Source of the DNA: an uncultured Candidatus Saccharibacteria bacterium
Lineage (GTDB): Bacteria; Patescibacteriota; Minisyncoccia; Phycocordibacterales; CAIZIN01
Direction of reading: 5' to 3'
Assembly: GCA_964462115.1 (NCBI GenBank)
Contig: CAYWWA010000002.1
Span: forward strand, 6,560-70,559
DNA: 64,000 nucleotides
Part shown: piece by piece, positions 1 through 64,000 of the stretch
How the letters are laid out: each line of letters opens with the position of its first letter
Position numbering within the stretch: the first letter of the stretch is position 1
Position numbers and translations under genes: made by a program
The notes under the pieces: model-generated
The model's database searches: none
The model's input: only the letters and a program-made list of their open reading frames with translations
What the model was told of the DNA's origin: nothing

Positions 1-148
1 AGCAGTGTCCGTGGTTAACAGGTTTATTATCCAAAAAAGCCAAAGTGTGTTCATCTTCGTAGACTTTATGACTAGGTAATTCGCCAGAAATGATTTTACA
101 AAATACACAGTCGTTTGCAAAATCTTCATTTTGATTAATTTTATTCAT
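1..148 (-). CDS. HIT-family (histidine triad) protein, N-terminal part; gene continues past window start
   Basis: Reverse-strand translation gives MNKINQNEDFANDCVFCKIISGELPSHKVYEDEHTLAFLDNKPVNHGH, a typical HIT/HinT N-terminus; ATG at 146-148. Confidence 0.6.
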   Translation of the reverse strand, partial: MNKINQNEDFANDCVFCKIISGELPSHKVYEDEHTLAFLDNKPVNHGHC

Positions 149-154
149 TTTTTA

Positions 155-163
155 ATTTTAACA
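155..163 (-). promoter_or_regulatory. Extended -10 (TGTTAAAAT) 6 nt upstream of the HIT ATG; leaderless
   Basis: Reverse complement of 155-163 is TGTTAAAAT; spacing to ATG is 6 nt. Confidence 0.4.
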
Positions 164-186
164 AAAAATGCAAAAAAATAAAAAAA

Positions 187-195
187 TGTTATAAT
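187..195 (+). promoter_or_regulatory. Extended -10 (TGTTATAAT) 7 nt upstream of the pgk ATG; leaderless
   Basis: TGTTATAAT at 187-195, ATG at 203, no SD. Confidence 0.45.
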
Positions 196-202
196 CATTT
201 AT

Positions 203-1351
203 ATGAAAACAATTCAAGATTTAATTAAGCTTGGCGATTTATCGGGTAAAAGAGTTTTGCTCAGAGCTGATTTTAATGTGCCGATGGAAGCAGGGAAAAT
301 TACTGATGATTTTAGAATTATTTCTACCTTACCGACCTTAGAAAAATTACAACAAGCTGGTTTGAAAATTATTATTATTGCTCACATCGAACCCAACAAG
401 GAGGGTGAGACAGCGACGCTTCAACCAGTGTTTGCTGAGCTTCAAACTAAATTGGCTGACAAAATATTTTGGGCTGAAAATCTTGAAGCAGTTAGTGAAA
501 AATTATCTTCCTTACAAAATGGGGAAATTATCCTGATGGAAAATATCCGTCAATACGAAGGAGAAAAGAAAAATTCAGCAGAATTGGCCGAGCAGTTAGC
601 TGGTTTGGCTGATTTTTACATCAATGATGCTTTTTCAGTTTGTCACAGAAAACACAGTTCTATTGTCGGGGTGCCAGAACTATTACCTTCTTTTGCTGGA
701 TTGCAATTGGAAAAAGAGATAACCAATTTATCTCGCGCCTTTAATCCCGCCCGACCATTTGGTTTTATTTTAGGCGGCGCTAAATTTGAAACCAAATTGC
801 CTTTAGTAGAAAAATATTTAGACCGAGCTGATTGGGTCGCTATTGGTGGAGCTTTGGCTCACGATATTCTAAAGCAAAAAGGTAAAGAGGTTGGATTATC
901 TAAAGTCTCAAAAGAAGCGGTGGACTTAACTAGGGTGGTAAGTAGCGAGAAATTATTAGCAATTATAGATGTGGTAGTGGTAAATGATAAGCAAGAAATC
1001 AATATAAAAAAACTTGACGATGTTTTACCTACCGATTCCATCAACGATCTTGGGCCAGAAACGGTGGCAGCTTGGGGACAAAAAATTGGTCAAAGTAAAT
1101 TTATTTTATGGAATGGGCCAGTGGGCTGGTTTGAACGTAAAGAATTTGCGGTTGGTACTAATGCTTTGGCTCAGTTTTTGGTAGATAGTGGCGCTGAAGT
1201 CTTGGTGGGGGGTGGAGATACGGTTTCGGCTATTACCCAAATTGGACTTCTCCATGATTACAGTTTTGTCTCTACCGGCGGTGGCGCTACTTTAGATTTT
1301 TTGGCCAACGAAACTCTACCTGGAATTGAGCTAATTGGTAAAAAAAATTAA
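203..1351 (+). CDS. pgk: Phosphoglycerate kinase
   Basis: N-terminus KRVLLRADFNVP and overall PGK architecture, 382 aa. Confidence 0.9.
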   Translation: MKTIQDLIKLGDLSGKRVLLRADFNVPMEAGKITDDFRIISTLPTLEKLQQAGLKIIIIAHIEPNKEGETATLQPVFAELQTKLADKIFWAENLEAVSEKLSSLQNGEIILMENIRQYEGEKKNSAELAEQLAGLADFYINDAFSVCHRKHSSIVGVPELLPSFAGLQLEKEITNLSRAFNPARPFGFILGGAKFETKLPLVEKYLDRADWVAIGGALAHDILKQKGKEVGLSKVSKEAVDLTRVVSSEKLLAIIDVVVVNDKQEINIKKLDDVLPTDSINDLGPETVAAWGQKIGQSKFILWNGPVGWFERKEFAVGTNALAQFLVDSGAEVLVGGGDTVSAITQIGLLHDYSFVSTGGGATLDFLANETLPGIELIGKKN

Positions 1352-1393
1352 AAAAATAAAAGCCATGAACCCTAATAGTTCATGGCTTTTGGG
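1351..1393. terminator. Bidirectional intrinsic terminator between convergent pgk and a small minus-strand gene
   Basis: Hairpin agccatgaac/gttcatggct flanked by an A-run and a T-run. Confidence 0.5.
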
Positions 1394-1403
1394 AAAACTG
1401 CGA

Positions 1404-1619
1404 TTATTTTTTTCCTAGCAATCGCTCAAGCTGGCTTTTGACCTCCAGCTCGTTATGACGTGCTGAGTCGGGTAACATTACCCGCTTGCCGTCACCATCC
1501 AAATGAGTGATGGCCCAGGTTCCGACCTGGGCATCGTGGAGAGAGCAATACCTGAAGGCTGTATCTAGCCTGTCAGAATCAACCCTCTCAAGTTTCAGAT
1601 CACTTCTGTTTGTTTTCAT
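1404..1619 (-). CDS. Hypothetical small protein (71 aa), GC-rich, SD-led
   Basis: Internal Met preceded by AAGGAGG 7 nt upstream; local GC well above background; product MKTNRSDLKLERVDSDRLDTAFRYCSLHDAQVGTWAITHLDGDGKRVMLPDSARHNELEVKSQLERLLGKK has no recognised family. Confidence 0.5.
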   Translation of the reverse strand: MKTNRSDLKLERVDSDRLDTAFRYCSLHDAQVGTWAITHLDGDGKRVMLPDSARHNELEVKSQLERLLGKK

Positions 1620-1723
1620 CTTTACTCCTCCTTGAGTAATGTACAAAAAATCCTACACGTTTTTTTGGAACAAGAACAGTAATTCATGGGAGCTTATTTC
1701 AGTCACTAAAGACTTCCCACATC

Positions 1724-1732
1724 TTACCATTA
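1724..1732 (-). promoter_or_regulatory. Extended -10 (TGGTATAAT) on minus strand about 100 nt upstream of the small GC-rich ORF
   Basis: Reverse complement of ccattatacca gives TGGTATAATGG. Confidence 0.35.
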
Positions 1733-1868
1733 TACCATATTTATTTTTTGGATAAACATTTTTTATCTGATGCCGTTAAAAAAACTTATTAAATAAGGCT
1801 TATTGCGAAATAGAAAAAATTGTCGATTAAAAGCGACAAAAAATACACTTATAATTTTCTCCATTTTA

Positions 1869-1877
1869 TGTTAGACT
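1869..1877 (+). promoter_or_regulatory. Extended -10-like TGTTAGACT 6 nt upstream of the gatB ATG (1884)
   Basis: TGtTAGACT then gtgtca then ATG. Confidence 0.35.
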
Positions 1878-1883
1878 GTGTCA

Positions 1884-3347
1884 ATGACAAATGAAGAATT
1901 TTTGAAAATAAAAGAAAAATATGAGTTAGTGGTGGGTTTGGAAGTTCACGCCGAGCTGAAGACTAAGACTAAAATGTTTTGCGCTTGTGTTAACGATCCG
2001 GATGAGAAAGAAGCAAACCTTAACACTTGTCCAATTTGTTGGGGTCATCCTGGCACACTGCCAGTGGTCAACAAGGAAGCTTTTAAATCAATGATAAAAA
2101 TTGGTTTGAGTGTAGGTGGTAAAATTGCCGATTTTACTGAGTTTGATCGTAAAAACTATTTTTATCCAGACATTCCTAAGGGTTATCAGATTTCTCAATA
2201 TAAATATCCGATTGTCTCGGGTGGAACTTTAGCCGGGGTAGAATTAACTCGTATTCACTTGGAAGAAGATACCGGCACCTCACAGCATGATAAGGGAGAT
2301 TTTTCTTTAGTGAACTACAATCGCGCAGGAGTGCCACTGATGGAGCTGGTTACCGAACCAGTGATTCATTCAGCTGAAAAGGCTACCGAATTTGCCACCG
2401 AATTGCAATTATTGTTGCGAACCTTAGGGGTAGCAGAAGCTAATATGGAGAAAGGGCAGATGCGAGTGGAGGCTAACATTTCAGTGCGACTTAAGGGTGC
2501 AGAAAAATTTGGCACCAAGGTTGAGGTGAAAAATTTAAACTCATTTAAATCAGCTGGACGGGCTATTGAGTTTGAGCAGAGGCGGATGATTGAACTATTG
2601 GAAAGTGGGCGAGGTGATGAAATTGTGCAGGAAACCAGAGGTTTTAATGAAGACAAAGGCTCGACTTTTTCTCAGCGCAAAAAAGAAAACTCCAACGATT
2701 ATCGATATTTTCCTGAACCAGATATTCCTAAGTTTTATATTTCGCAAATTCCAGAGTTTCAAGCGGAAGTTTTACGAGGAGAAATTCCTGAACTGCCTTG
2801 GCAGAAGCGGGAGCGATATGAAAAAGAATTTGGCATTAAAAGCGAGGATGTAGAATTATTTGTGCGAGAAAAAGTGTTGGGGGATTATTTTGAAAAAGTT
2901 ATTGCAGATTTTGCTGGAGCGAAAGCAAAAGTGGTTTTAGCCTCAAACTATATTTTGTCAGACTTGATCGGTTTAGCCAGTCGAGAGAAAATTGGCATTG
3001 AGATTATTTTGGAAAAAGTAAACGATAAAACATTGGCTGAAGTGGTTAATTTGCTTGCGGACAAAAAAATCTCTTCTCGTGGAGCCAAGGATATCTTGCA
3101 GATAATTTACAAAGAGGGTGGTGAACCAACTCAAATCGCTGAAGCTAAAGGTTTGATAATTAAAAAAGATCCAGAATTGCTCAAAAAAATAATTGAGGAA
3201 ATCATTGCCGAAAATCCCCAAGTGGTTGCGGAATATAAATCAGGTAAAACTAACTTGATTCAGTTTTTGGTTGGACAGGGAATGAAAAAAATGAAAGGCG
3301 CCGGCGACCCAGCAGAAATCAAAGAGGGGTTGTTGGGGAAGGTTTAG
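1884..3347 (+). CDS. gatB: Asp/Glu-tRNA(Asn/Gln) amidotransferase subunit B
   Basis: YELVVGLEVHAELKTKTKMFCAC, CPICWGHPGTLP, 487 aa; ORF track starts at GTG 1878, ATG 1884 more likely. Confidence 0.9.
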   Translation: MTNEEFLKIKEKYELVVGLEVHAELKTKTKMFCACVNDPDEKEANLNTCPICWGHPGTLPVVNKEAFKSMIKIGLSVGGKIADFTEFDRKNYFYPDIPKGYQISQYKYPIVSGGTLAGVELTRIHLEEDTGTSQHDKGDFSLVNYNRAGVPLMELVTEPVIHSAEKATEFATELQLLLRTLGVAEANMEKGQMRVEANISVRLKGAEKFGTKVEVKNLNSFKSAGRAIEFEQRRMIELLESGRGDEIVQETRGFNEDKGSTFSQRKKENSNDYRYFPEPDIPKFYISQIPEFQAEVLRGEIPELPWQKRERYEKEFGIKSEDVELFVREKVLGDYFEKVIADFAGAKAKVVLASNYILSDLIGLASREKIGIEIILEKVNDKTLAEVVNLLADKKISSRGAKDILQIIYKEGGEPTQIAEAKGLIIKKDPELLKKIIEEIIAENPQVVAEYKSGKTNLIQFLVGQGMKKMKGAGDPAEIKEGLLGKV

Positions 3348-3437
3348 TTATAAAATTATTTGTCAAAAAATCGATTTTGGTGTAAGATGGTTGGCGTTAT
3401 TTATTATTAATTTTTTATTTAAAAAAACAGAATTTTT

Positions 3438-4934
3438 ATGTCTAAAAAAACGAAAATTATTTGCACGATTGGTCCAGCTAGTATCGCTGAAGACAAACTA
3501 GCTAAGCTGTTGAAGGCGGGGATGAACGTGATTCGCCTAAACTTTGCTCACGGCGATTTTAAAGAGCATTTAACCAAAATTAACAACGCCAAAAAGGCTG
3601 GTATTCCGTTTGCGGTTTTGCAAGACTTGGGTGGTCCTAAAATTAGGATCGGGACTTTTGGTTCAGACAAGAATCAAGATGTGGCTATTACTCTTAAGAA
3701 GGGCCAAAAATTTACTATCACTACCGACGAGGTGGTTGGGGATGAAAATAAAGTTTCAGTAAATTATCCATTGTTTGCTAAGGAAGTTAAAGCGGGTGAT
3801 CAGGTGTTCCTGCAAGATGGCAAAAAGAAATTGAAAGCCATAGAAGTAAAAGGTAATGAGGTAATCTGTGAGGTAATTGTAGGTGGTGAATTAAAGGGCA
3901 GAAAGGGGGTCAATCTTCCAGACTCCGAACTAACCATTCCAGCCTTAACCGACAAGGATATTGTTGATTTGGAATTTGGTATTAAAAATAAAGTAGAATA
4001 TATTTGTCTATCTTTTGTGCGTCGGGCTGATGATATTATTAAGCTACGAGAAATTTTAGCTAAACGAAAATCTACCGCTAAAATTATTGCCAAGATTGAA
4101 ACTCCTCAGGCGATGAAGCGAATTGATCAGATTCTACCTTTGGTGGATGGTATTATGGTTGGCCGTGGTGATTTGTCGGTAGAAGTGCCTCGTGAACGAG
4201 TTAATGCTTATCAAAAAATCTTAATTGGTAAAGCTAAAGCCCAAGGCAAAATTGTGATTTTGGCTACTACCGTGATGGAATCTATGATCAAAAATTTTGT
4301 GCCAACTGCCGCCGAAGTGGGAGACGTGACCAACGCTATTTTAGAGGGAGCAGATATGGTGATGACCTCAGACGAGACCGCGACTGGTGATTATCCTGTA
4401 GAAACTGTTGAAACTATGGCTCGCATTGCTGAGTTTGTAGAAAATTCACCAATTACTAAAGATTATATTGGAATTGGGGCTAGTCTATATGTTGATAGTT
4501 GTGTTTGTGACTATGCTTCAGGTGTGGTTTGTGATAGTTGCAACGGTGTAAAAACAGTAGACGACTCATCGTCAGTTATGACTTCCATCACTAAATCGGC
4601 TGTGGTAACTGCTGATATGGTTGGAGCTAAGTTAATTGCCAATTTTACTCTAACAGGTTTGTCGGCTAATTGGCTTTCTTCTTACAAACCAGTTTGCCCA
4701 ATTATTTCCTTTACTCCAAACGAAAGCACCGCTAAACAATTGATAGCCGTCTGGGGAGTAACTCCAGTTTTGACTAAGAAATTCAAAAACTTAGATGAAG
4801 CGTTGAAAGAAGCTAAAACTTATTTGATAAAAAATAAATTAGCAGTTAAAGGTGATAAAGTGGTCTTTACCTACGGTCATCCTTTTGCTGGCAAGGACAC
4901 TGTTTCTAATGCAGTCTTTGTAGAAACTCTATAA
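3438..4934 (+). CDS. pyk: Pyruvate kinase, with a Cys-rich insertion in the C-terminal domain
   Basis: KIICTIGPAS, NVIRLNFAHGD, MVGRGDLSVEVP; insert SCVCDYASGVVCDSCNG. Confidence 0.88.
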   Translation: MSKKTKIICTIGPASIAEDKLAKLLKAGMNVIRLNFAHGDFKEHLTKINNAKKAGIPFAVLQDLGGPKIRIGTFGSDKNQDVAITLKKGQKFTITTDEVVGDENKVSVNYPLFAKEVKAGDQVFLQDGKKKLKAIEVKGNEVICEVIVGGELKGRKGVNLPDSELTIPALTDKDIVDLEFGIKNKVEYICLSFVRRADDIIKLREILAKRKSTAKIIAKIETPQAMKRIDQILPLVDGIMVGRGDLSVEVPRERVNAYQKILIGKAKAQGKIVILATTVMESMIKNFVPTAAEVGDVTNAILEGADMVMTSDETATGDYPVETVETMARIAEFVENSPITKDYIGIGASLYVDSCVCDYASGVVCDSCNGVKTVDDSSSVMTSITKSAVVTADMVGAKLIANFTLTGLSANWLSSYKPVCPIISFTPNESTAKQLIAVWGVTPVLTKKFKNLDEALKEAKTYLIKNKLAVKGDKVVFTYGHPFAGKDTVSNAVFVETL

Positions 4935-4960
4935 ACTTTTTCTCCAAAGTAAAAACAAAA

Positions 4961-4997
4961 AATAGTTTGAATCCCTAAATTCAGGCTATTTTTTTTT
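4961..4997 (+). terminator. Intrinsic terminator after pyk
   Basis: 12-bp stem aatagtttgaat/attcaggctatt (two G-U pairs) followed by a T9 run. Confidence 0.6.
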
Positions 4998-5016
4998 GCA
5001 TTTTATATTAAAATAT

Positions 5017-5025
5017 GGTATAATG
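5017..5025 (+). promoter_or_regulatory. Extended -10 TGGTATAAT with -35 TTGCAT, 5 nt upstream of the folD ATG
   Basis: TTGCAT-N17-TATAAT, ATG at 5031. Confidence 0.5.
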
Positions 5026-5030
5026 TAAAG

Positions 5031-5831
5031 ATGTGTGAAGAGTTACGGGGTAAGGAAATATCCTTGCAAATCAAGGACAATCAGGTAAAAACGGTGCTTG
5101 GTTTTAAAAAAAATGGCATTTTTCCATGTCTTTGTATTGTGCGCGATTCACAAAATCCTGTGATTGAAAAATATGTTCAGTTGAAGAAAAAATATGGTGA
5201 AGAGATTGGGGTTAGAGTTGAAGATATTTTAGTTAAAACAGATGAGTTGGCTGAAACTATTGAAAAACTAAATCAAGATGAAAAAGTCAACGGTTTAATC
5301 TTGCAATTTCCTATTCTGGATAAAGATAAAGGTGACGAATTAAGCAATTTAATCGCTGCCCACAAAGATGTTGATGGTTTGAATGAAAAAAAAAGCAATT
5401 TTAATTCCGCTACCGCTGAGGCAATTTTGTATTTATTGGAAAAAAATAATATTGATTTATTAAACAAGAAAATTGCTTTAGTAGGCTGTGGCAAACTGGT
5501 AGGACGTCCGTTGATTAAAATATTTACTGAACGAAATTATAATTTTGAAATTTTTCGGTCAAAAGATGAGGCAAAATTAGCAAAAGAATTACCTGGGTTT
5601 GATATAATCATCACAGCGGTGGGGAAGGCTAATTTACTTACTTCAGCGATGATTAAGGATGGTGCCATAGTGGTAGATGCTGGCACAGCCTGCGAAGATG
5701 GTAAAATCTTAGGAGATGTCTCAGACTGCGTTCGTGAGCGAAACAATGTTAAAATATCAGCTAAAATTGGTGGGGTTGGGCCACTTACGATTACTATACT
5801 TTTTGCTCATTTGATAGAAACCTGTGAATAG
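5031..5831 (+). CDS. folD: Bifunctional methylene-THF dehydrogenase/cyclohydrolase
   Basis: VGCGKLVGRPL NAD(P) motif, DAGT, C-terminal GGVGPLTITIL. Confidence 0.8.
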   Translation: MCEELRGKEISLQIKDNQVKTVLGFKKNGIFPCLCIVRDSQNPVIEKYVQLKKKYGEEIGVRVEDILVKTDELAETIEKLNQDEKVNGLILQFPILDKDKGDELSNLIAAHKDVDGLNEKKSNFNSATAEAILYLLEKNNIDLLNKKIALVGCGKLVGRPLIKIFTERNYNFEIFRSKDEAKLAKELPGFDIIITAVGKANLLTSAMIKDGAIVVDAGTACEDGKILGDVSDCVRERNNVKISAKIGGVGPLTITILFAHLIETCE

Positions 5832-5949
5832 GTTGTGGAGGATTTAAAATAATTGACTTTTTTAATTTTTTATGTTAGATTGCAGGCTGTTGTTCACATA
5901 ACGAGTGTTGTGTGAATATTGTTCTTTTGAATCGAAAAAAGGAAAGAAA

Positions 5950-6369
5950 ATGAAAAAGATGTTGTTTGTTGTTATCTTGTGCCTGTGTTATCAAGCAATG
6001 TTCGTTGTTGCTGACACTAATGTGGTCGGTATTATCAAAATTAACCCCACCGCATCGGTCTACTATCCTACAAATGCTTTTTGTGAGACAGTGGCCGGTA
6101 CTAATGCCTTGAATTTCAACATGGATTTGTTTCAGGTTGAAAACGGCACAACCACCAACAAGGTTAATAAATGGACGGTGACTCCTATGGTCTCCACCAA
6201 TTTATTGAGTGGGTTTAAAAAGCTCAACAGTCAGAGCCTGTTTGTCTGGACAAACTCGTTTGCGAGAGTCAAAGCTGTCTCTTTGCTGGAGTATTCCAAA
6301 CACCAAGTCATCATTTTCAGAGCAGAATCTATCTATCCAGAATTTTTTATTAAGTTTGAGATAGAATGA
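5950..6369 (+). CDS. Hypothetical secreted protein (signal peptide)
   Basis: MKKMLFVVILCLCYQAMFVVA signal peptide; SD aaggaaag upstream; ORF-track start 5905 unlikely. Confidence 0.5.
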   Translation: MKKMLFVVILCLCYQAMFVVADTNVVGIIKINPTASVYYPTNAFCETVAGTNALNFNMDLFQVENGTTTNKVNKWTVTPMVSTNLLSGFKKLNSQSLFVWTNSFARVKAVSLLEYSKHQVIIFRAESIYPEFFIKFEIE

Positions 6370-6475
6370 TTTTGTCGGTGTGCTGGTGGTATTGTGTTTT
6401 TGCACTTACCACCAGCTCCACCCATTTTCTCTTTTTGTGTTATTATATTTAATAATAAAAATAAATTTTATAAAA

Positions 6476-7477
6476 ATGAAAAAAATATTTCAAATAAGTC
6501 TAATATTCACCTTTGTGTTTTTGGGTTTTTATGTTGTAAGTAGCGCAGAAGAAGAACCAATCGCTGTCATTGATTTTCAGAATGAAGAAACTCCAACTAT
6601 TGTTATCCCGTTAGCTGATGATTCCCAAGGGACCACAACAATTATCAATTCCGAAGTAAATGGTTTAAGTTTTCAATCGCTTGACAACAGCACGTTGAAC
6701 AATAGTTGTGTTTTTTCTAATGAGAACGGTATGACCTACGATTGTGATATTGATGGTGATGGTATAGAAAATAAAGACGACTTATGTATTACAGTTTATG
6801 GTATCAGCGAAAACTTTGGTTGCCCAGCGGGCGATACTAATCACGATGGTAATGTTGATGGAGACGACCTGGGAACATGTACAATTGCAGGAAAACAATC
6901 TTTAGCTGCTAATGATTCAAATTGTACAAATACATCTTCAGGTGGCGGATCTTCTGCTTTTACTGGAACAGTTAAGGGTGCTTGTGATATCAATGTAGAT
7001 TTGTCTAAGATTATCACCGACCTTGAGTCTATGACTGCAGATGAAATTCAGGCAGTAGTTAACGAAATTACCTCTGGAATTGAGTGTTTAGGTGGTTCAA
7101 CTGCCGTAACTGGTTCTGTCACTGGCTACTTGTCAAAATGTGCCGATCTAAAATATAATGATGCCCACGTTTGTGTGCTATTGTTGCAACAATATTTAAA
7201 TGCTAACGATGCCTTATTGGTTAAGCCCCTTGCTTCAAACAGTGTCGCTGGTATCACAGGATCGGAAACAGCCTATTTCTGCAATCGTACTGAAACCGCT
7301 CTGTTAAAATTCCAGAAAGAAAACAATATCACCACTTCTGGTGTGCTTGATTCAGTCACTAAGGAATTAATTGTCAAAAAAGGTGATTTCTTCAAAACTA
7401 ACTTAGTTAGCACTTTATTCTCAGCCCCTATCATTTCTGCTGATTGTCCAGCCGGAGAGTATCGTGTTAATGGTTAA
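6476..7477 (+). CDS. Secreted protein with dockerin/thrombospondin-type Ca-binding loops and a C-terminal PG_binding_1-like domain
   Basis: Signal peptide MKKIFQISLIFTFVFLGFYVVSS; DIDGDGIENKDD and DTNHDGNVDGDD loops; C-terminal NRTETALLKFQKENNITTSGVLDSVTKELI resembles the peptidoglycan-binding domain consensus. Confidence 0.55.
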   Translation: MKKIFQISLIFTFVFLGFYVVSSAEEEPIAVIDFQNEETPTIVIPLADDSQGTTTIINSEVNGLSFQSLDNSTLNNSCVFSNENGMTYDCDIDGDGIENKDDLCITVYGISENFGCPAGDTNHDGNVDGDDLGTCTIAGKQSLAANDSNCTNTSSGGGSSAFTGTVKGACDINVDLSKIITDLESMTADEIQAVVNEITSGIECLGGSTAVTGSVTGYLSKCADLKYNDAHVCVLLLQQYLNANDALLVKPLASNSVAGITGSETAYFCNRTETALLKFQKENNITTSGVLDSVTKELIVKKGDFFKTNLVSTLFSAPIISADCPAGEYRVNG

Positions 7478-7492
7478 TTTAAAAATCTAATT

Positions 7493-7522
7493 AAAAAAAA
7501 TCGCTTAGAAGCGATTTTTTTT
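7493..7522 (+). terminator. Intrinsic terminator
   Basis: aatcgcttagaagcgatt hairpin followed by a T8 run. Confidence 0.55.
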
Positions 7523-7531
7523 AATGTTTTA

Positions 7532-7540
7532 TGCTATAAT
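7532..7540 (+). promoter_or_regulatory. Extended -10 TGCTATAAT 7 nt upstream of ATG 7547; leaderless
   Basis: TGCTATAAT motif recurs across the window at the same distance from start codons. Confidence 0.5.
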
Positions 7541-7546
7541 TTTCTT

Positions 7547-9076
7547 ATGGACAACAAGTCTTCATCGCCATTTCGGGATTATTATTTTAATCGGGCTCAG
7601 CTAGAGAATAATAAAACTGAATATTTGTCATTCTTATCGGCTCTAAGGGTATTTGTAAATGCCATCAGAGATTATAAGAAGGGCGAAATTTTAAGCACTA
7701 AAGATTTTGTAGAATTTGTTAAGGTTCATAATGAAAATAATATTGAGTTAAATGATGTTGGGCCGTTTGCTAAATTAGATCAAGCGGTTAATTTTATGAC
7801 TGTGCACAAAGCAAAAGGTTTAGAGTTTGAAACAGTCTTTATCTTATCAGTCATTGATAGTGTTTGGGGCAAGGAAAGCCGAGCTAATAAATTAGCAATG
7901 CCGCTTAATTTAAAATTAAAATCTGATAGTGAAGACAATGACGATGATTGTTTGCGCTTATTTTTTGTAGCATTGACCAGAGCAAAGAAAAATTTATACA
8001 TCAGCTCTTTTGCTCAAAAAGATGATGGTAAAGAGGCGAACAAATTAAAGTTTTTATCGGGAACTGAAAATGAAGAAAAACTAAAATTGATTGATAAAAA
8101 TTATAATCAAAAAAATGAATCCATAGTTCCTGACGCTACTCTAGTCTTGGAGTCATCGTTGTTAGAGAATCAAAATCCACCAGTGGAATTTGTGGCTGAT
8201 GAAAAAGAACTATTAAAAACCTTAGTTAAAGATTATAAAATCTCTGTCACTCACTTAAATAATTTTCTAGATTTAACTAATGGTCATGGAGCAGAAAATA
8301 ATTATGGCCCACTATATTTTTTGGAGAATAATCTGTTAAGGTTTCCCTCAGGAAAAAGTTTGTCGGGTAGTTTCGGCTCCGCTATCCACTTTGCGCTAGA
8401 AAGGGCAATCAAAAATTTTAAAAAATCTGAGTCAAGCAAAATTGATAAGATAGTATCGGAGCAGGATTTATTCAAATGGTTTGAACAGAGTTTAAAAAGA
8501 GAAAAAATGTCTAAAATAGACTTTGCTAAATATTACGAGCGGGGAGTTTTTGCTTTGAAAAAATTTTGGCAAGAAAATAAAGATGATTTTAAAGTTAGCG
8601 ATTGGTCAGAATTTAGTTTTGCGAACGAGGGGGTAAAAATCGGTCAAGCTGTTCTTAATGGTAAGATTGATCGAATTAGTCAAACAGAAAAAGGGATTTT
8701 AGAGGTTTTTGATTTCAAAACCGGCAAAGCATTGAGAAAGTGGGGAAAGGATATCAAATCAATAAACTACAAGAGACAGTTGATTTTTTATAAAATTTTA
8801 GTTGAAAACTCTAAAAGTTTTGGTGATCAATTTGTGGTTCCTAAAGGAGAACTAGTTTTTATTGAACCAGACGAAAATGGGGAATTAACTCGATTGGCTT
8901 TAGAAATTGATTCTGATGAGGTAGAAAAGTTAAAGAGTTTACTTGATATTGTTTATACTAAAATTATCTCGTTAGAATTTCTAGATGAGGAGTTTCTGCA
9001 AAAACTATATAAATATCCTAAAACCATAGAGGGCAATCAACAGTTTGAACATGATTTATTAAATGGGCTAATCTAA
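7547..9076 (+). CDS. C-terminal half of a UvrD/PcrA-like SF1 helicase fused to a RecB-family PD-(D/E)xK nuclease domain
   Basis: Helicase motifs V/VI (FMTVHKAKGLEFETVF, RLFFVALTRAKKNLYIS); nuclease motifs GKIDRI, VFDFKTGK, QLIFYKIL; no Walker A or motifs I-IV. Confidence 0.7.
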   Translation: MDNKSSSPFRDYYFNRAQLENNKTEYLSFLSALRVFVNAIRDYKKGEILSTKDFVEFVKVHNENNIELNDVGPFAKLDQAVNFMTVHKAKGLEFETVFILSVIDSVWGKESRANKLAMPLNLKLKSDSEDNDDDCLRLFFVALTRAKKNLYISSFAQKDDGKEANKLKFLSGTENEEKLKLIDKNYNQKNESIVPDATLVLESSLLENQNPPVEFVADEKELLKTLVKDYKISVTHLNNFLDLTNGHGAENNYGPLYFLENNLLRFPSGKSLSGSFGSAIHFALERAIKNFKKSESSKIDKIVSEQDLFKWFEQSLKREKMSKIDFAKYYERGVFALKKFWQENKDDFKVSDWSEFSFANEGVKIGQAVLNGKIDRISQTEKGILEVFDFKTGKALRKWGKDIKSINYKRQLIFYKILVENSKSFGDQFVVPKGELVFIEPDENGELTRLALEIDSDEVEKLKSLLDIVYTKIISLEFLDEEFLQKLYKYPKTIEGNQQFEHDLLNGLI

Positions 9077-9104
9077 CTCTTACTAAAAGTAAACTATTAT
9101 TTTG

Positions 9105-9176
9105 CGGGCCCGCCCCGACTCGAACGGGGAACCTCGGTTTTGGAGACCGATGTTTTACCATTGAAACTACAAGCCC
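9105..9176 (-). tRNA. tRNA-Trp (anticodon CCA)
   Basis: Reverse complement folds as a cloverleaf: acceptor GGGCUUG/CGGGCCC with two G-U pairs, anticodon loop CUCCAAA, T-loop GTTCGAGTC; no encoded CCA. Confidence 0.75.
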
Positions 9177-9391
9177 TAGTTTCTTCCTGTTTAGGATATC
9201 ATTTTTTTATGAAAAAAGCAATTTTACTTTGATTTTGTTTTTAAAAAAGAATATTTAGATTTAGTGGAAAAATACAAAAATAAGTTTTTATCTATTAAAA
9301 GCGACCGTGATTATTATCTTTAATATTGCCAACTCTAAAATAGTATTTTATACTACTATATCCACAAAATAGCTATATTTTTTCAATGTTA

Positions 9392-9400
9392 TGTTATCAT
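9392..9400 (+). promoter_or_regulatory. Extended -10 TGTTATCAT 7 nt upstream of ATG 9408
   Basis: Same TGnTAT..AT pattern and spacing as other genes. Confidence 0.4.
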
Positions 9401-9407
9401 CAGAATC

Positions 9408-10304
9408 ATGAGAAAAGAAAAGGTAGTAAAGAAAAAAATATTAGTCCACGATGGCAGCTTTCACTGTGATGATGTCTGTGCGGTAGCCGTTTTATCGTTA
9501 TTATTCAATGGTCAGATTGAAATTATTCGTAGTCGAGAAGCAGCCAAAATTGCTACGGCAGATTATGTTTTAGACGTAGGGGGAAAATATGACGGTTTAC
9601 ATTTGTTCGACCATCATCAGGAGTCAATTTTGCGAGATAATGGTGTGCCGTTTGCAGCGTTTGGCTTGGTCTGGCGTAGTTTTGGCGAAGTGCTCTGTGG
9701 TGGTTCAGATCGAGTAGCTAAAATTATTGATCAAGAGCTAGTTCAACCTTGTGATGCTAATGATAATGGTTATAGTTTTTTTACTGCTTGCGACACTTTG
9801 TCACCCTTTGCTTTACCAGACTTAATTCATATTTTTAATAATACTTGGAAGGAAAAAGATCGAAAAGCAGATCAGGTTTTTGCTGATTTAGTAGAGTTTG
9901 CTAAGGGAGTAATTGCTCGTAAAATTGTTCGCACCATTGCTCAAATAGACGCTGAGGTAAAAATTAAAAAAATTTATAACGAAAGTAACGATAAGAAAAT
10001 TTTGGTTTTTGATGATAGTTATCCAGCTCGTGATCTTTTATTTTCAGATTTACTTGATGTAATTTTTACCGTAACTCCAGGTAATGATGACAAGTGGCGG
10101 GTGGAGGGTGTGCGCCAACAACCCAACTCTTATAAGTTGAGGAAAAGTCTACCTAAGAAATGGGCTGGCTTACGTGATGAAGAGTTGCAGGCGGTTTCAG
10201 GAGTATCCGACGCAGTTTTTTGTCATCGCAATTTATTTATGGCTGCTGCTAAAAGCCGAGAGGGGGCAATTCTCTTAGCACAGAAAGCTCTGGGCAAAAG
10301 ATAG
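9408..10304 (+). CDS. MYG1/UPF0160-family metal-dependent hydrolase
   Basis: N-terminal ILVHDGSFHCDDVCAVAVLSLL matches the UPF0160 signature. Confidence 0.7.
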   Translation: MRKEKVVKKKILVHDGSFHCDDVCAVAVLSLLFNGQIEIIRSREAAKIATADYVLDVGGKYDGLHLFDHHQESILRDNGVPFAAFGLVWRSFGEVLCGGSDRVAKIIDQELVQPCDANDNGYSFFTACDTLSPFALPDLIHIFNNTWKEKDRKADQVFADLVEFAKGVIARKIVRTIAQIDAEVKIKKIYNESNDKKILVFDDSYPARDLLFSDLLDVIFTVTPGNDDKWRVEGVRQQPNSYKLRKSLPKKWAGLRDEELQAVSGVSDAVFCHRNLFMAAAKSREGAILLAQKALGKR

Positions 10305-10308
10305 TCTT

Positions 10309-11142
10309 ATGCTTGAAAAAATATATCAAACTGTGGTGATTAATCTTGATAAGGATACTGATCGGATTTTGTTTATGCGACAGCAGTTTGAGCAGCAGGG
10401 GATTAGTTTTGAACGAATTAAAGGGGTGGACGGTCGTCATTATCTACAACTAAACCCACCCGGCACTGTGGGGGCAGAATATGATGAGAGTAAAGCTATT
10501 TTAAAATCTAGATTTGGCACAGCTTTAAGACCTGGAGTTTTGGGTTGTGCACTGGCTCATCAGCAGGCCTATCGGGAGTTTTTAACTAATCCCAGATATC
10601 AGAATGTAAAATTTTTAGTTATCTTTGAAGATGACGTGGTAATAAAAAATAATTTTAAGACAATTTTAGAAGCAGAAATTCAAAAAAATCTTAATCGCGC
10701 CGAAACAAAGCGGTGGAACTGTTTACAGTTTGATTATCCCCAATATAATTTTAATCTTTTTAGTCATTATAGGATGCAATTTAATCTTTTTAAAAAATTT
10801 TCTAAAAATAAATTTAGACGTTTACCTTATTTATTTTTTGCTCCTATTGCAATTTTATTGGAGCAATTACGTGGTTTACTTTTAGGAAAATTTTTTGCTG
10901 GTTCCTATCCTGTTTTTATGAGGGTGCCATCTAACTTAGGTTGCTACGTAATAGATAAAAAATTAGCTAAAAAATTGATAGAAGAAAATAGTCCCATCAT
11001 TAATCTGGCTGATGTCAATACCGATGTGGTTTATCAAAAATACAAAAAAACCACCACACCACTCATCTTTTTTCAATATTTTCCCAGAATTTCATATCAA
11101 GATCATCATCAGTTTTTGTCTTCTTCTAGTCAAATAGGCTAA
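10309..11142 (+). CDS. Glycosyltransferase family 25 (LPS/LOS-type)
   Basis: N-terminus VVINLDKDTDRILFMRQQFEQQGISFERIKGVDG is GT25-like; 4-nt gap from upstream gene. Confidence 0.6.
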   Translation: MLEKIYQTVVINLDKDTDRILFMRQQFEQQGISFERIKGVDGRHYLQLNPPGTVGAEYDESKAILKSRFGTALRPGVLGCALAHQQAYREFLTNPRYQNVKFLVIFEDDVVIKNNFKTILEAEIQKNLNRAETKRWNCLQFDYPQYNFNLFSHYRMQFNLFKKFSKNKFRRLPYLFFAPIAILLEQLRGLLLGKFFAGSYPVFMRVPSNLGCYVIDKKLAKKLIEENSPIINLADVNTDVVYQKYKKTTTPLIFFQYFPRISYQDHHQFLSSSSQIG

Positions 11143-11224
11143 ATGGGGTATTAAAAGTTTACAAAAATAAAACGCGTTAGAAATTAGATTTACGCGTTCA
11201 TTCATATAAATGACCCTATCTTTT

Positions 11225-11262
11225 AATTATAGCATATTTTACTTTTTTTGTCAAGTTTATAT
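11225..11262 (-). promoter_or_regulatory. Consensus sigma70 promoter (TTGACA-N17-TGcTATAAT) on minus strand, antisense to the GT25 3' end
   Basis: Reverse complement reads cTTGACAaaaaaagtaaaataTGCTATAATtaaaagataggg; the 23-nt block tatgctataattaaaagataggg is identical to the rplJ promoter at 17361-17383. Confidence 0.5.
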
Positions 11263-11274
11263 TTATATTTTTCC

Positions 11275-11300
11275 AAGCAAAAACCACTTGTGGTGGTTAT
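11275..11300 (-). terminator. Terminator downstream of tRNA-Ala
   Basis: aaccac/gtggtt hairpin followed by T-run on minus strand. Confidence 0.45.
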
Positions 11301-11313
11301 TTTCTTAGTTTTG

Positions 11314-11386
11314 TGGACCTTAGCGGATTCGAACCGCTGACCTCCTCATTGCAAATGAGGCGCTCTACCAACTAAGCTAAAGGCCC
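11314..11386 (-). tRNA. tRNA-Ala (anticodon TGC)
   Basis: Reverse complement GGGCCTTTAGCTTAGTTGGTAGAGCGCCTCATTTGCAATGAGG...GGTTCGAATCC; G3:U70 and A73 are Ala identity elements. Confidence 0.85.
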
Positions 11387-11433
11387 AACTTCTAGAGTAT
11401 AACACAAACTCGTTTTTTTGACAAACTAAAAGA

Positions 11434-12756
11434 CTAATTTTTGAGCGGTTGAATTATGGCCTGCCAAATAATTTTTCTCTGGTCTTTCATGGCTGGTAAA
11501 GCCAACAAAACCATCACTGGTAAGATACTGCAAATAATTCTGGTATAAGCCGCACCAATTACCCCAAAGTAATTTACTAAAACAACATTGATAATTACAC
11601 TACTTATTGCTCCCACCATACTATAGAGCATCATCAATTTAAATTGATTTTGTGATAATAGGTGTTGATATAAAATCAATCCAATATAGCTAAAAATAAT
11701 GGACCAAACTACTGTTTGTAAGAGTGAAATTGAAGCTAAATAAGCTTCACCGTAAAGTATGGTAATAGCTGGAGTAGCTGTTAGATAAGTGAAAAATGCT
11801 ATTAGTAAACTCAAATAAAACAAGAGAGAATAATATTTTTTAAGTCGTGATAAAAAAACTTGGTAATTATTACGGGACGAATTCAAGACTGCAGGCAAGA
11901 GGGCGGTAGAAATTGTGCCCAAAATTATTCCCCAGCCGTTACTTAGGGTAGTAGCAACAGTGTAAAATCCGACGTTTTCGGTGGTGGTGAAAGTTTTTAA
12001 AATTAGTTTATCAATTTCTCCACCGACGGTGCCAGTAAAAGCAGCGATGGAAAACGGAATTGAGTTCCAGCATAAAAATTTTACAATATCCTTATTGACT
12101 CTCCATGATAAAATATTATGATAGTGTCTTTGATAAAGAATAATATATCTAATGCTTGTCATCAGACTAAACAAGGCAAAGCTGGCAATGATAAAAGCAA
12201 TATCCAACCCCAATAAGACAATAACAATTCTAGCTAAGGCAAAAATAATTTCCCAAATAGCGTTCATAATAGCCACCGGTTTATTTTTGGCATCAGCTTG
12301 AAACTGCTGGTCAATAAAACTAAATACTCCCCAGATATTTCCAGAGGTGTATAAAATAATTAAGAAAAGCGTAAAGTTGCTCTTGGCCGAAATCAATGAA
12401 GCTAATAATACAATTAAAAAAGCGATTAGATTATTTACTATCTTAATCACTAAAGCTGAACCTAAAATTTCATTTCTTTTTTCTGGTTCAGCATTTAATT
12501 TTTTAACTAATAGTGAATTGGTGACAAAAAGGGAAATATTGAAGACTGCCACAAAACTTAAAATTGTGCTAAATAGACCATAACCTTCTGGGGTTAAGTA
12601 GCGAGCAATTGAGATAGAGGCAATTAGGCTGACGATGGTAGAGCAGAGTTTACAAATAAACATCCAAGAAATATTGGATAAATATTTACGAAAACCGTGA
12701 TGATTATGATATTGATCATAATATTTTTGCCAGATCTGTGTCATCCAAGCCATCAT
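11434..12756 (-). CDS. Wzx-like oligosaccharide flippase / polysaccharide biosynthesis protein (MOP superfamily)
   Basis: 440-aa polytopic membrane protein with a MOP-flippase-like N-terminus. Confidence 0.6.
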   Translation of the reverse strand: MMAWMTQIWQKYYDQYHNHHGFRKYLSNISWMFICKLCSTIVSLIASISIARYLTPEGYGLFSTILSFVAVFNISLFVTNSLLVKKLNAEPEKRNEILGSALVIKIVNNLIAFLIVLLASLISAKSNFTLFLIILYTSGNIWGVFSFIDQQFQADAKNKPVAIMNAIWEIIFALARIVIVLLGLDIAFIIASFALFSLMTSIRYIILYQRHYHNILSWRVNKDIVKFLCWNSIPFSIAAFTGTVGGEIDKLILKTFTTTENVGFYTVATTLSNGWGIILGTISTALLPAVLNSSRNNYQVFLSRLKKYYSLLFYLSLLIAFFTYLTATPAITILYGEAYLASISLLQTVVWSIIFSYIGLILYQHLLSQNQFKLMMLYSMVGAISSVIINVVLVNYFGVIGAAYTRIICSILPVMVLLALPAMKDQRKIIWQAIIQPLKN

Positions 12757-12762
12757 TTGTTT

Positions 12763-12771
12763 AGTATAACA
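12763..12771 (-). promoter_or_regulatory. Extended -10 TGTTATACT 6 nt upstream of the flippase ATG
   Basis: Reverse complement gives tTGtTATACTaaacaaATG. Confidence 0.4.
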
Positions 12772-12827
12772 AAAAATGCATTTTATGATAAAATATTGAT
12801 AATTTATTTCTTAACTTAAAAAAAGTT

Positions 12828-13253
12828 ATGTCATTATGGATTTGGTGGTTGATAATAATTATCATATTAGTGCTGGTGGAGGTAAGCACAGTCAATTTGG
12901 TTTCTATCTGGTTTGTGATTAGTGGAATTATTTCTTTGCTGTTAAGTTTAATTCCTAGCTTGGCAGATAATTATTTGTTGCAAACTGGCATTTTTGTCAT
13001 CGGTGGAGTTTTCTTTATGTTCCTTACCAAAGATTTTGTCCGAGGAATTAAAATGAATAAAAAGATTCCTACCAACTATGATCGCTTGTTTAATTTAGAG
13101 GGTGAGGTCTTAAATGATTTTGTGGGTAAAAAAGGTGAAGTAAAAATTGATGGAAAAATCTGGTCAGCACATTCTGAACAGGAAATTAAAAAAGGTGATA
13201 TAATAAAAGTGTTAGCGGTGGAAAGCACCAAATTAAAAGTAATTAAAAAATAA
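12828..13253 (+). CDS. NfeD-like membrane protein (short form; TM helices plus C-terminal OB-fold)
   Basis: Hydrophobic N-terminus, C-terminal beta-rich GEVKIDGKIWSAHSEQEIKKGDIIKVLAV; directly upstream of the SPFH gene. Confidence 0.65.
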   Translation: MSLWIWWLIIIIILVLVEVSTVNLVSIWFVISGIISLLLSLIPSLADNYLLQTGIFVIGGVFFMFLTKDFVRGIKMNKKIPTNYDRLFNLEGEVLNDFVGKKGEVKIDGKIWSAHSEQEIKKGDIIKVLAVESTKLKVIKK

Positions 13254-13256
13254 AAC

Positions 13257-14138
13257 ATGGAACTATTTTTTGTCATATTTATTATTGCGGTTATCTTTAT
13301 TGTTCTCGGAGTTAAGGTTGTGCCTCAATCAGAAAGTTATGTCTTGGAGCGTTTGGGAAGTTATTATGTGACTTGGAGTAATGGTCTACATTTTATGATT
13401 CCTTTGATAGATAAAATTTCTAATAAAATTACTCTAAAAGAGCGTTTGGGTGATTTTCCACCACAGCCAGTAATTACCAAGGATAACGTAACCATGCAAA
13501 TTGATACGGTGGTTTATTTCCAAGTGATTGATCCTAAACTTTATACCTACGGAATTCAAAATCCAATTTCTGCCATCGAAAACTTAACCGCAACAACTTT
13601 ACGTAACATTATTGGAGAGTTGGAACTGGACGAGACTTTGACTTCTCGTGATACTATTAACACTCAGATGCGAGCAATTCTAGATGACGCTACTGATGCT
13701 TGGGGAATCAAAATTAATCGAGTAGAATTAAAAAATATTTTACCTCCTGCTGCGATTCGTGAAGCGATGGAAAAACAAATGCGAGCCGAACGAGAACGAC
13801 GAGAGAAAATTTTACAAGCCGAGGGAGAAAAGAAAAGTCAAATTTTAATCGCTGAAGGTGAAAAGGAAAGTGCAATTTTGCGAGCAGAAGGGGTTAAACA
13901 ATCAAGAATTAAAGAGGCAGAAGGTGAAGCGCAGGCCATTGTGTCTTTGAATCAAGCGGAAGCCAAAGCAATTAATTTAATTAACGAGGCTGATGCTGGT
14001 AAGGCTTTTCTAACTTTGAAAGGATTTGAAGCTTTAGAGAAAGTCGCCAACGGTACAGCTACTAAGATAATTGTGCCAAGCAACCTACAAGATATCACTT
14101 CTTGGACTTCGTTGGTGGGAGATGTGCTAAAAAAATAA
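13257..14138 (+). CDS. SPFH/band-7 (stomatin/prohibitin-like) protein
   Basis: SPFH core plus coiled-coil EA-repeat tail. Confidence 0.8.
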   Translation: MELFFVIFIIAVIFIVLGVKVVPQSESYVLERLGSYYVTWSNGLHFMIPLIDKISNKITLKERLGDFPPQPVITKDNVTMQIDTVVYFQVIDPKLYTYGIQNPISAIENLTATTLRNIIGELELDETLTSRDTINTQMRAILDDATDAWGIKINRVELKNILPPAAIREAMEKQMRAERERREKILQAEGEKKSQILIAEGEKESAILRAEGVKQSRIKEAEGEAQAIVSLNQAEAKAINLINEADAGKAFLTLKGFEALEKVANGTATKIIVPSNLQDITSWTSLVGDVLKK

Positions 14139-14154
14139 AAGACTGGTAGAAAAT

Positions 14155-14191
14155 AAGGCGGAAATCGCAAAGCGATTTCTGCCTTATTTTT
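14155..14191 (+). terminator. Intrinsic terminator after the SPFH gene
   Basis: 14-bp stem aaggcggaaatcgc/gcgatttctgcctt followed by a T-run. Confidence 0.6.
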
Positions 14192-14212
14192 ATGGATTTT
14201 TTCTCAAAAATA

Positions 14213-14221
14213 TGCTATAAT
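14213..14221 (+). promoter_or_regulatory. Extended -10 TGCTATAAT 6 nt upstream of ATG 14228
   Basis: atatgctataatatatagATG. Confidence 0.5.
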
Positions 14222-14227
14222 ATATAG

Positions 14228-14791
14228 ATGGATAGAATTAGAAATTTTTCAATTATCGCTCATATTGATCATGGAAAATCAACTTTGGCTGATAGAATGT
14301 TGGAAATTACCCATACTGTAGAAGCGCGCAAAATGCACGATCGGGTTTTAGATGACATGGAGTTAGAACAAGAGCGAGGAATCACTATTAAAATGCGACC
14401 GGTGCGAATGGAGTTTCTGAGTAAACGTGATCAACAAAAATATATTCTTAATTTGATTGATACTCCCGGACACATAGATTTTTATTATGAAGTATCGCGC
14501 GCGCTCAAGGCGGTGGAGGGAAGTGTGCTTTTAGTAGATGCAACTCAGGGGGTTCAAGCTCAAACTTTAACCACCTTACAAATGGCTCGTGATGGTGGTC
14601 TAACTATTATCCCTGTGATCACCAAAATCGATTCTCCGATTGCCAACGTGGAAGAAACTAAATTAGAAATTATGCAGTTGCTTAATTGTGAAGAGAAAGA
14701 AATTATTGCCGTCTCCGGTAAAACTGGTGAAAATGTAGAATTTTTATTGGAGGAAATCTGCACCCGAGTCCCAGCTCCCAAAAAAATTTAA
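14228..14791 (+). CDS. LepA/EF4-like translational GTPase, G-domain only (187 aa)
   Basis: IRNFSIIAHIDHGKSTLADRMLE (G1), DTPGH (G3), TKID (G4); ends where LepA domain II would begin; stop overlaps next start (TAATG). Confidence 0.7.
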   Translation: MDRIRNFSIIAHIDHGKSTLADRMLEITHTVEARKMHDRVLDDMELEQERGITIKMRPVRMEFLSKRDQQKYILNLIDTPGHIDFYYEVSRALKAVEGSVLLVDATQGVQAQTLTTLQMARDGGLTIIPVITKIDSPIANVEETKLEIMQLLNCEEKEIIAVSGKTGENVEFLLEEICTRVPAPKKI

Positions 14792-16332
14792 TGAAAAGTA
14801 TTGTCGCTAAAAAAATAAAATATAGCTTGTGGAACGAAATTGTAGGAGAAAAAGAAATTTTGAAAGAGGTAAGTTTTAAGTGCGATCAAAACGAACGGCT
14901 TTGTATTTTTGGTGAAAATGGCGCTGGTAAATCTACTTTGTTGAAAATTTTAGACGCAAGGATTGGCGATGGCGAGTCTGAAATTTTAAGTGGCAGCATT
15001 GAAAAAACTGGTCATGTGCGGACTTTTTACGTGGGCCAAGAATTTGATCAAAATTTTTTACAAAAAAATATTGGAGCATACGTGGAGGTGCTGGCAGGTA
15101 AAAGTTTATATAAAAAAGTTTTTGATTATGGGCGATTGTTGGGTTTTGATTTAGAAAAAAATTCGGAAAAACTTTGCAGCGAGCTTTCAGGTGGACAACA
15201 AAAGATTTTAGTGCTATCAGTGGCGTTTGCGATTTGTCCAGATTTCTTATTTTTAGATGAACCAGAAAACCATTTAGACATTGTCTCCAGAACTGAGTTA
15301 ATGGGAATGATGGCGGATTTTTCGGGAGGAATCATTTTTGTTTCGCATGATCGACTTTTGATTGATTCGGTTGTGACAAAAATTGGAGAGTTAGTTGGTG
15401 GTGTCATGTATATATCGGAAGGTAATTATGATGACTATATTGCCAAGAAAACCGAACGACTAGAAACAGCTCAAGATTCGTATGATAAAATCTCCAAAAG
15501 AATTAAAACTTTACAAGCGATGTTGGTGATTTTAAAAAAGAAAGCTATACGGAGTAATGGACAATCAGCTTATCACCGTGCTCTAAATGAATTGGAGGAG
15601 TTACGTAGAGAGCATGGTCAAGTAGAACGGCCAAGAGATAAAAAAACTAAAATTAATTTATCCTTAGATAATAATAATTTTCATCACGGTCGCCGTCTGT
15701 GGCAGATGAAAAACGGTGGTTTTAAATTTGAAAATATGAAGCATCGGATTTTTGGTGAGACAGATTTAGAAATTCGCTCTGGTGACAGAATTGTCCTCCT
15801 TGGCAGGAACGGAAAAGGGAAAACTACTTTCTTGAGGTGTTTAACTGGTGAAACTCAAATGCTAAGTGGTGAATCTATTTGGGCAGATAAGACTGCTTGG
15901 TCATATTTTGACCAGCACTGTGCCTTTGCTGCTGATCAAACCCCAATCAAAATTGTGCAAGAGAAATTGGCTTGCGGTGAAACAGACGCTAAAGCGGCGC
16001 TGGGTATGATGAAGTTTGATGACAAAAAAATGATTACTAAGGTTGGCCAACTGTCGGGTGGTGAACGAATGCGAATTCGGTTTGCGTTAGCTTTTGGTAA
16101 GAAACCAGATTTAATCATTTTAGACGAACCGACCAACCATATTGACGAAATCACTTGGGAGATTTTAGTAGCCGCTTTAGATGAAACCAAGAGCGCTGTT
16201 TTGTTAGTGACTCATGATTATGAGTTTATTGAAGAGTTTGAACCAAGCAAGTATTGGACTTTTTCTACTGACAACAAAGTGCTAGAGCGACATAAAACTT
16301 TAGATGAGCTTTTAGATGAAATGAGGGGTTAA
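14791..16332 (+). CDS. ABC-F family ATPase (two NBDs, no TMD)
   Basis: GENGAGKST / LSGGQQKILVLSVAF / FLFLDEPENHLD and GRNGKGKTT / LSGGERMRIRFALAF / LIILDEPTNHID with an inter-domain linker. Confidence 0.8.
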   Translation: MKSIVAKKIKYSLWNEIVGEKEILKEVSFKCDQNERLCIFGENGAGKSTLLKILDARIGDGESEILSGSIEKTGHVRTFYVGQEFDQNFLQKNIGAYVEVLAGKSLYKKVFDYGRLLGFDLEKNSEKLCSELSGGQQKILVLSVAFAICPDFLFLDEPENHLDIVSRTELMGMMADFSGGIIFVSHDRLLIDSVVTKIGELVGGVMYISEGNYDDYIAKKTERLETAQDSYDKISKRIKTLQAMLVILKKKAIRSNGQSAYHRALNELEELRREHGQVERPRDKKTKINLSLDNNNFHHGRRLWQMKNGGFKFENMKHRIFGETDLEIRSGDRIVLLGRNGKGKTTFLRCLTGETQMLSGESIWADKTAWSYFDQHCAFAADQTPIKIVQEKLACGETDAKAALGMMKFDDKKMITKVGQLSGGERMRIRFALAFGKKPDLIILDEPTNHIDEITWEILVAALDETKSAVLLVTHDYEFIEEFEPSKYWTFSTDNKVLERHKTLDELLDEMRG

Positions 16333-16357
16333 AAAATTTAGCTAAAATCTTAAAATA

Positions 16358-16366
16358 AGTTATAAT
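16358..16366 (+). promoter_or_regulatory. -10 TATAAT 6 nt upstream of the dedA ATG
   Basis: aagTTATAATtgaccgATG. Confidence 0.35.
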
Positions 16367-16372
16367 TGACCG

Positions 16373-16999
16373 ATGTCTTGGTTGAATGAATTAATGACTT
16401 ATTTAGATCCAGAATTTTTGATCACTACTTTCGGTGCAATTGGGTTATGGTTAATTGTCTTTGCTGAAAGTGGGTTATTTTTTGGATTCTTCTTACCAGG
16501 AGACTCCTTACTTTTTGCAGCCGGTATTCTATCTCATTTTTTTTCAATTCCATTTTGGATATTGGTAATCTTGTTGTGTGTGGCGGCTATTTTAGGTGAC
16601 ACTGTTGGTTTTTGGTTTGGCCAAAAGGTTGGTCCCAAAATTTTCTGCAAAGAAGATGGTCTGTTTTTTAAAAAAAAATATGCCGAAGAAGCACAAAAGT
16701 TTTTTGAACATCATGGACACAAAGCTATTTTTTTAGCTCGGTTTATTCCTATAGTGAGAACCTTTACGCCAATCGTGGCTGGAGTGGGGAATATGCCCTA
16801 CCGTATTTTCTTAACTTATAACATTGTTGGTGGAATTGTTTGGACGGTTGGCTTTACTTCAGCTGGATACTTTTTAGGTAATAGTTTTCCTCAAATCAAA
16901 GATAATTTAGAATTAGCGATTGTGATAATAATCTTTGTTTCTATTTTACCAGTAGCTTGGGAATTTTTTAAACATAAAAAGCAGCAAAAAAATCATTGA
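16373..16999 (+). CDS. DedA-family membrane protein
   Basis: FAESGLFFGFFLPGDSLLFAAG motif. Confidence 0.8.
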   Translation: MSWLNELMTYLDPEFLITTFGAIGLWLIVFAESGLFFGFFLPGDSLLFAAGILSHFFSIPFWILVILLCVAAILGDTVGFWFGQKVGPKIFCKEDGLFFKKKYAEEAQKFFEHHGHKAIFLARFIPIVRTFTPIVAGVGNMPYRIFLTYNIVGGIVWTVGFTSAGYFLGNSFPQIKDNLELAIVIIIFVSILPVAWEFFKHKKQQKNH

Positions 17000-17071
17000 T
17001 TTTTTCTATATTTTATGATATAAAATAGTTTGATTGTTTTTTCTTAAATTGCTAAAGAAAGGTAGTAAGTT

Positions 17072-17284
17072 ATGAATCAAAGTATTGATAGTACAGCACA
17101 CGAAAATCTATACGCTTCACTGGGCGATACACCCAGAAACCGCGGGGCGGCGGAACGCCTTCAGCGAACAATCACTGACCCGAATTTGCGCAGAATCATC
17201 CCGATGGATGACTCTAACGCAGCGGCCTATTCAAGTATTTTGAGCGCCGTGGAGGAGCGAAATCGGTCTCTCAATGACTGGTAG
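17072..17284 (+). CDS. Hypothetical small protein (70 aa), GC-rich, SD-led, followed by a strong terminator
   Basis: SD gaaagg upstream; roughly 50% GC versus ~33% background. Confidence 0.45.
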   Translation: MNQSIDSTAHENLYASLGDTPRNRGAAERLQRTITDPNLRRIIPMDDSNAAAYSSILSAVEERNRSLNDW

Positions 17285-17316
17285 CCTCACAAAAGCTGGG
17301 GCTTTAATAAACTTGT

Positions 17317-17341
17317 GCGGGAGACCACTCCCGCTTTTTTT
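17317..17341 (+). terminator. Intrinsic terminator
   Basis: gcggga/tcccgc hairpin followed by a T7 run. Confidence 0.6.
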
Positions 17342-17371
17342 CTTGCATTTTTAAATCAAATATGCTATAAT
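17341..17371 (+). promoter_or_regulatory. rplJ promoter: -35 TTGCAT, 17-nt spacer, TGcTATAAT
   Basis: tcTTGCATttttaaatcaaataTGCTATAAT. Confidence 0.5.
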
Positions 17372-17377
17372 TAAAAG

Positions 17378-17512
17378 ATAGGGCCAAAGAAATGGGGTAG
17401 CTGAAAAGCATAATTATCCTCACGAGGTTCGCAAAAAGTTAAAACTTTTTGCATACTCTGATCAAAGCGGCCTTACAAAAGGTCGCTTATTATTATATCA
17501 AGGCAAAAAAAT
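17378..17512 (+). ncRNA. rplJ 5' leader of about 135 nt; candidate L10(L12)4 autoregulatory leader
   Basis: Long structured-looking leader before rplJ, unlike the leaderless norm; L10 leaders are a known cis-regulatory class. Confidence 0.3.
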
Positions 17513-18010
17513 ATGCCAATCAATAAAAGTAAAAAAACAGAAATTTACAACAAGTTAGTTGATGCAAGCAAAGTTGCTCAATCTTGGACTTTTGTAAAAT
17601 TTAACGGCTTAACCGTAGCAGATTCAACTGCTATGCGAAAAGAGCTACGCGAGAAAAATGTAAAATATTTTGTCGCCAAAAAAGCAATTGCTGCTAAGGC
17701 ACTTGCAGAGGCAAAATTTGAAGGAGCACTTCCAGAACTTCCGGGAGAAATTGCATTTGCTTGGAGTGAGGATGCTTTAGCATCTGCACAGGGGGTAAAT
17801 GAATTTGTAAAGAAATTTGCAGATAGGGTTTCAATCGTAGGTGGAGTGTTTGAAGGGAAATATCAAGACGCTATTGCAATGAACGCAATCGCCAATATTC
17901 CTCCACTTCAGACTTTGCGAGGAATGTTTGTCAATATTATCAATTCACCAATCCAGCGATTTGCTATGGTGTTGAGTGAAGTGGCAAAGAAAAAAGAGAC
18001 AACTGCTTAA
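17513..18010 (+). CDS. rplJ: 50S ribosomal protein L10
   Basis: L10-like sequence throughout, positioned directly before rplL. Confidence 0.85.
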   Translation: MPINKSKKTEIYNKLVDASKVAQSWTFVKFNGLTVADSTAMRKELREKNVKYFVAKKAIAAKALAEAKFEGALPELPGEIAFAWSEDALASAQGVNEFVKKFADRVSIVGGVFEGKYQDAIAMNAIANIPPLQTLRGMFVNIINSPIQRFAMVLSEVAKKKETTA

Positions 18011-18074
18011 TCTTACGAGCTTAGACTTGTAAAAAGTGTTGTAATAATTATTAAAAATTAATTTAAACAAAAAA

Positions 18075-18467
18075 ATGGAAGAAAATAAAGTTGTAGAAGT
18101 TCCTGCAAAATTCAAAACAATTGTAGAAGCAATTGATGGATTGACAGTTTTGGAACTACATGAATTAGTAAAAATCTTTGAAGAAAAATTCGGAGTATCA
18201 GCTGCTGCCGCTGTAGCAGCAGCTCCAGCTGCTGCTGGTGCTGCCGCTGAAGAAAAAACAGAATTCGATGTTAATTTAACTGACGTTGGAGCTGGAAAGG
18301 TTGCAGTTATCAAGGCAATCAAAGAAGCTTTAGGTCTTGGATTAGGTGAAGCAAAGGCTTTAGTTGATGCTGCTCCTGGACCACTTAAGGCCGGTATGAA
18401 AAAAGAAGAAGCTGAAGCTTTGAAAAAAGCAGTTGAAGCTGCTGGTGGAAAAGTAGAATTGAAATAA
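18075..18467 (+). CDS. rplL: 50S ribosomal protein L7/L12
   Basis: Ala-rich hinge, C-terminal [16 protein letters not shown]...[21 protein letters not shown]. Confidence 0.9.
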
Positions 18468-18547
18468 GACGTTTTCGCTTCAAATAAAAAAACTACCATG
18501 TAACGTGGTGGTTTTTTGTATTGGTGGTATGATGGGAGCAAATAATT

Positions 18548-20334
18548 ATGAACTCGGACTTGAAAAATAAAACATTTACTAACTGGCAAATATGTAAAAA
18601 GTTTTTTTCTGTCTTATTTGCTAGGTATAAAATAATTTGGATATTGGTTTTTGTTGGGGTTGGAATACACCGTGTTTTGAGTTTTGTGCCAGATTATTTA
18701 GTAAAACTTGGAATCGATAAGGGAAGTGAATTTATTGGTGGAATTCTAAGCAAAAATGATTATATAGAATATTTACTACTTCTAATTATAATTTATTTTG
18801 TGGCGATGTTTTTTCAAACCACGTTGGGATTAGTAAAAGATCGGGTCTATTTTATCTATCTACGTAAACAGGCAGTAGAGTTGAAACAAAAACTTTATTC
18901 ACACTTACTAGACTTGGATCATAAATTTTGGACAAAAACCCATAATGGATCTATCTTTTCAGCACAGAGTCGTGGAATCAATTCATTTTCAATGCAGACT
19001 AATATTTTTATTCAACGCTTATTGCCTCAAGTAATTTCTCTTATCACTTCTGTTATTATTATTGTGGTCATCGTAAAAGCCGCTTTATTAATAGCAGTTC
19101 TGGTCATAGCGATAATGTTTATCTGGTCTTATTGGCTACAACAAAAGATTACTAAAATAGTTAAAAAGAGAAACGAAGCTGCTGATAAAGAAACTGGTTT
19201 CTTTGCTGATGGTATTACTAACGTTCAAGCAATCAAAAATTTTGGTAAAGAAAGTTTTATGATGAAGCTGTATAAACTTTTAATTGATGATACTGAAAGT
19301 AAAAATCTAGAAATTAATGCTAAATATGTTTTAATGCAAGTTCTTAATGGTCTGATGAATGACACTGGAGTTGGTTTAATTTTAGTAGTTTCTTTTTGGG
19401 GATTTTTGAATGGAGAAATAAGTATTGGCTCACTGTTTTTTGTTTATGCTTCCGCCTCTCAACTAATTAATAGTTTTTCAGCTTTGAATTATACTTATCA
19501 AGATTTGGCGCAACATTTTGCTCATATGGATAAAATGTTTGTGTTGTTGGAACAAAAAGCTGAAATTATTGATGACAAAAATGCCACTGAGCTAAAAGTA
19601 AGCGAAGGAAATATAAAATTTGAGGAAATAACTTTTGGGTACAATGAAGACAGAAAAATTTTTAATCAATTATCTTTAAATATTTTACCAGGAGAAAGGT
19701 GGCTTTCGTCGGTGAGACCGGTGTAGGTAAAACAACCTTAATCAATTTAATTTATCGTTTGTATGATTTAGATAGTGGTCGGATTTTAATTGATGGGCAA
19801 GATATTAAAAAAGTAAAACAAAGCTCACTGCATAATGCAATGTCAATTGTGCCACAGGAAACAGTTTTGTTTAATGATACAATTTTTAACAATATTGCTT
19901 TCTCTAATCCAGAAGCCACAAAGGAGGAGGTTTGGCAAGCAATTAGCTTTGCTCAACTAGATAATTTTATCAATAATCTGAAAGATAAGGAAAATACATT
20001 GGTAGGAGAGCGGGGGATAAAATTATCGGGTGGCGAAAAACAACGAGTCTCGGTTGCACGAGCAATTTTAGCAAATAAGAAAATTTTAATTTTAGATGAG
20101 GCCACTTCATCACTTGATTCACAAACCGAAAAAGAGCTTTCTGATGACTTGCAAAAACTAATGAAGGGCAGGACCTCTATCATTATTGCTCACCGCCTTT
20201 CAACCATTATGGATGCGGATAAAATCGTGGTATTAAAAGATGGAAAAATTGCAGAAATTGGAAAGCACCTTGAGCTATTAGAACAGACGACTATTTATGC
20301 TAAATTATGGCATTCGCAATTTAGGATTAGTTAG
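18548..20334 (+). pseudogene. ABC exporter (fused TMD-NBD) disrupted by a 1-nt frameshift near 19697
   Basis: TMD ORF ends LNILPGER then shifts frame; the NBD ORF continues VAFVGETGVGKTT (Walker A split across frames), LSGGEKQRVSVARA, ILILDEATSSLD; homopolymer ggagaaaggtgg lacks one g. Confidence 0.65.
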
Positions 20335-20403
20335 TAAAAAGCTTATCAGATATAATTGGGTAATAAACTACTACAAAAAATTTGACAAAAATTAGTTTTT
20401 AAC

Positions 20404-20409
20404 TATACT
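20404..20409 (+). promoter_or_regulatory. -10 TATACT 10 nt upstream of the rpoD ATG
   Basis: aacTATACTgggtagccagATG. Confidence 0.3.
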
Positions 20410-20419
20410 GGGTAGCCAG

Positions 20420-21715
20420 ATGCTTAAAAAGCAAAAGCCACAATTAAATAAGGTTTCTAAAAAAAAAGCAGCTAAGACTGCTAAACAAAATAAAACGAAC
20501 AAGTTGCCTAAGCGCAGCAGTTCCAGTGATAAAAAAAACAAAACGAGGTCAGAGGTAAAAAAGAAAATTTTAAAAAAAATTGAGAAAAAAAAATCTAAGG
20601 TTTTACCTAAAAAAATAGCTAAAAAAAATAAGAAGCAGGAGCGTAAACAAAACAAATTAGAAGAGCGAGCTAATCGCTTAATTCAAAAAGGAGTTCAGCG
20701 CGGTTTTATTACGCGCGATGATATCCTAAAAGAGTTTCCTTTTATTGAGAGTGATATTGAATTTTATGAGGATTTTTTGGATCGTTTAGAAGAAGCTAGG
20801 ATTGATATTTTAGAACCGGGTGGAATGTTGGATTTAAACGAAAAGGAAATTGTTTATAATCGTGATGATAGTCAACACGATTCAATTCAAATTTATTTAA
20901 AAGAAATCGGAAAATACCCACTAATTACTGCCAGTGAGGAGCGAAATTTAGCTCAAAGAATTTTACGTGGTGATGGGGAGGCAAAAAATATTTTAGCCCA
21001 ATCTAACTTGCGTCTAGTGGTGTCAATTGCTAAAAAATATGTGAACCGGAGCAGAGATTTGACTTTATTAGATTTAATCCAGGAGGGTAACTTGGGATTG
21101 TATCGTGCCGTGGATAAATTTGACTGGGAAAAAGGATTCAAGTTTTCGACTTACGCTACTTGGTGGATTAGACAGGCCATCACCCGAGCCCTAGCTGATC
21201 AATCACGCACTATTCGTATTCCGGTGCATATGGTAGAAACTATTCAGAAGTATAAACAGAGTATCAGAAAATTAACAATGGATTTGGGTCGTGAACCAAT
21301 GGCCGAGGAGGTGGCAGCTGATATGGAGTTAGAAGTAGATAAGATCTATCAGATTGAAAAAATTGATCAAGCAACCGTTTCGTTGGATACCCCAGTCGGA
21401 GATGGTGGCGAAGAAAAAACTACGATGAGTGATTTTGTAGCTGATAGCTCTATCTTGTCCCCCGAAGAGGAAGCAGACCGCCGTATTTTAGCTGATCAAA
21501 TTAATGAAATTTTATCTGGTTTATCAGAAAAAGAAAGAGCGATTTTAGAAATGAGAAATGGTTTGGGTAAATATGATGGAGCCCAGCACACTCTGGAAGA
21601 GGTGGGGGCTGAGTTTGGTGTGACTCGAGAACGAATTAGACAAATTGAATCTAAAGCCCATGAACATATCCGTAGTCACGTGAGAGCCGACCATTTAAAA
21701 ACATATACTAATTAA
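20420..21715 (+). CDS. rpoD: RNA polymerase sigma factor (sigma-70 family) with a ~90-aa Lys-rich N-terminal extension
   Basis: Sigma regions 2-4 are conserved; the N-terminal region is poly-lysine instead of an acidic region 1.1. Confidence 0.88.
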
Positions 21716-21734
21716 AAATTCATCAAGATAATCT

Positions 21735-21768
21735 AAAAAATACCCAACAAAATTGGGTATTTTTTTTA
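21735..21768 (+). terminator. Intrinsic terminator after rpoD
   Basis: aatacccaa/ttgggtatt hairpin followed by a T8 run. Confidence 0.6.
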
Positions 21769-21772
21769 TCTG

Positions 21773-21781
21773 TGTTAAAAT
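21773..21781 (+). promoter_or_regulatory. Extended -10 TGTTAAAAT 10 nt upstream of ATG 21792
   Basis: tgTGTTAAAATaaaaactattATG. Confidence 0.4.
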
Positions 21782-21791
21782 AAAAACTATT

Positions 21792-24413
21792 ATGTTATTA
21801 ATTAATGAACAAAAAGATAAAAAATTTTGGGCCCTGCCAGCTGATGAGGTCTTAACTTTATTAGAAAGTGATAAAGAAACTGGTTTAGATGAGGTGGAGG
21901 TGAAAGATAGACTAAAGCGGTTTGGTGCCAATATCATTCAGGGGGAATATAAGAATACTAAAATAAAAATTTTATTAGAACAATTATTATCTCCGTTAAT
22001 TTTAATACTAATTATTGCTGGGACGGTTTGTTTATTTATCCAAGAATGGAAAGACGCCGGTTTTATCTTTTTAGCAGTCTTCGTTAATACTATTCTAGGT
22101 TTTTACCAAGAAAATAAAGCGGACGAAGCTCTGGCTTCTCTAAAAAACTATCTAAGAGAGCAGTGCCTAATTATCCGCGAAGGCAAAGAAAAAAAAGTTG
22201 ATGTTAATGAAGTGGTAATTGGTGATATAATCCACCTTAGTCAAGGTGACAGGGTGCCAGCCGATGCCAGACTAATATCGGTAAATGATCTAGAAGTAGA
22301 TGAAGCAGTTTTAACTGGTGAAAGTTTACCAGCAGACAAACAGATTTTAGCTGTAAAAGAAAATGTTGGTATACCTGATCAAACTGGAATGGTATTTGCC
22401 GGAACCCTAGTGATGCAGGGTGCCGCCATCGCGGTGGTGGTGCGAACTGGTAGAAATACTGAAATTGGTAAAATTGCGACTTTACTGGCCGAGTCTAAAG
22501 GTGAAAAAACCCCACTGCAAAAAACCCTAACCACTTTCACGATGTGGTCAGGGTTGGTTTTAATTTTATTAACTGTGGTTGTTTTTATAATAGGTACTGT
22601 ATCGGGAGAGGGCTGGGTGGCAATGTTTTTGGTTGCCGTCGCCATTGCGGTTGGGTCAATCCCAGAGGGTTTACCGATTTCTATGACAGTAGTCTTGGCA
22701 GTTGGAGTAGAAAGAATGGCAAAACGTAAAGGGGTGGTGCGTAAATTAATGGCGGCCGAAACACTTGGTTCAGCTTCAATAATTTTGACTGATAAAACTG
22801 GAACACTAACACAGGCCAAAATGATTCTGAATAAAATAATTGGCTTTGATTTTGAAGAAGATCAATTATTGCGCTTTGCTTTAACTAATACCGCGGTAGT
22901 AGTAGAAAATCCTGAAGATAAGGTGGATGATTGGCGTATAGATGGAAAAATTATGGACGTGGCCTTGGTGCGAGAAGCAGGTAAACGTGGTATTAAACTG
23001 AGTGAAGTTTTAGCGCAAAGCAATATTTTACAAACCCTGCCATTCAATTCAACTCAAAAATATTCAGCCAGCCTAATTAAAGAGGGAGATAAACATAAAA
23101 TGTTATTTGTTGGTGCTCCAGATGTCTTACTCAAACAAGTTAATGTGGATCCTGCCGTAAAGAAACATTTAGAAAAACGAGTGGAAGAGTTGGCTTTTGC
23201 TGGTAATAGGGTTTTAGGTATCGCCAGCAAAGATTTAAATAAAATTAGTGCTAATTTTTCAATCACCCACGACAACATTTTAACTGAGATAAAACTAATT
23301 GGATTATTTGTTTTTAATGATCCAATCCGTCCTCATATTAAAGAAACTATTGCTCAAATTTCTATGGCGGGTATTAGAACAATAATCATGACCGGTGATC
23401 ATAAGGGAACTGCTATGGCGGTAGCTAAAGAAGTTGGTTTAAAAATAGATGGAAACTCAGTCTTGGACGCTAGTGAGTTAACTAAGTTGAGTGATACGGA
23501 GTTATCAAGCAGGTTACAACATCTTGCTGTGGTTTCTCGAGTTACCCCAGAAGATAAATTGCGTATCGCTAAACTTTTCCAAAAGGCGGGTGAAATTGTA
23601 GCTATGACTGGCGATGGAGTGAATGATGCTCCAAGTATCAAACAGGCTGATGTTGGTATCGCTATGGGATCGGGAACTGACGTGTCTCGTAACGTAGCCG
23701 ATTTGGTGCTGTTGGATGATAATTTTGAAACCGTGGTTGCTGCCATTGAAGAGGGAAGACAAATTCTAAAAAACCTAAAAAAGACCCTAACTTACAATTT
23801 CTTAAACGTAGCTGATTCCTTATGTTTAATTACTGGTTCATTATTGATTGGATTACCGCTACCGATGAACGCACTGCAGATCCTTTGGGTTAATTTCTTT
23901 TCTGATAGTTTTCCATCTATCGCTTTTGCCTTTGAACAAGAAAAAAATATTTTTGCCACTCCGCAGCATAAACGACAGACCTTATTTGATCCTTTGATGA
24001 AAAATATTATCTTATTTGCTGGTATCCTAACCTCAGTGCTCTTGTTATTTATTTACTGGTCATTATCAGTCTGGACCGAGATTGACGGCAAAACTATTCG
24101 CACCTTCATTTTCTTTACCTTCGGAATTTATACTATGTTTTGTACTTTTCCAATGCGTCAAATGCAAAAAAATATTTGGCAATATAATCCGCTTGAAAAT
24201 AAATTCTTAAATGGTGCTTCAATTTTAGGGTTGTGTCTAATGTTTTTAGCTATTTACGCACCTTTTATGCAAGACTTATTAGGAACAGTGGCCTTGTCGG
24301 GTCGGTGGTTTTTAGCAGCTATAGCCTTTTCTATAACAGCCATAGGTTTAATTGAGGCAGTTAAGGCTGTATTTAGAGTTAAAAGAAACAAACTTAAAGC
24401 TTATGTTAAATAA
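21792..24413 (+). CDS. P-type cation-transporting ATPase (P2-type, Ca2+-ATPase-like)
   Basis: DKTGTLT, PEGLP in TM4, MTGDHKGTAMAVAKEVGL, TGDGVNDAPSIKQADVGIAMG; ORF-track start 21753 less likely. Confidence 0.85.
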   Translation: MLLINEQKDKKFWALPADEVLTLLESDKETGLDEVEVKDRLKRFGANIIQGEYKNTKIKILLEQLLSPLILILIIAGTVCLFIQEWKDAGFIFLAVFVNTILGFYQENKADEALASLKNYLREQCLIIREGKEKKVDVNEVVIGDIIHLSQGDRVPADARLISVNDLEVDEAVLTGESLPADKQILAVKENVGIPDQTGMVFAGTLVMQGAAIAVVVRTGRNTEIGKIATLLAESKGEKTPLQKTLTTFTMWSGLVLILLTVVVFIIGTVSGEGWVAMFLVAVAIAVGSIPEGLPISMTVVLAVGVERMAKRKGVVRKLMAAETLGSASIILTDKTGTLTQAKMILNKIIGFDFEEDQLLRFALTNTAVVVENPEDKVDDWRIDGKIMDVALVREAGKRGIKLSEVLAQSNILQTLPFNSTQKYSASLIKEGDKHKMLFVGAPDVLLKQVNVDPAVKKHLEKRVEELAFAGNRVLGIASKDLNKISANFSITHDNILTEIKLIGLFVFNDPIRPHIKETIAQISMAGIRTIIMTGDHKGTAMAVAKEVGLKIDGNSVLDASELTKLSDTELSSRLQHLAVVSRVTPEDKLRIAKLFQKAGEIVAMTGDGVNDAPSIKQADVGIAMGSGTDVSRNVADLVLLDDNFETVVAAIEEGRQILKNLKKTLTYNFLNVADSLCLITGSLLIGLPLPMNALQILWVNFFSDSFPSIAFAFEQEKNIFATPQHKRQTLFDPLMKNIILFAGILTSVLLLFIYWSLSVWTEIDGKTIRTFIFFTFGIYTMFCTFPMRQMQKNIWQYNPLENKFLNGASILGLCLMFLAIYAPFMQDLLGTVALSGRWFLAAIAFSITAIGLIEAVKAVFRVKRNKLKAYVK

Positions 24414-25356
24414 TATATTTATACTAGCCGCTTCATTGTATTTTGTGATTATGGCGGCCGAATTGGCAACTAAATATGCTACCGGTTTAGCAAAACATTT
24501 TAGACTTTCTAAACACACAGTGGGTGTATTGGTGGTAGCAGTTATCTCTATTTTGCCAGAAACATTTATCTCAGTGACTTCAGCGCTTCATGGCGAGTCA
24601 GAGGTTGGTTTGGGTATGTTATTTGGGGCTAATATTGCAGACCTGACACTGATAATGGGCTTAATAGTTTTGTTGGCTGGAGCTACTAGTCTAAAAGTTA
24701 ATAAAAAGATTTTAAAAGAAAATAAAATTTATCCACTTTTTATGCTATTGCCGGTTATTTTTGGTTTAGATGGAGTCTACACCAGATTTGATGGATTATC
24801 CCTAGTAGTAGCAGGAGCAATTTTTTATTATCTAACTTTTAAAAACAATGTGGTGGATCAGCCAGCCGAAAATGAGCTGCCAATTCAAAGTGGTCGGGCT
24901 AAAAATGCTTTAGCCCTTTTGTCCAGTATGGCGCTTTTATTAGTAGCGGCAAACTATGTAGTTTCTTCCTCAGTAGGCTTGGCAGAGCAATTAGAAATTA
25001 GTCCGATTCTGATTTCGATGGTATTGATTGCTGTTGGTACCACTGTACCAGAATTCATCTTTTCTTATAAGGCGGTTAAAAAGAATGAGGACGCTTTGGC
25101 TTTGGGTGATTTGTTGGGGACTGTTTTGGCTAACGCCACCATTGTGACTGGAATACTGGTCTTAATTAACCCATTTACAGTTAATAAGGCAATTATTTAT
25201 GTTTCCGGCACCTTTATGGTGGTAGCAGCCTTTTTACTGTTTAAGTTTATGCATTCTAATCGTAATGTGTCTAGAAATGAAGCGGTGTGGTTAATATTGT
25301 TCTGGGTTTGTTTCGTTTTTGTTCAATTTGTCACACAGGAATTTATCATCAACTAA
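24403..25356 (+). CDS. CaCA-family Na+/Ca2+ exchanger-like membrane protein (YrbG-like)
   Basis: Two alpha-repeat motifs ILPETFISV and GTTVPEFIFS; start overlaps the ATPase stop. Confidence 0.7.
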   Translation: MLNNIFILAASLYFVIMAAELATKYATGLAKHFRLSKHTVGVLVVAVISILPETFISVTSALHGESEVGLGMLFGANIADLTLIMGLIVLLAGATSLKVNKKILKENKIYPLFMLLPVIFGLDGVYTRFDGLSLVVAGAIFYYLTFKNNVVDQPAENELPIQSGRAKNALALLSSMALLLVAANYVVSSSVGLAEQLEISPILISMVLIAVGTTVPEFIFSYKAVKKNEDALALGDLLGTVLANATIVTGILVLINPFTVNKAIIYVSGTFMVVAAFLLFKFMHSNRNVSRNEAVWLILFWVCFVFVQFVTQEFIIN

Positions 25357-25390
25357 AAAATCAACCTAAATAAAAACCACCTAAATCGTG

Positions 25391-25423
25391 GTTTTTATTA
25401 TTTTGTTGCGGGGGTCGGAATCG
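25391..25423. repeat. 33-bp direct repeat copy 1: the tRNA-fMet 3' end (T-loop to discriminator) plus 15 nt of 3' flank
   Basis: gtttttattattttgttgcgggggtcggaatcg is identical at 25391-25423 and 25566-25598. Confidence 0.8.
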
Positions 25424-25565
25424 CCCTGCATAAAATCCTCGTCGCCACTCGGATTTTTGCTCGGGCCTGCTCTCGGTCAAATTTTTTGCTAAAAATTTGA
25501 CCTGCGATCTTCGATTCCTCCTTCCTGCTAATAAAATATAATAAAAACTCTTTCCAGAAGTCAGA

Positions 25566-25598
25566 GTTTTTATTATTTTGTTGCGGGGGTCGGAATCG
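25566..25598. repeat. 33-bp direct repeat copy 2; overlaps the genuine tRNA-fMet 3' end
   Basis: See copy 1. Confidence 0.8.
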
Positions 25599-25652
25599 AA
25601 CCGACAGTCCCAAGGTTATGAGCCTTGTGAGTTACCGTTACTCCACCCCGCT
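25581..25652 (-). tRNA. Initiator-type tRNA-Met (anticodon CAT), immediately downstream of fmt
   Basis: Cloverleaf has A11:U24 in the D-stem, A72 with an unpaired 1:72 (A.A), anticodon loop CUCAUAA; only two of the three G-C pairs typical of initiator anticodon stems. Confidence 0.65.
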
Positions 25653-25726
25653 ATAAACTTCTTTGATAATATCATTCTTTTCAGAAAAAAGCAAGTGCAA
25701 AAATGTTTAATTTTTTCACCAAAATA

Positions 25727-26614
25727 TTATTTAAGCCCTCGCAAAAAATCTAGCCAATTCATTTCTTTTTTACCTTCTGGAATCACTGTTAAGATTTCTA
25801 ATTTTTCATTTTTAAGTTCAGCTGTTTTAATCACAAGGCGGATTTGTTTGTGATTGTGCTCTACTAAAGTCCAAGCGTTTGGCCAACCATAATAGGCTTG
25901 AATTTTTAAGAAATTTTTTCGTGCTAAATTACTTTGTTGCAAATCTTGCCAACTAATTTCAGCCTCCTGTTTATTGATTTTTTTAGTATAACTAGCCTCT
26001 GCGTGATTTTGAGCTTGGGGAGTAATTTTGTTCTCTATCCAATCTGGCAAAATCTCAACCAGCAACCTTGCATTTAGCTCTGCTAATTTTTGTTCCAGAA
26101 TCTCTCGGTTAAAAATTTCTGAATTCCCAAGCTGAGCTTGTTTTAAAATTGGCCCATGATCCATTTCTTTATCTAACAACATGACCGACACCCCGATATT
26201 TTTTTCATCATCTAAAATTTGATATTCAATGGGAGCAGGACCGCGATATTTAGGTAAAAGTGATGGATGAGCGTTAAGGGTCTGGTGGGGTGGTAGCCCC
26301 AAAAATCTTTCAGGAATTATTTTGCCATAGGAGGCTACAATCGCTACATCAACCCGGTGTTGAGAGATAAAATTTTGTAAAAACTCAAAAGCTTCCTCAT
26401 CTAACTTATTTGGCTGAAAAATCGGCACCTGATTATTTTGAGCCCAAATTTTGGTCAGGGTGGGCTTAATTTCCATTTTACGACCTTGGGCTTGATCGGG
26501 GGTTGAAACAATCAAGCAGGGCTTAAAATTAGCCTTTAACAAGGTGTCCAAGATGAAAACGGAAAATTCTGAAGTGCCGTAAAAAATAAAATTAATTTGG
26601 GGCATGGGTGACAT
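25727..26614 (-). CDS. fmt: Methionyl-tRNA formyltransferase
   Basis: SLLPKYRGPAPIEYQILDDEKNIGVSVM; N-terminal formyltransferase domain; adjacent to tRNA-fMet. Confidence 0.85.
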   Translation of the reverse strand: MSPMPQINFIFYGTSEFSVFILDTLLKANFKPCLIVSTPDQAQGRKMEIKPTLTKIWAQNNQVPIFQPNKLDEEAFEFLQNFISQHRVDVAIVASYGKIIPERFLGLPPHQTLNAHPSLLPKYRGPAPIEYQILDDEKNIGVSVMLLDKEMDHGPILKQAQLGNSEIFNREILEQKLAELNARLLVEILPDWIENKITPQAQNHAEASYTKKINKQEAEISWQDLQQSNLARKNFLKIQAYYGWPNAWTLVEHNHKQIRLVIKTAELKNEKLEILTVIPEGKKEMNWLDFLRGLK

Positions 26615-26620
26615 TTGATG

Positions 26621-26629
26621 ATTATAACA
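26621..26629 (-). promoter_or_regulatory. Extended -10 TGTTATAAT 6 nt upstream of the fmt ATG
   Basis: Reverse complement gives aaaaaTGTTATAATcatcaaATG. Confidence 0.45.
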
Positions 26630-26686
26630 TTTTTACTTAAATATATCTATTTAGATTATTTTATCCACTACTAAATATTTTTTCTA

Positions 26687-26695
26687 TGCTATAAT
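26687..26695 (+). promoter_or_regulatory. Extended -10 TGCTATAAT; first usable ATG at 26703 (leaderless)
   Basis: The ORF-track ATG at 26694 lies inside the -10, so 26703 is the likely start. Confidence 0.45.
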
Positions 26696-26702
26696 GTTAA
26701 GA

Positions 26703-27587
26703 ATGATTTTAAGCACAAGAAAAAAAATTAAGAGAGCTGTTTTATTAACTACATTATTTTATGGATTAAGTTTTTTAAATCTGTCTCCAGTCTCAGCTAT
26801 TCAAATTCAAGATAAATATCAAAATATTGGTGGTGAAAAAGTAAAAATTTTATTAGTTCCAGGACATGATCTAAAAAGTGGCGGGGCAGAAATTGACGGA
26901 CTCAAGGAGCGAGAGATTGTGGTCAAAGTGGCAGAAGCGCTAAATCAACTATTGGAGGACGACCATAGAATTAAAGTGGTGCAGATTCGCGATAGCGAGA
27001 AATGGAACCCTGATTTTAAAAAATATTTATCATCACGTAATGTGAAGAAGGTGGTAGGGTGGATTGAAGCAAGTAAGAAGAAATTTAATAGTAAAAAAGT
27101 TAATAGGGAGATATTTGATAATGTGGTGGTTTATCACAATACTGTCAACACCCGCACCAGAGACCGGTTGTATGCTATCAATAAATTTGCCAATGATAAT
27201 AATTTTGATTTAGTGCTCAACCTACATTTCAATGATTATCCTAATCGTATAGTTGGCGAAGAAAAATATCGCGGTTTTGCAATTTATATTCCAGACCAGG
27301 CTTATAAAAATAGTGCCAATAGTGAGGCAATTGCTAAGTCTGTTTTTAACAGCCTGCTCAAAGTTAATACAGTTAGTAACTTGCCCGGTGAAAATACTGG
27401 CGTCGTCTATGATCCAGAATTGATTGCTGTTGGGGCTTATAATACACTCAAGGCTCCTAGCTTACTAATTGAATATGCCTATCTTCATGAACTACTAAAC
27501 TTAACTGAAACCGAGTGGGAAGAAAAAATTACCGCTTTAGCTGTGGCCACCTATGAAGGCTTGCAAAATTTTTTACAAAGCAAATAA
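26703..27587 (+). CDS. N-acetylmuramoyl-L-alanine amidase (Amidase_3 family), secreted
   Basis: Signal peptide; LLVPGHDLKSGGAEIDGLKEREIVVKVAEAL resembles the Amidase_3 catalytic N-terminus. Confidence 0.55.
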   Translation: MILSTRKKIKRAVLLTTLFYGLSFLNLSPVSAIQIQDKYQNIGGEKVKILLVPGHDLKSGGAEIDGLKEREIVVKVAEALNQLLEDDHRIKVVQIRDSEKWNPDFKKYLSSRNVKKVVGWIEASKKKFNSKKVNREIFDNVVVYHNTVNTRTRDRLYAINKFANDNNFDLVLNLHFNDYPNRIVGEEKYRGFAIYIPDQAYKNSANSEAIAKSVFNSLLKVNTVSNLPGENTGVVYDPELIAVGAYNTLKAPSLLIEYAYLHELLNLTETEWEEKITALAVATYEGLQNFLQSK

Positions 27588-27634
27588 TAAAAAAGATACC
27601 CCAACTCAAGCCTGAAGCAGAGTTGGGGTGTTTT

Positions 27635-28048
27635 TTAAATAGAAATGGCACAAATGTCACGTTTTAATTTTAGCGTTAATTGCGCCACTGTCTCATTCCA
27701 AACCGATTTAGTGAATAGGTCATCAAAGACCACTAGAATTATCAACTTACCCTGGTTGAGAGCCAGCAAATTGGCAACACGTTCGGGATCATAAGATATC
27801 CCACGTAGAGCCAGATCTTCGCTTGCGATAGCCTCGGTTGCAAAAAATTTTGGGTTGGCAATAATTTCAGCCGTTTGCCTGACAAAATTGATTGGCGTGT
27901 AAAAAATTTTAACCTCACCAATCTTACTATCAGCCAACTCTTTCCAAAGTTGGCAAGCTCGCCTATGCACTTGGCTACTTCCATAATCTGTAAGGTCGTT
28001 TCCTTTTCGTTCTCCGTTTTTGAAGACGCAAACTAAAGAAATGCTCAT
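27635..28048 (-). CDS. Hypothetical GC-rich protein (137 aa) with a flavodoxin-like/TIR-like or histidine-phosphatase-like pattern lacking canonical catalytic residues
   Basis: SD GGGAG upstream; TTGACT-N17-TTATAT promoter; VCVFKNGERKG near the N-terminus and LIILVVFDDLFTKSVW near the C-terminus. Confidence 0.4.
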   Translation of the reverse strand: MSISLVCVFKNGERKGNDLTDYGSSQVHRRACQLWKELADSKIGEVKIFYTPINFVRQTAEIIANPKFFATEAIASEDLALRGISYDPERVANLLALNQGKLIILVVFDDLFTKSVWNETVAQLTLKLKRDICAISI

Positions 28049-28197
28049 CGTTTTTCTCCCGCTGACCAGACTAATAAGTCTCACAAAAGTTTTGTTTGTG
28101 ATAAAAAACTCTAAGCCTGATAGTCTTGTAAAAGAACTTACTATATATAATCATATTTTTAGAGATAAGTCAATTAGTTGTTTTCAAGCAAAAATAG

Positions 28198-28206
28198 AGT
28201 TATAAT
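28198..28206 (+). promoter_or_regulatory. -10 TATAAT 6 nt upstream of ATG 28213
   Basis: gagtTATAATatttaaATG. Confidence 0.4.
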
Positions 28207-28212
28207 ATTTAA

Positions 28213-30138
28213 ATGGCAACCGCAAATAAAGAATCAAATATTATTTTTGAACAACAATATAAAAAATTAAACAAGAAACAAAAACAAGCGGTAGACACTA
28301 TTGATGGTCCTTTATTAGTAGTGGCTGGTCCAGGCTCTGGCAAAACTGAAATATTATCTTTACGGGTGGGGAAAATTTTACAAAAAAGTCATGGTATATC
28401 ACCAAGCAATATCTTGTGTCTAACTTTTACCGATGCTGCCGCTAGCAACATGCGTCAACGTTTAGCAAAATATATTGGTGAGAGTGCCTATAAGGTTGGT
28501 ATCTATACTTTTCATTCTTTTTGTCAGGATATCATTCAAAAATATCCAGAGTATTTTTTTAATAATGCCACTTTTAATGTACCAAGCGAAGCGGAAAAGT
28601 TTCAAGTAATGACTGAAATTTTTAACCAACTACCCGAAGGGGAAGGGAAGCATCCGCTCAATTCTTTCCACCCAGAGCAAGGTTATGTATTTTTAAATCC
28701 CGCTCTGCAAAATATTTCCAAACTTAAACGCGAAGGTGTTTCTCCAGAAGATTTTGAACAGATTTTAGCGTGCAATATGGCAGATATGGAAAAAATTAAT
28801 AAAATTTTATCGCCTATTTTTAGTGAACGCGTATCTAGCAAAACTATCAATAAACTAGATGAAGTTTTAGAAGAAGTAAAAAAAATTGCAGTTAAAAGCA
28901 AAGAGGCTTTTCCTAATAAACACTCCTATCAAAATTATGCCGAAGTGTTGTGGCAAGATTTAGCTAAGGCAATCAGCGCTCACAATTTATCAGAATTTAA
29001 ATCTGATAATTTCAAAAAAATGGACGAAGTTTCAGTTTTAAAAGACTTCGTTAATTTACCCAAAATTAAAGCGTTTGCGCAGGTTTATAAAAATTATTTG
29101 ACCAAAATGTTTGAAAGGGGATTTTATGATTTTGACGATATGATCATGCATTGTTTAAATATTTTGGAAGGAGAAAGAGATTTGCGAGCAATGTTACAGG
29201 AACAATACCAATATATTTTGGTTGATGAGTTTCAGGATTCCAACGATCCGCAGATGCGTTTAATTAAGTGTTTAACCTCTGATGTAGAACAGCCCAACAT
29301 TATGGTGGTAGGAGACGATGATCAAGCTATCTACAAATTTCAAGGAGCAAACATTGCCAATATTTTAAATTTTAACGAAAATTATGCTGGCAAAACTATA
29401 ACCATGGTGGAGAACTATCGTTCTTCCCAAGATATTTTAGATTTAGCTAGCTTTATGATTAGAAAAGGACAAAACAGGTTAGAAAATATAAATCCCCAAA
29501 TTAGTAAAGAATTAGTGGCGTCTAGGCCTGAGCCGTTGGAGGGTGAAATTGGTTTTTTATCTTTCCCCAGCCAACCTGATGAATTTACCTTTATCGCTTC
29601 TGAGGTAAAAAAAATAATTAACAACGGAACTAAAGCTGAAGAAATTGCCGTGTTATCTCGTGATCACAAAACTCTGCAAAAACTAGTGCCATATTTTCAT
29701 CATCAAAAAATTTCCATTGCCTACGAAAAACAACGCAATGTCTTAAAGGATGCTCGCATAAAACAAATTATTACCATTATTGAATATTTAGATTCATTTG
29801 GACAAGAGAACAAAGAAGAAAGAGATGATTTGCTGCCAGCAATAATGGCTATGCCGTTTTGGGAAATACCCAGAATTGAAATTTGGAAAGTGGCCCAAAA
29901 AACTGGTTGGAAAGAGAGTGGACTTGATCAAAACGGAGATAAAAAATTTATCAACAAAAAATGGTTAGAGGTTATGTTGGAAAGCTCTCATCAAAAAGTT
30001 AGAGGACTAGCCGAGTTTTTATTGGAATTGCAAATAGACGCTAAAAATGTTCCTCTAGAAAAAATATTAGATCGGATTATTGGTTCTAAAATAAATTACA
30101 CCCATACCACAGATGAAGAAGAAAATGAAGAGCTATAG
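28213..30138 (+). CDS. N-terminal half of a UvrD/PcrA-like SF1 helicase (motifs Q, I-IV)
   Basis: VVAGPGSGKTE (Walker A), ILVDEFQDSN (II), VVGDDDQAIYKFQGA (III), ENYRSSQDIL (IV); ends inside the predicted 2B domain; motifs V/VI absent. Confidence 0.75.
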   Translation: MATANKESNIIFEQQYKKLNKKQKQAVDTIDGPLLVVAGPGSGKTEILSLRVGKILQKSHGISPSNILCLTFTDAAASNMRQRLAKYIGESAYKVGIYTFHSFCQDIIQKYPEYFFNNATFNVPSEAEKFQVMTEIFNQLPEGEGKHPLNSFHPEQGYVFLNPALQNISKLKREGVSPEDFEQILACNMADMEKINKILSPIFSERVSSKTINKLDEVLEEVKKIAVKSKEAFPNKHSYQNYAEVLWQDLAKAISAHNLSEFKSDNFKKMDEVSVLKDFVNLPKIKAFAQVYKNYLTKMFERGFYDFDDMIMHCLNILEGERDLRAMLQEQYQYILVDEFQDSNDPQMRLIKCLTSDVEQPNIMVVGDDDQAIYKFQGANIANILNFNENYAGKTITMVENYRSSQDILDLASFMIRKGQNRLENINPQISKELVASRPEPLEGEIGFLSFPSQPDEFTFIASEVKKIINNGTKAEEIAVLSRDHKTLQKLVPYFHHQKISIAYEKQRNVLKDARIKQIITIIEYLDSFGQENKEERDDLLPAIMAMPFWEIPRIEIWKVAQKTGWKESGLDQNGDKKFINKKWLEVMLESSHQKVRGLAEFLLELQIDAKNVPLEKILDRIIGSKINYTHTTDEEENEEL

Positions 30139-30200
30139 AAATCAATTAGAATTGCACAAAAAACTTTATTTATTATACTGGATTAAGATATAATAGGGTA

Positions 30201-31715
30201 ATGATTAAGCATCATGGTTTTATCTACACCCTTAAGGTGTGTATGGGTCTCGGATTATTACTTAACCTACTTGGATTCGGAGCTAGTTTTTCTCTAGCTG
30301 ATGGTCAATGTGGTTTAGCGGATTTTAAAGAACTATCATCTGCGCCCTCTGGATCTATTAATCTTTGTATTACCGGTTCAGCTTCATCTGTGGTTTGGGA
30401 TGATGATATGGAACGGTGGGAATGGTCTTGCGCAGACTCAGAATCAACTGATGACTGTTTGGCTTATAAAACCGATGAGGCGGTGGATGGAAGATGTGGC
30501 GGTTATGATATTTTTAGTTTTGAAGAATCTCCTCTGTTTCACTTTCCTCCTGACAATAATGGTTTTTGTTTTTCTGGCATGCCAGCCAGTGTTTCTAGTT
30601 CTCCTAATCAATTAGGACAATGGAGCTGGGTCTGTCAGGGAGTAAACGGTGGAAGCGCCGTTAGTTGTTTGAGTGATATTTTTGAACCAGAAGATGCTGA
30701 TGATAGTGATGAAGGGAGCGATGATAATCAAACTGATTACTATGATAACAGCAATGATTCAACTGGAGCAGACGGATCTCTTTATGGGGGAGAAGATGGT
30801 CAGCAAGAAATCGGAGACGATGTAGTGATTTCTGATGAAGAATTAGCGGCGATGAGTCAAGGTACTTGTTCCTTAGAAAGTCTTGCTGCTTGTAACACCC
30901 AAGCAGACTGTTTGGATATTCAAAAATATTGGTATGTGGGCTCCGGACAAGACTATGCTAGTTGTCATGCAGAAAATTTATGTATAACTAATAATATTGC
31001 TGGTTGCAATACTGAAGCTAAATGTAATAGTATTAGCAAATATTGGTTTCAAGGAGTAGGTGAAACTGAACCAGCCTGTCATTCAATGCTGGCATGTAAT
31101 TCAAACAATTTGGAACTATGTTATTCTAACTATCTCTGTTCTGCTGTTGGAAAATATTTTTTTAATAATGCTTGCCACGAAGCACCATCCTGTAGCCGCA
31201 CCTACATTGAAGAATGTACCACACAGACACTTTGTGAAAGCAAGGGTCTATACTGGTATGATGAAACCTGTAACCTTGATCCTACTTGTGACCTAAATCA
31301 CATTTATTTATGTAATACTGAAGCCAAATGTGACAGTGTCGGTAAATATTGGTATTATGACACCTGTCATTCCGAAGAAGAGGGAAATAGTATTGATCCT
31401 CCATTTTATAAAAATTCAGATAATAGAACCGGAGTCAAAGTGGTTGATAACAAACTGGGTACCTTAGTGGTTAATTATCTTGATGTTTTAGGAAAATCTA
31501 TTTTAGCAAAAACCTCCTTGTCTAGATTGATTATTGCTGATAGCAGTAGTTATAATCCACCAGAAAATGCTAAAGGTCTAAGTTATGTGCCACTATTACT
31601 GGCGGCTGAAGGCAATGTAGTAGTAAATCAATTGTGTAATAATAATGGTGAGTGTATTTCGGTTGACACCATTGTGGAGCAATATAATAAATTAAAAAAC
31701 TTACAATGTCAATAA
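30201..31715 (+). CDS. Secreted Cys-rich tandem-repeat protein (novel repeat)
   Basis: Signal peptide; about 5 tandem units of 30-39 aa with consensus C-N-T-x-A-x-C-x-S-x-G-K-Y-W-[YF]...C-H...C, also repeated at DNA level; acidic D/E-rich segment. Confidence 0.6.
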   Translation: MIKHHGFIYTLKVCMGLGLLLNLLGFGASFSLADGQCGLADFKELSSAPSGSINLCITGSASSVVWDDDMERWEWSCADSESTDDCLAYKTDEAVDGRCGGYDIFSFEESPLFHFPPDNNGFCFSGMPASVSSSPNQLGQWSWVCQGVNGGSAVSCLSDIFEPEDADDSDEGSDDNQTDYYDNSNDSTGADGSLYGGEDGQQEIGDDVVISDEELAAMSQGTCSLESLAACNTQADCLDIQKYWYVGSGQDYASCHAENLCITNNIAGCNTEAKCNSISKYWFQGVGETEPACHSMLACNSNNLELCYSNYLCSAVGKYFFNNACHEAPSCSRTYIEECTTQTLCESKGLYWYDETCNLDPTCDLNHIYLCNTEAKCDSVGKYWYYDTCHSEEEGNSIDPPFYKNSDNRTGVKVVDNKLGTLVVNYLDVLGKSILAKTSLSRLIIADSSSYNPPENAKGLSYVPLLLAAEGNVVVNQLCNNNGECISVDTIVEQYNKLKNLQCQ

Positions 31716-32125
31716 AAATTAAAAGAACACTCTTATGCCTTGTTATGTTGGTTCCAATCTTAGTATTTGGTAATGAAATTTTAAATCCAGTGATAAAAAC
31801 TAATACAGAAGATAGGCAACAGATTGATAATCCAATATCAGTCGGGGCTTTAATAGTAAACCAAGAAGCAATTTTCAATAAACTTTTCATCACTGAAAAT
31901 AATAAGATTAGAATTGGTGATTTAATAACTGGCGCCTATAGTAATTCTATTCAAGTCCAACTTAAAAAAACTAACTTAAAAACCGCCGCTGGAGCCAGAC
32001 AATATTGTACTACTGGTGGAAGGTGCTTTAATTCTAAACAGCTGTTAGATATGATTAACACCATCAAAAACCAATCCCCAGCCCCCACCTGTTCTAATGC
32101 TTCGATAAAAATTAACCAGCTTTAA
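31706..32125 (+). CDS. Hypothetical secreted protein (139 aa)
   Basis: Signal peptide LLCLVMLVPILVFG; overlaps upstream gene by 10 nt. Confidence 0.5.
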   Translation: MSIKIKRTLLCLVMLVPILVFGNEILNPVIKTNTEDRQQIDNPISVGALIVNQEAIFNKLFITENNKIRIGDLITGAYSNSIQVQLKKTNLKTAAGARQYCTTGGRCFNSKQLLDMINTIKNQSPAPTCSNASIKINQL

Positions 32126-32137
32126 CCCAAAATCACT

Positions 32138-33289
32138 ATGAAAATCATCAAAGTAAAAAAAATAAGCACCATAATGATTTTGTTGACTACGCTGTTTTTA
32201 GCACCATCTTTATCTGCTAATACAGAGAATTTACTGCCACCGCTCAACACCTCTGTTTCGTCTCAAAAAGTAAACTCGCTCAAACTGGGTAGTGATGGAC
32301 TGGTGTCATTTCAATTATATACTCAAGGCGAAACAATAATTTCTGGGACAACTAAAGCTCAAGGAGTTTATGTTGAGGGTAAATCGTTTGCTCAAATCAA
32401 TGATGGTGGATCTGGAATATCAGCTGGCAGTTTAGTCATAAACACTCTGGATAATGATGGTAAAATGTCAGCCGACTATTTTTGCGACGAGAATGGTGAA
32501 AATTGTATTTCTATTGATACCTTGTTGAAATTAGACGATATTGGCAATTGTACTAAAAATTGTCCCACCCCACCTCCTCCAGCTAATACTGATGAAATGT
32601 GGTGGTCTGATACAAGAAAAATCAAAGCTGCTGATATTTTTAATACTTGCAACAATCTAAATGCGGCCGCTACATACAAGGGAGATGGCAAGAGCTATGA
32701 TGATTGGCGGGTGCCAACAGTGGAAGAAGTTATTTCAGCTATGGTAGGACAGATTGGTAGTCGTGGCAGTACCCGTCCAAGATCCGAACTTTTATTTGGT
32801 GTGAACAAAAGCCAAGTTGGTTCTCGGGCAGCTAGGAGAAACAATAAATTGGTTACTATGGAATATAACTGTGCTTTATTAGAGAATGGTGTTAATACCT
32901 ATAGCAGCAACTACACCGCGCTGTGTGTAAGAGGGAGCGTAGAAAAGAAAACTTTTGCTAGCACCAAATTACAAGACTTAATGACTGGCGTAAGTAATTA
33001 TTATTCAACAGATTTGGATCCATTCATCGCATCTAATAGACGGAATTATACTTCCAATAATGGAACCCAGAGATACTATATGAATGATGGCCATACTTGG
33101 ATTGGTACTACTTCCGGATTTTCAGCAGAAAAATCCGGAAGCAGTTGGGGTGTGTCACTGGCTGAAGATATGAAAGGTAACATTAGTAGTCCATCCAATT
33201 ATGTAATCCATGCCTATAGAGCATACTGTAAAAGCTCTAACCCAGTTTGGATCAATGGGGGAAGCTATTTTAGAATATTAACAAGTTAA
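32138..33289 (+). CDS. Secreted protein with a DUF1566-like (Lcl C-terminal) domain
   Basis: Signal peptide; SYDDWRVPTVEEVISAM resembles the WRLPT..EL motif of DUF1566; ALCVRG near the C-terminus. Confidence 0.45.
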   Translation: MKIIKVKKISTIMILLTTLFLAPSLSANTENLLPPLNTSVSSQKVNSLKLGSDGLVSFQLYTQGETIISGTTKAQGVYVEGKSFAQINDGGSGISAGSLVINTLDNDGKMSADYFCDENGENCISIDTLLKLDDIGNCTKNCPTPPPPANTDEMWWSDTRKIKAADIFNTCNNLNAAATYKGDGKSYDDWRVPTVEEVISAMVGQIGSRGSTRPRSELLFGVNKSQVGSRAARRNNKLVTMEYNCALLENGVNTYSSNYTALCVRGSVEKKTFASTKLQDLMTGVSNYYSTDLDPFIASNRRNYTSNNGTQRYYMNDGHTWIGTTSGFSAEKSGSSWGVSLAEDMKGNISSPSNYVIHAYRAYCKSSNPVWINGGSYFRILTS

Positions 33290-33300
33290 TCAAAATTTAA

Positions 33301-33792
33301 ATGAAAAAGATCATCATATTAATTATTCTGATTTTAGTTATTGCTTCTGGATTGTATTTAATTTTTAAACTGAATCAGACTGAAACAAAAAACAAGATAG
33401 AGTTTAATCCCGAAGTTGTTCCGACCAAGGAAGAAATATCATATAATCTGATTGCGCCATCGGCTGAAAATATTGCAGAGAATATGTCAATTAGTGATAA
33501 AGAAGAATATTCTTCTTGGCTACAAGAGCAGAAAGAATCAGACTGTGCTAATGATGGTAGTTGTATGATTTTTCTGTGTAGAAATTACGACAGGATGGTG
33601 GTCCAACTCACTGAAAGCGGTGCTTATGTAACTATCAAGAACGACGTTTATGCTTATACAGCAGACTATAATGAAGAAACTGGGACTACCAATCTTACCC
33701 TTGATAATAAAAAAATTATTTATGATCACGAGACTACCGATTTAACTATTTACGAAAAAGAGGGGGAACAAACCTGCTATTTAGCATATTAA
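33301..33792 (+). CDS. Hypothetical membrane-anchored protein (163 aa)
   Basis: Single N-terminal TM IIILIILILVIASGLYLIF; last gene of a 4-gene operon. Confidence 0.5.
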   Translation: MKKIIILIILILVIASGLYLIFKLNQTETKNKIEFNPEVVPTKEEISYNLIAPSAENIAENMSISDKEEYSSWLQEQKESDCANDGSCMIFLCRNYDRMVVQLTESGAYVTIKNDVYAYTADYNEETGTTNLTLDNKKIIYDHETTDLTIYEKEGEQTCYLAY

Positions 33793-33813
33793 AATATTTA
33801 ACTAAGATAAAAA

Positions 33814-33848
33814 GGGGTCGGATTTTTGTGAAGCAAAAATCCGACCCC
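33814..33848. terminator. 14-bp perfect palindrome (ggggtcggattttt/aaaaatccgacccc); likely operon terminator or protein-binding site
   Basis: Perfect inverted repeat with a 7-nt loop; T-run follows only on the minus strand. Confidence 0.4.
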
Positions 33849-33923
33849 CCATCTTCATATTATACCATATTTTAATAAAAAATGCAAGTTTTAAACAAAA
33901 GTTTTGAAATTTACCTTGTTTTA

Positions 33924-33932
33924 TGGTATATT
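33924..33932 (+). promoter_or_regulatory. Extended -10 TGGTATATT 9 nt upstream of the glyS ATG
   Basis: tatGGTATATTttgaaaattATG. Confidence 0.4.
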
Positions 33933-33941
33933 TTGAAAATT

Positions 33942-35351
33942 ATGGCTGAGACCAAAAAAGATGAAGTTTTAATGGAAAAAATCATTTCGCTTTGTAAAAG
34001 ACGTGGTTTTATTTTTCAAGGCAGCGAAATTTACGGCGGTTTAGCTGGAACTTTTGACTATGGGCCACTGGGTGTAGCTTTAAAAAACAATATTCAAAAT
34101 TTATGGTGGAAAAGATTTGTGGATAATAGGGAAGACATGTTTGGTATGGATGCGGCGATTTTGATGAATCCTCGCGTCTGGGAAGCCACAGGACACACGG
34201 CAACTTTTGCAGATCCGTTAGTGGAGGATCTGAAAACTCATAAACGATATCGGGTGGACCATCTTTTGGAGGATAATGGGATTTCGCCAATTGGAATGAC
34301 TGTTGAGACAATGGATAAAATTTTGAAAGAAAAGAAAATCTTATCACCAGACGGTAATCAGCTAGGTGATGCTCGTCAATTTAATTTAATGCTCCAAACT
34401 AAAATTGGTGCCGAACAGCGAGAAGAAGATATTTCTTATTTACGTCCAGAAACCGCCCAAGGGATATTTGTTAATTTCAAAAATGTGGTAGACAGTTTTC
34501 ATCCTAAGCTGCCGTTTGGGATGGCTCAAATTGGTAAAGCTTTTAGAAACGAAATTGCTCCGCGAGATTTTGTTTTTCGAGTGCGTGAGTTAGAGCAAAT
34601 GGAAATTGAATATTTTTTGAAAGCACCCAAAACTGATGAAGAATGGCAGGAAATTTTTTCTGAATTAAAAAAAGAAACTTGGGCGTTCTTTCAAGACTTG
34701 GGTTTGTCAGATCAAAACGTACATGAACTAGAAGTCTCTGAGGAAGACCGAGCTTTTTATTCCAAACGCACAGTCGATTTTGAGTTTGATTATCCTTTTG
34801 GTCGGAAAGAACTTTCTGGTTTAGCTTATCGCACTGATTACGATCTAAAACGACATCAAGATTTTTCGAAAGTTGCTTTAGAATATTTTGACGAAGAAAC
34901 TAAAGAAAAATTTGTGCCTCACTGTATTGAGCCGTCGTTTGGAGTCGGACGTCTTTTATTGGCGGTTTTGTGTGCCAGCTACACCGAAGATAATTTAGGC
35001 GAAGGACGATCTTATTTAAAATTACCAGCTAAAATTGCTCCCACCTTAGTTGCTGTCTCTCCTTTGTTAAAGAACAAACCGCAACTAGTCGCTAGAGCTC
35101 GTGAGATTTTTACTGATTTAAAACAAGAATTTGGCCGAGTAGTTTTTGACGACAACGGTAACGTTGGTAAACGTTACCGTCGTCAAGATGAAATCGGCAC
35201 TCCATTTTGTGTGGTAGTAGATTTTGATACTATCGGTGATGAGGCTAAACCAGCTGACAATAAAGTTTCGATTCGCTTTCGTGATACCGGAGAACAAGAA
35301 AGGGTAGAGGTTGGTGAATTAAAAAAATGGCTCAAAAATAAACTTAATTAA
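33942..35351 (+). CDS. glyQS: Glycyl-tRNA synthetase (alpha2 dimeric type)
   Basis: CKRRGFIFQGSEIYGGLAGTFDYGPLG N-terminus and class II aaRS motifs. Confidence 0.88.
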   Translation: MAETKKDEVLMEKIISLCKRRGFIFQGSEIYGGLAGTFDYGPLGVALKNNIQNLWWKRFVDNREDMFGMDAAILMNPRVWEATGHTATFADPLVEDLKTHKRYRVDHLLEDNGISPIGMTVETMDKILKEKKILSPDGNQLGDARQFNLMLQTKIGAEQREEDISYLRPETAQGIFVNFKNVVDSFHPKLPFGMAQIGKAFRNEIAPRDFVFRVRELEQMEIEYFLKAPKTDEEWQEIFSELKKETWAFFQDLGLSDQNVHELEVSEEDRAFYSKRTVDFEFDYPFGRKELSGLAYRTDYDLKRHQDFSKVALEYFDEETKEKFVPHCIEPSFGVGRLLLAVLCASYTEDNLGEGRSYLKLPAKIAPTLVAVSPLLKNKPQLVARAREIFTDLKQEFGRVVFDDNGNVGKRYRRQDEIGTPFCVVVDFDTIGDEAKPADNKVSIRFRDTGEQERVEVGELKKWLKNKLN

Positions 35352-35356
35352 AATAT

Positions 35357-36157
35357 ATGGCAGAGAAACGAAAAACGGTAGGCTTAGTTTTAGGTTCTGG
35401 TGGTGGTAGAGGCATGGCCCATTTTGGCGTTATTAAAACCCTCCAAAAGCATAATATTCCGATTGATTATGTTAGTGGTTCAAGTATTGGTGCCCTAATT
35501 GGTGCCTATTTTGCCCTAAATCAAGAGGTAGACTCTTTAATTGAGATCTTTAAGGCAGCAGTCAAAAAACGCTCTTCTTTCTTTGATTTTGCTGGTAGAA
35601 GAGGTTCAGTCTTGGGCGGCACAAAAATCAAAAAAGTTTTAGAGCAAATTTTTCAAGACCAAACATTTGATAATTTGAAATTGCCTTTTTTAGCAGTCTC
35701 GACCGATCTCGGAAGTGGGGAAGCTATCACTTTAAATTCAGGGAAAATTTTGGAGGCAGTTTTACCGTCAATTAGTATTCCTGGAGTTTTACCGATTTAC
35801 GATCAAAAGCCACCTTATCACTTGGTGGATGGTGGGCTATCTTCGGCCTTACCAATTAAACAAATGTTGGAAAATTTTCAGCCTGATGTTTTAATTATCG
35901 TAGACCTCTACACGCCTAAAAGTAAAACCTCAATCGATTATACTGTGAGTTCAGTTTCTAAAAGAGTTTATGAGTTGACGATTGCAAAATTGTCGCAGAT
36001 TAATATGACTGAAATTGATCGCCCTGCTGCAATTCTATTACCTGATACCAACGAAGATTGGCGCAACTTGTTTTTTGCTCATATTGATGATAATGTGGAA
36101 AAGGGTAGTAAAGAATGTGAAGCAAAAATTTTATCAATCAAGCAATTATTAGAATAA
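35357..36157 (+). CDS. Patatin-like phospholipase
   Basis: GLVLGSGGGRGMAHFG oxyanion hole, GSSIG nucleophile elbow, DGG. Confidence 0.8.
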   Translation: MAEKRKTVGLVLGSGGGRGMAHFGVIKTLQKHNIPIDYVSGSSIGALIGAYFALNQEVDSLIEIFKAAVKKRSSFFDFAGRRGSVLGGTKIKKVLEQIFQDQTFDNLKLPFLAVSTDLGSGEAITLNSGKILEAVLPSISIPGVLPIYDQKPPYHLVDGGLSSALPIKQMLENFQPDVLIIVDLYTPKSKTSIDYTVSSVSKRVYELTIAKLSQINMTEIDRPAAILLPDTNEDWRNLFFAHIDDNVEKGSKECEAKILSIKQLLE

Positions 36158-36314
36158 AAAAATAAATTAAAAACACATGAGCGAAATAACCAACATTTTT
36201 ACCGTAGATTATATTAGTTTAGTCAAAGATTTTTTTAGTTTAGTGACCCAACCAGCTGTCGCACTAGGGCTTTTAGTCTGGGCTTGTTTAAGTTAATAAC
36301 CCAATAAAAAATAT

Positions 36315-36923
36315 ATGAAAAGAAAAGTTATCTTGGCGTCTGGTTCTCCAAGACGTGTTCAAATAATGCAAGAACTGGCCAAGGAGTTACTGTTTGACTT
36401 AGATATCTTGCCTAATGATTATGATGAAGAGATTTTAAAGCAAACAATTTTTGATCCTCAAGAGTTAGTTAAACAACTCTCTTATCAGAAAGCGTTGGCT
36501 ACTTACGATCAAATCAAAAACGTGGCCGATGAAATTATAGTTATTGGTGGTGATACTATTGTGGCTTTCGAAAATGAATTATTGGGCAAGCCTCATACGG
36601 CAGAAAATGCCAAGAAAATGTTAGCGAAACTTTCAGATAAAACTAATCAAATTATTACTGGTTTAAGTATAATTGTCAAAGACCAGCAACAAGAATATTT
36701 AATTCAAGAAATAGGCATCACGGACGTAAAAATGAAAAAAATGACAGCCCTAGAAATAGACGAATACGTATTGACAGGGGAGCCGTTGGATAAAGCTGGA
36801 GCTTTTGCTATTCAAGAACAAGGTTTTAAATTTATTGATAATATATCTGGCAACATAGAATCTTATTATGGAATAGATAAGACAGCAGTAAAGAATCATT
36901 TAAGCAAAATACTAAACAGTTAG
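36315..36923 (+). CDS. maf: Maf-like nucleoside triphosphate pyrophosphatase
   Basis: VILASGSPRR N-terminus. Confidence 0.75.
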   Translation: MKRKVILASGSPRRVQIMQELAKELLFDLDILPNDYDEEILKQTIFDPQELVKQLSYQKALATYDQIKNVADEIIVIGGDTIVAFENELLGKPHTAENAKKMLAKLSDKTNQIITGLSIIVKDQQQEYLIQEIGITDVKMKKMTALEIDEYVLTGEPLDKAGAFAIQEQGFKFIDNISGNIESYYGIDKTAVKNHLSKILNS

Positions 36924-37266
36924 TTTATTTGGGTTTAAAAGGATGGTGGGGCAAGAGCTGGTTGAACCGGTCCTATTTTTATCTAACACTATTTTGTTTA
37001 TTGTTTTAATTTAGTATGTATAAATACTGGGGTAGTTAAATAGATACCATGTTGCACAATATACCTTTTGCAACATCATATCTAAAAAACTATTCATTAA
37101 CCATATAATAATAAATACATATAAGCCAACACCACTAAGTTATTGCTTTAGCTATTCTCGCCATGATTGCGTTTATAGCTTTTTTGGGTGCTGCTATCAA
37201 GTTGATGTTAGGCTATCGCATGGATCTAAAGAATAATAAATGGATCGAGCCTAAGGACTAAACTGC

Positions 37267-38352
37267 TTATGACTTCTTGTGCTTAGAAACACTCATGATA
37301 ATTCCCGCCGCAGTTAACTCAAAGAACAAGGCGGTGCCACCCTGTGAAATAAACGGTAGGTGTTCCCCCAAAATCGGAATAATTCCAGTCATGGAAAAAA
37401 TATTAATTAGTGCTTGGCCAATAAATAACAAAATTATTCCTAAAACAATTAACGAACCAAAAATTTCTGCCTGTAAGGCAATTCTTAAAGCTGAAAATGA
37501 TAGGGAAAGAAAAAGTAGAATTACAACAACACAACCCACAAACCCTAACTCCTCCCCTACTACTGAAAAAATTGAATCGGACTGACTTTCTGGCAAGTTG
37601 CCATATTTTTGGATACTCTGATTATAACCCCGGCCCCAAACACCTCCTGAGCCAAGAGCAATCTTTGACTGATTGGTGTGCCAACAACTTCCTTGAAAAT
37701 TACTATCACAGTTAACAAAACCATCGATTCGGTTGAGTGCATAAGGTGTTTGCCAGATCATCAAGATACCCATCACCACCAGTAGAACTACTGACGGCAC
37801 CCAGATATACCAACGACTCCCAGCTGCCACATACATCACAAACAAAACCACCGCTAAGATAATTACAGTCATTCGGTCGGGTTGTAAAATTAATAAAGTG
37901 CCACCCAGCAGTAACGGCACCAGCCACAACAAAATACCAGAAAGATGTTTAAGTTTGGAATTAAATTCCACCAACAAAAAAGCCACAAAAATAATAGTGG
38001 TAATTTTTAATATCTCGACTGGTTGAAAGGTAAAAAAATAGAGATCCAACCATCTGGTGGAATTATTGAAGGTTGCCCCCAAAGGAGTAAAGACCAAAGC
38101 AGTAATAACTAAAGCCAAGAGATAAGCAATGGTGGCTGTTTTCTTAAATACCAAATAATTTATTTTAGAAAATAGCCAGCATGAAATCAAACCCCCGACA
38201 CAACCTATCACCAAGTGATTAAATAACAAAGCAGGATAGTTACTAGTCTTCAAAAAAAGAGCAGCTGAAGCGGAGTAAAAAAACACTATCCCAACCATCA
38301 ATAGCGCCAGCACCGACCATAAAAACCAAGAATCTATTTTTCCGACTCGCAT
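37267..38352 (-). CDS. ftsW: SEDS-family peptidoglycan polymerase (FtsW/RodA)
   Basis: LPESQSDSIFSVVGEELGFVGCVVVILLF matches the SEDS LPE..TDFIF..GEE.G motif; 10 TM helices. Confidence 0.8.
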   Translation of the reverse strand: MRVGKIDSWFLWSVLALLMVGIVFFYSASAALFLKTSNYPALLFNHLVIGCVGGLISCWLFSKINYLVFKKTATIAYLLALVITALVFTPLGATFNNSTRWLDLYFFTFQPVEILKITTIIFVAFLLVEFNSKLKHLSGILLWLVPLLLGGTLLILQPDRMTVIILAVVLFVMYVAAGSRWYIWVPSVVLLVVMGILMIWQTPYALNRIDGFVNCDSNFQGSCWHTNQSKIALGSGGVWGRGYNQSIQKYGNLPESQSDSIFSVVGEELGFVGCVVVILLFLSLSFSALRIALQAEIFGSLIVLGIILLFIGQALINIFSMTGIIPILGEHLPFISQGGTALFFELTAAGIIMSVSKHKKS

Positions 38353-38358
38353 TGTCTA

Positions 38359-38364
38359 ATTATA
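38359..38364 (-). promoter_or_regulatory. -10 TATAAT 6 nt upstream of the ftsW ATG
   Basis: Reverse complement gives TATATAATtagacaATG. Confidence 0.35.
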
Positions 38365-38406
38365 TAACAAATCAACACATTTACAATCAAAACGTGTAAA
38401 ATAATA

Positions 38407-39210
38407 CTATTTTGAAGTCTTTCTTAGTCTCTGTAGATATTTTTTAGTCACCTTAACCAAACCTTCATCTATAATCTCGGCTGGGATTGAAAAAAACAAA
38501 GTTATGAAAAATGTTAGTGTCTTACTTAGAAGAGAATTCACGCCCAAGCTGTTCCTAATTTTTTGCTTCCAAACTCGTGCTCTTCTGGCGACAGGTGATG
38601 ACCAATTAGAATTAAAATGATGAATAGTATAACTGCTCTCGTCTAACTCGATTTGTCCAGTTGCTACATTCTTAGCTGTAAAATATTTCCAATCTAAAAT
38701 CTCAAAAGTAAAATTGTTTTTTCGGTAAACTTGATACCAAATTTCTGGGGCAATTCTAGGGTAATATGTTTCTTGTTTTTCATACCAACTCATACAGTTT
38801 TTGACAAACTGGTTTTGTTTAGCAGCTCCGAAAACACCTGCTTCAATAGAATTTTTTTTAAAATTTTCAAAAGCAAAAACCTGATTATGATTTAACAAAT
38901 CATTAAAATTTTTTATCACCTCTACATCCATATCCAAATAAAAACCTCCATAATTATAGACCGCCCATAACCTAATATAATCAGCAACAAAAGCATATCG
39001 CTTCAACTCATAAGCCTGTTTAGTCCATGCGATTTTAGTTATATCAAAATTAGCTGTTGTCCAAAATATAAATTGATAATCTGATAATTTCGTTTTCCAC
39101 TCTTCAACAAATTTCTGATAATCATTCGGGATTTTATCACCAGATAACCAACAAAAATGAATTATTTTAGGAATCTCTCCAGGTTCTTTTTGTCTATCTT
39201 TGCCTGACAT
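38407..39210 (-). CDS. Glycosyltransferase (GT32-like, DXD sugar-binding region)
   Basis: IPKIIHFCWLSGDKIPNDYQKFVEEW...FWT pattern. Confidence 0.55.
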   Translation of the reverse strand: MSGKDRQKEPGEIPKIIHFCWLSGDKIPNDYQKFVEEWKTKLSDYQFIFWTTANFDITKIAWTKQAYELKRYAFVADYIRLWAVYNYGGFYLDMDVEVIKNFNDLLNHNQVFAFENFKKNSIEAGVFGAAKQNQFVKNCMSWYEKQETYYPRIAPEIWYQVYRKNNFTFEILDWKYFTAKNVATGQIELDESSYTIHHFNSNWSSPVARRARVWKQKIRNSLGVNSLLSKTLTFFITLFFSIPAEIIDEGLVKVTKKYLQRLRKTSK

Positions 39211-39213
39211 ATT

Positions 39214-40578
39214 TTAATTGTTGGCTGAAATTAGTTTATTCAAAGCAGTTTGAATTCTCTTCAAAGTTTCTACTTTGCCTAAGATACTAGCCACTAAAAA
39301 TGGCTCAGGGGACTTGTCTTTACCGGTTAATGACACTCTTAGCGGCCAAAGCACATTTCCCTTCCCTGCTGCCTCTACATAAGCCCACAATGCTTCTTTT
39401 ATACCTTCTGCCTCCCAAATACCATTAAAATTAGTTAAAATTTCTCTCACTTCAGTTAGCTTATCAGCCGTATTTTTTGCGTCTGGATCTTTTTTCCAAA
39501 ATAATAGTTCTGTTTGGTATTCCGGTTCAGTCAAGAAAAAACCCAACTCACCACTATCTCGCATGGCATCAATATCCGACCAGACCACAATCCTATCCAA
39601 AACAATTTGGTAGATTTTCTGGGCCAGCTCGTTTGAAATTTTCATTCGTTCCTCAATTTCTTTCAAAATAATTTCGGCTGGTAATTTTAGTAAATACTCG
39701 CGATTAAACCAGTTTAATTTTTCAATATTAAAAACTCCTCCCGATTTCGAGATACCCTTAATATCAAAAACCTCTTTTAATTCTGCTAAAGAATAAATTT
39801 CTTTTTCTCCACCTGGATTCCAACCAAGAAAAGCTAAGAAATTGATTAAAGCCTCACGAATATAGCCTTTATCTTGATATTCTTTTAAGGATGTTGCACC
39901 GTGTCGTTTCGACATTTTAGATCGATCGGTCGCTAAGACCATCGGCAAATGAGCGTAAATCGGTGTGGGAGCACCAATAGCTTCTTGAATTAGAACATGA
40001 CGCGGGGTGTTAGAAATGTGGTCATCACCTCGCATAACATGCGTAATCCCCATTTCAAAATCATCCACTACTACCGCCAAATGAAAAACTGGCTCGTCAA
40101 TACTTTTAGCAATCACAAAGTCACCTAAATCACTGGTATCCATTTTTATTTCACCGTGAATTAAGTCGGAGAACGAAACAACCTTCTGGGGATTTTTAAA
40201 ACGAATTACTTCACTTCTTAATTCATTCTTTTTGCCAGTCTTTTCGTCAATTTCTAGCTTAGGCTCCTCTTTAGAAATATAGGCCTTACCCTCATCTAAT
40301 AATTTTTGTAAATATTTTTTATAAATATCAGTCCGCTCACTTTGGCGATAGAATTCATCATATTTTACCCCAAGATAATCTAATCCCGCTATAATATTTT
40401 GTTCAAATTCTTTGGTGGAACGAATTCGGTCGGTGTCTTCAATTCGCAAGACTAACTTAGCTCCAATTTTGTGAGCATACAAAAAGTTAAATAAAGCAAG
40501 TCTAGCAGTGCCAATATGTAGGTTACCAGTCGGCGATGGTGCGATTCGTAATTTGGGTGTTTGATTTAAATCAGTCAT
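39214..40578 (-). CDS. gltX: Glutamyl-tRNA synthetase (likely non-discriminating, given gatB)
   Basis: RIAPSPTGNLHIGTARLALFN HIGH region, LRIEDTDRIRS, KMSKR; start taken at Met9 (TACAAT 6 nt upstream); ORF track extends to 40602. Confidence 0.85.
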   Translation of the reverse strand: MTDLNQTPKLRIAPSPTGNLHIGTARLALFNFLYAHKIGAKLVLRIEDTDRIRSTKEFEQNIIAGLDYLGVKYDEFYRQSERTDIYKKYLQKLLDEGKAYISKEEPKLEIDEKTGKKNELRSEVIRFKNPQKVVSFSDLIHGEIKMDTSDLGDFVIAKSIDEPVFHLAVVVDDFEMGITHVMRGDDHISNTPRHVLIQEAIGAPTPIYAHLPMVLATDRSKMSKRHGATSLKEYQDKGYIREALINFLAFLGWNPGGEKEIYSLAELKEVFDIKGISKSGGVFNIEKLNWFNREYLLKLPAEIILKEIEERMKISNELAQKIYQIVLDRIVVWSDIDAMRDSGELGFFLTEPEYQTELLFWKKDPDAKNTADKLTEVREILTNFNGIWEAEGIKEALWAYVEAAGKGNVLWPLRVSLTGKDKSPEPFLVASILGKVETLKRIQTALNKLISANN

Positions 40579-40599
40579 AGTTACATTGTAAAAAAAAAT

Positions 40600-40638
40600 C
40601 AAAAAAAAAACAATGCCCGTTCGGACATTATTTTTTTA
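40600..40638. terminator. Hairpin flanked by A- and T-runs (bidirectional terminator after secY)
   Basis: aatgcccg ttcg gacatt flanked by A10 and T8. Confidence 0.45.
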
Positions 40639-40652
40639 TCTACGTTTTCGAA

Positions 40653-41918
40653 TTAGTATTCTCGCATAGTTAACTGAGCCTCGGTCTTTTTCACTAAATC
40701 TGACACTACCGAAACCACAATCAATAAACCGGTTCCGCCGATTACCAAGGAAGAGACACCTGACCAAGCTTTAACTAAGAGTGGTAGAATAGCAATTATA
40801 CCCAAGAATAAAGCTCCCACCAAAGTAATTCGTACAATTACATTGCCCACGTATTCAGCGGTGGGTGCGCCTGGACGAACTCCAGGGACGAAGGCTCCGT
40901 TCTTTTGGAGATTGCTGGCCATTTGGTCAGGATCAAAAGTCATGGCGGTATAGAAATAAGTGAACAAGACTACCAAAACAAAATAGGTAATACCATAAGC
41001 CCACTGATCATTCATAAACCAATTAATTTTTTCCGCTATCAAGGTAACAGTTTCCGAAGTGGATGAAGCTAAAAATTGAGCAATCATCTGAGGAAAAGCT
41101 AAAATTGACATCGCAAAAATAATTGGAATAACTCCCGCTTGATTAATCCGTAACGGAATATAAGTTGAAACTCCACCAGTGGTAGATTGACCTCTAACCT
41201 GTTTAGCATAGGTCACAGGAATTGGCCTTTCCCCTTCGGTGACGAAGACCACTCCCGCGATTACCAATAGAGCCATAACCGCGAAGACTACCATCATTGG
41301 GATATTAGAAGTGTCGATGGTGGTGAGGGCTTGAGGTAAGCGAGATACAATACCAGCAAAGATAATTAAGGATACACCGTTACCAATACCGAACTCACTA
41401 ATCAATTCTCCAATCCACATCAATAAAACTGAACCAGCAGAAATTACTATCACGTTAAGCGCGAAAGCAAAAGCGGTTAAATCAGCTGGAAAAACCCCTT
41501 GGTTCTTCAATAAGAAAAGATAACCAACCGCCTGAATTAAGGCTAAGGGAATTGATAATAACCTAGTCCACTGTGAAAACTTCTTACGTCCGATCTCCCC
41601 TTCTTCGTTAGTCATAGCTTTTAGCGCCGGTACCATCATGGTTAAGAGTTGCAAGATAATAGAAGCGGTAATATATGGTCCTACACCCAACATCATAATT
41701 GACACGGCCGAAAGACCACCTCCCGAAATCATATCCACAATACCAAAAATCTGATTACTGCCGATAAAATTAGACAAAGCAAGCTTGTCTACATCTGGTA
41801 CTGGAATATTGGCCAAAAGTCGATAAACGAATAAAGCCCCTAATACAAATAGAAAACGATTTCTCATCTTTCTATCAGCCCAAATCAGTCCAAGTTTACG
41901 AAAAAAAGTTTCAATCAT
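40653..41918 (-). CDS. secY: Preprotein translocase SecY
   Basis: 10-TM SecY sequence in canonical position after L15. Confidence 0.9.
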   Translation of the reverse strand: MIETFFRKLGLIWADRKMRNRFLFVLGALFVYRLLANIPVPDVDKLALSNFIGSNQIFGIVDMISGGGLSAVSIMMLGVGPYITASIILQLLTMMVPALKAMTNEEGEIGRKKFSQWTRLLSIPLALIQAVGYLFLLKNQGVFPADLTAFAFALNVIVISAGSVLLMWIGELISEFGIGNGVSLIIFAGIVSRLPQALTTIDTSNIPMMVVFAVMALLVIAGVVFVTEGERPIPVTYAKQVRGQSTTGGVSTYIPLRINQAGVIPIIFAMSILAFPQMIAQFLASSTSETVTLIAEKINWFMNDQWAYGITYFVLVVLFTYFYTAMTFDPDQMASNLQKNGAFVPGVRPGAPTAEYVGNVIVRITLVGALFLGIIAILPLLVKAWSGVSSLVIGGTGLLIVVSVVSDLVKKTEAQLTMREY

Positions 41919-41922
41919 AATT

Positions 41923-42375
41923 TTATTCAGTTACTGTGCCGCCAGCTTTTTCAATCACTGCTTTAGCAGAACTGGTCACGGCTAACCCATTAAAACTAAG
42001 TTTTTTAGTTAATTCGCCACCACCCAAGACTTTAACCTTAGGTAGTTTACCTTTTCTTAATTCCACCAACCCTTTTTCTTTTAGAGTTTTAATTGAAACC
42101 TTGTCGCCATTGTCAAAACTATTTTCAACAACTGTCAATCTAATTTCAACCGGATATTCACTTTTAATTGTTTTGTTAGAATTTTTACCTCGTCCACGCA
42201 TCTTAGGTAATCGTTTGATCACATCACGAAACTCTGGACGAATTTTGCGACCCGAACGAGCATTTTGTCCTTTGGTACCACGACCAGCAGTTTTACCCTT
42301 ACCAGATGATTGGCCGCGGCCAAGCTGTTTGGAGGTAATACGTTTGGTTTTAGATTTTAGATTATGAGTTTGCAT
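41923..42375 (-). CDS. rplO: 50S ribosomal protein L15
   Basis: GRGQSSGKGKTAGRGTKGQ Gly/Lys-rich N-terminus. Confidence 0.85.
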   Translation of the reverse strand: MQTHNLKSKTKRITSKQLGRGQSSGKGKTAGRGTKGQNARSGRKIRPEFRDVIKRLPKMRGRGKNSNKTIKSEYPVEIRLTVVENSFDNGDKVSIKTLKEKGLVELRKGKLPKVKVLGGGELTKKLSFNGLAVTSSAKAVIEKAGGTVTE

Positions 42376-43085
42376 TATTTTTCAGTAGTTAGTTTTACTG
42401 TTTTTTCTGCGACCTTTGATTTTTCGTCTTTTGAAACAGACTCCGATCGAACTGGTTTAACTGGCAGATCTTCTTTTTTAGGATTTTTCAATAGAGACAG
42501 AGCCTTGACAGTGGCTTGGGCAATATTAAGTTTGTTCTTTGATTTAGATAACACCTTAGCGTTCACATCCCGCACTCCAGCAAGTTGCAAAACGTCAGCT
42601 ACAGCTGAACCAGCAATAATCCCTCGTCCGGGAGCTGGTTTGATCATTACTCTGGCTGAAGAATATTTACAACTAACTTCATGTGGAATAGTAAAACCTT
42701 TAATGGTTTTAACTTGAATCAAATTCTTTTTGGCATCACGTACCGCTTTATCAATAGCTAAAGTAGTATCAGATGCTTTACCAGTTCCTACTCCGACCTT
42801 ACCTCGTCGGTTACCAACTACGATAGCGACCGAGAAATTGAATCGGCGACCACCAGCTGAAACTCGAGTTACTCGGCGGATGTTTAAGGTTTTCTGATCA
42901 AATTCTGATTTAACTTTTTCTGGACGTCGCCCATTGCGACCGCCCTTTCGTCTGAAATCTCGTCTTGGTCGTTCTTGAGCAGCAGTGGTAGAAGTTTCCT
43001 GCTTGCTGACAGATGCCTTGGAGAAGTTATCAAATTTAACTTCTTTCTTTTCTGCTACGGGAGCATTTTGTGTATTTTCTGTCAT
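42375..43085 (-). CDS. rpsE: 30S ribosomal protein S5 with N- and C-terminal extensions (236 aa)
   Basis: RRVTRVSAGGRRFNFSVAIVVGNRRGKVGVGTGKA core; no L30 gene between S5 and L15. Confidence 0.85.
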   Translation of the reverse strand: MTENTQNAPVAEKKEVKFDNFSKASVSKQETSTTAAQERPRRDFRRKGGRNGRRPEKVKSEFDQKTLNIRRVTRVSAGGRRFNFSVAIVVGNRRGKVGVGTGKASDTTLAIDKAVRDAKKNLIQVKTIKGFTIPHEVSCKYSSARVMIKPAPGRGIIAGSAVADVLQLAGVRDVNAKVLSKSKNKLNIAQATVKALSLLKNPKKEDLPVKPVRSESVSKDEKSKVAEKTVKLTTEK

Positions 43086-43089
43086 TGAT

Positions 43090-43434
43090 TTAGAAAGTTA
43101 ATCCACCCTCACGAGCGGCATCAGCTAATAATTGGATTTTTCCAGCATAATTAAAACCACCTCGATCAAAAACGATCTTGGTAATTTTTAATGTCTTGGC
43201 TTTAGTAGCAATTTCTTTTCCAACTTCTTGAGCAGCTGCACCCATTTTAGATTTGCTTTTCAAAGAAGTAGCAGTTGCTAAAGTTTTGCCAGCTACATCG
43301 TCAACCAATTGAGCATAAATATACTTATTAGATTTGAATATAGCCAAACGAGGTGTTTCAGCAGTGCCAGAAATCTTAGCTCGAATACGATTGTGTCGAG
43401 TTTGTCGTTTAATTACTTTTTTATTTGTTGTCAT
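43090..43434 (-). CDS. rplR: 50S ribosomal protein L18
   Basis: [18 protein letters not shown]...[23 protein letters not shown]. Confidence 0.85.
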
Positions 43435-43447
43435 ATTTTATATTTGA

Positions 43448-43981
43448 TTACACTGTTTTCTTACCTTGTTTGCGACGAATGTATTCACCAACATAATGAA
43501 TACCTTTGCCTTTGTATGGTTCAGGTTTCTTTAAGTCGCGAATTTTCGCTGCAAATGATCCGACCTTTTCTTTATCAATTCCAGAAATTTTCATTTTTAA
43601 TTTATCAATCTCCACTTTAAGATCTTTAGGAATTTCCACCTCTACAGGATGAGAAAAGCCAAGCGCAAGAACAATTTTTGTTCCTTTAACATCCCATTTG
43701 AATCCCACACCTTCAACTTCTAATTCTTTCTCAAAGCCCTTGGTCACACCAATAATCATGTTGCGAGCGTGGGCAGGATAAGTACCTAAAAGTTTTGCTG
43801 TTGTTCCTTCAGCATCGGTTGGAGTAAAAATCATTTCACTAGCTGTGATCTCTACTTTAATCACCGGATTAACAGTGATTGATAGCGAGCCTTTTGGACC
43901 CTTGATGGTTAAGATATTATTTTCCAATTTGGCTTCCACGCCAGCAGGAATTTTTGTAGGTTTTTTTGCTAATCGTGACAT
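43448..43981 (-). CDS. rplF: 50S ribosomal protein L6
   Basis: MSRLAKKPTKIPAGVEAKLENNILTIKGPKGSL; the ORF-track N-terminal extension would overlap S8. Confidence 0.85.
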   Translation of the reverse strand: MSRLAKKPTKIPAGVEAKLENNILTIKGPKGSLSITVNPVIKVEITASEMIFTPTDAEGTTAKLLGTYPAHARNMIIGVTKGFEKELEVEGVGFKWDVKGTKIVLALGFSHPVEVEIPKDLKVEIDKLKMKISGIDKEKVGSFAAKIRDLKKPEPYKGKGIHYVGEYIRRKQGKKTV

Positions 43982-43985
43982 ATTT

Positions 43986-44384
43986 TTACCAAATGTTAAA
44001 TAATACTTCTCCACCGACCTTTTGATTTTTTGCATCAGTACCGGTTAAGATACCTTTGGGAGTTGTAAGAACTAATAAACCATAACCATTTTTTACTGGA
44101 ACAATCTCAGCGGCTTTGGTATAAACTCGTCTAGAATTTTTAGAAAGTCGTTTGACGTTAGTAATTTTTGGTTCTTTATTTTCACCATAAAGTAATTCTA
44201 CTTCAATGGATTTTAATCCACCCTTACGAGCAGATTCTTTTACTTTTCCGACATAACCTTCTTTGGAAAGAAGATCTAAAATGTCGCGTTTCATCTTAGA
44301 AAAAGTTACTGTCGCAGAACTTAAACCAACTGCGTTAGAGTTTTTAAGATGAATAATAAGATTTGAAATTGGATCGTTTACCAT
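43986..44384 (-). CDS. rpsH: 30S ribosomal protein S8
   Basis: [20 protein letters not shown]. Confidence 0.85.
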
Positions 44385-44563
44385 GATGATTTTTTGATGC
44401 CCGGAAGCAAACCTTCGTTAGCTGCTTCACGGAAACACACACGGCACAAACCGAAGTCCCGCATAAATCCTCGTTTGCGACCACAACGAGAACATCTTCG
44501 CACTAAACGTGACGAAAATTTCGGCTTTCGGCTTGCACGAACCTTAACTGATGTTTTTGCCAT
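44378..44563 (-). CDS. rpsN: 30S ribosomal protein S14, Zn-ribbon type (61 aa)
   Basis: [23 protein letters not shown] is the CxxC...CxxC S14-Z signature. Confidence 0.85.
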
Positions 44564-44709
44564 TAGTTTTTAGATTGTGTTTGACAGTCTCCTGTCATTA
44601 ACTTAATAATAAACCCAATTTTTGGGTCTTAACAATTTAACATAATTTAATAAAAAAATCAAGGAAAAATTTGTTTTTTTAGAGTTTTTATGCTATATTT
44701 TATCGCGCC

Positions 44710-44786
44710 GTCGGCATAGCTCAGTTAGTTAGAGCGCGGGACTCATAAGCCCGAGGTCAGTAGTGCAATTCTACTTGCCGACACCA
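44710..44786 (+). tRNA. Elongator tRNA with CAT anticodon (Met, or Ile2 after lysidine modification); atypical D/T loops; CCA encoded
   Basis: Acceptor GTCGGCA/TGCCGAC, C11:G24, anticodon loop CTCATAA, discriminator A plus CCA; D-loop lacks GG, T-loop is TGCAATT; preceded by TGCTATATT 8 nt upstream. Confidence 0.6.
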
Positions 44787-44837
44787 GAAAAAAAGAAGCA
44801 CACACGGTTTTAAAACCATGAGTGCTCTTTGGGGCTA

Positions 44838-44945
44838 CTAGCGCCCTTGTCCGCGGTTCTGCGACCGCTTCTCATAGCCCTTCGGCTTTTTGCCAAAAGG
44901 CCGGCGGTCACGTCGCCGCTGGCGGCTCTTGCCTGTTTTTGCCAT
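44838..44945 (-). CDS. 35-aa Arg/Lys-rich peptide (MAKTGKSRQRRRDRRPFGKKPKGYEKRSQNRGQGR); possible ribosome-associated micro-protein
   Basis: Strong SD GGGAGGTGA 8 nt upstream of the ATG; consensus promoter just upstream; GC-rich; the 67-aa ORF-track frame includes promoter sequence. Confidence 0.5.
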   Translation of the reverse strand: MAKTGKSRQRRRDRRPFGKKPKGYEKRSQNRGQGR

Positions 44946-44972
44946 TTTACTTTTCACCTCCCTTCTCTTAGT

Positions 44973-45001
44973 ATTATAGCATATTTGAGTTTTTTTGTCA
45001 A
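44973..45001 (-). promoter_or_regulatory. Consensus sigma70 promoter TTGACA-N17-TGcTATAAT on minus strand driving the 35-aa peptide gene
   Basis: Reverse complement gives gCTTGACAaaaaaactcaaataTGCTATAATactaagagaagGGAGGtgaaaagtaaaATG. Confidence 0.55.
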
Positions 45002-45041
45002 GCATTAAGTCCAAAAAGTGAGTATTTACCTTAAAAAACAA

Positions 45042-47910
45042 CTACCTGTCTCCACAATAAGCACTATAAAATTCTTCAGCTTTATCTACTCCATCAACAT
45101 AAATTTCCGTTGGCTCCTTACGAAAACCAATGGTGTTAATATTTAAATTATTGATATAAACTGTCCATAAATTATTCAGGGACAGACTGGTTTTATCACA
45201 ATAAAATTTAAGCTTGGATGATTCGCTTAAACAGTCTTGAAATTTACTATCTGTAATATTACTCCAAAGAGTTGAAGCTTGGTAGCTAGCAATTAAATCA
45301 GCTGGCACACAAATTTTTAAGACGTTAGCATCAGTTAGGTTAATAGAGTTATAAGTGGAAGAATAAGGTGTGAGAATGGTTGGACTGTGAAGGTAAGCAG
45401 TAACTTTAGGCGAAGCGGAAGCACCAGCTAATCCAAAAACATTATACATTTTTGCATTTAACATCAACTGAGAACCAGACCAACCCATAAACCAGTCTAT
45501 CTCATTTAATCGACTATTACCATAGTGGAGATAGTGCATAAAATAAGTTCCGATAGAACTTGGTGACCAATCTTTAAGGGGGGTTAAATCTATTGACCGT
45601 TTTAAATAGGTATTATAATTATGAGTATAAGCGAGAAAATAAGTTCCAATACTGCTTGGGCGCCAGTTTTTTAACGGGCTTAAATCTATTACTTCACAAA
45701 CATTGTCTCCAGGATTAGTATAACAGTTATAGCTGTGGGTATAAGCTAAAAAAGAATTAGGTATGCTAGGTATATTCCAATCAGATATTGGTGACAAATC
45801 AATCGGCTTGGTTAGATATGTATTATAATAATGCGTGTAAGCTAAAAAATAAGTAGAAATGCTTGTTGGATTCCAATCATTCATAAAAGATAAATCTAAT
45901 GGTTCAGTCGCTCCGCTATAACCAAAAGTGTAATAGAAAAAATAGCTACTGCCAATATTTGACGGTCTCCAACCTGATAAAACCTGATAACTAGGAACGG
46001 TAAACGATGACGAATTTCCAGCGTAATAAAAAGTGTAATTATTAAAATAATAACCTATGGTGGTAATTCCAGAGATATCACCACCAGCCACTAAGTTAGC
46101 TTCGGTTAAATATCGACAACCGTAAAATAGATGAGACATAAAATAATTTCCAGTGCTGACTCCACTCACAGGTAAAAAACCATAAACCGGTAATTGTTCT
46201 ACTGAAATAACTTTATTTTTATTAGCCTGTAGGTTGGATAAAGTAATTGCCGAGTGAAAACCAAAAGCCGATAGCCAACCGCGAGACGGAGAGGCTGTAG
46301 TTGGATAAATTATTATTGTATGCTGTCCAGTGGATAAACCTGTCAGGTTTATTCCGGTATTAGCCGCTCCAGTTCCAGTATAACGGGCCGCTCCCCCACC
46401 ATCAATTTGGACTAGCCAATCATAGGCGCCACCCAATACCCCTCCGTTATAACCACCGGTTGGGATTGAGAAAGTGCCGTCGGTGGTGCTGACGGTGAAC
46501 TTTAGAGCAAATGGTTCCAACTGTATTAAATCCGCAGCAGAAAAATAATAAACCCTAAAAGTGCCAGTTTGAATAGCGGTATTGCCGATTATATCTTCTA
46601 CCGTCAAAGAATAATTATAGACCACACCATTGTTATCTCCATCGGTGGCACCCAGTAAATTAGTAATATAAATACTATCATTTGGATTAGCCGTAACATT
46701 ATAATTTAACGAAGAGGTTCCATAAGCAAAAGTCATTGTAGCCATCAAGGCACTGGTCTCAACCCGCAAAGACGCTGGTAAACTTTCCTCAAATGAGACT
46801 GAAGTAATTTTAATAGGAGGAATATAGTTTTCATAATATCCATCCCAATATAAGTAAGGATAACCAGCATTATTATTTTCTCCCGCGCAATCTATTTTCC
46901 AAATAGTATTAGCCGAATCAGCGGTGCAAGAAATATCCCAACTTGAAAAAGTTTGTGATGTCTTCATTTGCGCAGTGGTCTTCGGTTGAGTATTACCAGT
47001 AGTGTTAGTATAGCCAGAAAGATTTTGATCATAAAAAGTATTAGTGGTAGTAAACCCCCCATAAGCCTCACCAGTAAAACCACCACAAAGGCCGCCAGCA
47101 CAGGTTACCTGACCAGCAGAATAACAATTAGTGCAAGAACCACCGGTGGAACCCTGTCCAAAACCAGAAGTCCGTCCGTCGAAAGCATAATCCTCAAAAA
47201 CTGAAGAACGAGAATAGGAGTTTGATACTGGCGCATTAATTAATCCAGTAAAACCGCCGTTTTGGCCCCGACGGGCGATTACCTCGTTAAAACTAAACGA
47301 TTCAGAAACAGTATTACTGTTGTAAGCAGTGTGAGCAATTAGACCGGCTACTTGGTTTCCTTCATTGTTGCTGCTGTCTCTATTGCCGGTGATCGTTCCA
47401 CCATTACATCCCACCCTGGTCACTGTAGAATTATTTAACTGCCCCACCAAGCAAGCCACATAACCTATACCAGTGCTATTTGTGTTATACAGTCTTAAAT
47501 TTGAGATGGTGGCACCATTAGTTACACCAAAAAGCGCCTGAAAACCAGAGGTGGCTTGTGTGCCAGTTGGTCTATATAGTGTCAAATTATAAATATTAAA
47601 ATAGTTTCCATTTAGTTGACCAGAAAAAGCTGTAGTGACATTTCCAATCGGCACAAAGCCGGCTCCACTGTTCCAATTTACCGTATCAGAACAATCAACA
47701 TCTTGGGTTAAAATATAATTTAAACCCAAACCTGTAGTATTGATATTTTGTAACTGGGAACAGGTGGAAATTTCATACCAACCATCACTGTTCGAATCTG
47801 TAGGCAAATCCCCAGAATCGTAAGCTGCCAAAATCAAATTGCTTGATAGCAGAAACAAAAAAACCAAAGCGAAAAGGAATTTAATTGGTTTTAGCTTGCC
47901 ACCCATAATC
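45042..47910 (-). CDS. Large secreted/surface protein (~956 aa): GLUG-like beta-helix N-region, C-terminal DUF285/BspA-like repeats
   Basis: Signal peptide; FSGQLNGNYFNIYNLTLYR resembles the F.G.fdGnGhtI.NL beta-helix start motif; C-terminal ~32-aa repeats IDLSPLKNWRPSSIGTYFLAYTHNYNTYL; start taken after the minus-strand TGCTATAAT at 47928-47936. Confidence 0.55.
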
Positions 47911-47927
47911 ATAAAACTATGCATGTT

Positions 47928-47936
47928 ATTATAGCA
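47928..47936 (-). promoter_or_regulatory. Extended -10 TGCTATAAT upstream of the surface-protein gene
   Basis: Reverse complement of attatagca. Confidence 0.4.
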
Positions 47937-47984
47937 TTATTTTATGAGGAAAAAACAAAATTTGTTGAAATCAATGATAAAAAT

Positions 47985-49844
47985 TTAATTATTCTTTTTC
48001 TTTCTTTTCAGCATGCGCTCCAGATATTGACCAGTGTAAGATCCAGTTTTTTTCCAAGTGTCCGCCACTGTCTCTGGTGTGCCTTTAGCGATCAATTTTC
48101 CTCCTCCGATTCCTCCCTCAGGACCAATGTCAATTATATAGTCAGCACATTTAAGAAAATCTAAGTTGTGTTCAATCACCACCACCGAGTTTCCTTTATC
48201 CACCAATTTTTGCAGAATCTCAATTAGCTTTTTCACATCTTCATAATGCAAACCAACTGTGGGCTCATCTAAAAGATAAATAGTTTTTTGTAAATTCTGA
48301 CGGTATAATTCAGCAGAGATTTTGACTCGCTGTGCTTCTCCACCTGAAAGTTCAGTGGCGGGTTGACCTAATTTAATATAACCCAAACCCACATCTTGTA
48401 AGGTAATTAAACGATCGTGGATGGCTGGTATGTCTTGAAAAAAATCCACCGCCTCATCTATCGTCATTGCTAAAACATCGTGAATATTTTTCTTCTTGTA
48501 TTTTATTTCCAAAGTTTCTTTGGTAAACCTTTTACCATCACAAATATCGCATCTAACAAAGACACTCGGTAAAAACGACATCTCCACCTCAATCATCCCA
48601 TTGCCTTCACAGGCTTCACATCTACCGCCCGGCACGTTAAAAGAAAATCTTCCTGGTCCCCAACCGCGAACTTTAGCCTCATCGGCGTTAGCAAATAAAT
48701 CACGAATATGAGTTAAGGCTCCCACATATGATACTGGATTACTACGGGGGGTGCGTCCGATTGGCGACTGATCAATTAAAATTGTTCGTCCTAAATATCC
48801 CGCACCTTCAAAATTACTACAATTAAAAAATTTAGCGCTGCGGTGTTTTTTTTCTAACTGTCCTTGTAAATTTTTATGAATAATTTCATACATTAAAGAT
48901 GACTTTCCACTGCCCGAAACTCCAGTAATACAAACCAATTTTGAAAGTGGAATTTCTAAGTTTAAGTTTTTAATGTTAAAAATATTACCGCCAGTAATTT
49001 TTATTTTCCCCCGATCTTGAGTCCGTCGGTCTGGAATATCAATCTGATCCTCTCCACGTAAATAGGCCAAAGTTTTAGATCCGCTGTCATTTTTTTTGGC
49101 ATCTAATAATTGATCCACCCAACCAGAGACCACTACTTCACCACCATGCACTCCAGCTTTGGGCCCGACATCAACAATATAATCTGAAGCAAAAATAGTA
49201 TCCTCGTCATGTTCTACCACCACAATTGTATTACCCATATCACGCAAATCGGTAATAGTTTTGATTAACTTATCGTTGTCTCGCTGATGCAAACCAATCG
49301 TTGGTTCATCCAAAACATACAAAGCTCCGACTAAACCACTGCCCAGCTGTGAAGCTAGGCGGATTCGCTGAGTTTCGCCACCAGATAGAGTTGTCGCTCG
49401 TCTATCCAGAGAAAGATATTCAATCCCTACGTTAGTCATAAATTTGAGTCGTTCTACAATTTCTTTGATGGGGATTTTGGCAATCTCCATTTCTTGTTCA
49501 GAAAGTTGCTGAACTAAGTCAGTAAAAAATTTTTGGCTATCGGTAATAGTTTTTTCGGTCAGCTTCATAATATTCATTTTATCCTTGCTGTCGCCTAAAA
49601 AAATACTTAAAGCTTCTGGTCGCAATCTTTGGCCGTGACAAACTGAACATTCTTCATTCACAAAGAATTCTCTAGTGCCTAAGCCGTTACATTCAGGACA
49701 GGCTCCATAGGGTGAATTAAAAGAAAAAAGTCTCGGCTCAATTTCAGGAAAAGAAAACCCATCATAAGGACACATGAATTTTGCCGAAATCATTTTGTAG
49801 TCGTAGTTTATTTTTTTATTTTTAGAGTCGGGCCGAGTTGACAT
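47985..49844 (-). CDS. uvrA: UvrA C-terminal fragment (619 aa: Zn-finger insertion region, end of ABC module I, complete ABC module II)
   Basis: CPYDGFSFPEIEPRLFSFNSPYGACPECNGLG, LSGGETQRIRLASQLGSGLVGALYVLDEPTIGLH, second Walker [29 protein letters not shown]; resumes where the fragment at 59408-60325 stops. Confidence 0.8.
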   Translation of the reverse strand: MSTRPDSKNKKINYDYKMISAKFMCPYDGFSFPEIEPRLFSFNSPYGACPECNGLGTREFFVNEECSVCHGQRLRPEALSIFLGDSKDKMNIMKLTEKTITDSQKFFTDLVQQLSEQEMEIAKIPIKEIVERLKFMTNVGIEYLSLDRRATTLSGGETQRIRLASQLGSGLVGALYVLDEPTIGLHQRDNDKLIKTITDLRDMGNTIVVVEHDEDTIFASDYIVDVGPKAGVHGGEVVVSGWVDQLLDAKKNDSGSKTLAYLRGEDQIDIPDRRTQDRGKIKITGGNIFNIKNLNLEIPLSKLVCITGVSGSGKSSLMYEIIHKNLQGQLEKKHRSAKFFNCSNFEGAGYLGRTILIDQSPIGRTPRSNPVSYVGALTHIRDLFANADEAKVRGWGPGRFSFNVPGGRCEACEGNGMIEVEMSFLPSVFVRCDICDGKRFTKETLEIKYKKKNIHDVLAMTIDEAVDFFQDIPAIHDRLITLQDVGLGYIKLGQPATELSGGEAQRVKISAELYRQNLQKTIYLLDEPTVGLHYEDVKKLIEILQKLVDKGNSVVVIEHNLDFLKCADYIIDIGPEGGIGGGKLIAKGTPETVADTWKKTGSYTGQYLERMLKRKKKNN

Positions 49845-50033
49845 TATCCAGATAAAATACCATAGTTTTTATTAAAAATCAAACAGAATATTTTATATGC
49901 CAATAACACATCCTCTTTATAAAGAGCAAATTATACGCCAATTTTTTAAACGATAAAAGCTAAATTCTATTGAGTCATTTAAGTTAAATAACAATTTATG
50001 CTATAATAGCCAAATTAAGCAAGCTTAAGACCT

Positions 50034-50690
50034 ATGAACAACAACTTCATCAAATATGCGGAAAAATATGCCAAGGTTAACCTTACAGAAGCCCAAACAG
50101 ATAAATTTCAAGCCTTGGCGGATTTTTTATTAAGTTATAATCAAAAAGTTAATTTAACCGCTATTCGTGATTTAGATGGAGTTTATCTTAAACATTTTAT
50201 AGATAGTTTGACTGTCAATTTAGCTGTGAGCGAAATTGAAAAAGCTGGGACCAAAATTCAAAACCTTGCCGACGTCGGCAGCGGTGCCGGCTTCCCCGCC
50301 CTGCCTTTAGCTATTATCTATGAAGATAAAAAAATTACCGCTATTGATTCTGTTGGTAAAAAAACTAAATTTATTAGCGAAGCAGCGAAAATTTTAGGAT
50401 TAGAAAATATAAAAGTCATCAACGATCGAGCGGAAAAAATTGTCCTTCAAAAGTTCGGTTTAGTTGTCTCGCGTGCCGTAGCCCAACTGCCCCAACTTTT
50501 AGACTGGTGTCTACCACTAGTAAAAAATGGCGGCTATTTTGTGGCAATGAAAAATGCTGAAACTTCAGACCAAGAAATATCTGACTCTCAGAAAAATCTT
50601 CAACAATCTTCAGTGGAAATAATCAATCGCTTTAAGATTGAGATTCCAAATCTTACCAATCGCGAACTAATAATTTGTAAAAAAAAATAA
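50034..50690 (+). CDS. rsmG: 16S rRNA (guanine527-N7)-methyltransferase RsmG/GidB
   Basis: LADVGSGAGFPALPLAI SAM motif; TGCTATAAT at 49998-50006 upstream. Confidence 0.8.
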   Translation: MNNNFIKYAEKYAKVNLTEAQTDKFQALADFLLSYNQKVNLTAIRDLDGVYLKHFIDSLTVNLAVSEIEKAGTKIQNLADVGSGAGFPALPLAIIYEDKKITAIDSVGKKTKFISEAAKILGLENIKVINDRAEKIVLQKFGLVVSRAVAQLPQLLDWCLPLVKNGGYFVAMKNAETSDQEISDSQKNLQQSSVEIINRFKIEIPNLTNRELIICKKK

Positions 50691-50766
50691 ACTATTTTTT
50701 ATAAATAAATAGTTTATTTTAAAATTTATAACTAAGTTAGCAAAATATGCCAAGTTATTTATCTTT

Positions 50767-53700
50767 TTACTTTTCTACCACAAAAGTATTTCCTCTACTT
50801 CTACCAAAAATATCCGGCATATATAAAGATTCAATTTTGGCAGGCAGGTGTTGATATTTTCCAGGTACCAATGCTCGCAAATAATACTCATATTGATAAA
50901 CACCGCTGTTTACTCTTTCACTGTATAAGAAAATTCTGTCATCGTGATTCTCCTCTACGCTTGGATAAAATCTGTTATCAAGTGAAGTGTGTCTAATTAA
51001 ACTTTGATCTTCAGTTGCAAAACTGAAGTTAACAATTTCAAAACCAGCTGGAATATAATCTTCTATTGCAATGTCAGCTGCATTAAACGGCACTGTTAAA
51101 GTTAATCTGCCTTTAATTACATCACCAACTTTAGCAGAAAGAATTGGAATCTTTTGCTCTTCATCATCAAGGCGGAAAAATTCACGAACGACACCCAAAC
51201 CTTCGTCACGAGCTGGTAAATTTTGTACAGGTAAATAATACTTAAACAGTATATCGTAATAGAAATTATTTTTATTTTTAGTATTATCAATTTTTAAGAA
51301 AGTTAACGGCAAAACTTTTTTACGCTCTAGATCATTTATTGACAAGAATTGACTTTGTGTTTCAAAAATATTTTGACCACCAAAATTAAAATTAAATAAT
51401 TCATCACCGTTTAATGTACCAATTAAATCAAAGTCTGCCTCGTTTTCTTTTTGCCATTTCAGATATTGCACCATTGCATCTATCACTTCAAAAGTGTTCT
51501 GTGTGTTACCCCACGCACCCTGATTGTTTCGGCTAGCCAAAAGCCATTTCATGATATTGGAAATCATTACATTTTTATCTTGATGAGCCACAAATACTTT
51601 CAGAGCCAGTGCGGTATTTTTAATAGAGGTTTCATAGAGATTATAGCTGGTATTTTTACCAGGCTTAAAATACGCACCACGACCATCAATGGAAAGTCTG
51701 TTAGTGAATTGCTTATAAATTTCCTGATTATTAGGATACATAATAGCCAAATAAGCTAAAGCTGGACTGCTGATATTTTCGTTTAGATATTGTTTATCAC
51801 TTATAAAGCTTGATACGATAGAATTAATTACTGTATATTTTTTACCTGAAAGATTCAATAAGAATCCAGCTCCAATCAAAGTGTCTTTATCTATTTCTCT
51901 TTGTGTATAACGATTATTTGCTTCGGTTTCAATATATTTTAATGCTTTATTTAAATATTCTTCATCTATTGCAAATCCTGCATTTTTAATAACCAACAGC
52001 CCCTCTACCACCCGCAACGTTAGATAAAAATTTGAATAATAAATTGATGGATAATAAGAAAATCCACCATCCAATTTTTGAGTGGCATAAATTTTCTTAA
52101 GTGTAGAATTTATAATATCATCAATTGTGTAATCAATTCCATCTTTGTTAATTGTTCCAATTTCCCCATCAACATTTTTCAAGTCATAGACGCTACTCAA
52201 AATAGCAACAGAACTCATCGCAGAAGTTAACTGCTCAGAACAACCATAAGGATAATTAACCATGTATTTTAGAGCGTCTTGTAAAAAGACAACTAAGGTA
52301 GCATTGGTATTTATAGTTATTCCACCTTTATCTGCAAGAACATTCTCAGGTATATAAAAATATTCTTTAGAAATATTTTGGTTAGTCATATTGGCTGTCG
52401 ATACTGTTTCGTAAGTTTGGTTTGGGGTAATTTTTATTGTTTGTTCTACTTCATCAACACTATCATTTAATTCAGCTTTCAAAGTAAAAGTAACTTGACC
52501 TTCTACTAATGTTGTCGGTGCTTCAACGTTAAAATAAATTATTTCTGATTTACCAGCATTGATTTTAATTATTCGTTCAGTTTTTTCCAGCAAGTTTAAA
52601 TCCTTACTTTGCAAAGAAACCTTTACACTTACAGACTTATTAGTTTGATTGAAAACCGTAGCTCCCAATTCAAAATTATCACCAGGTACTATAAATCTTG
52701 GTTTAATCGGCGAAACCATTAAATCTTTTTTTGTAGTAAATTCAGCGTAGCTCGCACCAAATTTTGAATCTAAACTTTGAGCTACAACCTCTGCTTGCCA
52801 AGTTGTTAAATTGTCTGGTAAAGTGAAAGAAAGTTGGGTTAACCCTTTTTGATCGGTTTCTGCTTGAGCTATCCAGAAAGCAGTATCTTTAAATTCACCA
52901 CGTTTCTTTGAAGCTAAATCTTCTGCACCATTTCCGCCACCACCACCCTTCGTTCCTGTTGGTATATCCATTTCGTATAAAATATTTTTTAAGTTATGAG
53001 TAGTATTAATGGTATTATAAAAATAATTATAAAAATGAAGCCAAGGGTTTTTCTTTGGATTTCCCTTGAGAGCCAAAACCGACATATCAACTACCGCAAC
53101 AGAAACTTCAGACTGAACGGGGTTATTTTTTTCATCTTTCGATTCAATTTGCAAATTCACATTCTCACCTGGCAGATAAAATGTTTTATCACTTTTAACT
53201 GACAAAAATATTTTCTTTGCATCAGAATTAACACCAAAATCCACATTCCCAAATTTAATCTCTGGTTCATCTGTTAGAAGCAAAACCGATACAAAAATAT
53301 TTGGAGCATAATTTTCTTTAATTAAGAAACTGTATTCTGCTAATCCACCGATCACATCTATAATTTTATAATCAAAAATTACTCCCCGCTCAATTGTAAT
53401 CAGTGCTTTTGCTTTAGCTGCTGGGGATTTAATCAAAATCGTAGCCATATCTCCAACTTTAAGCTCATTTTTTTCTACTACTAAATCTAAACTGTAATTA
53501 TTGTTAGGTGGAACTTGCACGGTTTTATCGCCGTAAATATATAGACTAATAGTGGTGCTGATGTTATTTTTTCTATTATCGCTGCCAACAATTTCAATTT
53601 CATATTCGCCCTCTTCGGCTATTGAAAAATCATTAATGTAGTTGCCGTTTTTATCAGTACCAAGTTTTATCGTTTTAACTTCAGTTGTACTTTTATCATA

Positions 53701-56700
53701 ATGATAATAATAACCACCATCAACCTCTTGTCGTTTATAAATTTCGTAAGAAATTTTTTTAATCTTTGCTATTAAATTAGAAACTGAAATTGGCTTACCA
53801 AAAGTGTCAACAGTTTTAATCCTTAACTTATTTTCACCATCAACATTGGTGTAATATTTATCAGTTTTAGCACCAATGTAATATTCGCCTCTATGTACTA
53901 TAAAAGATTTTTGAATGGAAATTGTTTTACCACTAGCGTCTTGCACCGAAACAGAAACTGTGATTATTTTACTTTTTTCATCATTATCAGATAATTTTAA
54001 TTCTTGTTTAATTATCGCTTGACCATCAGTATTTAAACTGGTTTCACCACGTAATAAATATTTATCACCATAATCACAATTATAGCAATAATACCAACCG
54101 CTTCCAAAGGAAAAATATTCATCAGTATATTTATCAAAATAATAATCTTGCTCAGTAATAGTATAAGAAACATTTCCGCTATCAAGCGGTACACCAAAAT
54201 AATAATCAGCTTGGAGAGATAAATTTAAAGTATCACCACTTAAATATTCCTCCTTATCCGTGACAGCTTCCAGTTTGAAAGCAGCTGGAGTATATTCTTC
54301 TACTGAAAAGTTAAAATATCCATCACTAGCGGTGTTAATCTGATAGCTCCCCAATTTAGCGTCTTTTGGTAAAGTAAATTCACCAGCGAAAGAGCCATAT
54401 TTATTATTTTTTAAAGTTGTTGCAAAAACTTGATCCCAACCTGAATCACGAATAGAGACTTGGATTTCTTGGTCTTTTAGTATCTCATAATTTCCATCAA
54501 AACCAAGTCGTTGTATACCCTTAAAATAAACCACATCACCTGGACGATAAATTGGTCTATCAGTGTAAAGATATGTTTTGAGTGCGTATTCTGCAGTGGT
54601 CCAATTTGAACCAAGCGTATCAGCCCAGTCAGAAATGATTGCATTTTCATTATTATAACTAATTACCGCACCATCAACATAGTTTTCAATTTTAAGTTTC
54701 GCGATTCCATCTTGGTCAGTAAAATTAGTGTCAGATAAAGTTAAGCCATCTCCAAACGCTGTTTGGTCCCAAATTCCATTAACATGCTTATATTGAGATA
54801 CTATCGCACCAGCTATTGGTAACAATGTTTTAGCGTTATTAACCCAATAGATATTTTTACTATTTTCAATTAGATTATCTTGTGGTTTAATTTTTTCTTC
54901 ATAATGGTCACGATTAACTTCTTTTTTGCCGACCGCCAAGTTAGAAACGCTTAAATAAACATGTTCGAACCTCGGTACCTCAAAATCCTCTGCATAGTAA
55001 TCACTCACATAAGTGTAATCTGGATTGTTTAATGTGATAACAAATTGTCCACGAGTGTCAGCAAAATAATCTTTCAAATCAATTTGAAAATAATTATTTA
55101 CAAAATATGTTTTCGGTAAATCAATTCTAGCTGTTTTAATTTCAGTACATTTGTTAGGAGCTGGTTGCTTAATACTTAAACTACCTAATACTTCTAAGAA
55201 GTCAGTCGCATTCATTTTGCAAATTTGTAAATCAACAAAAGTTAAATTCTCTACAGCAAAAGTTAATTTAGTTTTATCTGGTGTGGTAACATTATATTGC
55301 TTTTGTAAATTGTAAATATGTTTATATATGTGTTTCGGTTTAGTGGTGTTAAATTCTAAACTTTGATTTATTTTTTGACCAAACACATCTTCCAAATTTA
55401 AATTCATCAAATAATAACTTTCTGGCAATAAACCATATTTAATACTGGTCTGATATTGACCATTTTGACACTGATTATAGTCGCCTTCTACCATATATGA
55501 TCCTCTCCAGTTATTATAAACTATATAATTTTCCACCACACTCAGGTGCGTCCTCATACCCTCCTCACCTGGTTTTTTAATTGGAGAATTAGAACAAATT
55601 ATCATCTCTGTCAGAGAAGCATCTTTGTCATTATTTTTAGGCAAAGTGTTGTAAATTTGAAATTTAGGATAGGTAGTAAAATGTCCGCTGACATTATCGG
55701 CTTTAGAAATGTATTCAGATCCATCGGATAAAACAATTTTTGGTAAAATGATTTGTAGTTGTTCATTCAAACCAAATTCGTTAGCATTAAAAGAAAGAAC
55801 AATTCTCTGTTTATCATCAACTTTAATACATTCATCTGTTAATCCATTTTTTATTTCTCGCAAATAACCATCTTTATCAGTTTCAGTTTTACAATTCTGT
55901 TGATATTCAACTTTTTTTAAACCCTTAACCTTAAACTCTGTTTTGTCTTTATTTATTTCCTCTGTAAAAACTACTTCAATTTGATCATTAGGATCAAAAA
56001 TATTTTTATCACCACTGTAACCATTTTGGGTAATAATATTAAAACCAGATAAAATATTACCAACAAAGAAAGAATAATTCTGTGAATCACTAAATGGCAA
56101 GTTACCTTTTAGTGTAGAAACCAAACCGACTTTGACGCTGTAGGAAGTATCATAATCCCAGGATTTTTTATGTCCATACTTATCTGTTTTCTGATAAATA
56201 TTTATTTTTGATTTATCTTCGACCTCTAAATATTTTTTAGCTTTTTTGTCATATTTTTTACTCGTGCCATATTCTAAAATAATTTCACTTTTATCACCAC
56301 TGGAGGTGGTAATTTCAATGTCACTCTTAATGCTATCAATATCCACTTCTTGATTGTAGTGCAAGAAAAATGGCGATTTATGAGAGATCTTTTCACTTGT
56401 TTTATTATCCAATCTTAAATGTCGAGTATCAAAAGTAAAAGAAACTGGATCCACAGTTAATCCCTCGATGGAAGTTAGCTGACCAATCTCAACCGTATAG
56501 CGAGTAGCTGGATTAAGTTTATCTTTTGGTAAAAATTGTAACTGACGAGTAGTAGTCCACTTCCATTTTCCATCAACTTTTGGACTGATAGAAATCGGTA
56601 GATTATTTTTTGGCTCTGAAAATGCAGCCGCGACCTGTGCTAACAAGCCCTCACCGTTTTCTTGTTGATCGAGAGTTGTTAAAGCTACCATTGGTCGATT

Positions 56701-57201
56701 AAAGACGATGGTAATCTTTGTATCTTCATCTACCTCTGTATTTTGCTCTGGAAAAACTGCTTCAATTTTAGGATTTTCTGCTACCAAAATATCACCAGAC
56801 ATTTTTAAATTAGCTGTTTCTAGAGAAACATTATAGTAAGTTCCAATTTCTAAATCCTTTTTCGGTTTATAAAGAAGAGCTTGTTCTAAATTATCCCCTT
56901 CAATCTCTACCCAATCACCAGCTATTTTAGGTTCAAAAGAAATATTTTCACGAGCTTCATCTGAAGTAATTTCATTTGGTAATTTAATAGTAATAACCGC
57001 CGATTTAGAAATTGACTCCGGCACAAAGGTTTCCACCACTGCTACTTCTCCAGTATATTTTTTAACACTGTGATCAGAAATATAAAAAGAAAAAAATATA
57101 ATTAAAATCAATGAAATAAAAGTAGAAATAATAATAAAAATCGGCTTGTTTCTGTTTTTATTTTCAACAGACAAACCGGAAACCATTTCTTGATTTTTCA
57201 T
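50767..57201 (-). CDS. Bacterial alpha-2-macroglobulin family protein (2144 aa) with N-terminal TM anchor and thioester motif
   Basis: NYPYGCSEQLTSAM (CxEQ thioester), very large beta-rich ectodomain, divergent from a pbpC-like gene as in yfhM-pbpC; ATG at 57201 sits 6 nt after a TGCTATAAT. Confidence 0.75.
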   Translation of the reverse strand: MKNQEMVSGLSVENKNRNKPIFIIISTFISLILIIFFSFYISDHSVKKYTGEVAVVETFVPESISKSAVITIKLPNEITSDEARENISFEPKIAGDWVEIEGDNLEQALLYKPKKDLEIGTYYNVSLETANLKMSGDILVAENPKIEAVFPEQNTEVDEDTKITIVFNRPMVALTTLDQQENGEGLLAQVAAAFSEPKNNLPISISPKVDGKWKWTTTRQLQFLPKDKLNPATRYTVEIGQLTSIEGLTVDPVSFTFDTRHLRLDNKTSEKISHKSPFFLHYNQEVDIDSIKSDIEITTSSGDKSEIILEYGTSKKYDKKAKKYLEVEDKSKINIYQKTDKYGHKKSWDYDTSYSVKVGLVSTLKGNLPFSDSQNYSFFVGNILSGFNIITQNGYSGDKNIFDPNDQIEVVFTEEINKDKTEFKVKGLKKVEYQQNCKTETDKDGYLREIKNGLTDECIKVDDKQRIVLSFNANEFGLNEQLQIILPKIVLSDGSEYISKADNVSGHFTTYPKFQIYNTLPKNNDKDASLTEMIICSNSPIKKPGEEGMRTHLSVVENYIVYNNWRGSYMVEGDYNQCQNGQYQTSIKYGLLPESYYLMNLNLEDVFGQKINQSLEFNTTKPKHIYKHIYNLQKQYNVTTPDKTKLTFAVENLTFVDLQICKMNATDFLEVLGSLSIKQPAPNKCTEIKTARIDLPKTYFVNNYFQIDLKDYFADTRGQFVITLNNPDYTYVSDYYAEDFEVPRFEHVYLSVSNLAVGKKEVNRDHYEEKIKPQDNLIENSKNIYWVNNAKTLLPIAGAIVSQYKHVNGIWDQTAFGDGLTLSDTNFTDQDGIAKLKIENYVDGAVISYNNENAIISDWADTLGSNWTTAEYALKTYLYTDRPIYRPGDVVYFKGIQRLGFDGNYEILKDQEIQVSIRDSGWDQVFATTLKNNKYGSFAGEFTLPKDAKLGSYQINTASDGYFNFSVEEYTPAAFKLEAVTDKEEYLSGDTLNLSLQADYYFGVPLDSGNVSYTITEQDYYFDKYTDEYFSFGSGWYYCYNCDYGDKYLLRGETSLNTDGQAIIKQELKLSDNDEKSKIITVSVSVQDASGKTISIQKSFIVHRGEYYIGAKTDKYYTNVDGENKLRIKTVDTFGKPISVSNLIAKIKKISYEIYKRQEVDGGYYYHYDKSTTEVKTIKLGTDKNGNYINDFSIAEEGEYEIEIVGSDNRKNNISTTISLYIYGDKTVQVPPNNNYSLDLVVEKNELKVGDMATILIKSPAAKAKALITIERGVIFDYKIIDVIGGLAEYSFLIKENYAPNIFVSVLLLTDEPEIKFGNVDFGVNSDAKKIFLSVKSDKTFYLPGENVNLQIESKDEKNNPVQSEVSVAVVDMSVLALKGNPKKNPWLHFYNYFYNTINTTHNLKNILYEMDIPTGTKGGGGGNGAEDLASKKRGEFKDTAFWIAQAETDQKGLTQLSFTLPDNLTTWQAEVVAQSLDSKFGASYAEFTTKKDLMVSPIKPRFIVPGDNFELGATVFNQTNKSVSVKVSLQSKDLNLLEKTERIIKINAGKSEIIYFNVEAPTTLVEGQVTFTLKAELNDSVDEVEQTIKITPNQTYETVSTANMTNQNISKEYFYIPENVLADKGGITINTNATLVVFLQDALKYMVNYPYGCSEQLTSAMSSVAILSSVYDLKNVDGEIGTINKDGIDYTIDDIINSTLKKIYATQKLDGGFSYYPSIYYSNFYLTLRVVEGLLVIKNAGFAIDEEYLNKALKYIETEANNRYTQREIDKDTLIGAGFLLNLSGKKYTVINSIVSSFISDKQYLNENISSPALAYLAIMYPNNQEIYKQFTNRLSIDGRGAYFKPGKNTSYNLYETSIKNTALALKVFVAHQDKNVMISNIMKWLLASRNNQGAWGNTQNTFEVIDAMVQYLKWQKENEADFDLIGTLNGDELFNFNFGGQNIFETQSQFLSINDLERKKVLPLTFLKIDNTKNKNNFYYDILFKYYLPVQNLPARDEGLGVVREFFRLDDEEQKIPILSAKVGDVIKGRLTLTVPFNAADIAIEDYIPAGFEIVNFSFATEDQSLIRHTSLDNRFYPSVEENHDDRIFLYSERVNSGVYQYEYYLRALVPGKYQHLPAKIESLYMPDIFGRSRGNTFVVEK

Positions 57202-57207
57202 CACTCA

Positions 57208-57216
57208 ATTATAGCA
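57208..57216 (-). promoter_or_regulatory. Extended -10 TGCTATAAT 6 nt upstream of the A2M ATG
   Basis: Reverse complement gives gtttTGCTATAATtgagtgATG. Confidence 0.45.
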
Positions 57217-57278
57217 AAACCAGTACAAAAAAACTGCTTTTTGTGTAAAAGTATTTTTGTGATATGATTTAGCTGTAA

Positions 57279-59393
57279 ATGAAGATTTTTTTGAAAAAAA
57301 TTAAAAAATATAAAAAAAAATTATCTATCTTCTCTATTTTTATCATTATTTTTTTTAGTTTTTCTCTATTTTTATTATTTGACATAAAAGAAAAATATCA
57401 AAACAATTTATCCGTAATCATATATGACAGGAACGAAGAAATTATTTCCATCAAAACAAATATTAAAGATCATTATGTCTATGAAACCAAAGAAATACCA
57501 GATGATTTAGAAAAATTACTACTCAAGAAAGAAGATAGATATTTTTACTGGCATTTTGGAGTTAACCCAGTCAGCAACCTGCGAGCGTTGTGGCAGATTT
57601 CAACCATTCAAAAACATGGCGGGGCCTCCACCATTACCCAACAACTAGCTAAAAACCTACTTGGCAACGAAAATAATCGAACATTTTATAATAAAATCAA
57701 AGAATTATTCTACACTTTTAATTTAGAATTATTTTTTTCTAAAAAAGAAATTTTAACAATGTATGCTAATACTACTTTTTTTGGCAATCAAGCTCAGGGT
57801 TTTGAAACAGCATCACGCATGTATTTCAATAAAGATCTAGCCAAACTAAATCACAATGAGCAAATTTCTTTGCTTGCCACAATCTCTTATCCCAATAATC
57901 GTAACCCATGGAAAGATAGCGAACAAAAATTTGCTACAGCTTTAAATCAACAGATCTCGCCAGACGAAACTTTTACAAAACCGCTGATCAATAAAAATTT
58001 TAATTTTCAAAATGAAGCCAATTTTGAATTAAGCTCTATTGGATTTTCTTGCGAAAAAAGCTGCCGCACCACTATAGATGTAAAAATTACTGAAAAAATT
58101 CGTCAAATTATTAAAGAGTATACCGACAAAGAAAGTTCGCGCGGTGCAAAAAATTCCTCTGTGGTTGTGATTGATCCCAGAAGTGAAGAAATAATTGCTA
58201 TAGTTGGTAGTGTAGATCCTAGTTCTACAAGAAATGGTAATAAAATAAATATGGCAATTAAACCGCGACCGATCGGTTCCACTATCAAACCATTAATGTA
58301 TCTTAAGGGTTTTGAAGATGGTTTGAGACCTTATACCATAGTAGAAGATCGTGAATATAAATATCAAATCGGACTTGGGTTCGCCCAATATCCCAAAAAC
58401 TATGACGGAGCATATCAAGGAGAGGTTTCTCTACATTATGCCTTAAGCAACTCTCTTAATGTACCGTCTGTTAAAGTTTTGGAATATATTGGTTTAGAAA
58501 AATTTTACAATTTTTTAGATCAAAAATTAAAATTTGAACCAATTCAAGATTATGATAATTATCAATATGGTATCGCTCTTGGTGGTCTAGAAATGGACTT
58601 AACTACCCTCACCCACTATTTTACTATTTTTCCACGTTTAGGAAATATCGCCCCGCTTAAGATTTCAACTGATGGGCAAAATAATTTTAAATTGGCTCCA
58701 CAAAATAAAATTGAATCATATCAAGAAATTTCTGATAAAAAATATGTAGCACTAATTCATAAAATAATTTCTGATCGTCTTACTGGTGTTGGTCAATTTT
58801 CACTGGAAAGTTCGCTCAATTTGCCAATAAAAGATTATGGAGTTAAGACCGGAACCTCTCGCGATTGGCATGATTCGTGGGTTGTTGGATATACCGGTGA
58901 TTTTGTTGTGGGGGTTTGGGTTGGTAATACAGAAAACACTTCACTGCAACAAATTTCTGGCGCCCAAGGAGCTGGAGTTGTTTGGAATCAAGTAATGAAC
59001 CTAATGATTAATTCAAAATATAACCACCAAACATCCATTAATACAAGCGATGTTATGCCAATTAAAATCAATAATTCTATTGAATGGGGCCTTACTGATG
59101 ACGATATTGAATTAAGTAAAAATCTGATGAAAGAAGATATTTTAATCTTGTCACCACACGACGAAGATAAGTTTGAATTTGAAAAAACAAAATCTATCCC
59201 ACTAAAAAGTTCACAGCTAGTAGAGTGGACCATTAAAAAACTAACTAACACTGGCGACAAAATTATCTTTTCCGACAGTAAAAAAGAAAGTTTTTGGCAA
59301 CCAAGCGAATCTGGTTATTATCAAATTTTTGCTAAAAATCCGGAAACAAATTTTTCTCAAACTATCTATATTAAAATTCAAGCCGATAAATAG
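57279..59393 (+). CDS. pbpC: Class A penicillin-binding protein (GT51 transglycosylase plus transpeptidase), PbpC-like
   Basis: GT51 motifs EDRYFYWHFG, GGSTITQQLAKNL, KEILTMYANTTFFG; transpeptidase SIGSTIKP (SxxK), SNS, KTGTS; 704 aa; adjacent to A2M. Confidence 0.75.
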   Translation: MKIFLKKIKKYKKKLSIFSIFIIIFFSFSLFLLFDIKEKYQNNLSVIIYDRNEEIISIKTNIKDHYVYETKEIPDDLEKLLLKKEDRYFYWHFGVNPVSNLRALWQISTIQKHGGASTITQQLAKNLLGNENNRTFYNKIKELFYTFNLELFFSKKEILTMYANTTFFGNQAQGFETASRMYFNKDLAKLNHNEQISLLATISYPNNRNPWKDSEQKFATALNQQISPDETFTKPLINKNFNFQNEANFELSSIGFSCEKSCRTTIDVKITEKIRQIIKEYTDKESSRGAKNSSVVVIDPRSEEIIAIVGSVDPSSTRNGNKINMAIKPRPIGSTIKPLMYLKGFEDGLRPYTIVEDREYKYQIGLGFAQYPKNYDGAYQGEVSLHYALSNSLNVPSVKVLEYIGLEKFYNFLDQKLKFEPIQDYDNYQYGIALGGLEMDLTTLTHYFTIFPRLGNIAPLKISTDGQNNFKLAPQNKIESYQEISDKKYVALIHKIISDRLTGVGQFSLESSLNLPIKDYGVKTGTSRDWHDSWVVGYTGDFVVGVWVGNTENTSLQQISGAQGAGVVWNQVMNLMINSKYNHQTSINTSDVMPIKINNSIEWGLTDDDIELSKNLMKEDILILSPHDEDKFEFEKTKSIPLKSSQLVEWTIKKLTNTGDKIIFSDSKKESFWQPSESGYYQIFAKNPETNFSQTIYIKIQADK

Positions 59394-59407
59394 CCTTCTT
59401 TTAATAT

Positions 59408-60325
59408 TTATTCACTTTTAGGAATCCCCAACTGGATTAAACCATCACTTTCTTCCAAACATTTTTCAATCGCTTCAGATAATCTTTCCTTAATTCCTTC
59501 TGCCTTGTAGTTGTTGGCCATCTTTTTAATTTCAGAAATATAAAATTCATCCACCAAAACCGCGATATCGTGTTTTTTGTTTTTAGCTAAGTCAATCCGT
59601 TCACGAAGTTTTTGTTCTGCTCCATCAATCAAAACGTCTTCATAGCCTTTGCTCAATAAATCATACAGCAGTTGGTAATATTCACCCTTACGCCCAACCA
59701 CTAGCGGGGCGTAAAGTTTAATTTTTAAATCATTAACTTCCACCCCAAAGACTTTTTTATCAATTTTACTTGTATCAATCTCTCGCACTAATTTAATGAT
59801 GGTTTGTAAAATTTCTTCACGAGATAGTTTTTTAATTTCACGACCACATTCCAAACAGTGTGGTTTACCAATTCGAGCGTATAAAACTCGTAGGTAGTCA
59901 TAAATTTCAGTGATGGTAGCAACAGTCGAACGCGGATTGTTGGAGTGAGTTTTTTGATCAATTGAAATTGCAGGAGATAAACCAGTAATTTCATCAACAT
60001 CTGGTTTTTGCATTTGATGTAAAAAACGACGAGCATAAGAAGATAAACTTTCCATATATCGCCTCTGCCCTTCCGCAAAAATAGTATCGAAAGCCAAAGA
60101 TGATTTTCCTGAACCAGACAAGCCGGTGATAGCTACAATTTTATTTCGTGGCATTTCCACCGTGATATTTTTCAGATTATGAGTCCTGGCTCCTTTCACT
60201 ACGATTTTATCATCTACTTCTCGTCCAGCCACTGTTTTTTTGCTAGATTTTATTTTTTTTTCACTCTCAGCATGAAAAAGCCGACTAGAACCGCTTGCAG
60301 CCTTATCTTGGACTTTCTTTGACAT
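59408..60325 (-). CDS. uvrA: UvrA N-terminal fragment (305 aa: first Walker A, UvrB-binding/insertion region)
   Basis: [60 protein letters not shown]; ends at the point where the 47985-49844 ORF resumes; TGaTATACT 9 nt upstream of ATG. Confidence 0.8.
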
Positions 60326-60451
60326 AATTCGATAAGTATATCATAAAAAGTGAAAAAACACACTAGAGCTATCTTGGATTGGTTCATAAAAAATATTTTT
60401 TAACAAATAAAATTAGTTGTATTTTTTCCTAAAAAACATTAAAATAAGCTG

Positions 60452-63400
60452 ATGGAAAACAACAATGATAAACCAGTTTTTGTACACCTGCACACTCATT
60501 CTCACTACACACTACTTAACGGTTTACCCAAAGTTCCTGACCTATTGAAAGTAACCCGTAAATATAATATGCCCGCTTTGGCTATTACTGAAAGTGGCAA
60601 CATGTATTCCGCTATTGAATTCTACGAACAAAGTAAAAAAACTAAAGACAAAAAAGGTAACGAACTGGCCCCAGTCAAAGCAATTATTGGGGTGGATTTT
60701 TACCTCTCTCCTCGCACTCGCAAAGATAAAGAAAGTCCGATTGATTTAGAAAAAACTCGCTTGGTATTGTTGGCCAAAAATTTTAATGGCTATCAAAATT
60801 TAATGCGTTTAGTTTCGGCTTCATATCTGGAAGGTTTTTTTGATGGTAAACCCAGAATTGATCGCGAGCTCTTAGAAAAATATCACCAAGATCTTATCGC
60901 TATCATGCCAGATTTTAATGGCGAATTATCTAATATGATTCGCCGTGAAGCTGAAGCAAGTGCTCAAGAAATTTTATCTTTTTATCACCACGTTTTTGCT
61001 GATGATTTTTATCAAGAAATTACTCACCATATTGAAATCGCCGGTCACGAAGAAGGTGTGAAAAAAATAATTGCTTGGAGCCGTCAAAATAAAGTTCAAT
61101 TAGTAGCAGCGCACGATGTCTATTATATCAACTCTGAGGATAAAGCAGCGCGTGATTTAGTGGTAGCAATTGGCAAAAAAAAGAAGCTATCAGAAATGAC
61201 TGATGACGAAGACGCGGATTTTTCCTTTATCTCCCAAGAACAAGCAGCTGAAGCTTTTAAAGATGAGCCTGAAGCTCTATCAAACACCGTTAAGATTGCA
61301 GCGCAATGTAATTTTGAAATTGCATTAGGGGAGTGGAAATTTCCCAACTACATTGTCTCGGACGCGGAAATAGATTTTTCCGATTTAGATCCTGAATTAC
61401 GAAAAATTTCTGATGAACATCTACCCGATTATTGTCGAGATCAAAACAATCCTCTTTACAAACACGATTTAGCTTTACGCAAAATTGCCTACCGAGGAAT
61501 TAAGCTGCGCAATTTGGAAGCAAACCAAGAGGTAATTGATCGCTTAGAATATGAACTTAAAGTCATCCATGACAAAGGTTACCCGCAATATTTCTTAACC
61601 GTGGCAGATTTATTACAGTTCTCTGATGAGCACAATATCTATACCAACATCCGAGGATCAGTGGCTGGTTCACTTACTACTTATTTGACTTATATTACTA
61701 AAGTTAATCCCTTAGAATTTAAACTTCCCTTTGAACGTTTTCTGAACCCCGAGCGTCCGTCAGCTCCCGATATCGATATGGATTATGCCGATAATCGTCG
61801 AGATGATGTGATTGCTTATGCTCGAGGTAAATATGGCGATGATCGAGTGGGACAAATTGGCACCTTTGGCACCATGGCTGCACGTGGAGCAGTTAAAGAT
61901 GTAACTCGAGCTTTAGGCTATAGCTACTCTATAGGTGATCGACTTTCTAAAATGATCCCTATGGGTAAACAAGGAAAAACCGTAGAACTAAAAGATGTGC
62001 TCACCGAAGGTAAAGACAGTTATTCTCCCGAACTGAAAGAGGTTTATGACAGCGATGACAGTGCTAAAACCATTATTGATTTAGCGATGCAAATTGAAGG
62101 TAACGCTCGCCAGGTATCCATGCATGCCGCGGGAGTGGTTATTGCTCCCGGCCCCATTACCGACTATGTACCAATTCAGTTTGACTCTAAAACTGGAGAT
62201 AAAATTATCACTCAATACGAAATGCATGCGGTGGGAGAAGATGGGGTTGGTTTATTAAAGTTTGACTTTTTGGGTATTAAAAATTTATCCATTTTGGCCG
62301 ATGCTGTTAGAAGGATTAAGGAAACCGAAGGGGTGGAAATTGATATTGAAAAAATCCCCTTTGATGATCAAAAAGTTTTTTCTGCTCTTTCTCGTGGTGA
62401 AACTATGGGAGTCTTTCAGCTTGGTGGAGCGGGTATGACTAAATATCTGATGGAACTTAAGCCTACCACCATGTTTGATATTAACGCGATGTTGGCACTT
62501 TATCGTCCAGGGCCAATTGATGAAATTCCAACTTACATTGATGTTAAACATCATCCAGAAAAAATAAAATATATGGATCCCAGAATGGCTGAATATTTAG
62601 ACCAGAGTTACGGACTATTAGTTTATCAGGATGATGTGATGATGACCGCAATCAAACTGGCTGGTTATTCTTGGTTGGAAGCGGACAAATTCCGTAAGGC
62701 CATGGGTAAAAAAATCCCCGAACTGATGGCCGAGCAAGAAATCAAAATCCGCAAAGGTATGAAAGAATTCGGCCATTTAGATGAAAAATTGATTGATACC
62801 ATTTGGCAAAAAATGTTGCCGTTTGCCTCGTATGGATTCAACAAGGCTCACGCCGCTTCTTATGGTCACCTATCATACCAAACCGCTTATCTCAAAACCC
62901 ATTACCCCGCCTGCTATATGTCGGCAGTAATGACGGCTGACGCCGGAGACGTAGAAAAAATTGGTGCCTTCGTGACCGAGTGTAAAAACATTGGAGTAGA
63001 AATTCTTCCTCCCGATGTTAACGAAAGTATGAAAGAGTTTGCGGTTATCAAGGAAAATACAGCCGATAAGGCTTCACGGAAGGAGGTTATCCGTTTTGGT
63101 CTATTGACTATTAAAATGTTCGGTTCCCATATCTCCGATGTGATTATTGAAGAACGAAACAGAAATGGAAAATTCCTGTCTTTGGAAGATTTTTTAACTC
63201 GGATTACCGACAAAGATTTAAATAAAAAAAGTTTGGAAAGTTTAATTAAATGTGGAGCTTTAGATAAATTAGGTGAACGAGGAGAAATGTTGGGTAATGT
63301 AGAATATCTGTGTGAATTCCAACGCCAATTCATCAACAAACCAGAAGGACAGGCTGACTTGTTTGGCGATAGCGATGTTAAAGTCTCATCGTTGAAACTC

Positions 63401-63829
63401 AAAACAATGCGCGAGGCTTCTAAAGATGAAATGTTGATGTGGGAAAAAGAGTTGTTGGGTTTATATATTTCTGGACACCCAATTGATAAATATGAAGAAG
63501 CTTTGTCTCGTCGAGGAGCTACTTTAAAGCAAATCAAACAAACTGCTCGCAACGAACAAACCGTAGTAGCAACCGGCTTAGTTGAATCAATTAGAGAAAT
63601 AAGCACCAAAAAGGGTGATAAAATGGCTTTTGTGCTGATGAGAGATCAGAACGAAGAATTGGAGGTAGTATTTTTTCCTAAAGCTTATCAAAAATTTAAA
63701 AACATTTTAGCAAGCAACATTTGCTTATCGGTCAAGGGCAAATTTAACCAACGAGAAGATTTGGGTGATGTTAAATTTTCAGTTTTGGTGGATGAAGCAA
63801 AAATAATTGATAATAGTAGTGTAAAATAA
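60452..63829 (+). CDS. dnaE: DNA polymerase III alpha subunit
   Basis: PHP domain FVHLHTHSHYTLLNG; polymerase core and OB fold; 1125 aa. Confidence 0.9.
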   Translation: MENNNDKPVFVHLHTHSHYTLLNGLPKVPDLLKVTRKYNMPALAITESGNMYSAIEFYEQSKKTKDKKGNELAPVKAIIGVDFYLSPRTRKDKESPIDLEKTRLVLLAKNFNGYQNLMRLVSASYLEGFFDGKPRIDRELLEKYHQDLIAIMPDFNGELSNMIRREAEASAQEILSFYHHVFADDFYQEITHHIEIAGHEEGVKKIIAWSRQNKVQLVAAHDVYYINSEDKAARDLVVAIGKKKKLSEMTDDEDADFSFISQEQAAEAFKDEPEALSNTVKIAAQCNFEIALGEWKFPNYIVSDAEIDFSDLDPELRKISDEHLPDYCRDQNNPLYKHDLALRKIAYRGIKLRNLEANQEVIDRLEYELKVIHDKGYPQYFLTVADLLQFSDEHNIYTNIRGSVAGSLTTYLTYITKVNPLEFKLPFERFLNPERPSAPDIDMDYADNRRDDVIAYARGKYGDDRVGQIGTFGTMAARGAVKDVTRALGYSYSIGDRLSKMIPMGKQGKTVELKDVLTEGKDSYSPELKEVYDSDDSAKTIIDLAMQIEGNARQVSMHAAGVVIAPGPITDYVPIQFDSKTGDKIITQYEMHAVGEDGVGLLKFDFLGIKNLSILADAVRRIKETEGVEIDIEKIPFDDQKVFSALSRGETMGVFQLGGAGMTKYLMELKPTTMFDINAMLALYRPGPIDEIPTYIDVKHHPEKIKYMDPRMAEYLDQSYGLLVYQDDVMMTAIKLAGYSWLEADKFRKAMGKKIPELMAEQEIKIRKGMKEFGHLDEKLIDTIWQKMLPFASYGFNKAHAASYGHLSYQTAYLKTHYPACYMSAVMTADAGDVEKIGAFVTECKNIGVEILPPDVNESMKEFAVIKENTADKASRKEVIRFGLLTIKMFGSHISDVIIEERNRNGKFLSLEDFLTRITDKDLNKKSLESLIKCGALDKLGERGEMLGNVEYLCEFQRQFINKPEGQADLFGDSDVKVSSLKLKTMREASKDEMLMWEKELLGLYISGHPIDKYEEALSRRGATLKQIKQTARNEQTVVATGLVESIREISTKKGDKMAFVLMRDQNEELEVVFFPKAYQKFKNILASNICLSVKGKFNQREDLGDVKFSVLVDEAKIIDNSSVK

Positions 63830-63837
63830 AAAAACAC

Positions 63838-63863
63838 CGGTCAGATAGATCGGTGCGAGAAGA
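63838..63863 (-). terminator. Minus-strand intrinsic terminator (caccgatctatctgaccggtg plus T5)
   Basis: The hairpin is followed by a T-run only in minus orientation. Confidence 0.4.
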
Positions 63864-64000
63864 ATTCAGGCTTGTTTACTTTTTGCGTGCCAATACCCCG
63901 CCATCTTCAAAGCGAGATAGGCAGGAATTATACAAACCAGAGATACAACCAAGTGAACGTGTTTCTGGTTGACGCACAAAAAAACTAGGTTAAGCAATGC

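Follow-up and report, generated by a model that had tools for sequence, protein, structure and literature searches.

In the 64,000-nucleotide stretch of DNA analysed here (the window), we found a minus-strand unit of ~175 nt with a promoter, a Shine-Dalgarno (SD) motif, an ATG, a small ORF (sORF), a double stop and a terminator. Judging from these features and from a comparison with a sister genome, we give a probability of roughly 0.6 to the reading that the unit is a real, lineage-restricted tiny gene, whose polycationic peptide is conserved in composition and binds nucleic acid. It would be an independent monocistronic unit in which a strong sigma-70 promoter and a short leader, purine-rich and containing a canonical SD, precede a 35-codon ORF, and its product would be a small, strongly expressed and intrinsically disordered polycation with a pI of about 12. 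Selection would act on the expression signals and on the charge and composition of the peptide, not on its exact sequence. The original prediction of a translated gene for a tiny basic protein is thus considered likely, while the membership of a known ribosomal-protein family suggested with it is not supported.

Anatomy and genomic setting of the sORF unit

The features of the unit and its surroundings, with coordinates in the window, are the following.

44996..45001, minus strand: -35 hexamer TTGACA, read from the sequence and found by the promoter scan
44973..44981, minus strand: extended -10 element TGcTATAAT, separated from the -35 hexamer by an N17 spacer; ATATGCTATAAT is identical in the sister contig L081
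44954..44962, minus strand: Shine-Dalgarno motif GGGAGGTGA, within a purine-rich 5' UTR of ~20 nt
44838..44945, minus strand: sORF of 35 codons plus TAG, encoding MAKTGKSRQRRRDRRPFGKKPKGYEKRSQNRGQGR; ATG at 44945, TAG at 44840-44838; pI 12, net charge +13
44853..44919, minus strand: imperfect GC-rich hairpin within the ORF, -36 kcal/mol, unique in the window and with no counterpart in L081
44835..44837, minus strand: second in-frame stop (TAG TAG tandem), read from the sequence
44788..44830, minus strand: intrinsic terminator, a hairpin of -17.9 kcal/mol followed by CUUCUUUUUUU, abutting the 3' end of the convergent tRNA
44710..44786, plus strand: convergent tRNA-Met(CAU) with an unusual T-loop (GUGCAAUUC), the anchor common to L081 and to the poly-Lys sORF loci described below
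44378..44650, minus strand: S14 gene with its own promoter and leader, first of the S14-S8-L6-L18-S5-L15-SecY operon

Every element predicted for this region (promoter, SD, ATG and basic ORF on the minus strand) was present. The promoter matches the consensus at 12/12 positions and has the TG extension, which makes it the single such instance in the 19 kb scanned (36-55 kb). The SD had been placed about 20 nt after the -10 box, while its start actually lies 10 nt past the box and the ATG lies 27 nt past it. GGAGGTGA is an 8-nt perfect complement to the canonical 16S 3' tail, and both the SD and the ATG are unpaired in the predicted fold of the window transcript. The intrinsic terminator (~44830-44788) and the -36 kcal/mol hairpin inside the ORF had both been overlooked earlier.

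The encoded peptide contains 15 K or R among its 35 residues, consistent with the predicted Arg/Lys content of about 40%, and is almost devoid of acidic and hydrophobic residues. The 67-aa frame given in the ORF track begins upstream of the promoter and was rightly regarded as spurious.

When analyzing the SD use of the window, we found that an SD-like 4-mer was absent upstream of 44 of the 50 other genes and that the longest motif among them was a 5-mer. With its 8-mer, the sORF is indeed an outlier in expression architecture, and over the 64 kb plus a further 10 kb its SD is uniquely strong in an otherwise SD-free gene set. The hexamer GGAGGT occurs in the window at chance frequency (18 observed against 14.2 expected), and all its other copies are intragenic. 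The remaining genes had been described as mostly leaderless, with no -35 element or SD. Their lack of an SD holds for 44/50 genes, but the leaderless part was overstated, given that the leaderless signature (a -10 box whose end lies 4-9 nt ahead of the ATG) was detected in 12 of the 50, none of these 12 having a -35-like hexamer.

As had been noted, the unit is located beside a tRNA-Met(CAU) gene (44710-44786), beyond which the ribosomal cluster from S14 to SecY begins; the minus-strand order downstream is S14, S8, L6, L18, S5, L15, SecY and GltX. Upstream of the unit lie a gene whose 960-aa product matches nothing in Pfam and the region encoding the C-terminal part of UvrA. Through its S14 and S8 relatives, the genome is assigned to the Patescibacteria/Parcubacteria (Paceibacteria-like). 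No phage or plasmid match was obtained for the unit.

With a ribosomal operon downstream on the same strand, the sORF might be taken for the leader peptide of an Arg-codon attenuator, whose translation would govern the terminator and hence the read-through into the S14-S8-L6 operon. The ORF is short and has six Arg in eight codons (RQRRRDRR), this Arg run supplies the 5' arm of a long hairpin that precedes the terminator, and CUAUGAG in the internal loop of the hairpin could pair, as judged by eye, with CUCAUGG in the 5' arm of the terminator. However, read-through would have to cross the antisense tRNA gene, the alternative-hairpin architecture is missing from L081, and a boost of ribosomal-protein synthesis under Arg limitation is physiologically senseless. 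S14 also possesses its own promoter (TTGACA-N17-GATAAT), which is conserved in all relatives, including those that have no sORF, and the S14 operon does not need read-through from the sORF unit. Because of this promoter we rejected attenuation of the S14 operon, which we regard as extremely unlikely.

The L081 orthologue and the charge of the reading frame

The contig L081, which is syntenic with the window and whose S8 and S14 are 86% and 98% identical to those of the window, is the sole close relative in public data. It presents, in this order, the uvrA end, TTGCAT-N17-TGCTATAAT (with TTGCAT at the -35 position), AAGGAGG, 7 nt, the ATG, a 31-codon ORF (MGSPRNRGGNGRHHSKTAISRYHRRPTKRRK), TAG, a terminator, the convergent tRNA-Met and S14. 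Its SD, AAGGAGGT, is placed 7 nt before the ATG, giving a GGAGG-to-ATG spacing of 7 nt in L081 and 11 nt in the window. The stop codon lies a few nt ahead of the terminator in both genomes, the L081 terminator being an unrelated hairpin and T-run at the equivalent position. Thus the promoter and the SD-ATG-ORF frame proposed for the window are both kept in this relative (n = 1 orthologue).

The two SDs, GGAGGUGA in the window and AAGGAGGU in L081, extend the core in opposite directions, and each is perfectly complementary to the canonical 16S tail over 8 nt. Because both variants stay perfectly complementary, we infer that the anti-SD has been retained and that the sORF mRNA probably uses it. 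The SD would then work via the canonical 16S anti-SD, and the other genes would be translated with no SD pairing, from leaderless mRNAs or A-rich leaders. None of the 11 listed genes neighbouring the L081 unit has an SD. A 16S gene was found neither within the window nor in any fetched locus, and the window has no prfB. The uL1 and uL11 genes are missing from their usual position before L10, an observation that is only suggestive regarding the anti-SD status.

The bodies of the two units, on the other hand, could not be aligned. A blastn comparison of the window unit with L081 matched the promoter alone, and neither the local alignment of the peptides (P = 0.62) nor the global alignment of the DNA bodies (P = 0.44) was significant; a borderline local DNA match (P = 0.05) lies in frame in both copies (AKTGKSRQRR vs SKTAISRYHRR). 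The flanking ribosomal proteins S14, S8, L6, L18, S5 and L15 are 68-98% identical to those of L081 in protein and 70-92% in DNA, and even the S14 leader is alignable (71% over 107 nt). The evolution of the sORF is therefore far faster than that of the neighbouring ribosomal genes. In this pair of sequences, what is conserved is the set of expression signals and the type of ORF, and not the specific sequence or structure, which counts against a classical structured ncRNA as well as against a core ribosomal protein. Such a pattern would be expected if selection acts on charge and not on sequence, since the sequence would turn over fast with no loss of the architecture or of the frame-specific basicity.

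Given that the bodies are unalignable, a test of basicity for each reading frame was used in place of alignment-based coding tests. In the window, the SD-defined frame has a net charge of +13 and the other two frames have +7 and +1 (P = 0.017 against dinucleotide shuffles), while the corresponding values in L081 are +11, +3 and +1 (P = 0.0018, same shuffles). Hydrophobic residues are likewise depleted in the SD-defined frame in both copies, with P = 0.019 in the window and P = 0.012 in L081 (dinucleotide shuffles). A charge confined to one frame in two unalignable orthologues is predicted by selection on a translated low-complexity peptide and is not predicted by an ncRNA. The length of the ORF was rejected as coding evidence, as it is not significant against shuffles: the frame stays open in 34% of the window shuffles (P = 0.34), with P = 0.51 for L081, because the body is T-poor (9-12% T, 9% in the window). 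A second frame is also open in the window copy.

Base composition and RNA structure of the unit

The unit body has a GC content of 53-59%, compared with ~36% for the window, which agrees with the earlier description of a markedly GC-rich stretch in an AT-rich genome. The GC3 of the sORF is 0.69, far from the 0.19-0.39 of 38 window genes, and this value was reached by none of 20,000 back-translations of the peptide with the codon usage of the genome. The GC-richness is thus imposed at the nucleotide level and is not a by-product of the Arg/Gly content. Most of the GC and GC3 anomaly comes from the hairpin within the ORF. A REP-like repeated palindrome was rejected as its identity, since the hairpin is single-copy in the window. 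The L081 copy has a GC3 of ~0.43 (hand count), and the two orthologues are too diverged for dN/dS. The hairpin and the extreme GC3 of the window copy are left unaccounted for by the peptide model and represent either a nucleotide-level constraint or a recent change.

These properties raise the main rival explanation, a non-coding sRNA of ~175 nt that would be GC-rich and U-poor for stability in an AT-rich cell, whose conserved functional part, the single-stranded 5' GGAGGU, would pair with the 16S anti-SD or another CCUCC target as a decoy or regulator, and in which the ORF would be incidental. The unit has its own promoter and terminator, the size of a typical sRNA and a GC island like that of the adjoining tRNA, and its GC3 and T3 are far off the codon usage of the genome. 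T-poverty suffices for the open frame, the SD is of a kind that the other genes of the genome do not use, and between the orthologues the 5' motif is kept while the body is unconstrained. The window copy also folds strongly, with a z-score of -4.3 for the full transcript and -2.9 once the terminator is removed.

The same calculation for L081 gave a z-score of only -0.2 when the terminator was left out, so the structure is not kept in the orthologue. A structured RNA had seemed the more probable reading as long as only the window was considered, and the L081 comparison reversed this ranking. A search of positions 44790-45000 against Rfam 15 returned no family at the gathering threshold, and the hits at E <= 10 were just chance matches (11-18 bits against thresholds of 65-114); the L081 unit had no Rfam match either, and ARAGORN detected no tmRNA. 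Known structured RNAs (SRP RNA, 6S, RNase P, tmRNA, leaders and others) were ruled out by these Rfam results together with the loss of the fold in L081. Besides having no credible Rfam family, the sRNA explanation faces an ATG that both genomes have kept within a functional distance of GGAGG (7-11 nt), and it does not predict the frame-specific basicity and the lack of hydrophobic residues in both orthologues (P = 0.017 and 0.0018 for the charge). We therefore consider an sRNA possible but unlikely. Loss of the frame in relatives, or evidence for a structured ncRNA, had been named as the signs that would speak against a translated gene; L081 keeps the frame but not the RNA fold (z -2.9 in the window, -0.2 in L081).

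Distribution, possible function and comparison with known systems

For the window and L081 peptides alike, no family was found in Pfam-A and NCBIfam at E <= 10, and phmmer gave nothing at E <= 10 against 177,635 distinct PDB sequences, solved ribosomes included. A phmmer search against 1.84 billion representative proteins gave one low-complexity match and no credible relative. Exact look-ups of the peptide, of the S8 of the window and of P0001 had no match. The 67-aa ORF, used as a query in word-indexed and back-translated searches, retrieved nothing among 5.8 billion protein clusters or in metagenome contigs, and we found no earlier description of such peptides in CPR bacteria in the literature. 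The absence from protein databases has limited weight, because the listed gene calls of L081 leave out even the 61-aa S14 gene.

The Pfam, NCBIfam and PDB results exclude bTHX, bL34, bS22, bL36 and bS21 as the identity of the peptide. The resemblance to bTHX, bL34 or bS22 that had been proposed was therefore not borne out, with profile and PDB searches empty at E <= 10 and orthologues that are unalignable (P = 0.62). Peptides that cannot be aligned while their neighbours are 68-98% identical are unlike a core ribosomal protein in their evolution. A blastp-short comparison with small ribosomal protein sequences gave low-complexity matches only, and for bS21 there was neither a Pfam match nor a meaningful blastp match to the E. 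coli protein.

The distribution of the unit was determined around three kinds of anchor. None of 80 S14-anchored loci from more distant genomes has it upstream of S14, where a tRNA occurs in 1/80, and it is also absent from 11 closer S8-relative loci (L082-L092; S8 65-73%) and from L113. No further orthologue was present in 20 tRNA-anchored metagenome loci, and a scan of viral contigs gave none. Thus, among the data searched, only two genomes (window and L081) carry the unit. In the closer S8 relatives (65-73% identity), the L5|S14 junction is empty or occupied by unrelated ORFs.

This narrow distribution would fit a functionless or very young transcription unit, in which a strong promoter and a terminator flank the tRNA and a chance ORF yields no selected product. 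The unit is an orphan of two genomes with an unalignable body, and the L5|S14 junction varies within the clade: L082 and L084 have inserted ORFs there, and the window has the tRNA. However, the promoter, SD, ATG, ORF and terminator are all retained between genomes whose ribosomal-protein genes are 70-92% identical in DNA, and the charge bias is frame-specific in both copies. We consider this explanation very unlikely.

Further analysis of the tRNA-anchored loci revealed a second kind of unit, a poly-Lys sORF beside tRNA-Met in 6 of 20 Patescibacteria loci (L095, L097, L100, L105, L111 and L112). Its elements are a box resembling a promoter (GTAGAAAAT), a conserved 5' hairpin that shows covariation and has a CCAAAA loop, GAGG(G)AGA ~9 nt before the ATG, an ORF of 22-27 aa (MAKKRKVAKKKAAPKRKAKKRTAKKRI, MAKKKKKATKKKKGGSKKKKRA or MAAKKKKKVVKKKKSGSKKKRA) and, behind it, terminators. 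A count of the SD-led ATG sORFs of 18-50 aa over ~63 kb of intergenic DNA gave only eight, of which the four most basic were poly-Lys units. Like the window unit, they stand alone beside the same unusual tRNA-Met and have an SD-like motif, an N-terminal MAK, a polycationic product and terminator hairpins, and those of L111 and L112 are also convergent with their tRNAs. They differ in being Lys-rich and AT-rich, where the window unit is Arg-rich and GC-rich, and in the covarying 5' hairpin, which the window unit does not have. They could not be aligned with the units of the window and L081, and the likeness is one of design and not demonstrated homology. The recurrence of tiny polycationic MAK ORFs beside this tRNA-Met in Patescibacteria makes a translated peptide more plausible. 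The poly-Lys lineages are less SD-free than the window genome and contain some 5-7-mer SDs, and a general rule by which a tiny basic ORF would be the sole SD-led gene is therefore not established for them.

As for the function of the translated peptide, it would most plausibly act by electrostatic binding to rRNA or the ribosome, to tRNA or to DNA. The rapid turnover of its sequence counts against a precise structural role. The turnover could also reflect an arms race, if the peptide were a secreted or delivered host-directed polycation (cell-penetrating, antimicrobial or protamine-like) of an episymbiotic CPR cell. The peptide diverges very fast relative to all neighbours and is Arg-rich and Tat-like in composition (SRQRRRDRRP), and the unit is lineage-restricted and has strong expression signals. 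Nevertheless, there is no signal peptide and no adjoining gene for export or processing, the unit is located among translation genes, no link to any host was found, and the argument is one from composition alone. A host-directed role is thus highly improbable.

If the gene is real, it would extend the small-protein repertoire of CPR bacteria, which is almost unexplored and which gene callers miss, and would provide a specific example, open to testing, of one SD-led gene in a genome where translation otherwise starts with no SD. With regard to method, frame-specific charge tests can recognise tiny genes that are conserved in composition and not in sequence, where alignment fails.

Several known systems share parts of this arrangement. 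The small basic ribosomal proteins bTHX, bS22, bL34 and bL36 are similar to the window peptide in length (26-46 aa), in a pI above 11, in strong expression signals and in a location near translation genes, while bL36 has a Cys motif that is absent from the window peptide. Dual-function sRNAs are known to encode tiny peptides, such as SR1/SR1P of Bacillus, RNAIII/delta-haemolysin and SgrS/SgrT. The window unit resembles them in its ~175-nt transcript, its own promoter and terminator, the strong structure of the window copy and the tiny ORF, and differs in having no conserved structure or seed beyond the SD and no Rfam family. Amino-acid leader-peptide attenuators of the trpL and hisL type likewise have a short ORF in which one amino acid is abundant, with hairpins and a terminator behind it; here there is no dependent downstream gene, an antisense tRNA lies between, and the alternative hairpins are not conserved.

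Another parallel is found in the Flavobacteriales, whose ribosomes ignore the SD because the anti-SD is sequestered by bS21, bS18 and bS6, and where rpsU (bS21), as in Flavobacterium johnsoniae, is the single strong-SD gene and is autoregulated via the availability of the anti-SD (PMC9976891, PMC13000453, PMC7797042). In Parcubacteria, the anti-SD motif has been detected in only 48% of genomes and bS21 is frequently missing (Tsurumaki et al., PMC9297842), which leaves room for an analogue. By analogy, the window peptide might associate with the ribosome and occupy or mask the 16S 3' tail; its mRNA would be the one message that still uses the SD/anti-SD pairing, and the poly-Lys sORFs would be functional counterparts. 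Ribosomes that have not bound the peptide would then preferentially translate its mRNA, creating an autoregulatory loop like that of rpsU in Bacteroidia with an unrelated, fast-evolving peptide. We regard this specific role as quite unlikely. If real, the SD-led gene would bear on how, and whether, Parcubacteria use the anti-SD, and it could reveal a convergent counterpart to the bS21/rpsU autoregulatory circuit of Bacteroidia. The window peptide differs from bS21 itself in being about half its length, non-homologous and poorly conserved. The closest functional parallel to the window gene is rpsU of the Flavobacteriales, as both combine a small basic product with the position of a lone gene carrying an extended SD.

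The poly-Lys unit beside tRNA-Met

A stand-alone conserved unit adjoining the same tRNA-Met as that of the window was found in six loci of other Patescibacteria.

Poly-Lys units in metagenome loci
L105, 8720-8965, plus strand
L095, about 10320-10565, minus strand
L097, about 1568-1813, minus strand
L100, about 955, minus strand
L111, 1622-1850, plus strand
L112, 648-875, minus strand

The unit comprises a GTAGAAAAT box, a 5′ hairpin that covaries and carries CCAAAA in its loop, GAGG(G)AGA, ATG, a poly-Lys ORF of 22-27 aa (e.g. MAKKRKVAKKKAAPKRKAKKRTAKKRI) and a single or double terminator hairpin. Searches of Pfam, NCBIfam, PDB and Rfam returned no match, and the unit may represent an undescribed family of tiny proteins.

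In the tRNA of the window, the T-arm and T-loop are non-canonical, GUAGUGCAAUUCUAC where the GGUUCGAAUCC type is usual, and exactly the same T-arm is conserved in 20 metagenome contigs. This tRNA may serve either as elongator tRNA-Met or as tRNA-Ile2(CAU).

Window 44710-44786, plus strand, tRNA-Met(CAU)

The S14 promoter and the L5-S14 junction

In this clade, a separate transcription unit begins at S14. Its promoter, TTGACA-N17-GATAAT, is conserved in the clade together with a short hairpin 5′ of S14 (window 44564-44709, minus strand; alignment A2), and both are kept even where L5 directly adjoins S14 upstream. The junction between L5 and S14 is itself variable, being occupied by a 145-aa ORF in L082 and a 546-aa ORF in L084 (two loci of closer S8 relatives without the 35-codon sORF) and by tRNA-Met and the sORF in the window. 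A second S14-leader hairpin, present in the window and in L081, the syntenic locus of the only close relative, has both arms changed between the two genomes (TGACAGGAGACTGTCA versus TGACGAGACTTCGTCA).

Lineage-specific and apparently divided genes

Window 45042-47924, minus strand, 960-aa protein between uvrA and the sORF
Window 47985-49844, minus strand, 619-aa ORF, part of uvrA (77% identity to the C-terminal two-thirds of L081 UvrA)
Window 59408-60325, minus strand, 305-aa ORF, UvrA interaction domain
Window 14228-16332, plus strand, EF-Tu-type and ABC-F-type ORF pair

The 960-aa protein carries internal repeats (…DLSPLKNWRPSSIGTYFLAYTHNYNTYL…) and no Pfam domain. Since the L081 locus, although syntenic, lacks its gene, it represents a lineage-specific insertion or loss. 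The uvrA of the window looks split in two: the 619-aa ORF corresponds to the C-terminal two-thirds of UvrA, which is intact in L081 (895 aa), and about 9.5 kb containing gidB and the genes for a 2145-aa alpha-2-macroglobulin-like protein and a class A PBP separates it from the 305-aa ORF. Rearrangement, insertion or misassembly could be the cause. In the fourth feature, a 187-aa ORF consists solely of an EF-Tu-type GTP-binding domain, and a 513-aa ABC-F-type ATPase ORF begins exactly at its end (14791), an arrangement that may reflect a truncated or fused translation GTPase.

Translation initiation and the L10 leader

Initiation of translation appears to be SD-independent across the window (1-64000), where 44 of the 50 gene starts lack an SD-like motif, including those of internal ribosomal-operon genes. 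At 12 of the 50 genes a -10 box, often TG-extended, ends 4-9 nt 5′ of the ATG without a -35, which is the signature of leaderless genes.

Window 17366-18467, plus strand, L10 leader (RF00557, 46.7 bits) 5′ of L10-L7/L12

The canonical L11-L1 genes are missing upstream of L10-L7/L12 in the window, and a VTT-domain membrane protein occupies their place. In a uL1-lacking subgroup of Parcubacteria, the anti-SD often goes undetected (PMC9297842); the missing L11-L1 fits membership in this subgroup but does not prove it.

Follow-up and report, generated by a model that had tools for sequence, protein, structure and literature searches.

Class I UvrA proteins of known structure (G. stearothermophilus, 2R6F; T. 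maritima, 3PIH; C. thermocellum, 9GXK) are single polypeptides of about 860–960 residues. The uvrA locus described here encodes the same two ABC ATPase modules, UvrB-binding domain and three zinc modules, with an ATPase-core identity to canonical UvrA of >60%; however, it does so in two polypeptides (305 and 619 aa), the division coming after the UvrB-binding domain. It further differs from the canonical protein in lacking the insertion (DNA-binding) domain, as do its Paceibacteria relatives, and in zinc module 1, where CPYD replaces the second CxxC throughout the clade. A full-text search of the literature for a natural split UvrA returned nothing relevant.

Protein genes fissioned into separate loci are known, for example, from Nanoarchaeum equitans, where they are supported by complete genomes and some of them by biochemistry. 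The two uvrA pieces are likewise intact and complementary ORFs, cut at a domain boundary, with signals of their own and no splicing element; unlike the Nanoarchaeum genes, they lie on a single MAG contig, are conserved in no other genome and are known from sequence alone. ABC heads of the Rad50/SMC type have been rebuilt in laboratory constructs from separate Walker A and signature/Walker B fragments, a precedent for a two-chain ABC domain in a different ABC family; here the split would be natural and would also part the two halves of zinc module 1. Excisable elements are known from B. subtilis sigK (skin) and from cyanobacterial nifD and fdxN, and a split intein from the DnaE of cyanobacteria. 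In those systems, too, the collinear pieces are kilobases apart, but the uvrA locus has no recombinase, repeats or intein, and housekeeping and envelope genes lie between its halves.

In the 64-kb window (the whole stretch of DNA analyzed), uvrA consists of two ORFs, both on the minus strand and 9,563 bp apart (49845–59407); neither uvrB nor uvrC lies within the window. The ORFs lie exactly at the coordinates of the preliminary description, and we delimited the pieces with Pfam, alignments to solved structures and alignment to P0122, their nearest relative. The N piece (59408–60325, minus strand, 305 aa) begins with a lysine-rich tail and carries the Walker A motif of ATPase module I (GLSGSGKSS), the start of signature domain I, CLEC as the first CxxC of zinc module 1, and the UvrB-binding domain (PF17760, UvrA_inter, residues 198–299, E = 3.8e-19); it aligns with residues 21–252 of the G. 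stearothermophilus protein 2R6F. The C piece (47985–49844, minus strand, 619 aa, start MSTRPDSKNKKINYDYKMISAKFMCPYDG) completes zinc module 1, signature domain I and ATP-binding domain I (signature LSGGETQR, Walker B and H-loop) and also carries zinc module 2 and the entire ATPase module II with zinc module 3; it aligns with 2R6F residues 263–303 and 417–960. Matches to solved UvrA structures reached E-values of 1e-86 to 1e-219, so the likeness to UvrA is not due to chance.

The 924 codons of the two ORFs (2.8 kb) contain no stops, frameshifts or indels. Each ATPase module has its full set of motifs (Walker A, signature, Walker B and H-loop), spread over the two ORFs, with VIEHN in the C piece. 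The putative zinc modules are formed by CLEC of the N piece with CPYD of the C piece (module 1), CPEC with CSVC (module 2) and CEAC with CDIC (module 3); no zinc ligand typical of the clade is missing, and CPYD is the clade consensus. The preliminary description had read the N piece as running from the N-terminus through the UvrB-binding region and the C piece as its collinear continuation to the C-terminus. Our alignments agree on both pieces and call for one correction: the insertion domain is missing from the C piece, whose residues 58 and 59 are aligned with positions 303 and 417 of 2R6F. Since this domain (∼113 residues, 304–416 of 2R6F) is also missing in all of the ∼120 Paceibacteria relatives, its absence has nothing to do with the split.

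The two pieces share their nearest relative, P0122, an intact 895-aa UvrA from Paceibacteria (locus L003), to which they are 79.0% and 78.9% identical (78.9% for the N piece), indicating that one ancestral gene gave rise to both halves. Residues 23–287 of P0122 map to 60211–59417 and residues 295–895 to 49826–48003. When the pieces are rejoined, the loop at the break has 25 residues compared with 24 in P0122, so at most one codon was lost; the two ORFs are thus complementary and collinear, with nothing duplicated or missing at the junction, in line with the preliminary description. The extended loop of 24–25 residues is found only in this lineage and in P0122, most relatives having 9–10 residues there, and it makes up 2.7% of the protein. 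In the AlphaFold model of P0122, residues 289–299 have a pLDDT of <50 and no secondary structure, and this low-confidence stretch sits between strands 280–286 and 302–308. UvrB-binding domains are mobile and joined to the rest of UvrA via a flexible zinc-containing region (PMC12796330). By this model the break falls in an unstructured loop, at the point where the mobile UvrB-binding domain hinges and before the chain returns into signature domain I.

Alignment of the DNA to L003 showed that the last two sense codons of the N piece and its stop, ending GAA TAA, match nothing in the sister gene, and that the C piece has a new in-frame ATG directly at the break. We set aside an A-rich similarity of 14/17 positions between the breaks (CTAAAAGTGAATAAATA versus CTAAAAATAAAAAAATA) as a candidate microhomology; it is not relied on because the C-side uvrA homology begins upstream of it in the same alignment.

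An extended -10 box, defined as TGnTAnnnT ending 2–12 nt before a start codon, precedes 12 of the 48 gene starts in the window, compared with 3.1% of all ATGs (∼8-fold enrichment). Such boxes stand before both uvrA pieces, TGATATACT at 60335–60343 before the N piece and TGGTATTTT at 49854–49862 before the C piece, both on the minus strand. Each ends 9 nt before its ATG, which in the C piece is the new one, and the -10-like elements noted previously are therefore present at an identical spacing. The N-piece box is a putative promoter of the short-leader or leaderless type; a literature search on leaderless mRNAs in Patescibacteria returned nothing useful. Each piece thus has its own start and candidate expression signals, as identified in silico.

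The intervening DNA opens at junction J1 (49845–50033), where 189 bp separate the divergent C piece and rsmG and hold the putative promoters of rsmG (TGCTATAAT) and of the C piece. The gene rsmG, encoding the 16S rRNA m7G methyltransferase (50034–50690, plus strand, 218 aa; PF02527, 4.9e-46), has a composition typical of the window. Between the convergent 3′ ends of rsmG and A2M lies an AT-rich hairpin with a 14-bp stem (50684–50720, z = -2.9), which looks like a bidirectional terminator. The alpha-2-macroglobulin (A2M) gene follows (50767–57204, minus strand, 2,145 aa, likely start ATG at 57201), with MG, bait-region, TED and MG10 domains recognized by Pfam. Junction J3 (57205–57278) is a 74-bp head-to-head spacer with -10 boxes for A2M (TGCTATAAT) and pbpC (TGATATGAT). 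The PbpC-type bifunctional PBP (57279–59393, plus strand, 704 aa; Transgly and Transpeptidase in Pfam) is full length, homologues covering residues 4–704. Junction J4 (59394–59407) is the 14-bp gap that separates the stop codons of pbpC and the N piece, two convergent genes. A2M and pbpC have the lowest GC3 of all genes in the window, A2M being the minimum at 0.22.

Upstream of the N piece, and divergent from it, lies dnaE (60452–63829, plus strand; Pfam). The downstream flank (40653–47924, minus strand) holds orf960 (45042–47924, minus strand), which has no Pfam match, a tRNA-Met gene (44710–44786, plus strand) and S8-L6-L18-S5-L15-SecY. The C piece thereby keeps neighbors of the L003 type (uvrA, tRNA-Met, S8 to SecY to FtsW), and this flank is the ancestral surrounding of uvrA on the downstream side. 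The P0122 locus shares the extended loop and the downstream tRNA-Met and S8–SecY genes with ours, but its uvrA is one ORF without the 9.6 kb and without the new stop and start. Compared with L003, the window has the uvrA-to-FtsW block in the opposite orientation with respect to the sigma70-to-Fmt block.

The adjacency of A2M and pbpC is that of the known bacterial A2M-PbpC pair, but the two genes are head-to-head here and tail-to-tail in 23 related loci, where their 3′ ends abut or overlap by 11–14 nt; the J3 adjacency is absent from all related loci. This difference in orientation implies at least two rearrangement steps, each a double-break event, so the insertion of a block into uvrA, as first proposed, is too simple: the A2M/pbpC order has been permuted as well. 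Related genomes had also been suggested as a place to look for the same rsmG-A2M-pbpC block; in 23 loci they carry the A2M/pbpC pair tail-to-tail. The predicted ancestral order pbpC-rsmG-A2M was sought in the related loci without success; L087, L089 and L103 do have genes between pbpC and A2M, but these are unrelated to rsmG. A single tandem duplication followed by random loss was rejected, as enumeration from an intact uvrA and a tail-to-tail pbpC/A2M pair cannot yield the present order. We likewise rejected insertion of a mobile element, since there is no transposase or integrase, terminal repeat, target duplication or border tRNA. Pfam detected only GidB, A2M and PBP domains in the block, which bears out the earlier impression that it has no obvious mobile-element genes.

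The uvrA gene is contiguous in all 81 related loci, as the preliminary description had proposed to verify, and uninterrupted in 70 of 71 complete species-representative loci; the ∼120 best protein matches are full length. The same split was found in no other genome among the 81 related loci and the ∼120 best protein matches, and it is known from one assembly (cluster size 1, one contig). This conservation test has little power, because no relative in the collections searched is more than 79% identical. Many short N-terminal matches raised the candidate of a recurrent split in other Paceibacteria, which we rejected: these are mostly partial genes at contig ends, and their ends are spread evenly from residue 239 to residue 544 with no peak at the loop. 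Individual lesions were seen in other assemblies, namely a nonsense mutation at codon 337 in L001, a long-read frameshift case in L002, a frameshift in L167 and a nonsense mutation in L168 (TGA at a Cys of CPEC). Seemingly broken uvrA genes in L006, L039 and L047 were dismissed as ending in natural stop codons.

We also compared the rate of change with that of the sister. In a relative-rate test, the split gene had 61 unique changes against 35 (p = 0.01, 1.7-fold), and at columns conserved in ≥90% of sequences it had 16 lineage-specific changes against 5 (p = 0.03, 3-fold). Only 16 of the 61 lineage-specific substitutions fall in the 54% most conserved columns, suggesting that the changes still avoid conserved columns; the excess changes, however, are distributed roughly as neutrality predicts. 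The split gene deviates at 5 of 323 invariant columns, the most among 120 sequences, a raw count that is confounded by the isolation of each sequence; with the alignment pruned to equal isolation it ranks 3rd of 14 and is no outlier, most of the effect being gone. We therefore trust the sister-based test over the raw deviation count. Some of the deviations are radical, such as a proline for the lysine of FNVKGGRCE in zinc module 3 and an alanine for an aspartate within the UvrB-binding domain. In substitution-only simulations of a neutral episode of that size, both ORFs stayed free of stops in ∼10% of runs, and so the gene could be a young pseudogene.

We put the probability that this is a functional, natural two-chain UvrA, encoded in pieces 9.6 kb apart, at roughly 0.5. 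A real chromosomal rearrangement in one Paceibacteria lineage would have cut uvrA in its lineage-specific loop and set 9.6 kb of Paceibacteria-type genes (rsmG, A2M and pbpC) between the halves. The N half would have acquired a stop two codons beyond the break; the C half would have acquired an ATG right at the break, preceded by a native-type extended -10 box. Both halves would still be expressed, transcribed from separate short-leader promoters, and would assemble non-covalently into a two-chain UvrA that retains repair activity. The UvrB-binding domain, half of zinc module 1 and the Walker A motif of ATPase module I would come from the N chain and everything else from the C chain; ATPase module I and zinc module 1 would be built in trans. 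Where the loop used to be, the strand that ends the N chain would pair with the one that begins the C chain. The intact ORFs, the position of the break in the loop, and the native-type candidate promoter and ATG of the C piece favor this functional reading. Further support comes from the nearest relative common to both halves, the avoidance of conserved columns by lineage-specific changes, the general integrity of uvrA in this group and the ancestral surroundings of the C piece. The faster rate of the lineage, its deviations at invariant columns, the near-neutral spread of the excess changes and the absence of a second genome with the split count against it, as does the lack of uvrB and uvrC in the window; two chains would also have to fold together into ATP-binding domain I.

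Of the three options in the preliminary description (a dead gene, a two-piece gene or a chimera), the first two are live and the third is disfavored. A recently inactivated uvrA, in which the same real rearrangement abolished UvrA-dependent excision repair and the ORFs are remnants of a young pseudogene, is a tentative but serious alternative; the junction stop, the ATG and the -10 box would then be fortuitous in AT-rich DNA. An interruption generally kills a gene, and inactivation would account for the lineage being faster than its sister, above all at conserved columns, for the largest number of invariant-column deviations among the 120 sequences and for the near-neutral spread of changes, with the simulations allowing stop-free ORFs; the split occurs in one genome only, and single nonsense or frameshift lesions are seen in uvrA of the Paceibacteria assemblies L001, L167 and L168. 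It fits less well that the break hit a disordered loop of 25 residues at a cost of at most one codon, and that the C-piece ATG lies exactly at the break behind a native-type box with the same 9-nt spacing, given that ∼3% of ATGs have one. The 2.8 kb without indels or stops and the avoidance of conserved sites by most lineage-specific changes also speak against inactivation.

It is improbable that a metagenome assembler wrongly joined an intact uvrA with a tail-to-tail pbpC/A2M pair. The locus does come from one MAG contig (83.8 kb) that no independent assembly backs, its A2M/pbpC order is unlike that of all 23 related loci, and A2M and pbpC are the genes of lowest GC3 in the window. However, three or four false joins within 10 kb would be needed, at junctions without repeats that look like native gene boundaries (promoters at J1 and J3, a terminator-like hairpin between rsmG and A2M). 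The GAA TAA on the N side and the ATG with its promoter on the C side are foreign to an intact uvrA, both halves share one sister at equal identity, and the block genes use the promoter style of the rest of the window. Restoration of uvrA by programmed excision of the 9.6 kb, intron splicing or split-intein trans-splicing draws its sole support from the collinear same-strand halves and is effectively already refuted. The block contains no recombinase gene and, with gaps of 189, 76, 74 and 14 bp, no spare coding space; neither direct nor inverted repeats flank it, and excision would delete rsmG, a housekeeping gene. An Rfam E-value scan of 44000–61000 for group I or II introns found only the tRNA, and the residues unmatched to the sister at the break number only ∼2 on the N side and ∼1–6 on the C side, much less than the halves of an intein would need.

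Coming from one locus in one MAG, the split has limited wider impact for as long as it awaits confirmation. Should both pieces be functional, they would form a natural split UvrA for which the literature search gave no earlier example. The damage sensor would then tolerate a break at the hinge of its UvrB-binding domain, and an ABC nucleotide-binding domain and a zinc module could form across two chains. The piece with Walker A and the UvrB-binding domain would be a subunit of the damage sensor whose dose is set separately, and the arrangement would be useful for split UvrA reporters and for understanding the motion of the UvrB-binding domain. If the gene is dead, the locus would instead be a snapshot of the loss of excision repair in a reduced-genome Patescibacterium, in which genes are broken by nested rearrangements and not by mobile elements.

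uvrA lies in two pieces with rsmG, an alpha-2-macroglobulin (A2M) gene and pbpC between them, and our ORF map agreed with the preliminary description on this arrangement. The N piece (59408-60325, minus strand; 305 aa) encodes the Walker A motif and the UvrA-UvrB interaction domain (PF17760, E = 3.8e-19), and aligned to residues 21-252 of Geobacillus stearothermophilus UvrA (2R6F) and residues 23-255 of 9GXK; Pfam searches placed dnaE upstream of it. The C piece (47985-49844, minus strand; 619 aa) aligned to 2R6F residues 263-303 and then 417-960. NCBI's call for this piece, P0121, is 596 aa long and begins at Met24 instead of the first ATG. The two are separated by 9,563 bp containing rsmG (plus strand), A2M (50767-57204, minus strand; 2,145 aa) and a PbpC-type transglycosylase/transpeptidase (plus strand, ending at 59393; 704 aa), with intergenic gaps of only 189, 76, 74 and 14 bp. 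We found neither uvrB nor uvrC within the 64-kb window. Two UvrD-family helicase genes are present (7547-9076 and 28213-30138), one with a PD-(D/E)XK nuclease domain (AddAB-like), so some DNA-repair capacity is kept nearby.

The best matches to the pieces came from Paceibacteria and 'Taylorbacteria' (Patescibacteria), and the ~120 best matches to the C piece were all full-length UvrA of 858-954 aa. P0122, an intact Paceibacteria UvrA of 895 aa, was nearest to both halves, at 79.0% and 78.9% identity (77% in the C-piece search), which argues for descent from one ancestral gene rather than a join between the sequences of two organisms. In a tblastn search with P0122, residues 23-287 matched the N ORF and residues 295-895 the C ORF, and no further UvrA-like fragment was found in the window. 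The C piece begins MSTRPDSKNKKINYDYKMISAKFMCPYDG, where P0122 reads ...GLIKIAVPKGSNKDIVSGQEKISYDHKLISSKFMCPYDG in the alignment to relatives. DNA homology to this sister gene runs on the N side up to CCT AAA (AGT) and is present again on the C side by GAC TCT, possibly from TCA. The split cost no more than one codon and added GAA TAA and ATG, in keeping with the earlier claim that nothing is missing or duplicated at the junction.

With the pieces joined, the loop at the cut has 25 residues; P0122 has 24 there and most relatives 9-10, so that the cut falls within an insertion specific to this small lineage. In an AlphaFold2 model of P0122 (mean pLDDT 72), residues 289-299 had pLDDT < 50 and no secondary structure, and were flanked by strands 280-286 and 302-308. 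According to cryo-EM work (PMC12796330), the UvrB-binding domain is mobile and joined to the body by a flexible zinc-containing region. Together these place the cut at roughly the least disruptive position in the protein. Two chains would have to build ATP-binding domain I and zinc module 1.

Some features of this UvrA are clade traits, judging from the aligned sequences, and are separate from the split. Canonical UvrA has an insertion domain (2R6F residues 304-416), which supplies many DNA contacts in studied UvrAs (PMC7835731), whereas the window's gene and its Paceibacteria relatives lack it; it was missing from every Paceibacteria UvrA examined (P0122-P0240, about 860-900 aa). Across the clade, the second half of zinc module 1 is CPYD (FMCPYDGFS at 49760-49780) instead of CxxC, making three Cys and an Asp the candidate ligands. 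In zinc module 2, the two CxxC motifs are only ~14 residues apart (CPECNGLGTREFFVNEECSVC).

The split itself was not found elsewhere: the parts are contiguous in the sister locus, L003, and in 80 species-representative Paceibacteria loci, and uvrA is uninterrupted in 70 of the 71 loci with complete coverage. Both pieces occur on one NCBI contig of 83.8 kb (cluster size 1), and full-text searching for 'UvrA' together with 'split gene' returned no description of a split uvrA. Short N-terminal matches, considered as further splits, proved to be cut off by contig ends or to carry a single nonsense or frameshift lesion elsewhere in the gene (L001, L002, L167, L168), and their ends did not cluster at the loop. 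A uvrA with a single lesion beside intact uvrB and uvrC is present in several other Paceibacteria assemblies: a TAA after zinc module 2 (L001, 11009-11011), a TGA in place of the second Cys of CPEC (L168, 4264-4266), a frameshift (L167, ~1700-1930) and a short out-of-frame stretch (L038, 12047-12079). Each may be an error, a young pseudogene or a break that is tolerated.

On the downstream side, gene order is strongly conserved with L003 (uvrA, antisense tRNA-Met, S8-L6-L18-S5-L15-SecY-GluRS...FtsW), so the C piece is at the ancestral site. Between it and tRNA-Met lies a 960-aa ORF without a Pfam match (45042-47924, minus strand); L003 has only ~200 bp there, and weak homologues (31-34% identity) occur a few kb downstream of uvrA in the related locus L047. 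In both genomes the ribosomal-protein cluster begins at S8, right after uvrA and tRNA-Met (40653-44384 here, 13395-17118 in L003); L14-L24-L5-S14, which usually precede S8, are absent, so that the spc-type operon is disrupted there. The genes upstream of uvrA in L003 (sigma70, P-type ATPase, Na/Ca exchanger, tRNA-Met, Fmt) lie at 20420-26614 in the opposite relative orientation; inversions therefore occurred with one end near the 5' side of uvrA. Relative to L003, the uvrA-to-FtsW block (37267-60325) is inverted against the sigma70-to-Fmt block, and the two are separated by ~10 kb (26694-36923) that carries other genes, among them one for a UvrD-like helicase. The Band_7 and GT8 genes upstream of uvrA in L003 had no match in the window.

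We compared the A2M/pbpC pair with its counterparts in 20 metagenomic loci, where the A2M homologues are 35-48% identical, and in the three loci that encode the closest PbpC homologues, at 56% identity. In these 23 loci (from L084-L108 and L164-L166) the genes are tail-to-tail, with 3' ends that either adjoin or share 11-14 nt; a few relatives (L087, L089, L103) have unrelated genes between the 3' ends. In the window, by contrast, the pair (50767-59393) is head-to-head, which does not fit a simple cut-and-paste of a conserved module. The insertion into uvrA that the preliminary description gave as one of three explanations is too simple as a single step, since the pair is permuted. Two double-break events could yield both the split and the permuted pair, either as nested inversions or as a circle excised and re-entered at another point. 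The pbpC-rsmG-A2M intermediate order that this predicts was looked for and not found. Around the interruption we found no flanking repeats, tRNA, recombinase, transposase, intron or intein, and the block is free of mobile-element genes, as had been noted. GC3 was lowest in the window for A2M (0.22) and pbpC (0.25; other genes 0.25-0.38), a weak hint that both may have been acquired more recently from another low-GC Paceibacterium.

Many genes in the window carry TGnTATAAT 6-7 nt ahead of the ATG. An extended -10 box ends 2-12 nt before the start in 12 of 48 genes, against 3.1% of all ATGs. At about a quarter of starts window-wide (e.g., 203, 5031, 7547, 14228, 25727-26614 and 57204) the box (TGnTATAAT) ends just 3-10 nt ahead of the ATG and no Shine-Dalgarno sequence was visible, which suggests that leaderless or very short-leader mRNAs are widespread in this genome. 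The -10-like elements reported before both uvrA starts are present, TGATATACT for the N piece and TGGTATTTT for the C piece, each exactly 9 nt ahead of its ATG. The same kind of box precedes rsmG, A2M and pbpC, so that the promoter style of the intervening genes is that of the host. A2M is listed with a GTG start followed directly by ATG (57201-57204); the ATG, 6 nt past the box at the commonest spacing in the window, is more likely the start. A perfect 14-bp AT-rich hairpin between the convergent 3' ends of rsmG and A2M (50684-50720; folding z = -2.9) is probably a bidirectional terminator.

An assembly error is improbable as the source of the split: it would need three or four false joins without repeats, and each join resembles a normal gene boundary, with promoters in the C piece/rsmG (49845-50033) and A2M/pbpC (57205-57278) spacers and the terminator-like hairpin. 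The evidence best supports a real fission of uvrA, specific to this lineage, through a rearrangement that cut the gene in a disordered hinge loop.

Whether the gene has recently died is a closer matter. Neither ORF has stops or frameshifts. In a comparison with 119 full-length relatives, the joined sequence had the most deviations at invariant columns (5/323; 16/404 at the 97% level). This count is sensitive to a sequence's isolation, and with the set pruned to <=78% pairwise identity the joined sequence ranked third of 14. Relative-rate tests gave 61 unique changes against 35 in the sister (p = 0.01), and 16 against 5 at columns >=90% conserved (p = 0.03). By these comparisons the acceleration is modest. 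Most changes still avoid conserved sites, which speaks against a dead gene. However, the ~26 excess changes are distributed roughly as neutrality predicts, and both ORFs stayed open in ~10% of substitution-only simulations of a neutral episode of that size, so that a young pseudogene keeps a sizeable minority chance. We put the probability that the N and C pieces form a working two-chain UvrA at about 0.5. Seen here in one MAG contig, this would add to gene fission, itself well known, a new variant for UvrA.

Follow-up and report, generated by a model that had tools for sequence, protein, structure and literature searches.

A membrane-anchored thioester-type alpha-2-macroglobulin beside a PBP1c-like penicillin-binding protein in a Saccharibacteria genome

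The A2M-PBP locus within a split uvrA

The stretch of DNA analysed here (the window) comprises 64,000 nucleotides from an uncultured Candidatus Saccharibacteria bacterium. It encodes a large alpha-2-macroglobulin (A2M) head-to-head with a class A penicillin-binding protein (PBP), the two genes lying 74 bp apart. The features of the locus are listed below, where residue numbers refer to the A2M.

47985..49844, - strand: uvrA C-terminal piece, 619 aa
50034..50690, + strand: rsmG (GidB), third gene of the block that parts the uvrA pieces
50767..57204, - strand: A2M gene, membrane-anchored type I (thioester), from ORF, Pfam, PDB and Foldseek
50770..51450, - strand: C-terminal CUB half and MG8/bMG10, residues 1918-2144 (Pfam bMG10 at 2001-2130, AF2 beta domains)
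51451..52293, - strand: thioester domain, alpha/alpha toroid, residues 1637-1917 (AF2 helical block at model residues 532-812, Pfam TED_complement, Foldseek)
52231..52254, - strand: YPYGCSEQ, residues 1650-1657 (alignment with 4u48 and 4u4j)
52294..54816, - strand: conserved macroglobulin core, residues 796-1636 (Pfam, hhalign to ECAM 316-1639, AF2 and Foldseek)
52930..53010, - strand: predicted bait loop, residues 1398-1424 (AF2 pLDDT, ECAM/SaA2M alignment)
54817..57072, - strand: clade-specific all-beta module, residues 44-795 (AF2, hhalign, Pfam Big_5, cluster search)
57076..57141, - strand: A2M transmembrane (TM) anchor, residues 21-42 (translation, hydropathy/lipobox scan)
57205..57278: 74-bp spacer between the divergent A2M and PBP start codons (ORF coordinates)
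57279..59393, + strand: PBP1c-like bifunctional class A PBP, 704 aa (Pfam, NCBIfam, PbpC alignment)
57465-57926, + strand: PBP GT51 domain (Pfam Transgly, 150.7 bits)
58158-58898, + strand: PBP transpeptidase domain (Pfam Transpeptidase, 58.5 bits)
59031-59384, + strand: putative PBP BiPBP_C-like C-terminal domain (CPR family profile)
59408..60325, - strand: uvrA N-terminal piece, 305 aa, with the Walker A motif of NBD-I and the UvrB-interaction domain

The initial annotation of this DNA had placed the divergent pair inside a split uvrA locus, and the coordinates agree, with rsmG also in the intervening block. Relative to an intact uvrA the break is precise, the N-terminal part ending where the C-terminal part starts, and each piece is preserved as an intact ORF that shows no decay and has 69-76% identity to homologues. 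A scan for promoter consensus sequences in the 74-bp spacer revealed no enrichment over shuffles, and therefore no promoter is claimed there. While the head-to-head layout is present in the window, it is not a trait of the family: the E. coli yfhM and pbpC genes form one operon, and the CPR relatives of the pair are usually arranged tail-to-tail (65 loci), with none of 73 informative loci divergent. Because the relatives are arranged in this way, the divergent layout looks like a local rearrangement. We think it highly unlikely that the peculiar layout (the divergent pair and the block within uvrA) is an artefact of metagenome assembly; even then, the genes as such would be genuine. Such an artefact would be consistent with the lack of divergent relatives and with the GC3 of the A2M and PBP genes, which is the lowest of the neighbourhood, and no close relative is available for confirming the junctions, the nearest A2M being 46% identical. 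However, the precision of the uvrA break and the preservation of its pieces argue against an artefact, as do junctions free of repeats able to mislead an assembler and the presence of the same 2139-aa protein on an 83.8-kb NCBI contig.

Architecture of the A2M and its PBP neighbour

The A2M ORF contains 2145 codons when read from its GTG start and encodes 2144 aa when read from the ATG at 57201. Its product is a thioester-type (type I) bacterial A2M, for which standard HMMs suffice to name the family; as an annotation problem it is ordinary, since these models call an A2M family protein. Pfam matches above the gathering score were obtained for bMG10, MG2, A2M_BRD, A2M, TED_complement, Big_5 and bMG6. 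Taken together with hhalign and Foldseek, these give the domain order of type I proteins: an MG array, the bait-region domain, MG7, CUB, TED and a C-terminal MG domain. The Pfam CUB model has no match in the protein, and this domain was deduced from AF2 beta segments on either side of the TED. SaA2M (Salmonella) and ECAM (E. coli YfhM) are the best matches in a sequence search of the PDB, and both share the domain order of the window protein from its MG3-like domain onward. The hhalign alignment of residues 796-2144 to ECAM 316-1639 has a probability of 100%, and the core at its start holds the MG3-like domain, MG2 (Pfam), bMG5, bMG6, the bait-region domain, MG7 (Pfam A2M) and the first CUB half. 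In AF2 models (pLDDT ~85), the C-terminal half resembles the native-state fold: Foldseek places native SaA2M (4u48) and ECAM (5a42) on top (E 4e-52, TMq 0.55), whereas the protease-activated forms score 0.34-0.36, and the TMt against native ECAM from MG7 to the C-terminus (4ziu) is 0.75. When aligned by structure with Foldseek, the protein shares no more than ~16% of its residues with ECAM and SaA2M.

At its N-terminus the protein contains a basic cytoplasmic tail followed by the hydrophobic stretch IFIIISTFISLILIIFFSFYIS, a 22-residue helix. The hydropathy/lipobox scan found no lipobox Cys, and the first 430 residues are free of Cys; the protein thus carries a TM-helix anchor where ECAM and SaA2M carry a lipoprotein anchor, so that tethering to the cytoplasmic membrane is the same and its chemistry differs. 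Between this anchor and residue ~796 (ECAM 316), where the hhalign alignment to ECAM begins, lie roughly six beta-sandwich domains, one of them Big_5, which are modelled as strands only (AF2 mean pLDDT 85.7) and contain six cysteines that are invariant in an alignment of CPR orthologues. This module of ~750 aa takes the place of the ~270-aa MG1-MG2 of ECAM, with no detectable sequence similarity, and is the source of ~480 aa that ECAM does not have. It is matched end-to-end only in ~90 clusters (at 50% identity) of proteins of ~2100-2370 aa. The module probably serves as a stalk or spacer, keeping the trap at some distance from the membrane of a cell that has no outer one. The initial annotation had read the gene as a 2144-aa A2M with an N-terminal TM helix, a beta-rich ectodomain and a GCSEQ thioester signature, about 500 aa larger than ECAM-type proteins, and the HMM and structural comparisons uphold that reading. 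The protein exceeds YfhM (1653 aa) by 491 aa, but sizes of ~2000 aa are common among A2Ms outside CPR too.

Residues 1653-1657 (GCSEQ) align with GCLEQ of SaA2M, and the complete YPYGCSEQ site matches YPYGCLEQ of 4u48 in every column, so the CxEQ sequence is not a chance match. Cys1654 and Gln1657 are the thioester residues, and Tyr1650 is the equivalent of the SaA2M lock residue Tyr1175, as judged from an alignment that includes the Y1175G mutant (4u4j); the YPYGC-x-EQ site and lock Tyr are common to the window protein, ECAM and SaA2M. Among 51 aligned CPR orthologues, CxEQ is kept in 47 and lost in 4, and the lock position is Y or F in all that retain it. The predicted bait loop, INTTHNLKNILYEMDIPTGTKGGGGGN, runs on into ...LASKKRGEF and is the sole long segment with pLDDT <50 in the C-terminal AF2 model. 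It lies between the bait-region domain and MG7, where the alignments also place the bait of ECAM and SaA2M. Its Gly run and basic residues also occur in the ECAM bait. The loop is not hypervariable across CPR orthologues; it follows the pattern I-P-x-G-T-K-G-G-G-G...K-K-R-G and is conserved as much as the flanking domains. Such conservation is as compatible with a narrow range of targets, or with an endogenous one, as with broad defence.

A type II A2M was ruled out. Although MagD/YfaS resembles the window protein in its macroglobulin fold and in having a bait region, type II proteins do not contain CxEQ and are encoded in a six-gene mag operon (PMC5764988), whereas the window gene has CxEQ and is surrounded by rsmG, the PBP and the uvrA pieces, not by magABCDEF. 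The 'YfaS' labels that JGI gives to homologues of the protein are generic COG names. Large A2Ms from other phyla (~1900-2050 aa; source names include Myxococcaceae, Anaerolineae, Acidobacteriota, Desulfuromonas and a cyanobacterium) come close to it in size, carry a Big_5-type domain at the N-terminus and in most cases contain CxEQ. They are 22-29% identical to the window protein over ~60-75% of the query, carry only roughly the first 250 aa of its N-terminal module, and have signal peptides or lipoboxes in contrast to its TM anchor. Two large membrane proteins with A2M domains from another CPR bacterium, Vampirococcus lugosii (Vamp_6_203, 2368 aa; Vamp_19_245, 1895 aa), can be likened to it by their description in PMC8080830 alone, a paper that contains no analysis of the thioester, of PBP linkage or of family distribution.

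The neighbouring gene is predicted to encode a PBP1c-like class A PBP, in line with the PbpC-size enzyme initially proposed. It contains a TM anchor, the GT51 and transpeptidase domains and a putative BiPBP_C-like C-terminus, and its catalytic motifs are intact (EDRYF..H, GASTITQQ, STIK, SLN and KTGTS). E. coli PbpC shares the GT51-transpeptidase layout and the motifs EDRxF, SxxK, SxN and KTG, and also adjoins a type I A2M. The best NCBIfam model is TIGR02073 (PBP_1c) at 387.1 bits, which is below its trusted/equivalog cutoff of 494.2 bits; PBP_1a_fam scores 315.5 bits. The enzyme is 66 aa shorter than E. coli PbpC and 26% identical to it over 519 aa; 'penicillin-binding protein 1C' is among the names that JGI gives to its homologues. 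In the window PBP, Pfam gives no match to BiPBP_C (PF06832) even at E=10, but the domain is found in 27 of 55 A2M-linked CPR orthologues, and a profile of the C-terminal regions of the CPR orthologues matches the window protein at 89.7 bits. With E. coli PbpC the same profile gives a weak match at residues 712-758 (8 bits; E=3e-4 when two sequences are searched).

Distribution and linkage of the pair in CPR/Patescibacteria

The initial annotation considered an A2M-PBP pair unusual for a reduced, CPR-like genome, a view that the survey of relatives does not support. Relatives of the A2M are encoded in at least 459 species-level genomes, and the labels of the best 80 loci are overwhelmingly Patescibacteria. 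All of ~50 full-length orthologues (2090-2250 aa) have a TM anchor; by the hydropathy/lipobox scan none of the CPR orthologues has a lipobox, while several non-CPR relatives do. Of 73 informative CPR loci, 70 have the same PBP no more than ~5 kb away from the A2M, and the pairing turns out to be common rather than rare in CPR/Patescibacteria. Among the best 80 loci the A2M family recurs in 78 and the PBP in 70, and the next family in 14. This third family is the peptidoglycan enzyme MltG/YceG, which lies directly upstream in ~11 loci. No peptidase gene conserved beside the pair was found among the neighbour families of these 80 loci.

With a thioester A2M beside a PBP1c-like PBP, the locus recapitulates the yfhM-pbpC module, as was first suggested, and is a further example of the known A2M-PBP1c pairing with modest variants. 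Since the two genes are not co-transcribed here or in most relatives, the argument for their coupling is one of conserved proximity only.

A probable surface protease trap and its alternatives

The explanation we favour, with good though not full confidence, is that the A2M is a TM-anchored type I protein that traps proteases at the cell surface, with the PBP1c-like enzyme as its partner. A model of this kind has been published for type I A2M and PBP1c (PMC5764988, PMC3735191). The domain content, motif, fold, family distribution and gene linkage are shown by the present data; that the thioester forms, that proteases are trapped and which ones, that the PBP cooperates and what the N-terminal module does are inferred. 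The protein would consist of a short cytoplasmic tail, one TM helix and ~2100 aa beyond the cytoplasmic membrane. If it works like its homologues ECAM and SaA2M, cleavage of the exposed, flexible bait loop (residues ~1398-1436) by an endopeptidase would cause the A2M to rearrange. The Cys1654-Gln1657 thioester, presumably buried and shielded by Tyr1650 in the native state, would then become exposed and cross-link the protease, which would be kept at the cell surface. The PBP1c-like partner is presumed to rebuild peptidoglycan at the attacked sites of the envelope. CPR cells are thought to have no outer membrane, unlike the Gram-negative hosts of ECAM and SaA2M, so that the E. coli model, which presupposes a periplasm, cannot simply be carried over to them. 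Protection of an episymbiont from host proteases is a plausible hypothesis, and has already been proposed for the A2M-domain proteins of Vampirococcus (PMC8080830).

The conserved bait loop also bears on cell-wall homeostasis, in which the A2M would control peptidoglycan endopeptidases of the cell itself or of its partner, together with PBP1c and sometimes MltG. The bait would then be a decoy for an enzyme class, such as trypsin-like or glycyl-glycine (M23-type) endopeptidases, the M23 link being speculation. Conservation of the loop at the level of its flanking domains and the similar ECAM bait, GGDGDELKRGGK, would agree with this, as would the fact that the only genes recurring beside the A2M encode peptidoglycan enzymes (PBP1c in 70 loci, MltG in ~11-14). 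We nevertheless judge homeostasis distinctly unlikely, as no conserved peptidase gene lies beside the pair and the type I A2Ms that have been characterised capture proteases of foreign origin in vitro (PMC5764988).

The A2M fold is common to C3, C5, TEP1 and CD109 (Foldseek), and the thioester could instead tie the episymbiont to the host surface by a covalent bond, or serve to mark that surface, as in C3 and insect TEPs, with the N-terminal stalk giving reach. A giant surface-anchored protein in an episymbiont lineage is compatible with such an adhesin or tag, and giant CPR surface proteins are generally read as host-interaction factors (PMC8080830, PMC13059738). This role is very improbable in our judgement: the nearest structures and sequences belong to bacterial A2Ms that trap proteases and not to opsonins, the protein has kept its bait-region domain and loop, and the conserved partner is PBP1c, the same as in free-living Gram-negatives.

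That A2M and PBP1c are coupled was hypothesised as early as 2004. The thioester A2M and the PBP1c-like synthase stay linked, sometimes with MltG, in dozens of divergent CPR lineages that otherwise show little common gene order. This is among the strongest genomic support known to us for a functional coupling, and it comes from cells believed to have no outer-membrane-bounded periplasm. The pair is also a well-defined and testable candidate for the means by which episymbionts might protect their envelope or attach it. A bolder proposal, which we consider unlikely, is that A2M-PBP1c is an ancient, largely vertically inherited module of the patescibacterial envelope, able to function where there is no outer membrane. 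Its stalked, TM-anchored A2M would then do something else than defend generically against proteases: the thioester could bond covalently to the host surface, or the conserved bait, with its Gly run and Lys/Arg residues, could decoy endopeptidases that lyse peptidoglycan during episymbiosis. If the module is indeed ancient and vertical, this would weaken the old idea that bacterial A2Ms were recently acquired from metazoan hosts.

Domain architecture, predicted fold, and thioester and bait sites of the alpha-2-macroglobulin

The large protein was initially annotated as a 2144-aa alpha-2-macroglobulin (A2M) with an N-terminal transmembrane (TM) helix and a thioester signature, and all three features are found in the sequence. 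Its reading frame has a GTG start, and initiation at the ATG one codon further on gives a protein of 2144 aa. A basic N-terminal tail precedes a 22-residue hydrophobic helix (IFIIISTFISLILIIFFSFYIS, residues 21-42) that anchors the protein in the membrane, and YPYGCSEQ occupies residues 1650-1657. Orthologues from the CPR (Patescibacteria) likewise have an N-terminal TM stretch without a lipobox, whereas known type I A2Ms carry a lipid anchor; several non-CPR relatives contain lipoboxes. Seven A2M-family Pfam models, including those for macroglobulin (MG) domains and the thioester domain (TED), match the protein, and all of them hold the canonical order.

Reading frame (window positions) and Pfam domains (residue numbers; all above gathering threshold) of the A2M
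50767-57204, minus strand: A2M, 2145 codons, GTG start
Residues 142-259: Big_5
Residues 876-960: MG2
Residues 1114-1215: bMG6
Residues 1238-1378: A2M_BRD
Residues 1440-1530: A2M (MG7)
Residues 1857-1913: TED_complement
Residues 2001-2130: bMG10

Among solved structures the top sequence match is Salmonella SaA2M (4u48, E 3e-22), followed by E. coli ECAM/YfhM. The structure of the ectodomain was predicted from homologue alignments as two halves, of which residues 44-1105 form an all-beta model (mean pLDDT 85.7), and residues 1106-2144 (mean pLDDT 85.1) form beta domains and a helical toroid of ~280 residues at 1637-1917. When the models were compared with the PDB using Foldseek, native SaA2M and native ECAM ranked first for both halves. 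The C-terminal half matches the native forms with an E-value of 4e-52 and a TMq of 0.55, as compared to a TMq of 0.34-0.36 for protease-activated ECAM structures, and it reaches a TMt of 0.75 against the native ECAM fragment that runs from MG7 to the C-terminus (4ziu). The fold is thus native-like, and Pfam, the SaA2M alignment and the predicted structure concur that the CSEQ match is not an incidental feature of some unrelated beta-rich protein.

At the thioester motif, YPYGCSEQLTS aligns on YPYGCLEQTTS of SaA2M (4u48), so Cys1654 and Gln1657 are the counterparts of the SaA2M thioester pair; Tyr1650 is the counterpart of the SaA2M ‘lock’ residue, Tyr1175, which entry 4u4j carries in mutated form. 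The CxEQ motif is kept in 47 of the 51 sequences aligned (alignment A1), mostly as [YF]PYGC[STA]EQ. The four proteins that have lost it (P0006, P0023, P0050 and P0053) retain their full length, a loss that parallels the distinction between type I and type II A2Ms, inside one clade. At the bait position, the model of residues 1106-2144 contains a single long, flexible, disordered loop (residues 1398-1424). It differs from metazoan baits in being conserved as strongly as the surrounding domains (I-P-x-G-T-K-G-G-G-G…[DE]-L-A-x-K-K-R-G), and ECAM has GGDGDELKRGGK at the same position. This conservation hints at a restricted class of targets; one speculative option is that trypsin-like or glycyl-glycine endopeptidases are drawn to the bait as a decoy.

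The protein had been described as about 500 aa larger than ECAM-type A2Ms, and it is indeed ~490 residues longer than E. coli YfhM (1653 aa), although a total length near 2000 aa is common in the A2Ms of other phyla. The excess is N-terminal, because a profile of the CPR family aligns window residues ~796-2144 on YfhM 316-1639; ECAM has ~270 residues (MG1-MG2) where the window protein has ~750 ectodomain residues. Parsed by its secondary-structure pattern, the model points to some six beta-sandwich domains ahead of the MG3-like domain, an approximate count. Six of the nine cysteines of the protein lie in this module, as the pairs 437/458, 536/578 and 661/685, each 96-98% conserved, as would be expected of three extracytoplasmic disulfides. 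Residues 44-795 were searched exhaustively with phmmer against 1.84 billion cluster representatives and matched ~90 clusters at E<=1e-30, in which the complete proteins are ~2100-2370 aa and nearly all match end to end, the others being fragments. Since the end-to-end matches are limited to these clusters and the weaker ones cover roughly the first 250 residues only (the Big_5 region), the entire module is clade-specific.

Distribution of the A2M and its linkage to a PBP1c-like enzyme

A word-indexed protein search for homologues retrieved about 50 full-length A2M orthologues (2090-2250 aa, 31-46% identity), with sources named, among others, as Pacebacteria, Peregrinibacteria, Staskawiczbacteria, Gribaldobacteria and ‘Patescibacteria group’; the nearest A2M in the collections searched is 46% identical to the window protein. 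A scan in which a single genome represented each GTDB species, using two peptide patterns only and thus giving a lower bound, found at least 459 stretches that encode a relative. The best 80 of these are nearly all labelled Patescibacteria, a few bin labels being evidently loose, and comprise Paceibacteria, Parcubacteria and Peregrinibacteria as well as Kaiser-, Morani-, Falkow-, Ryan-, Sung-, Doudna-, Nomura-, Taylor-, Adler-, Nealson- and Staskawiczbacteria. These counts do not support the view that an A2M is unusual in a reduced, CPR-like genome. No paper on the distribution of the family or its PBP linkage in CPR was found in the literature searched.

The neighbouring gene had been assigned to a class A PBP of PbpC type, and its product has the corresponding layout.

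57279-59393, plus strand: PBP, 704 aa

A TM anchor is followed by GT51 glycosyltransferase and transpeptidase domains (Pfam), with intact EDRYF..H, GASTITQQ, STIK, SLN and KTGTS motifs. Among NCBIfam models it scores highest against PBP_1c (TIGR02073, 387 bits), ahead of PBP_1a_fam (315 bits), and we class it from sequence as PBP1c-like, with a score below the trusted (equivalog) cutoff of 494 bits. Across 519 residues it shares 26% identity with E. coli PbpC, and several close homologues are labelled ‘penicillin-binding protein 1C’ or ‘PbpC’ by JGI. Of 55 A2M-linked CPR orthologues, 27 have a recognisable BiPBP_C, the C-terminal domain specific to PbpC; Pfam finds none in the window PBP, including when its C-terminus is searched alone. 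Residues 585-702 score 89.7 bits against a profile built from the C-terminal regions of the orthologues, and that profile in turn matches E. coli PbpC, weakly, within its BiPBP_C domain; these matches point to a putative BiPBP_C-like C-terminus. With hhalign, the CPR PBP profile and E. coli PbpC align in the catalytic core alone.

The PBP was located by tblastn in the best 80 related loci, of which 73 are informative, the flanks of the other seven being too short. In 70 of the 73 it lies no more than about 5 kb from the A2M gene. The two genes are tail-to-tail in 65 of these 70 loci (within 400 bp in 47), and co-directional in the rest, with the PBP downstream of the A2M in three, as in the E. 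coli yfhM-pbpC operon, and upstream in two. The window genes are divergent, as first described, with start codons 74 bp apart; this is the sole such case seen, with none among the 73 informative relatives. The proposal that the pair recapitulates the yfhM-pbpC module thus holds for its components, a type I A2M beside a PBP1c-like gene, but not for its arrangement, which in the relatives is tail-to-tail and non-operonic.

All-against-all clustering of the reading frames in the 80 loci identified the A2M (78 loci) and the PBP (70) as the sole conserved families, the next being present in 14. That family is MltG/YceG, a peptidoglycan enzyme (endolytic transglycosylase), and in ~11 of the 80 CPR loci its gene is immediately upstream of and co-directional with the A2M gene, forming an mltG-A2M / PBP1c cell-wall cluster in those lineages. 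Two examples lie directly upstream of the A2M gene.

L062 (related locus), 8870-9844: MltG/YceG
L057 (related locus), 8920-9924: MltG/YceG

The others (~9) are L020, L027, L028, L038, L039, L042, L071, L074 and L077; no MltG gene is present within the 64-kb window. The strong conservation of the A2M-PBP1c pair amid scrambled gene order argues for functional coupling despite the absence of co-transcription. A promoter and terminator scan around the window pair gave nothing above shuffled expectation, so we make no regulatory claim.

The split uvrA locus and its surroundings

The pair had also been placed inside a split uvrA locus. Two minus-strand uvrA reading frames do flank it, and the 9.56-kb block between them, rsmG(+) / A2M(-) / PBP(+), holds rsmG as well.

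47985-49844, minus strand: uvrA C-terminal piece, 619 aa, intact reading frame
59408-60325, minus strand: uvrA N-terminal piece, 305 aa, intact reading frame

Compared with solved UvrA structures, the 305-aa piece runs from the N-terminus through the UvrB-interaction domain and the 619-aa piece is the remainder; the ‘insertion domain’ of Geobacillus stearothermophilus UvrA (~304-416, PDB 2r6f) is missing both here and in the intact relative. Relative to the intact uvrA in L062, the N-part stops (…PKSE) at the very point where homology to the C-part starts (…NYDYKMIS), with an overlap of ~3 residues, and the C-part carries a novel 12-residue leader. The pieces are 69-76% identical to their homologues and without sign of decay. 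The two pieces could together make a functional UvrA, or the gene may have been disrupted recently or misassembled; a search of uvrA homologues for splits in the lineage returned mostly contig-end fragments. A mobile-element origin of the block is unsupported, as a search of its junctions for repeats, inverted repeats and target-site duplications found none and the block contains no integrase, transposase or other mobility gene. GC3 is lower in the A2M and PBP genes (0.22 and 0.25) than in the other genes nearby (window mean 0.30, sd 0.04), a mild signal. The divergent orientation looks like a local rearrangement; both it and the placement within uvrA are particular to this contig, as assembled.

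The one contig-internal case examined is L082 (10001-12610, on a 118-kb JGI contig), whose related uvrA is called as two genes. It was rejected as a second case of the split, since it has a single in-frame stop, after codon 336, at a different position; sequencing error, pseudogene formation or recoding might account for this stop.

Elsewhere in the window, a 960-aa reading frame at 45042-47924 (minus strand) combines a signal peptide with BspA-like repeats at the C-terminus (IGTYFLAYTH...), with no Pfam match at a useful E-value, and probably encodes another CPR surface protein. The GC skew changes sign at ~36000-37300, with a cumulative peak near 36 kb, and gene orientation switches from plus to minus between 36923 and 37267; together these form a terminus-like signature. 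An Rfam L10_leader match at 17366-17502 (plus strand; 46.7 bits, gathering score 44) lies upstream of the reading frame at 17513-18010.

A proposed model for protease capture at the cell surface

CPR envelopes are thought to lack an outer membrane, and the N-terminal module may serve as a stalk across the wall of such a cell. By analogy with ECAM and SaA2M, proteolysis of the bait would release the TED, the Cys1654-Gln1657 thioester would cross-link the attacking protease, and the protease would be immobilised on the cell; the PBP would presumably repair the wall. In the known model of the coupling (PMC5764988 and PMC3735191, which cite Budd et al. 2004), protease inhibition goes together with repair of the periplasmic peptidoglycan. 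Protection from host proteases, as was proposed for the window protein, has already been suggested for the A2M-domain membrane proteins (2368 and 1895 aa) of the CPR predator Vampirococcus (PMC8080830). Of the results obtained, the comparative linkage is the most useful. The locus is not categorically new for that, as the window system is of a known kind, a type I A2M with a PBP1c, and is common in its lineage; its variant features are the TM anchor, the clade-specific N-terminal module of ~750 aa and the conserved, non-operonic tail-to-tail linkage.
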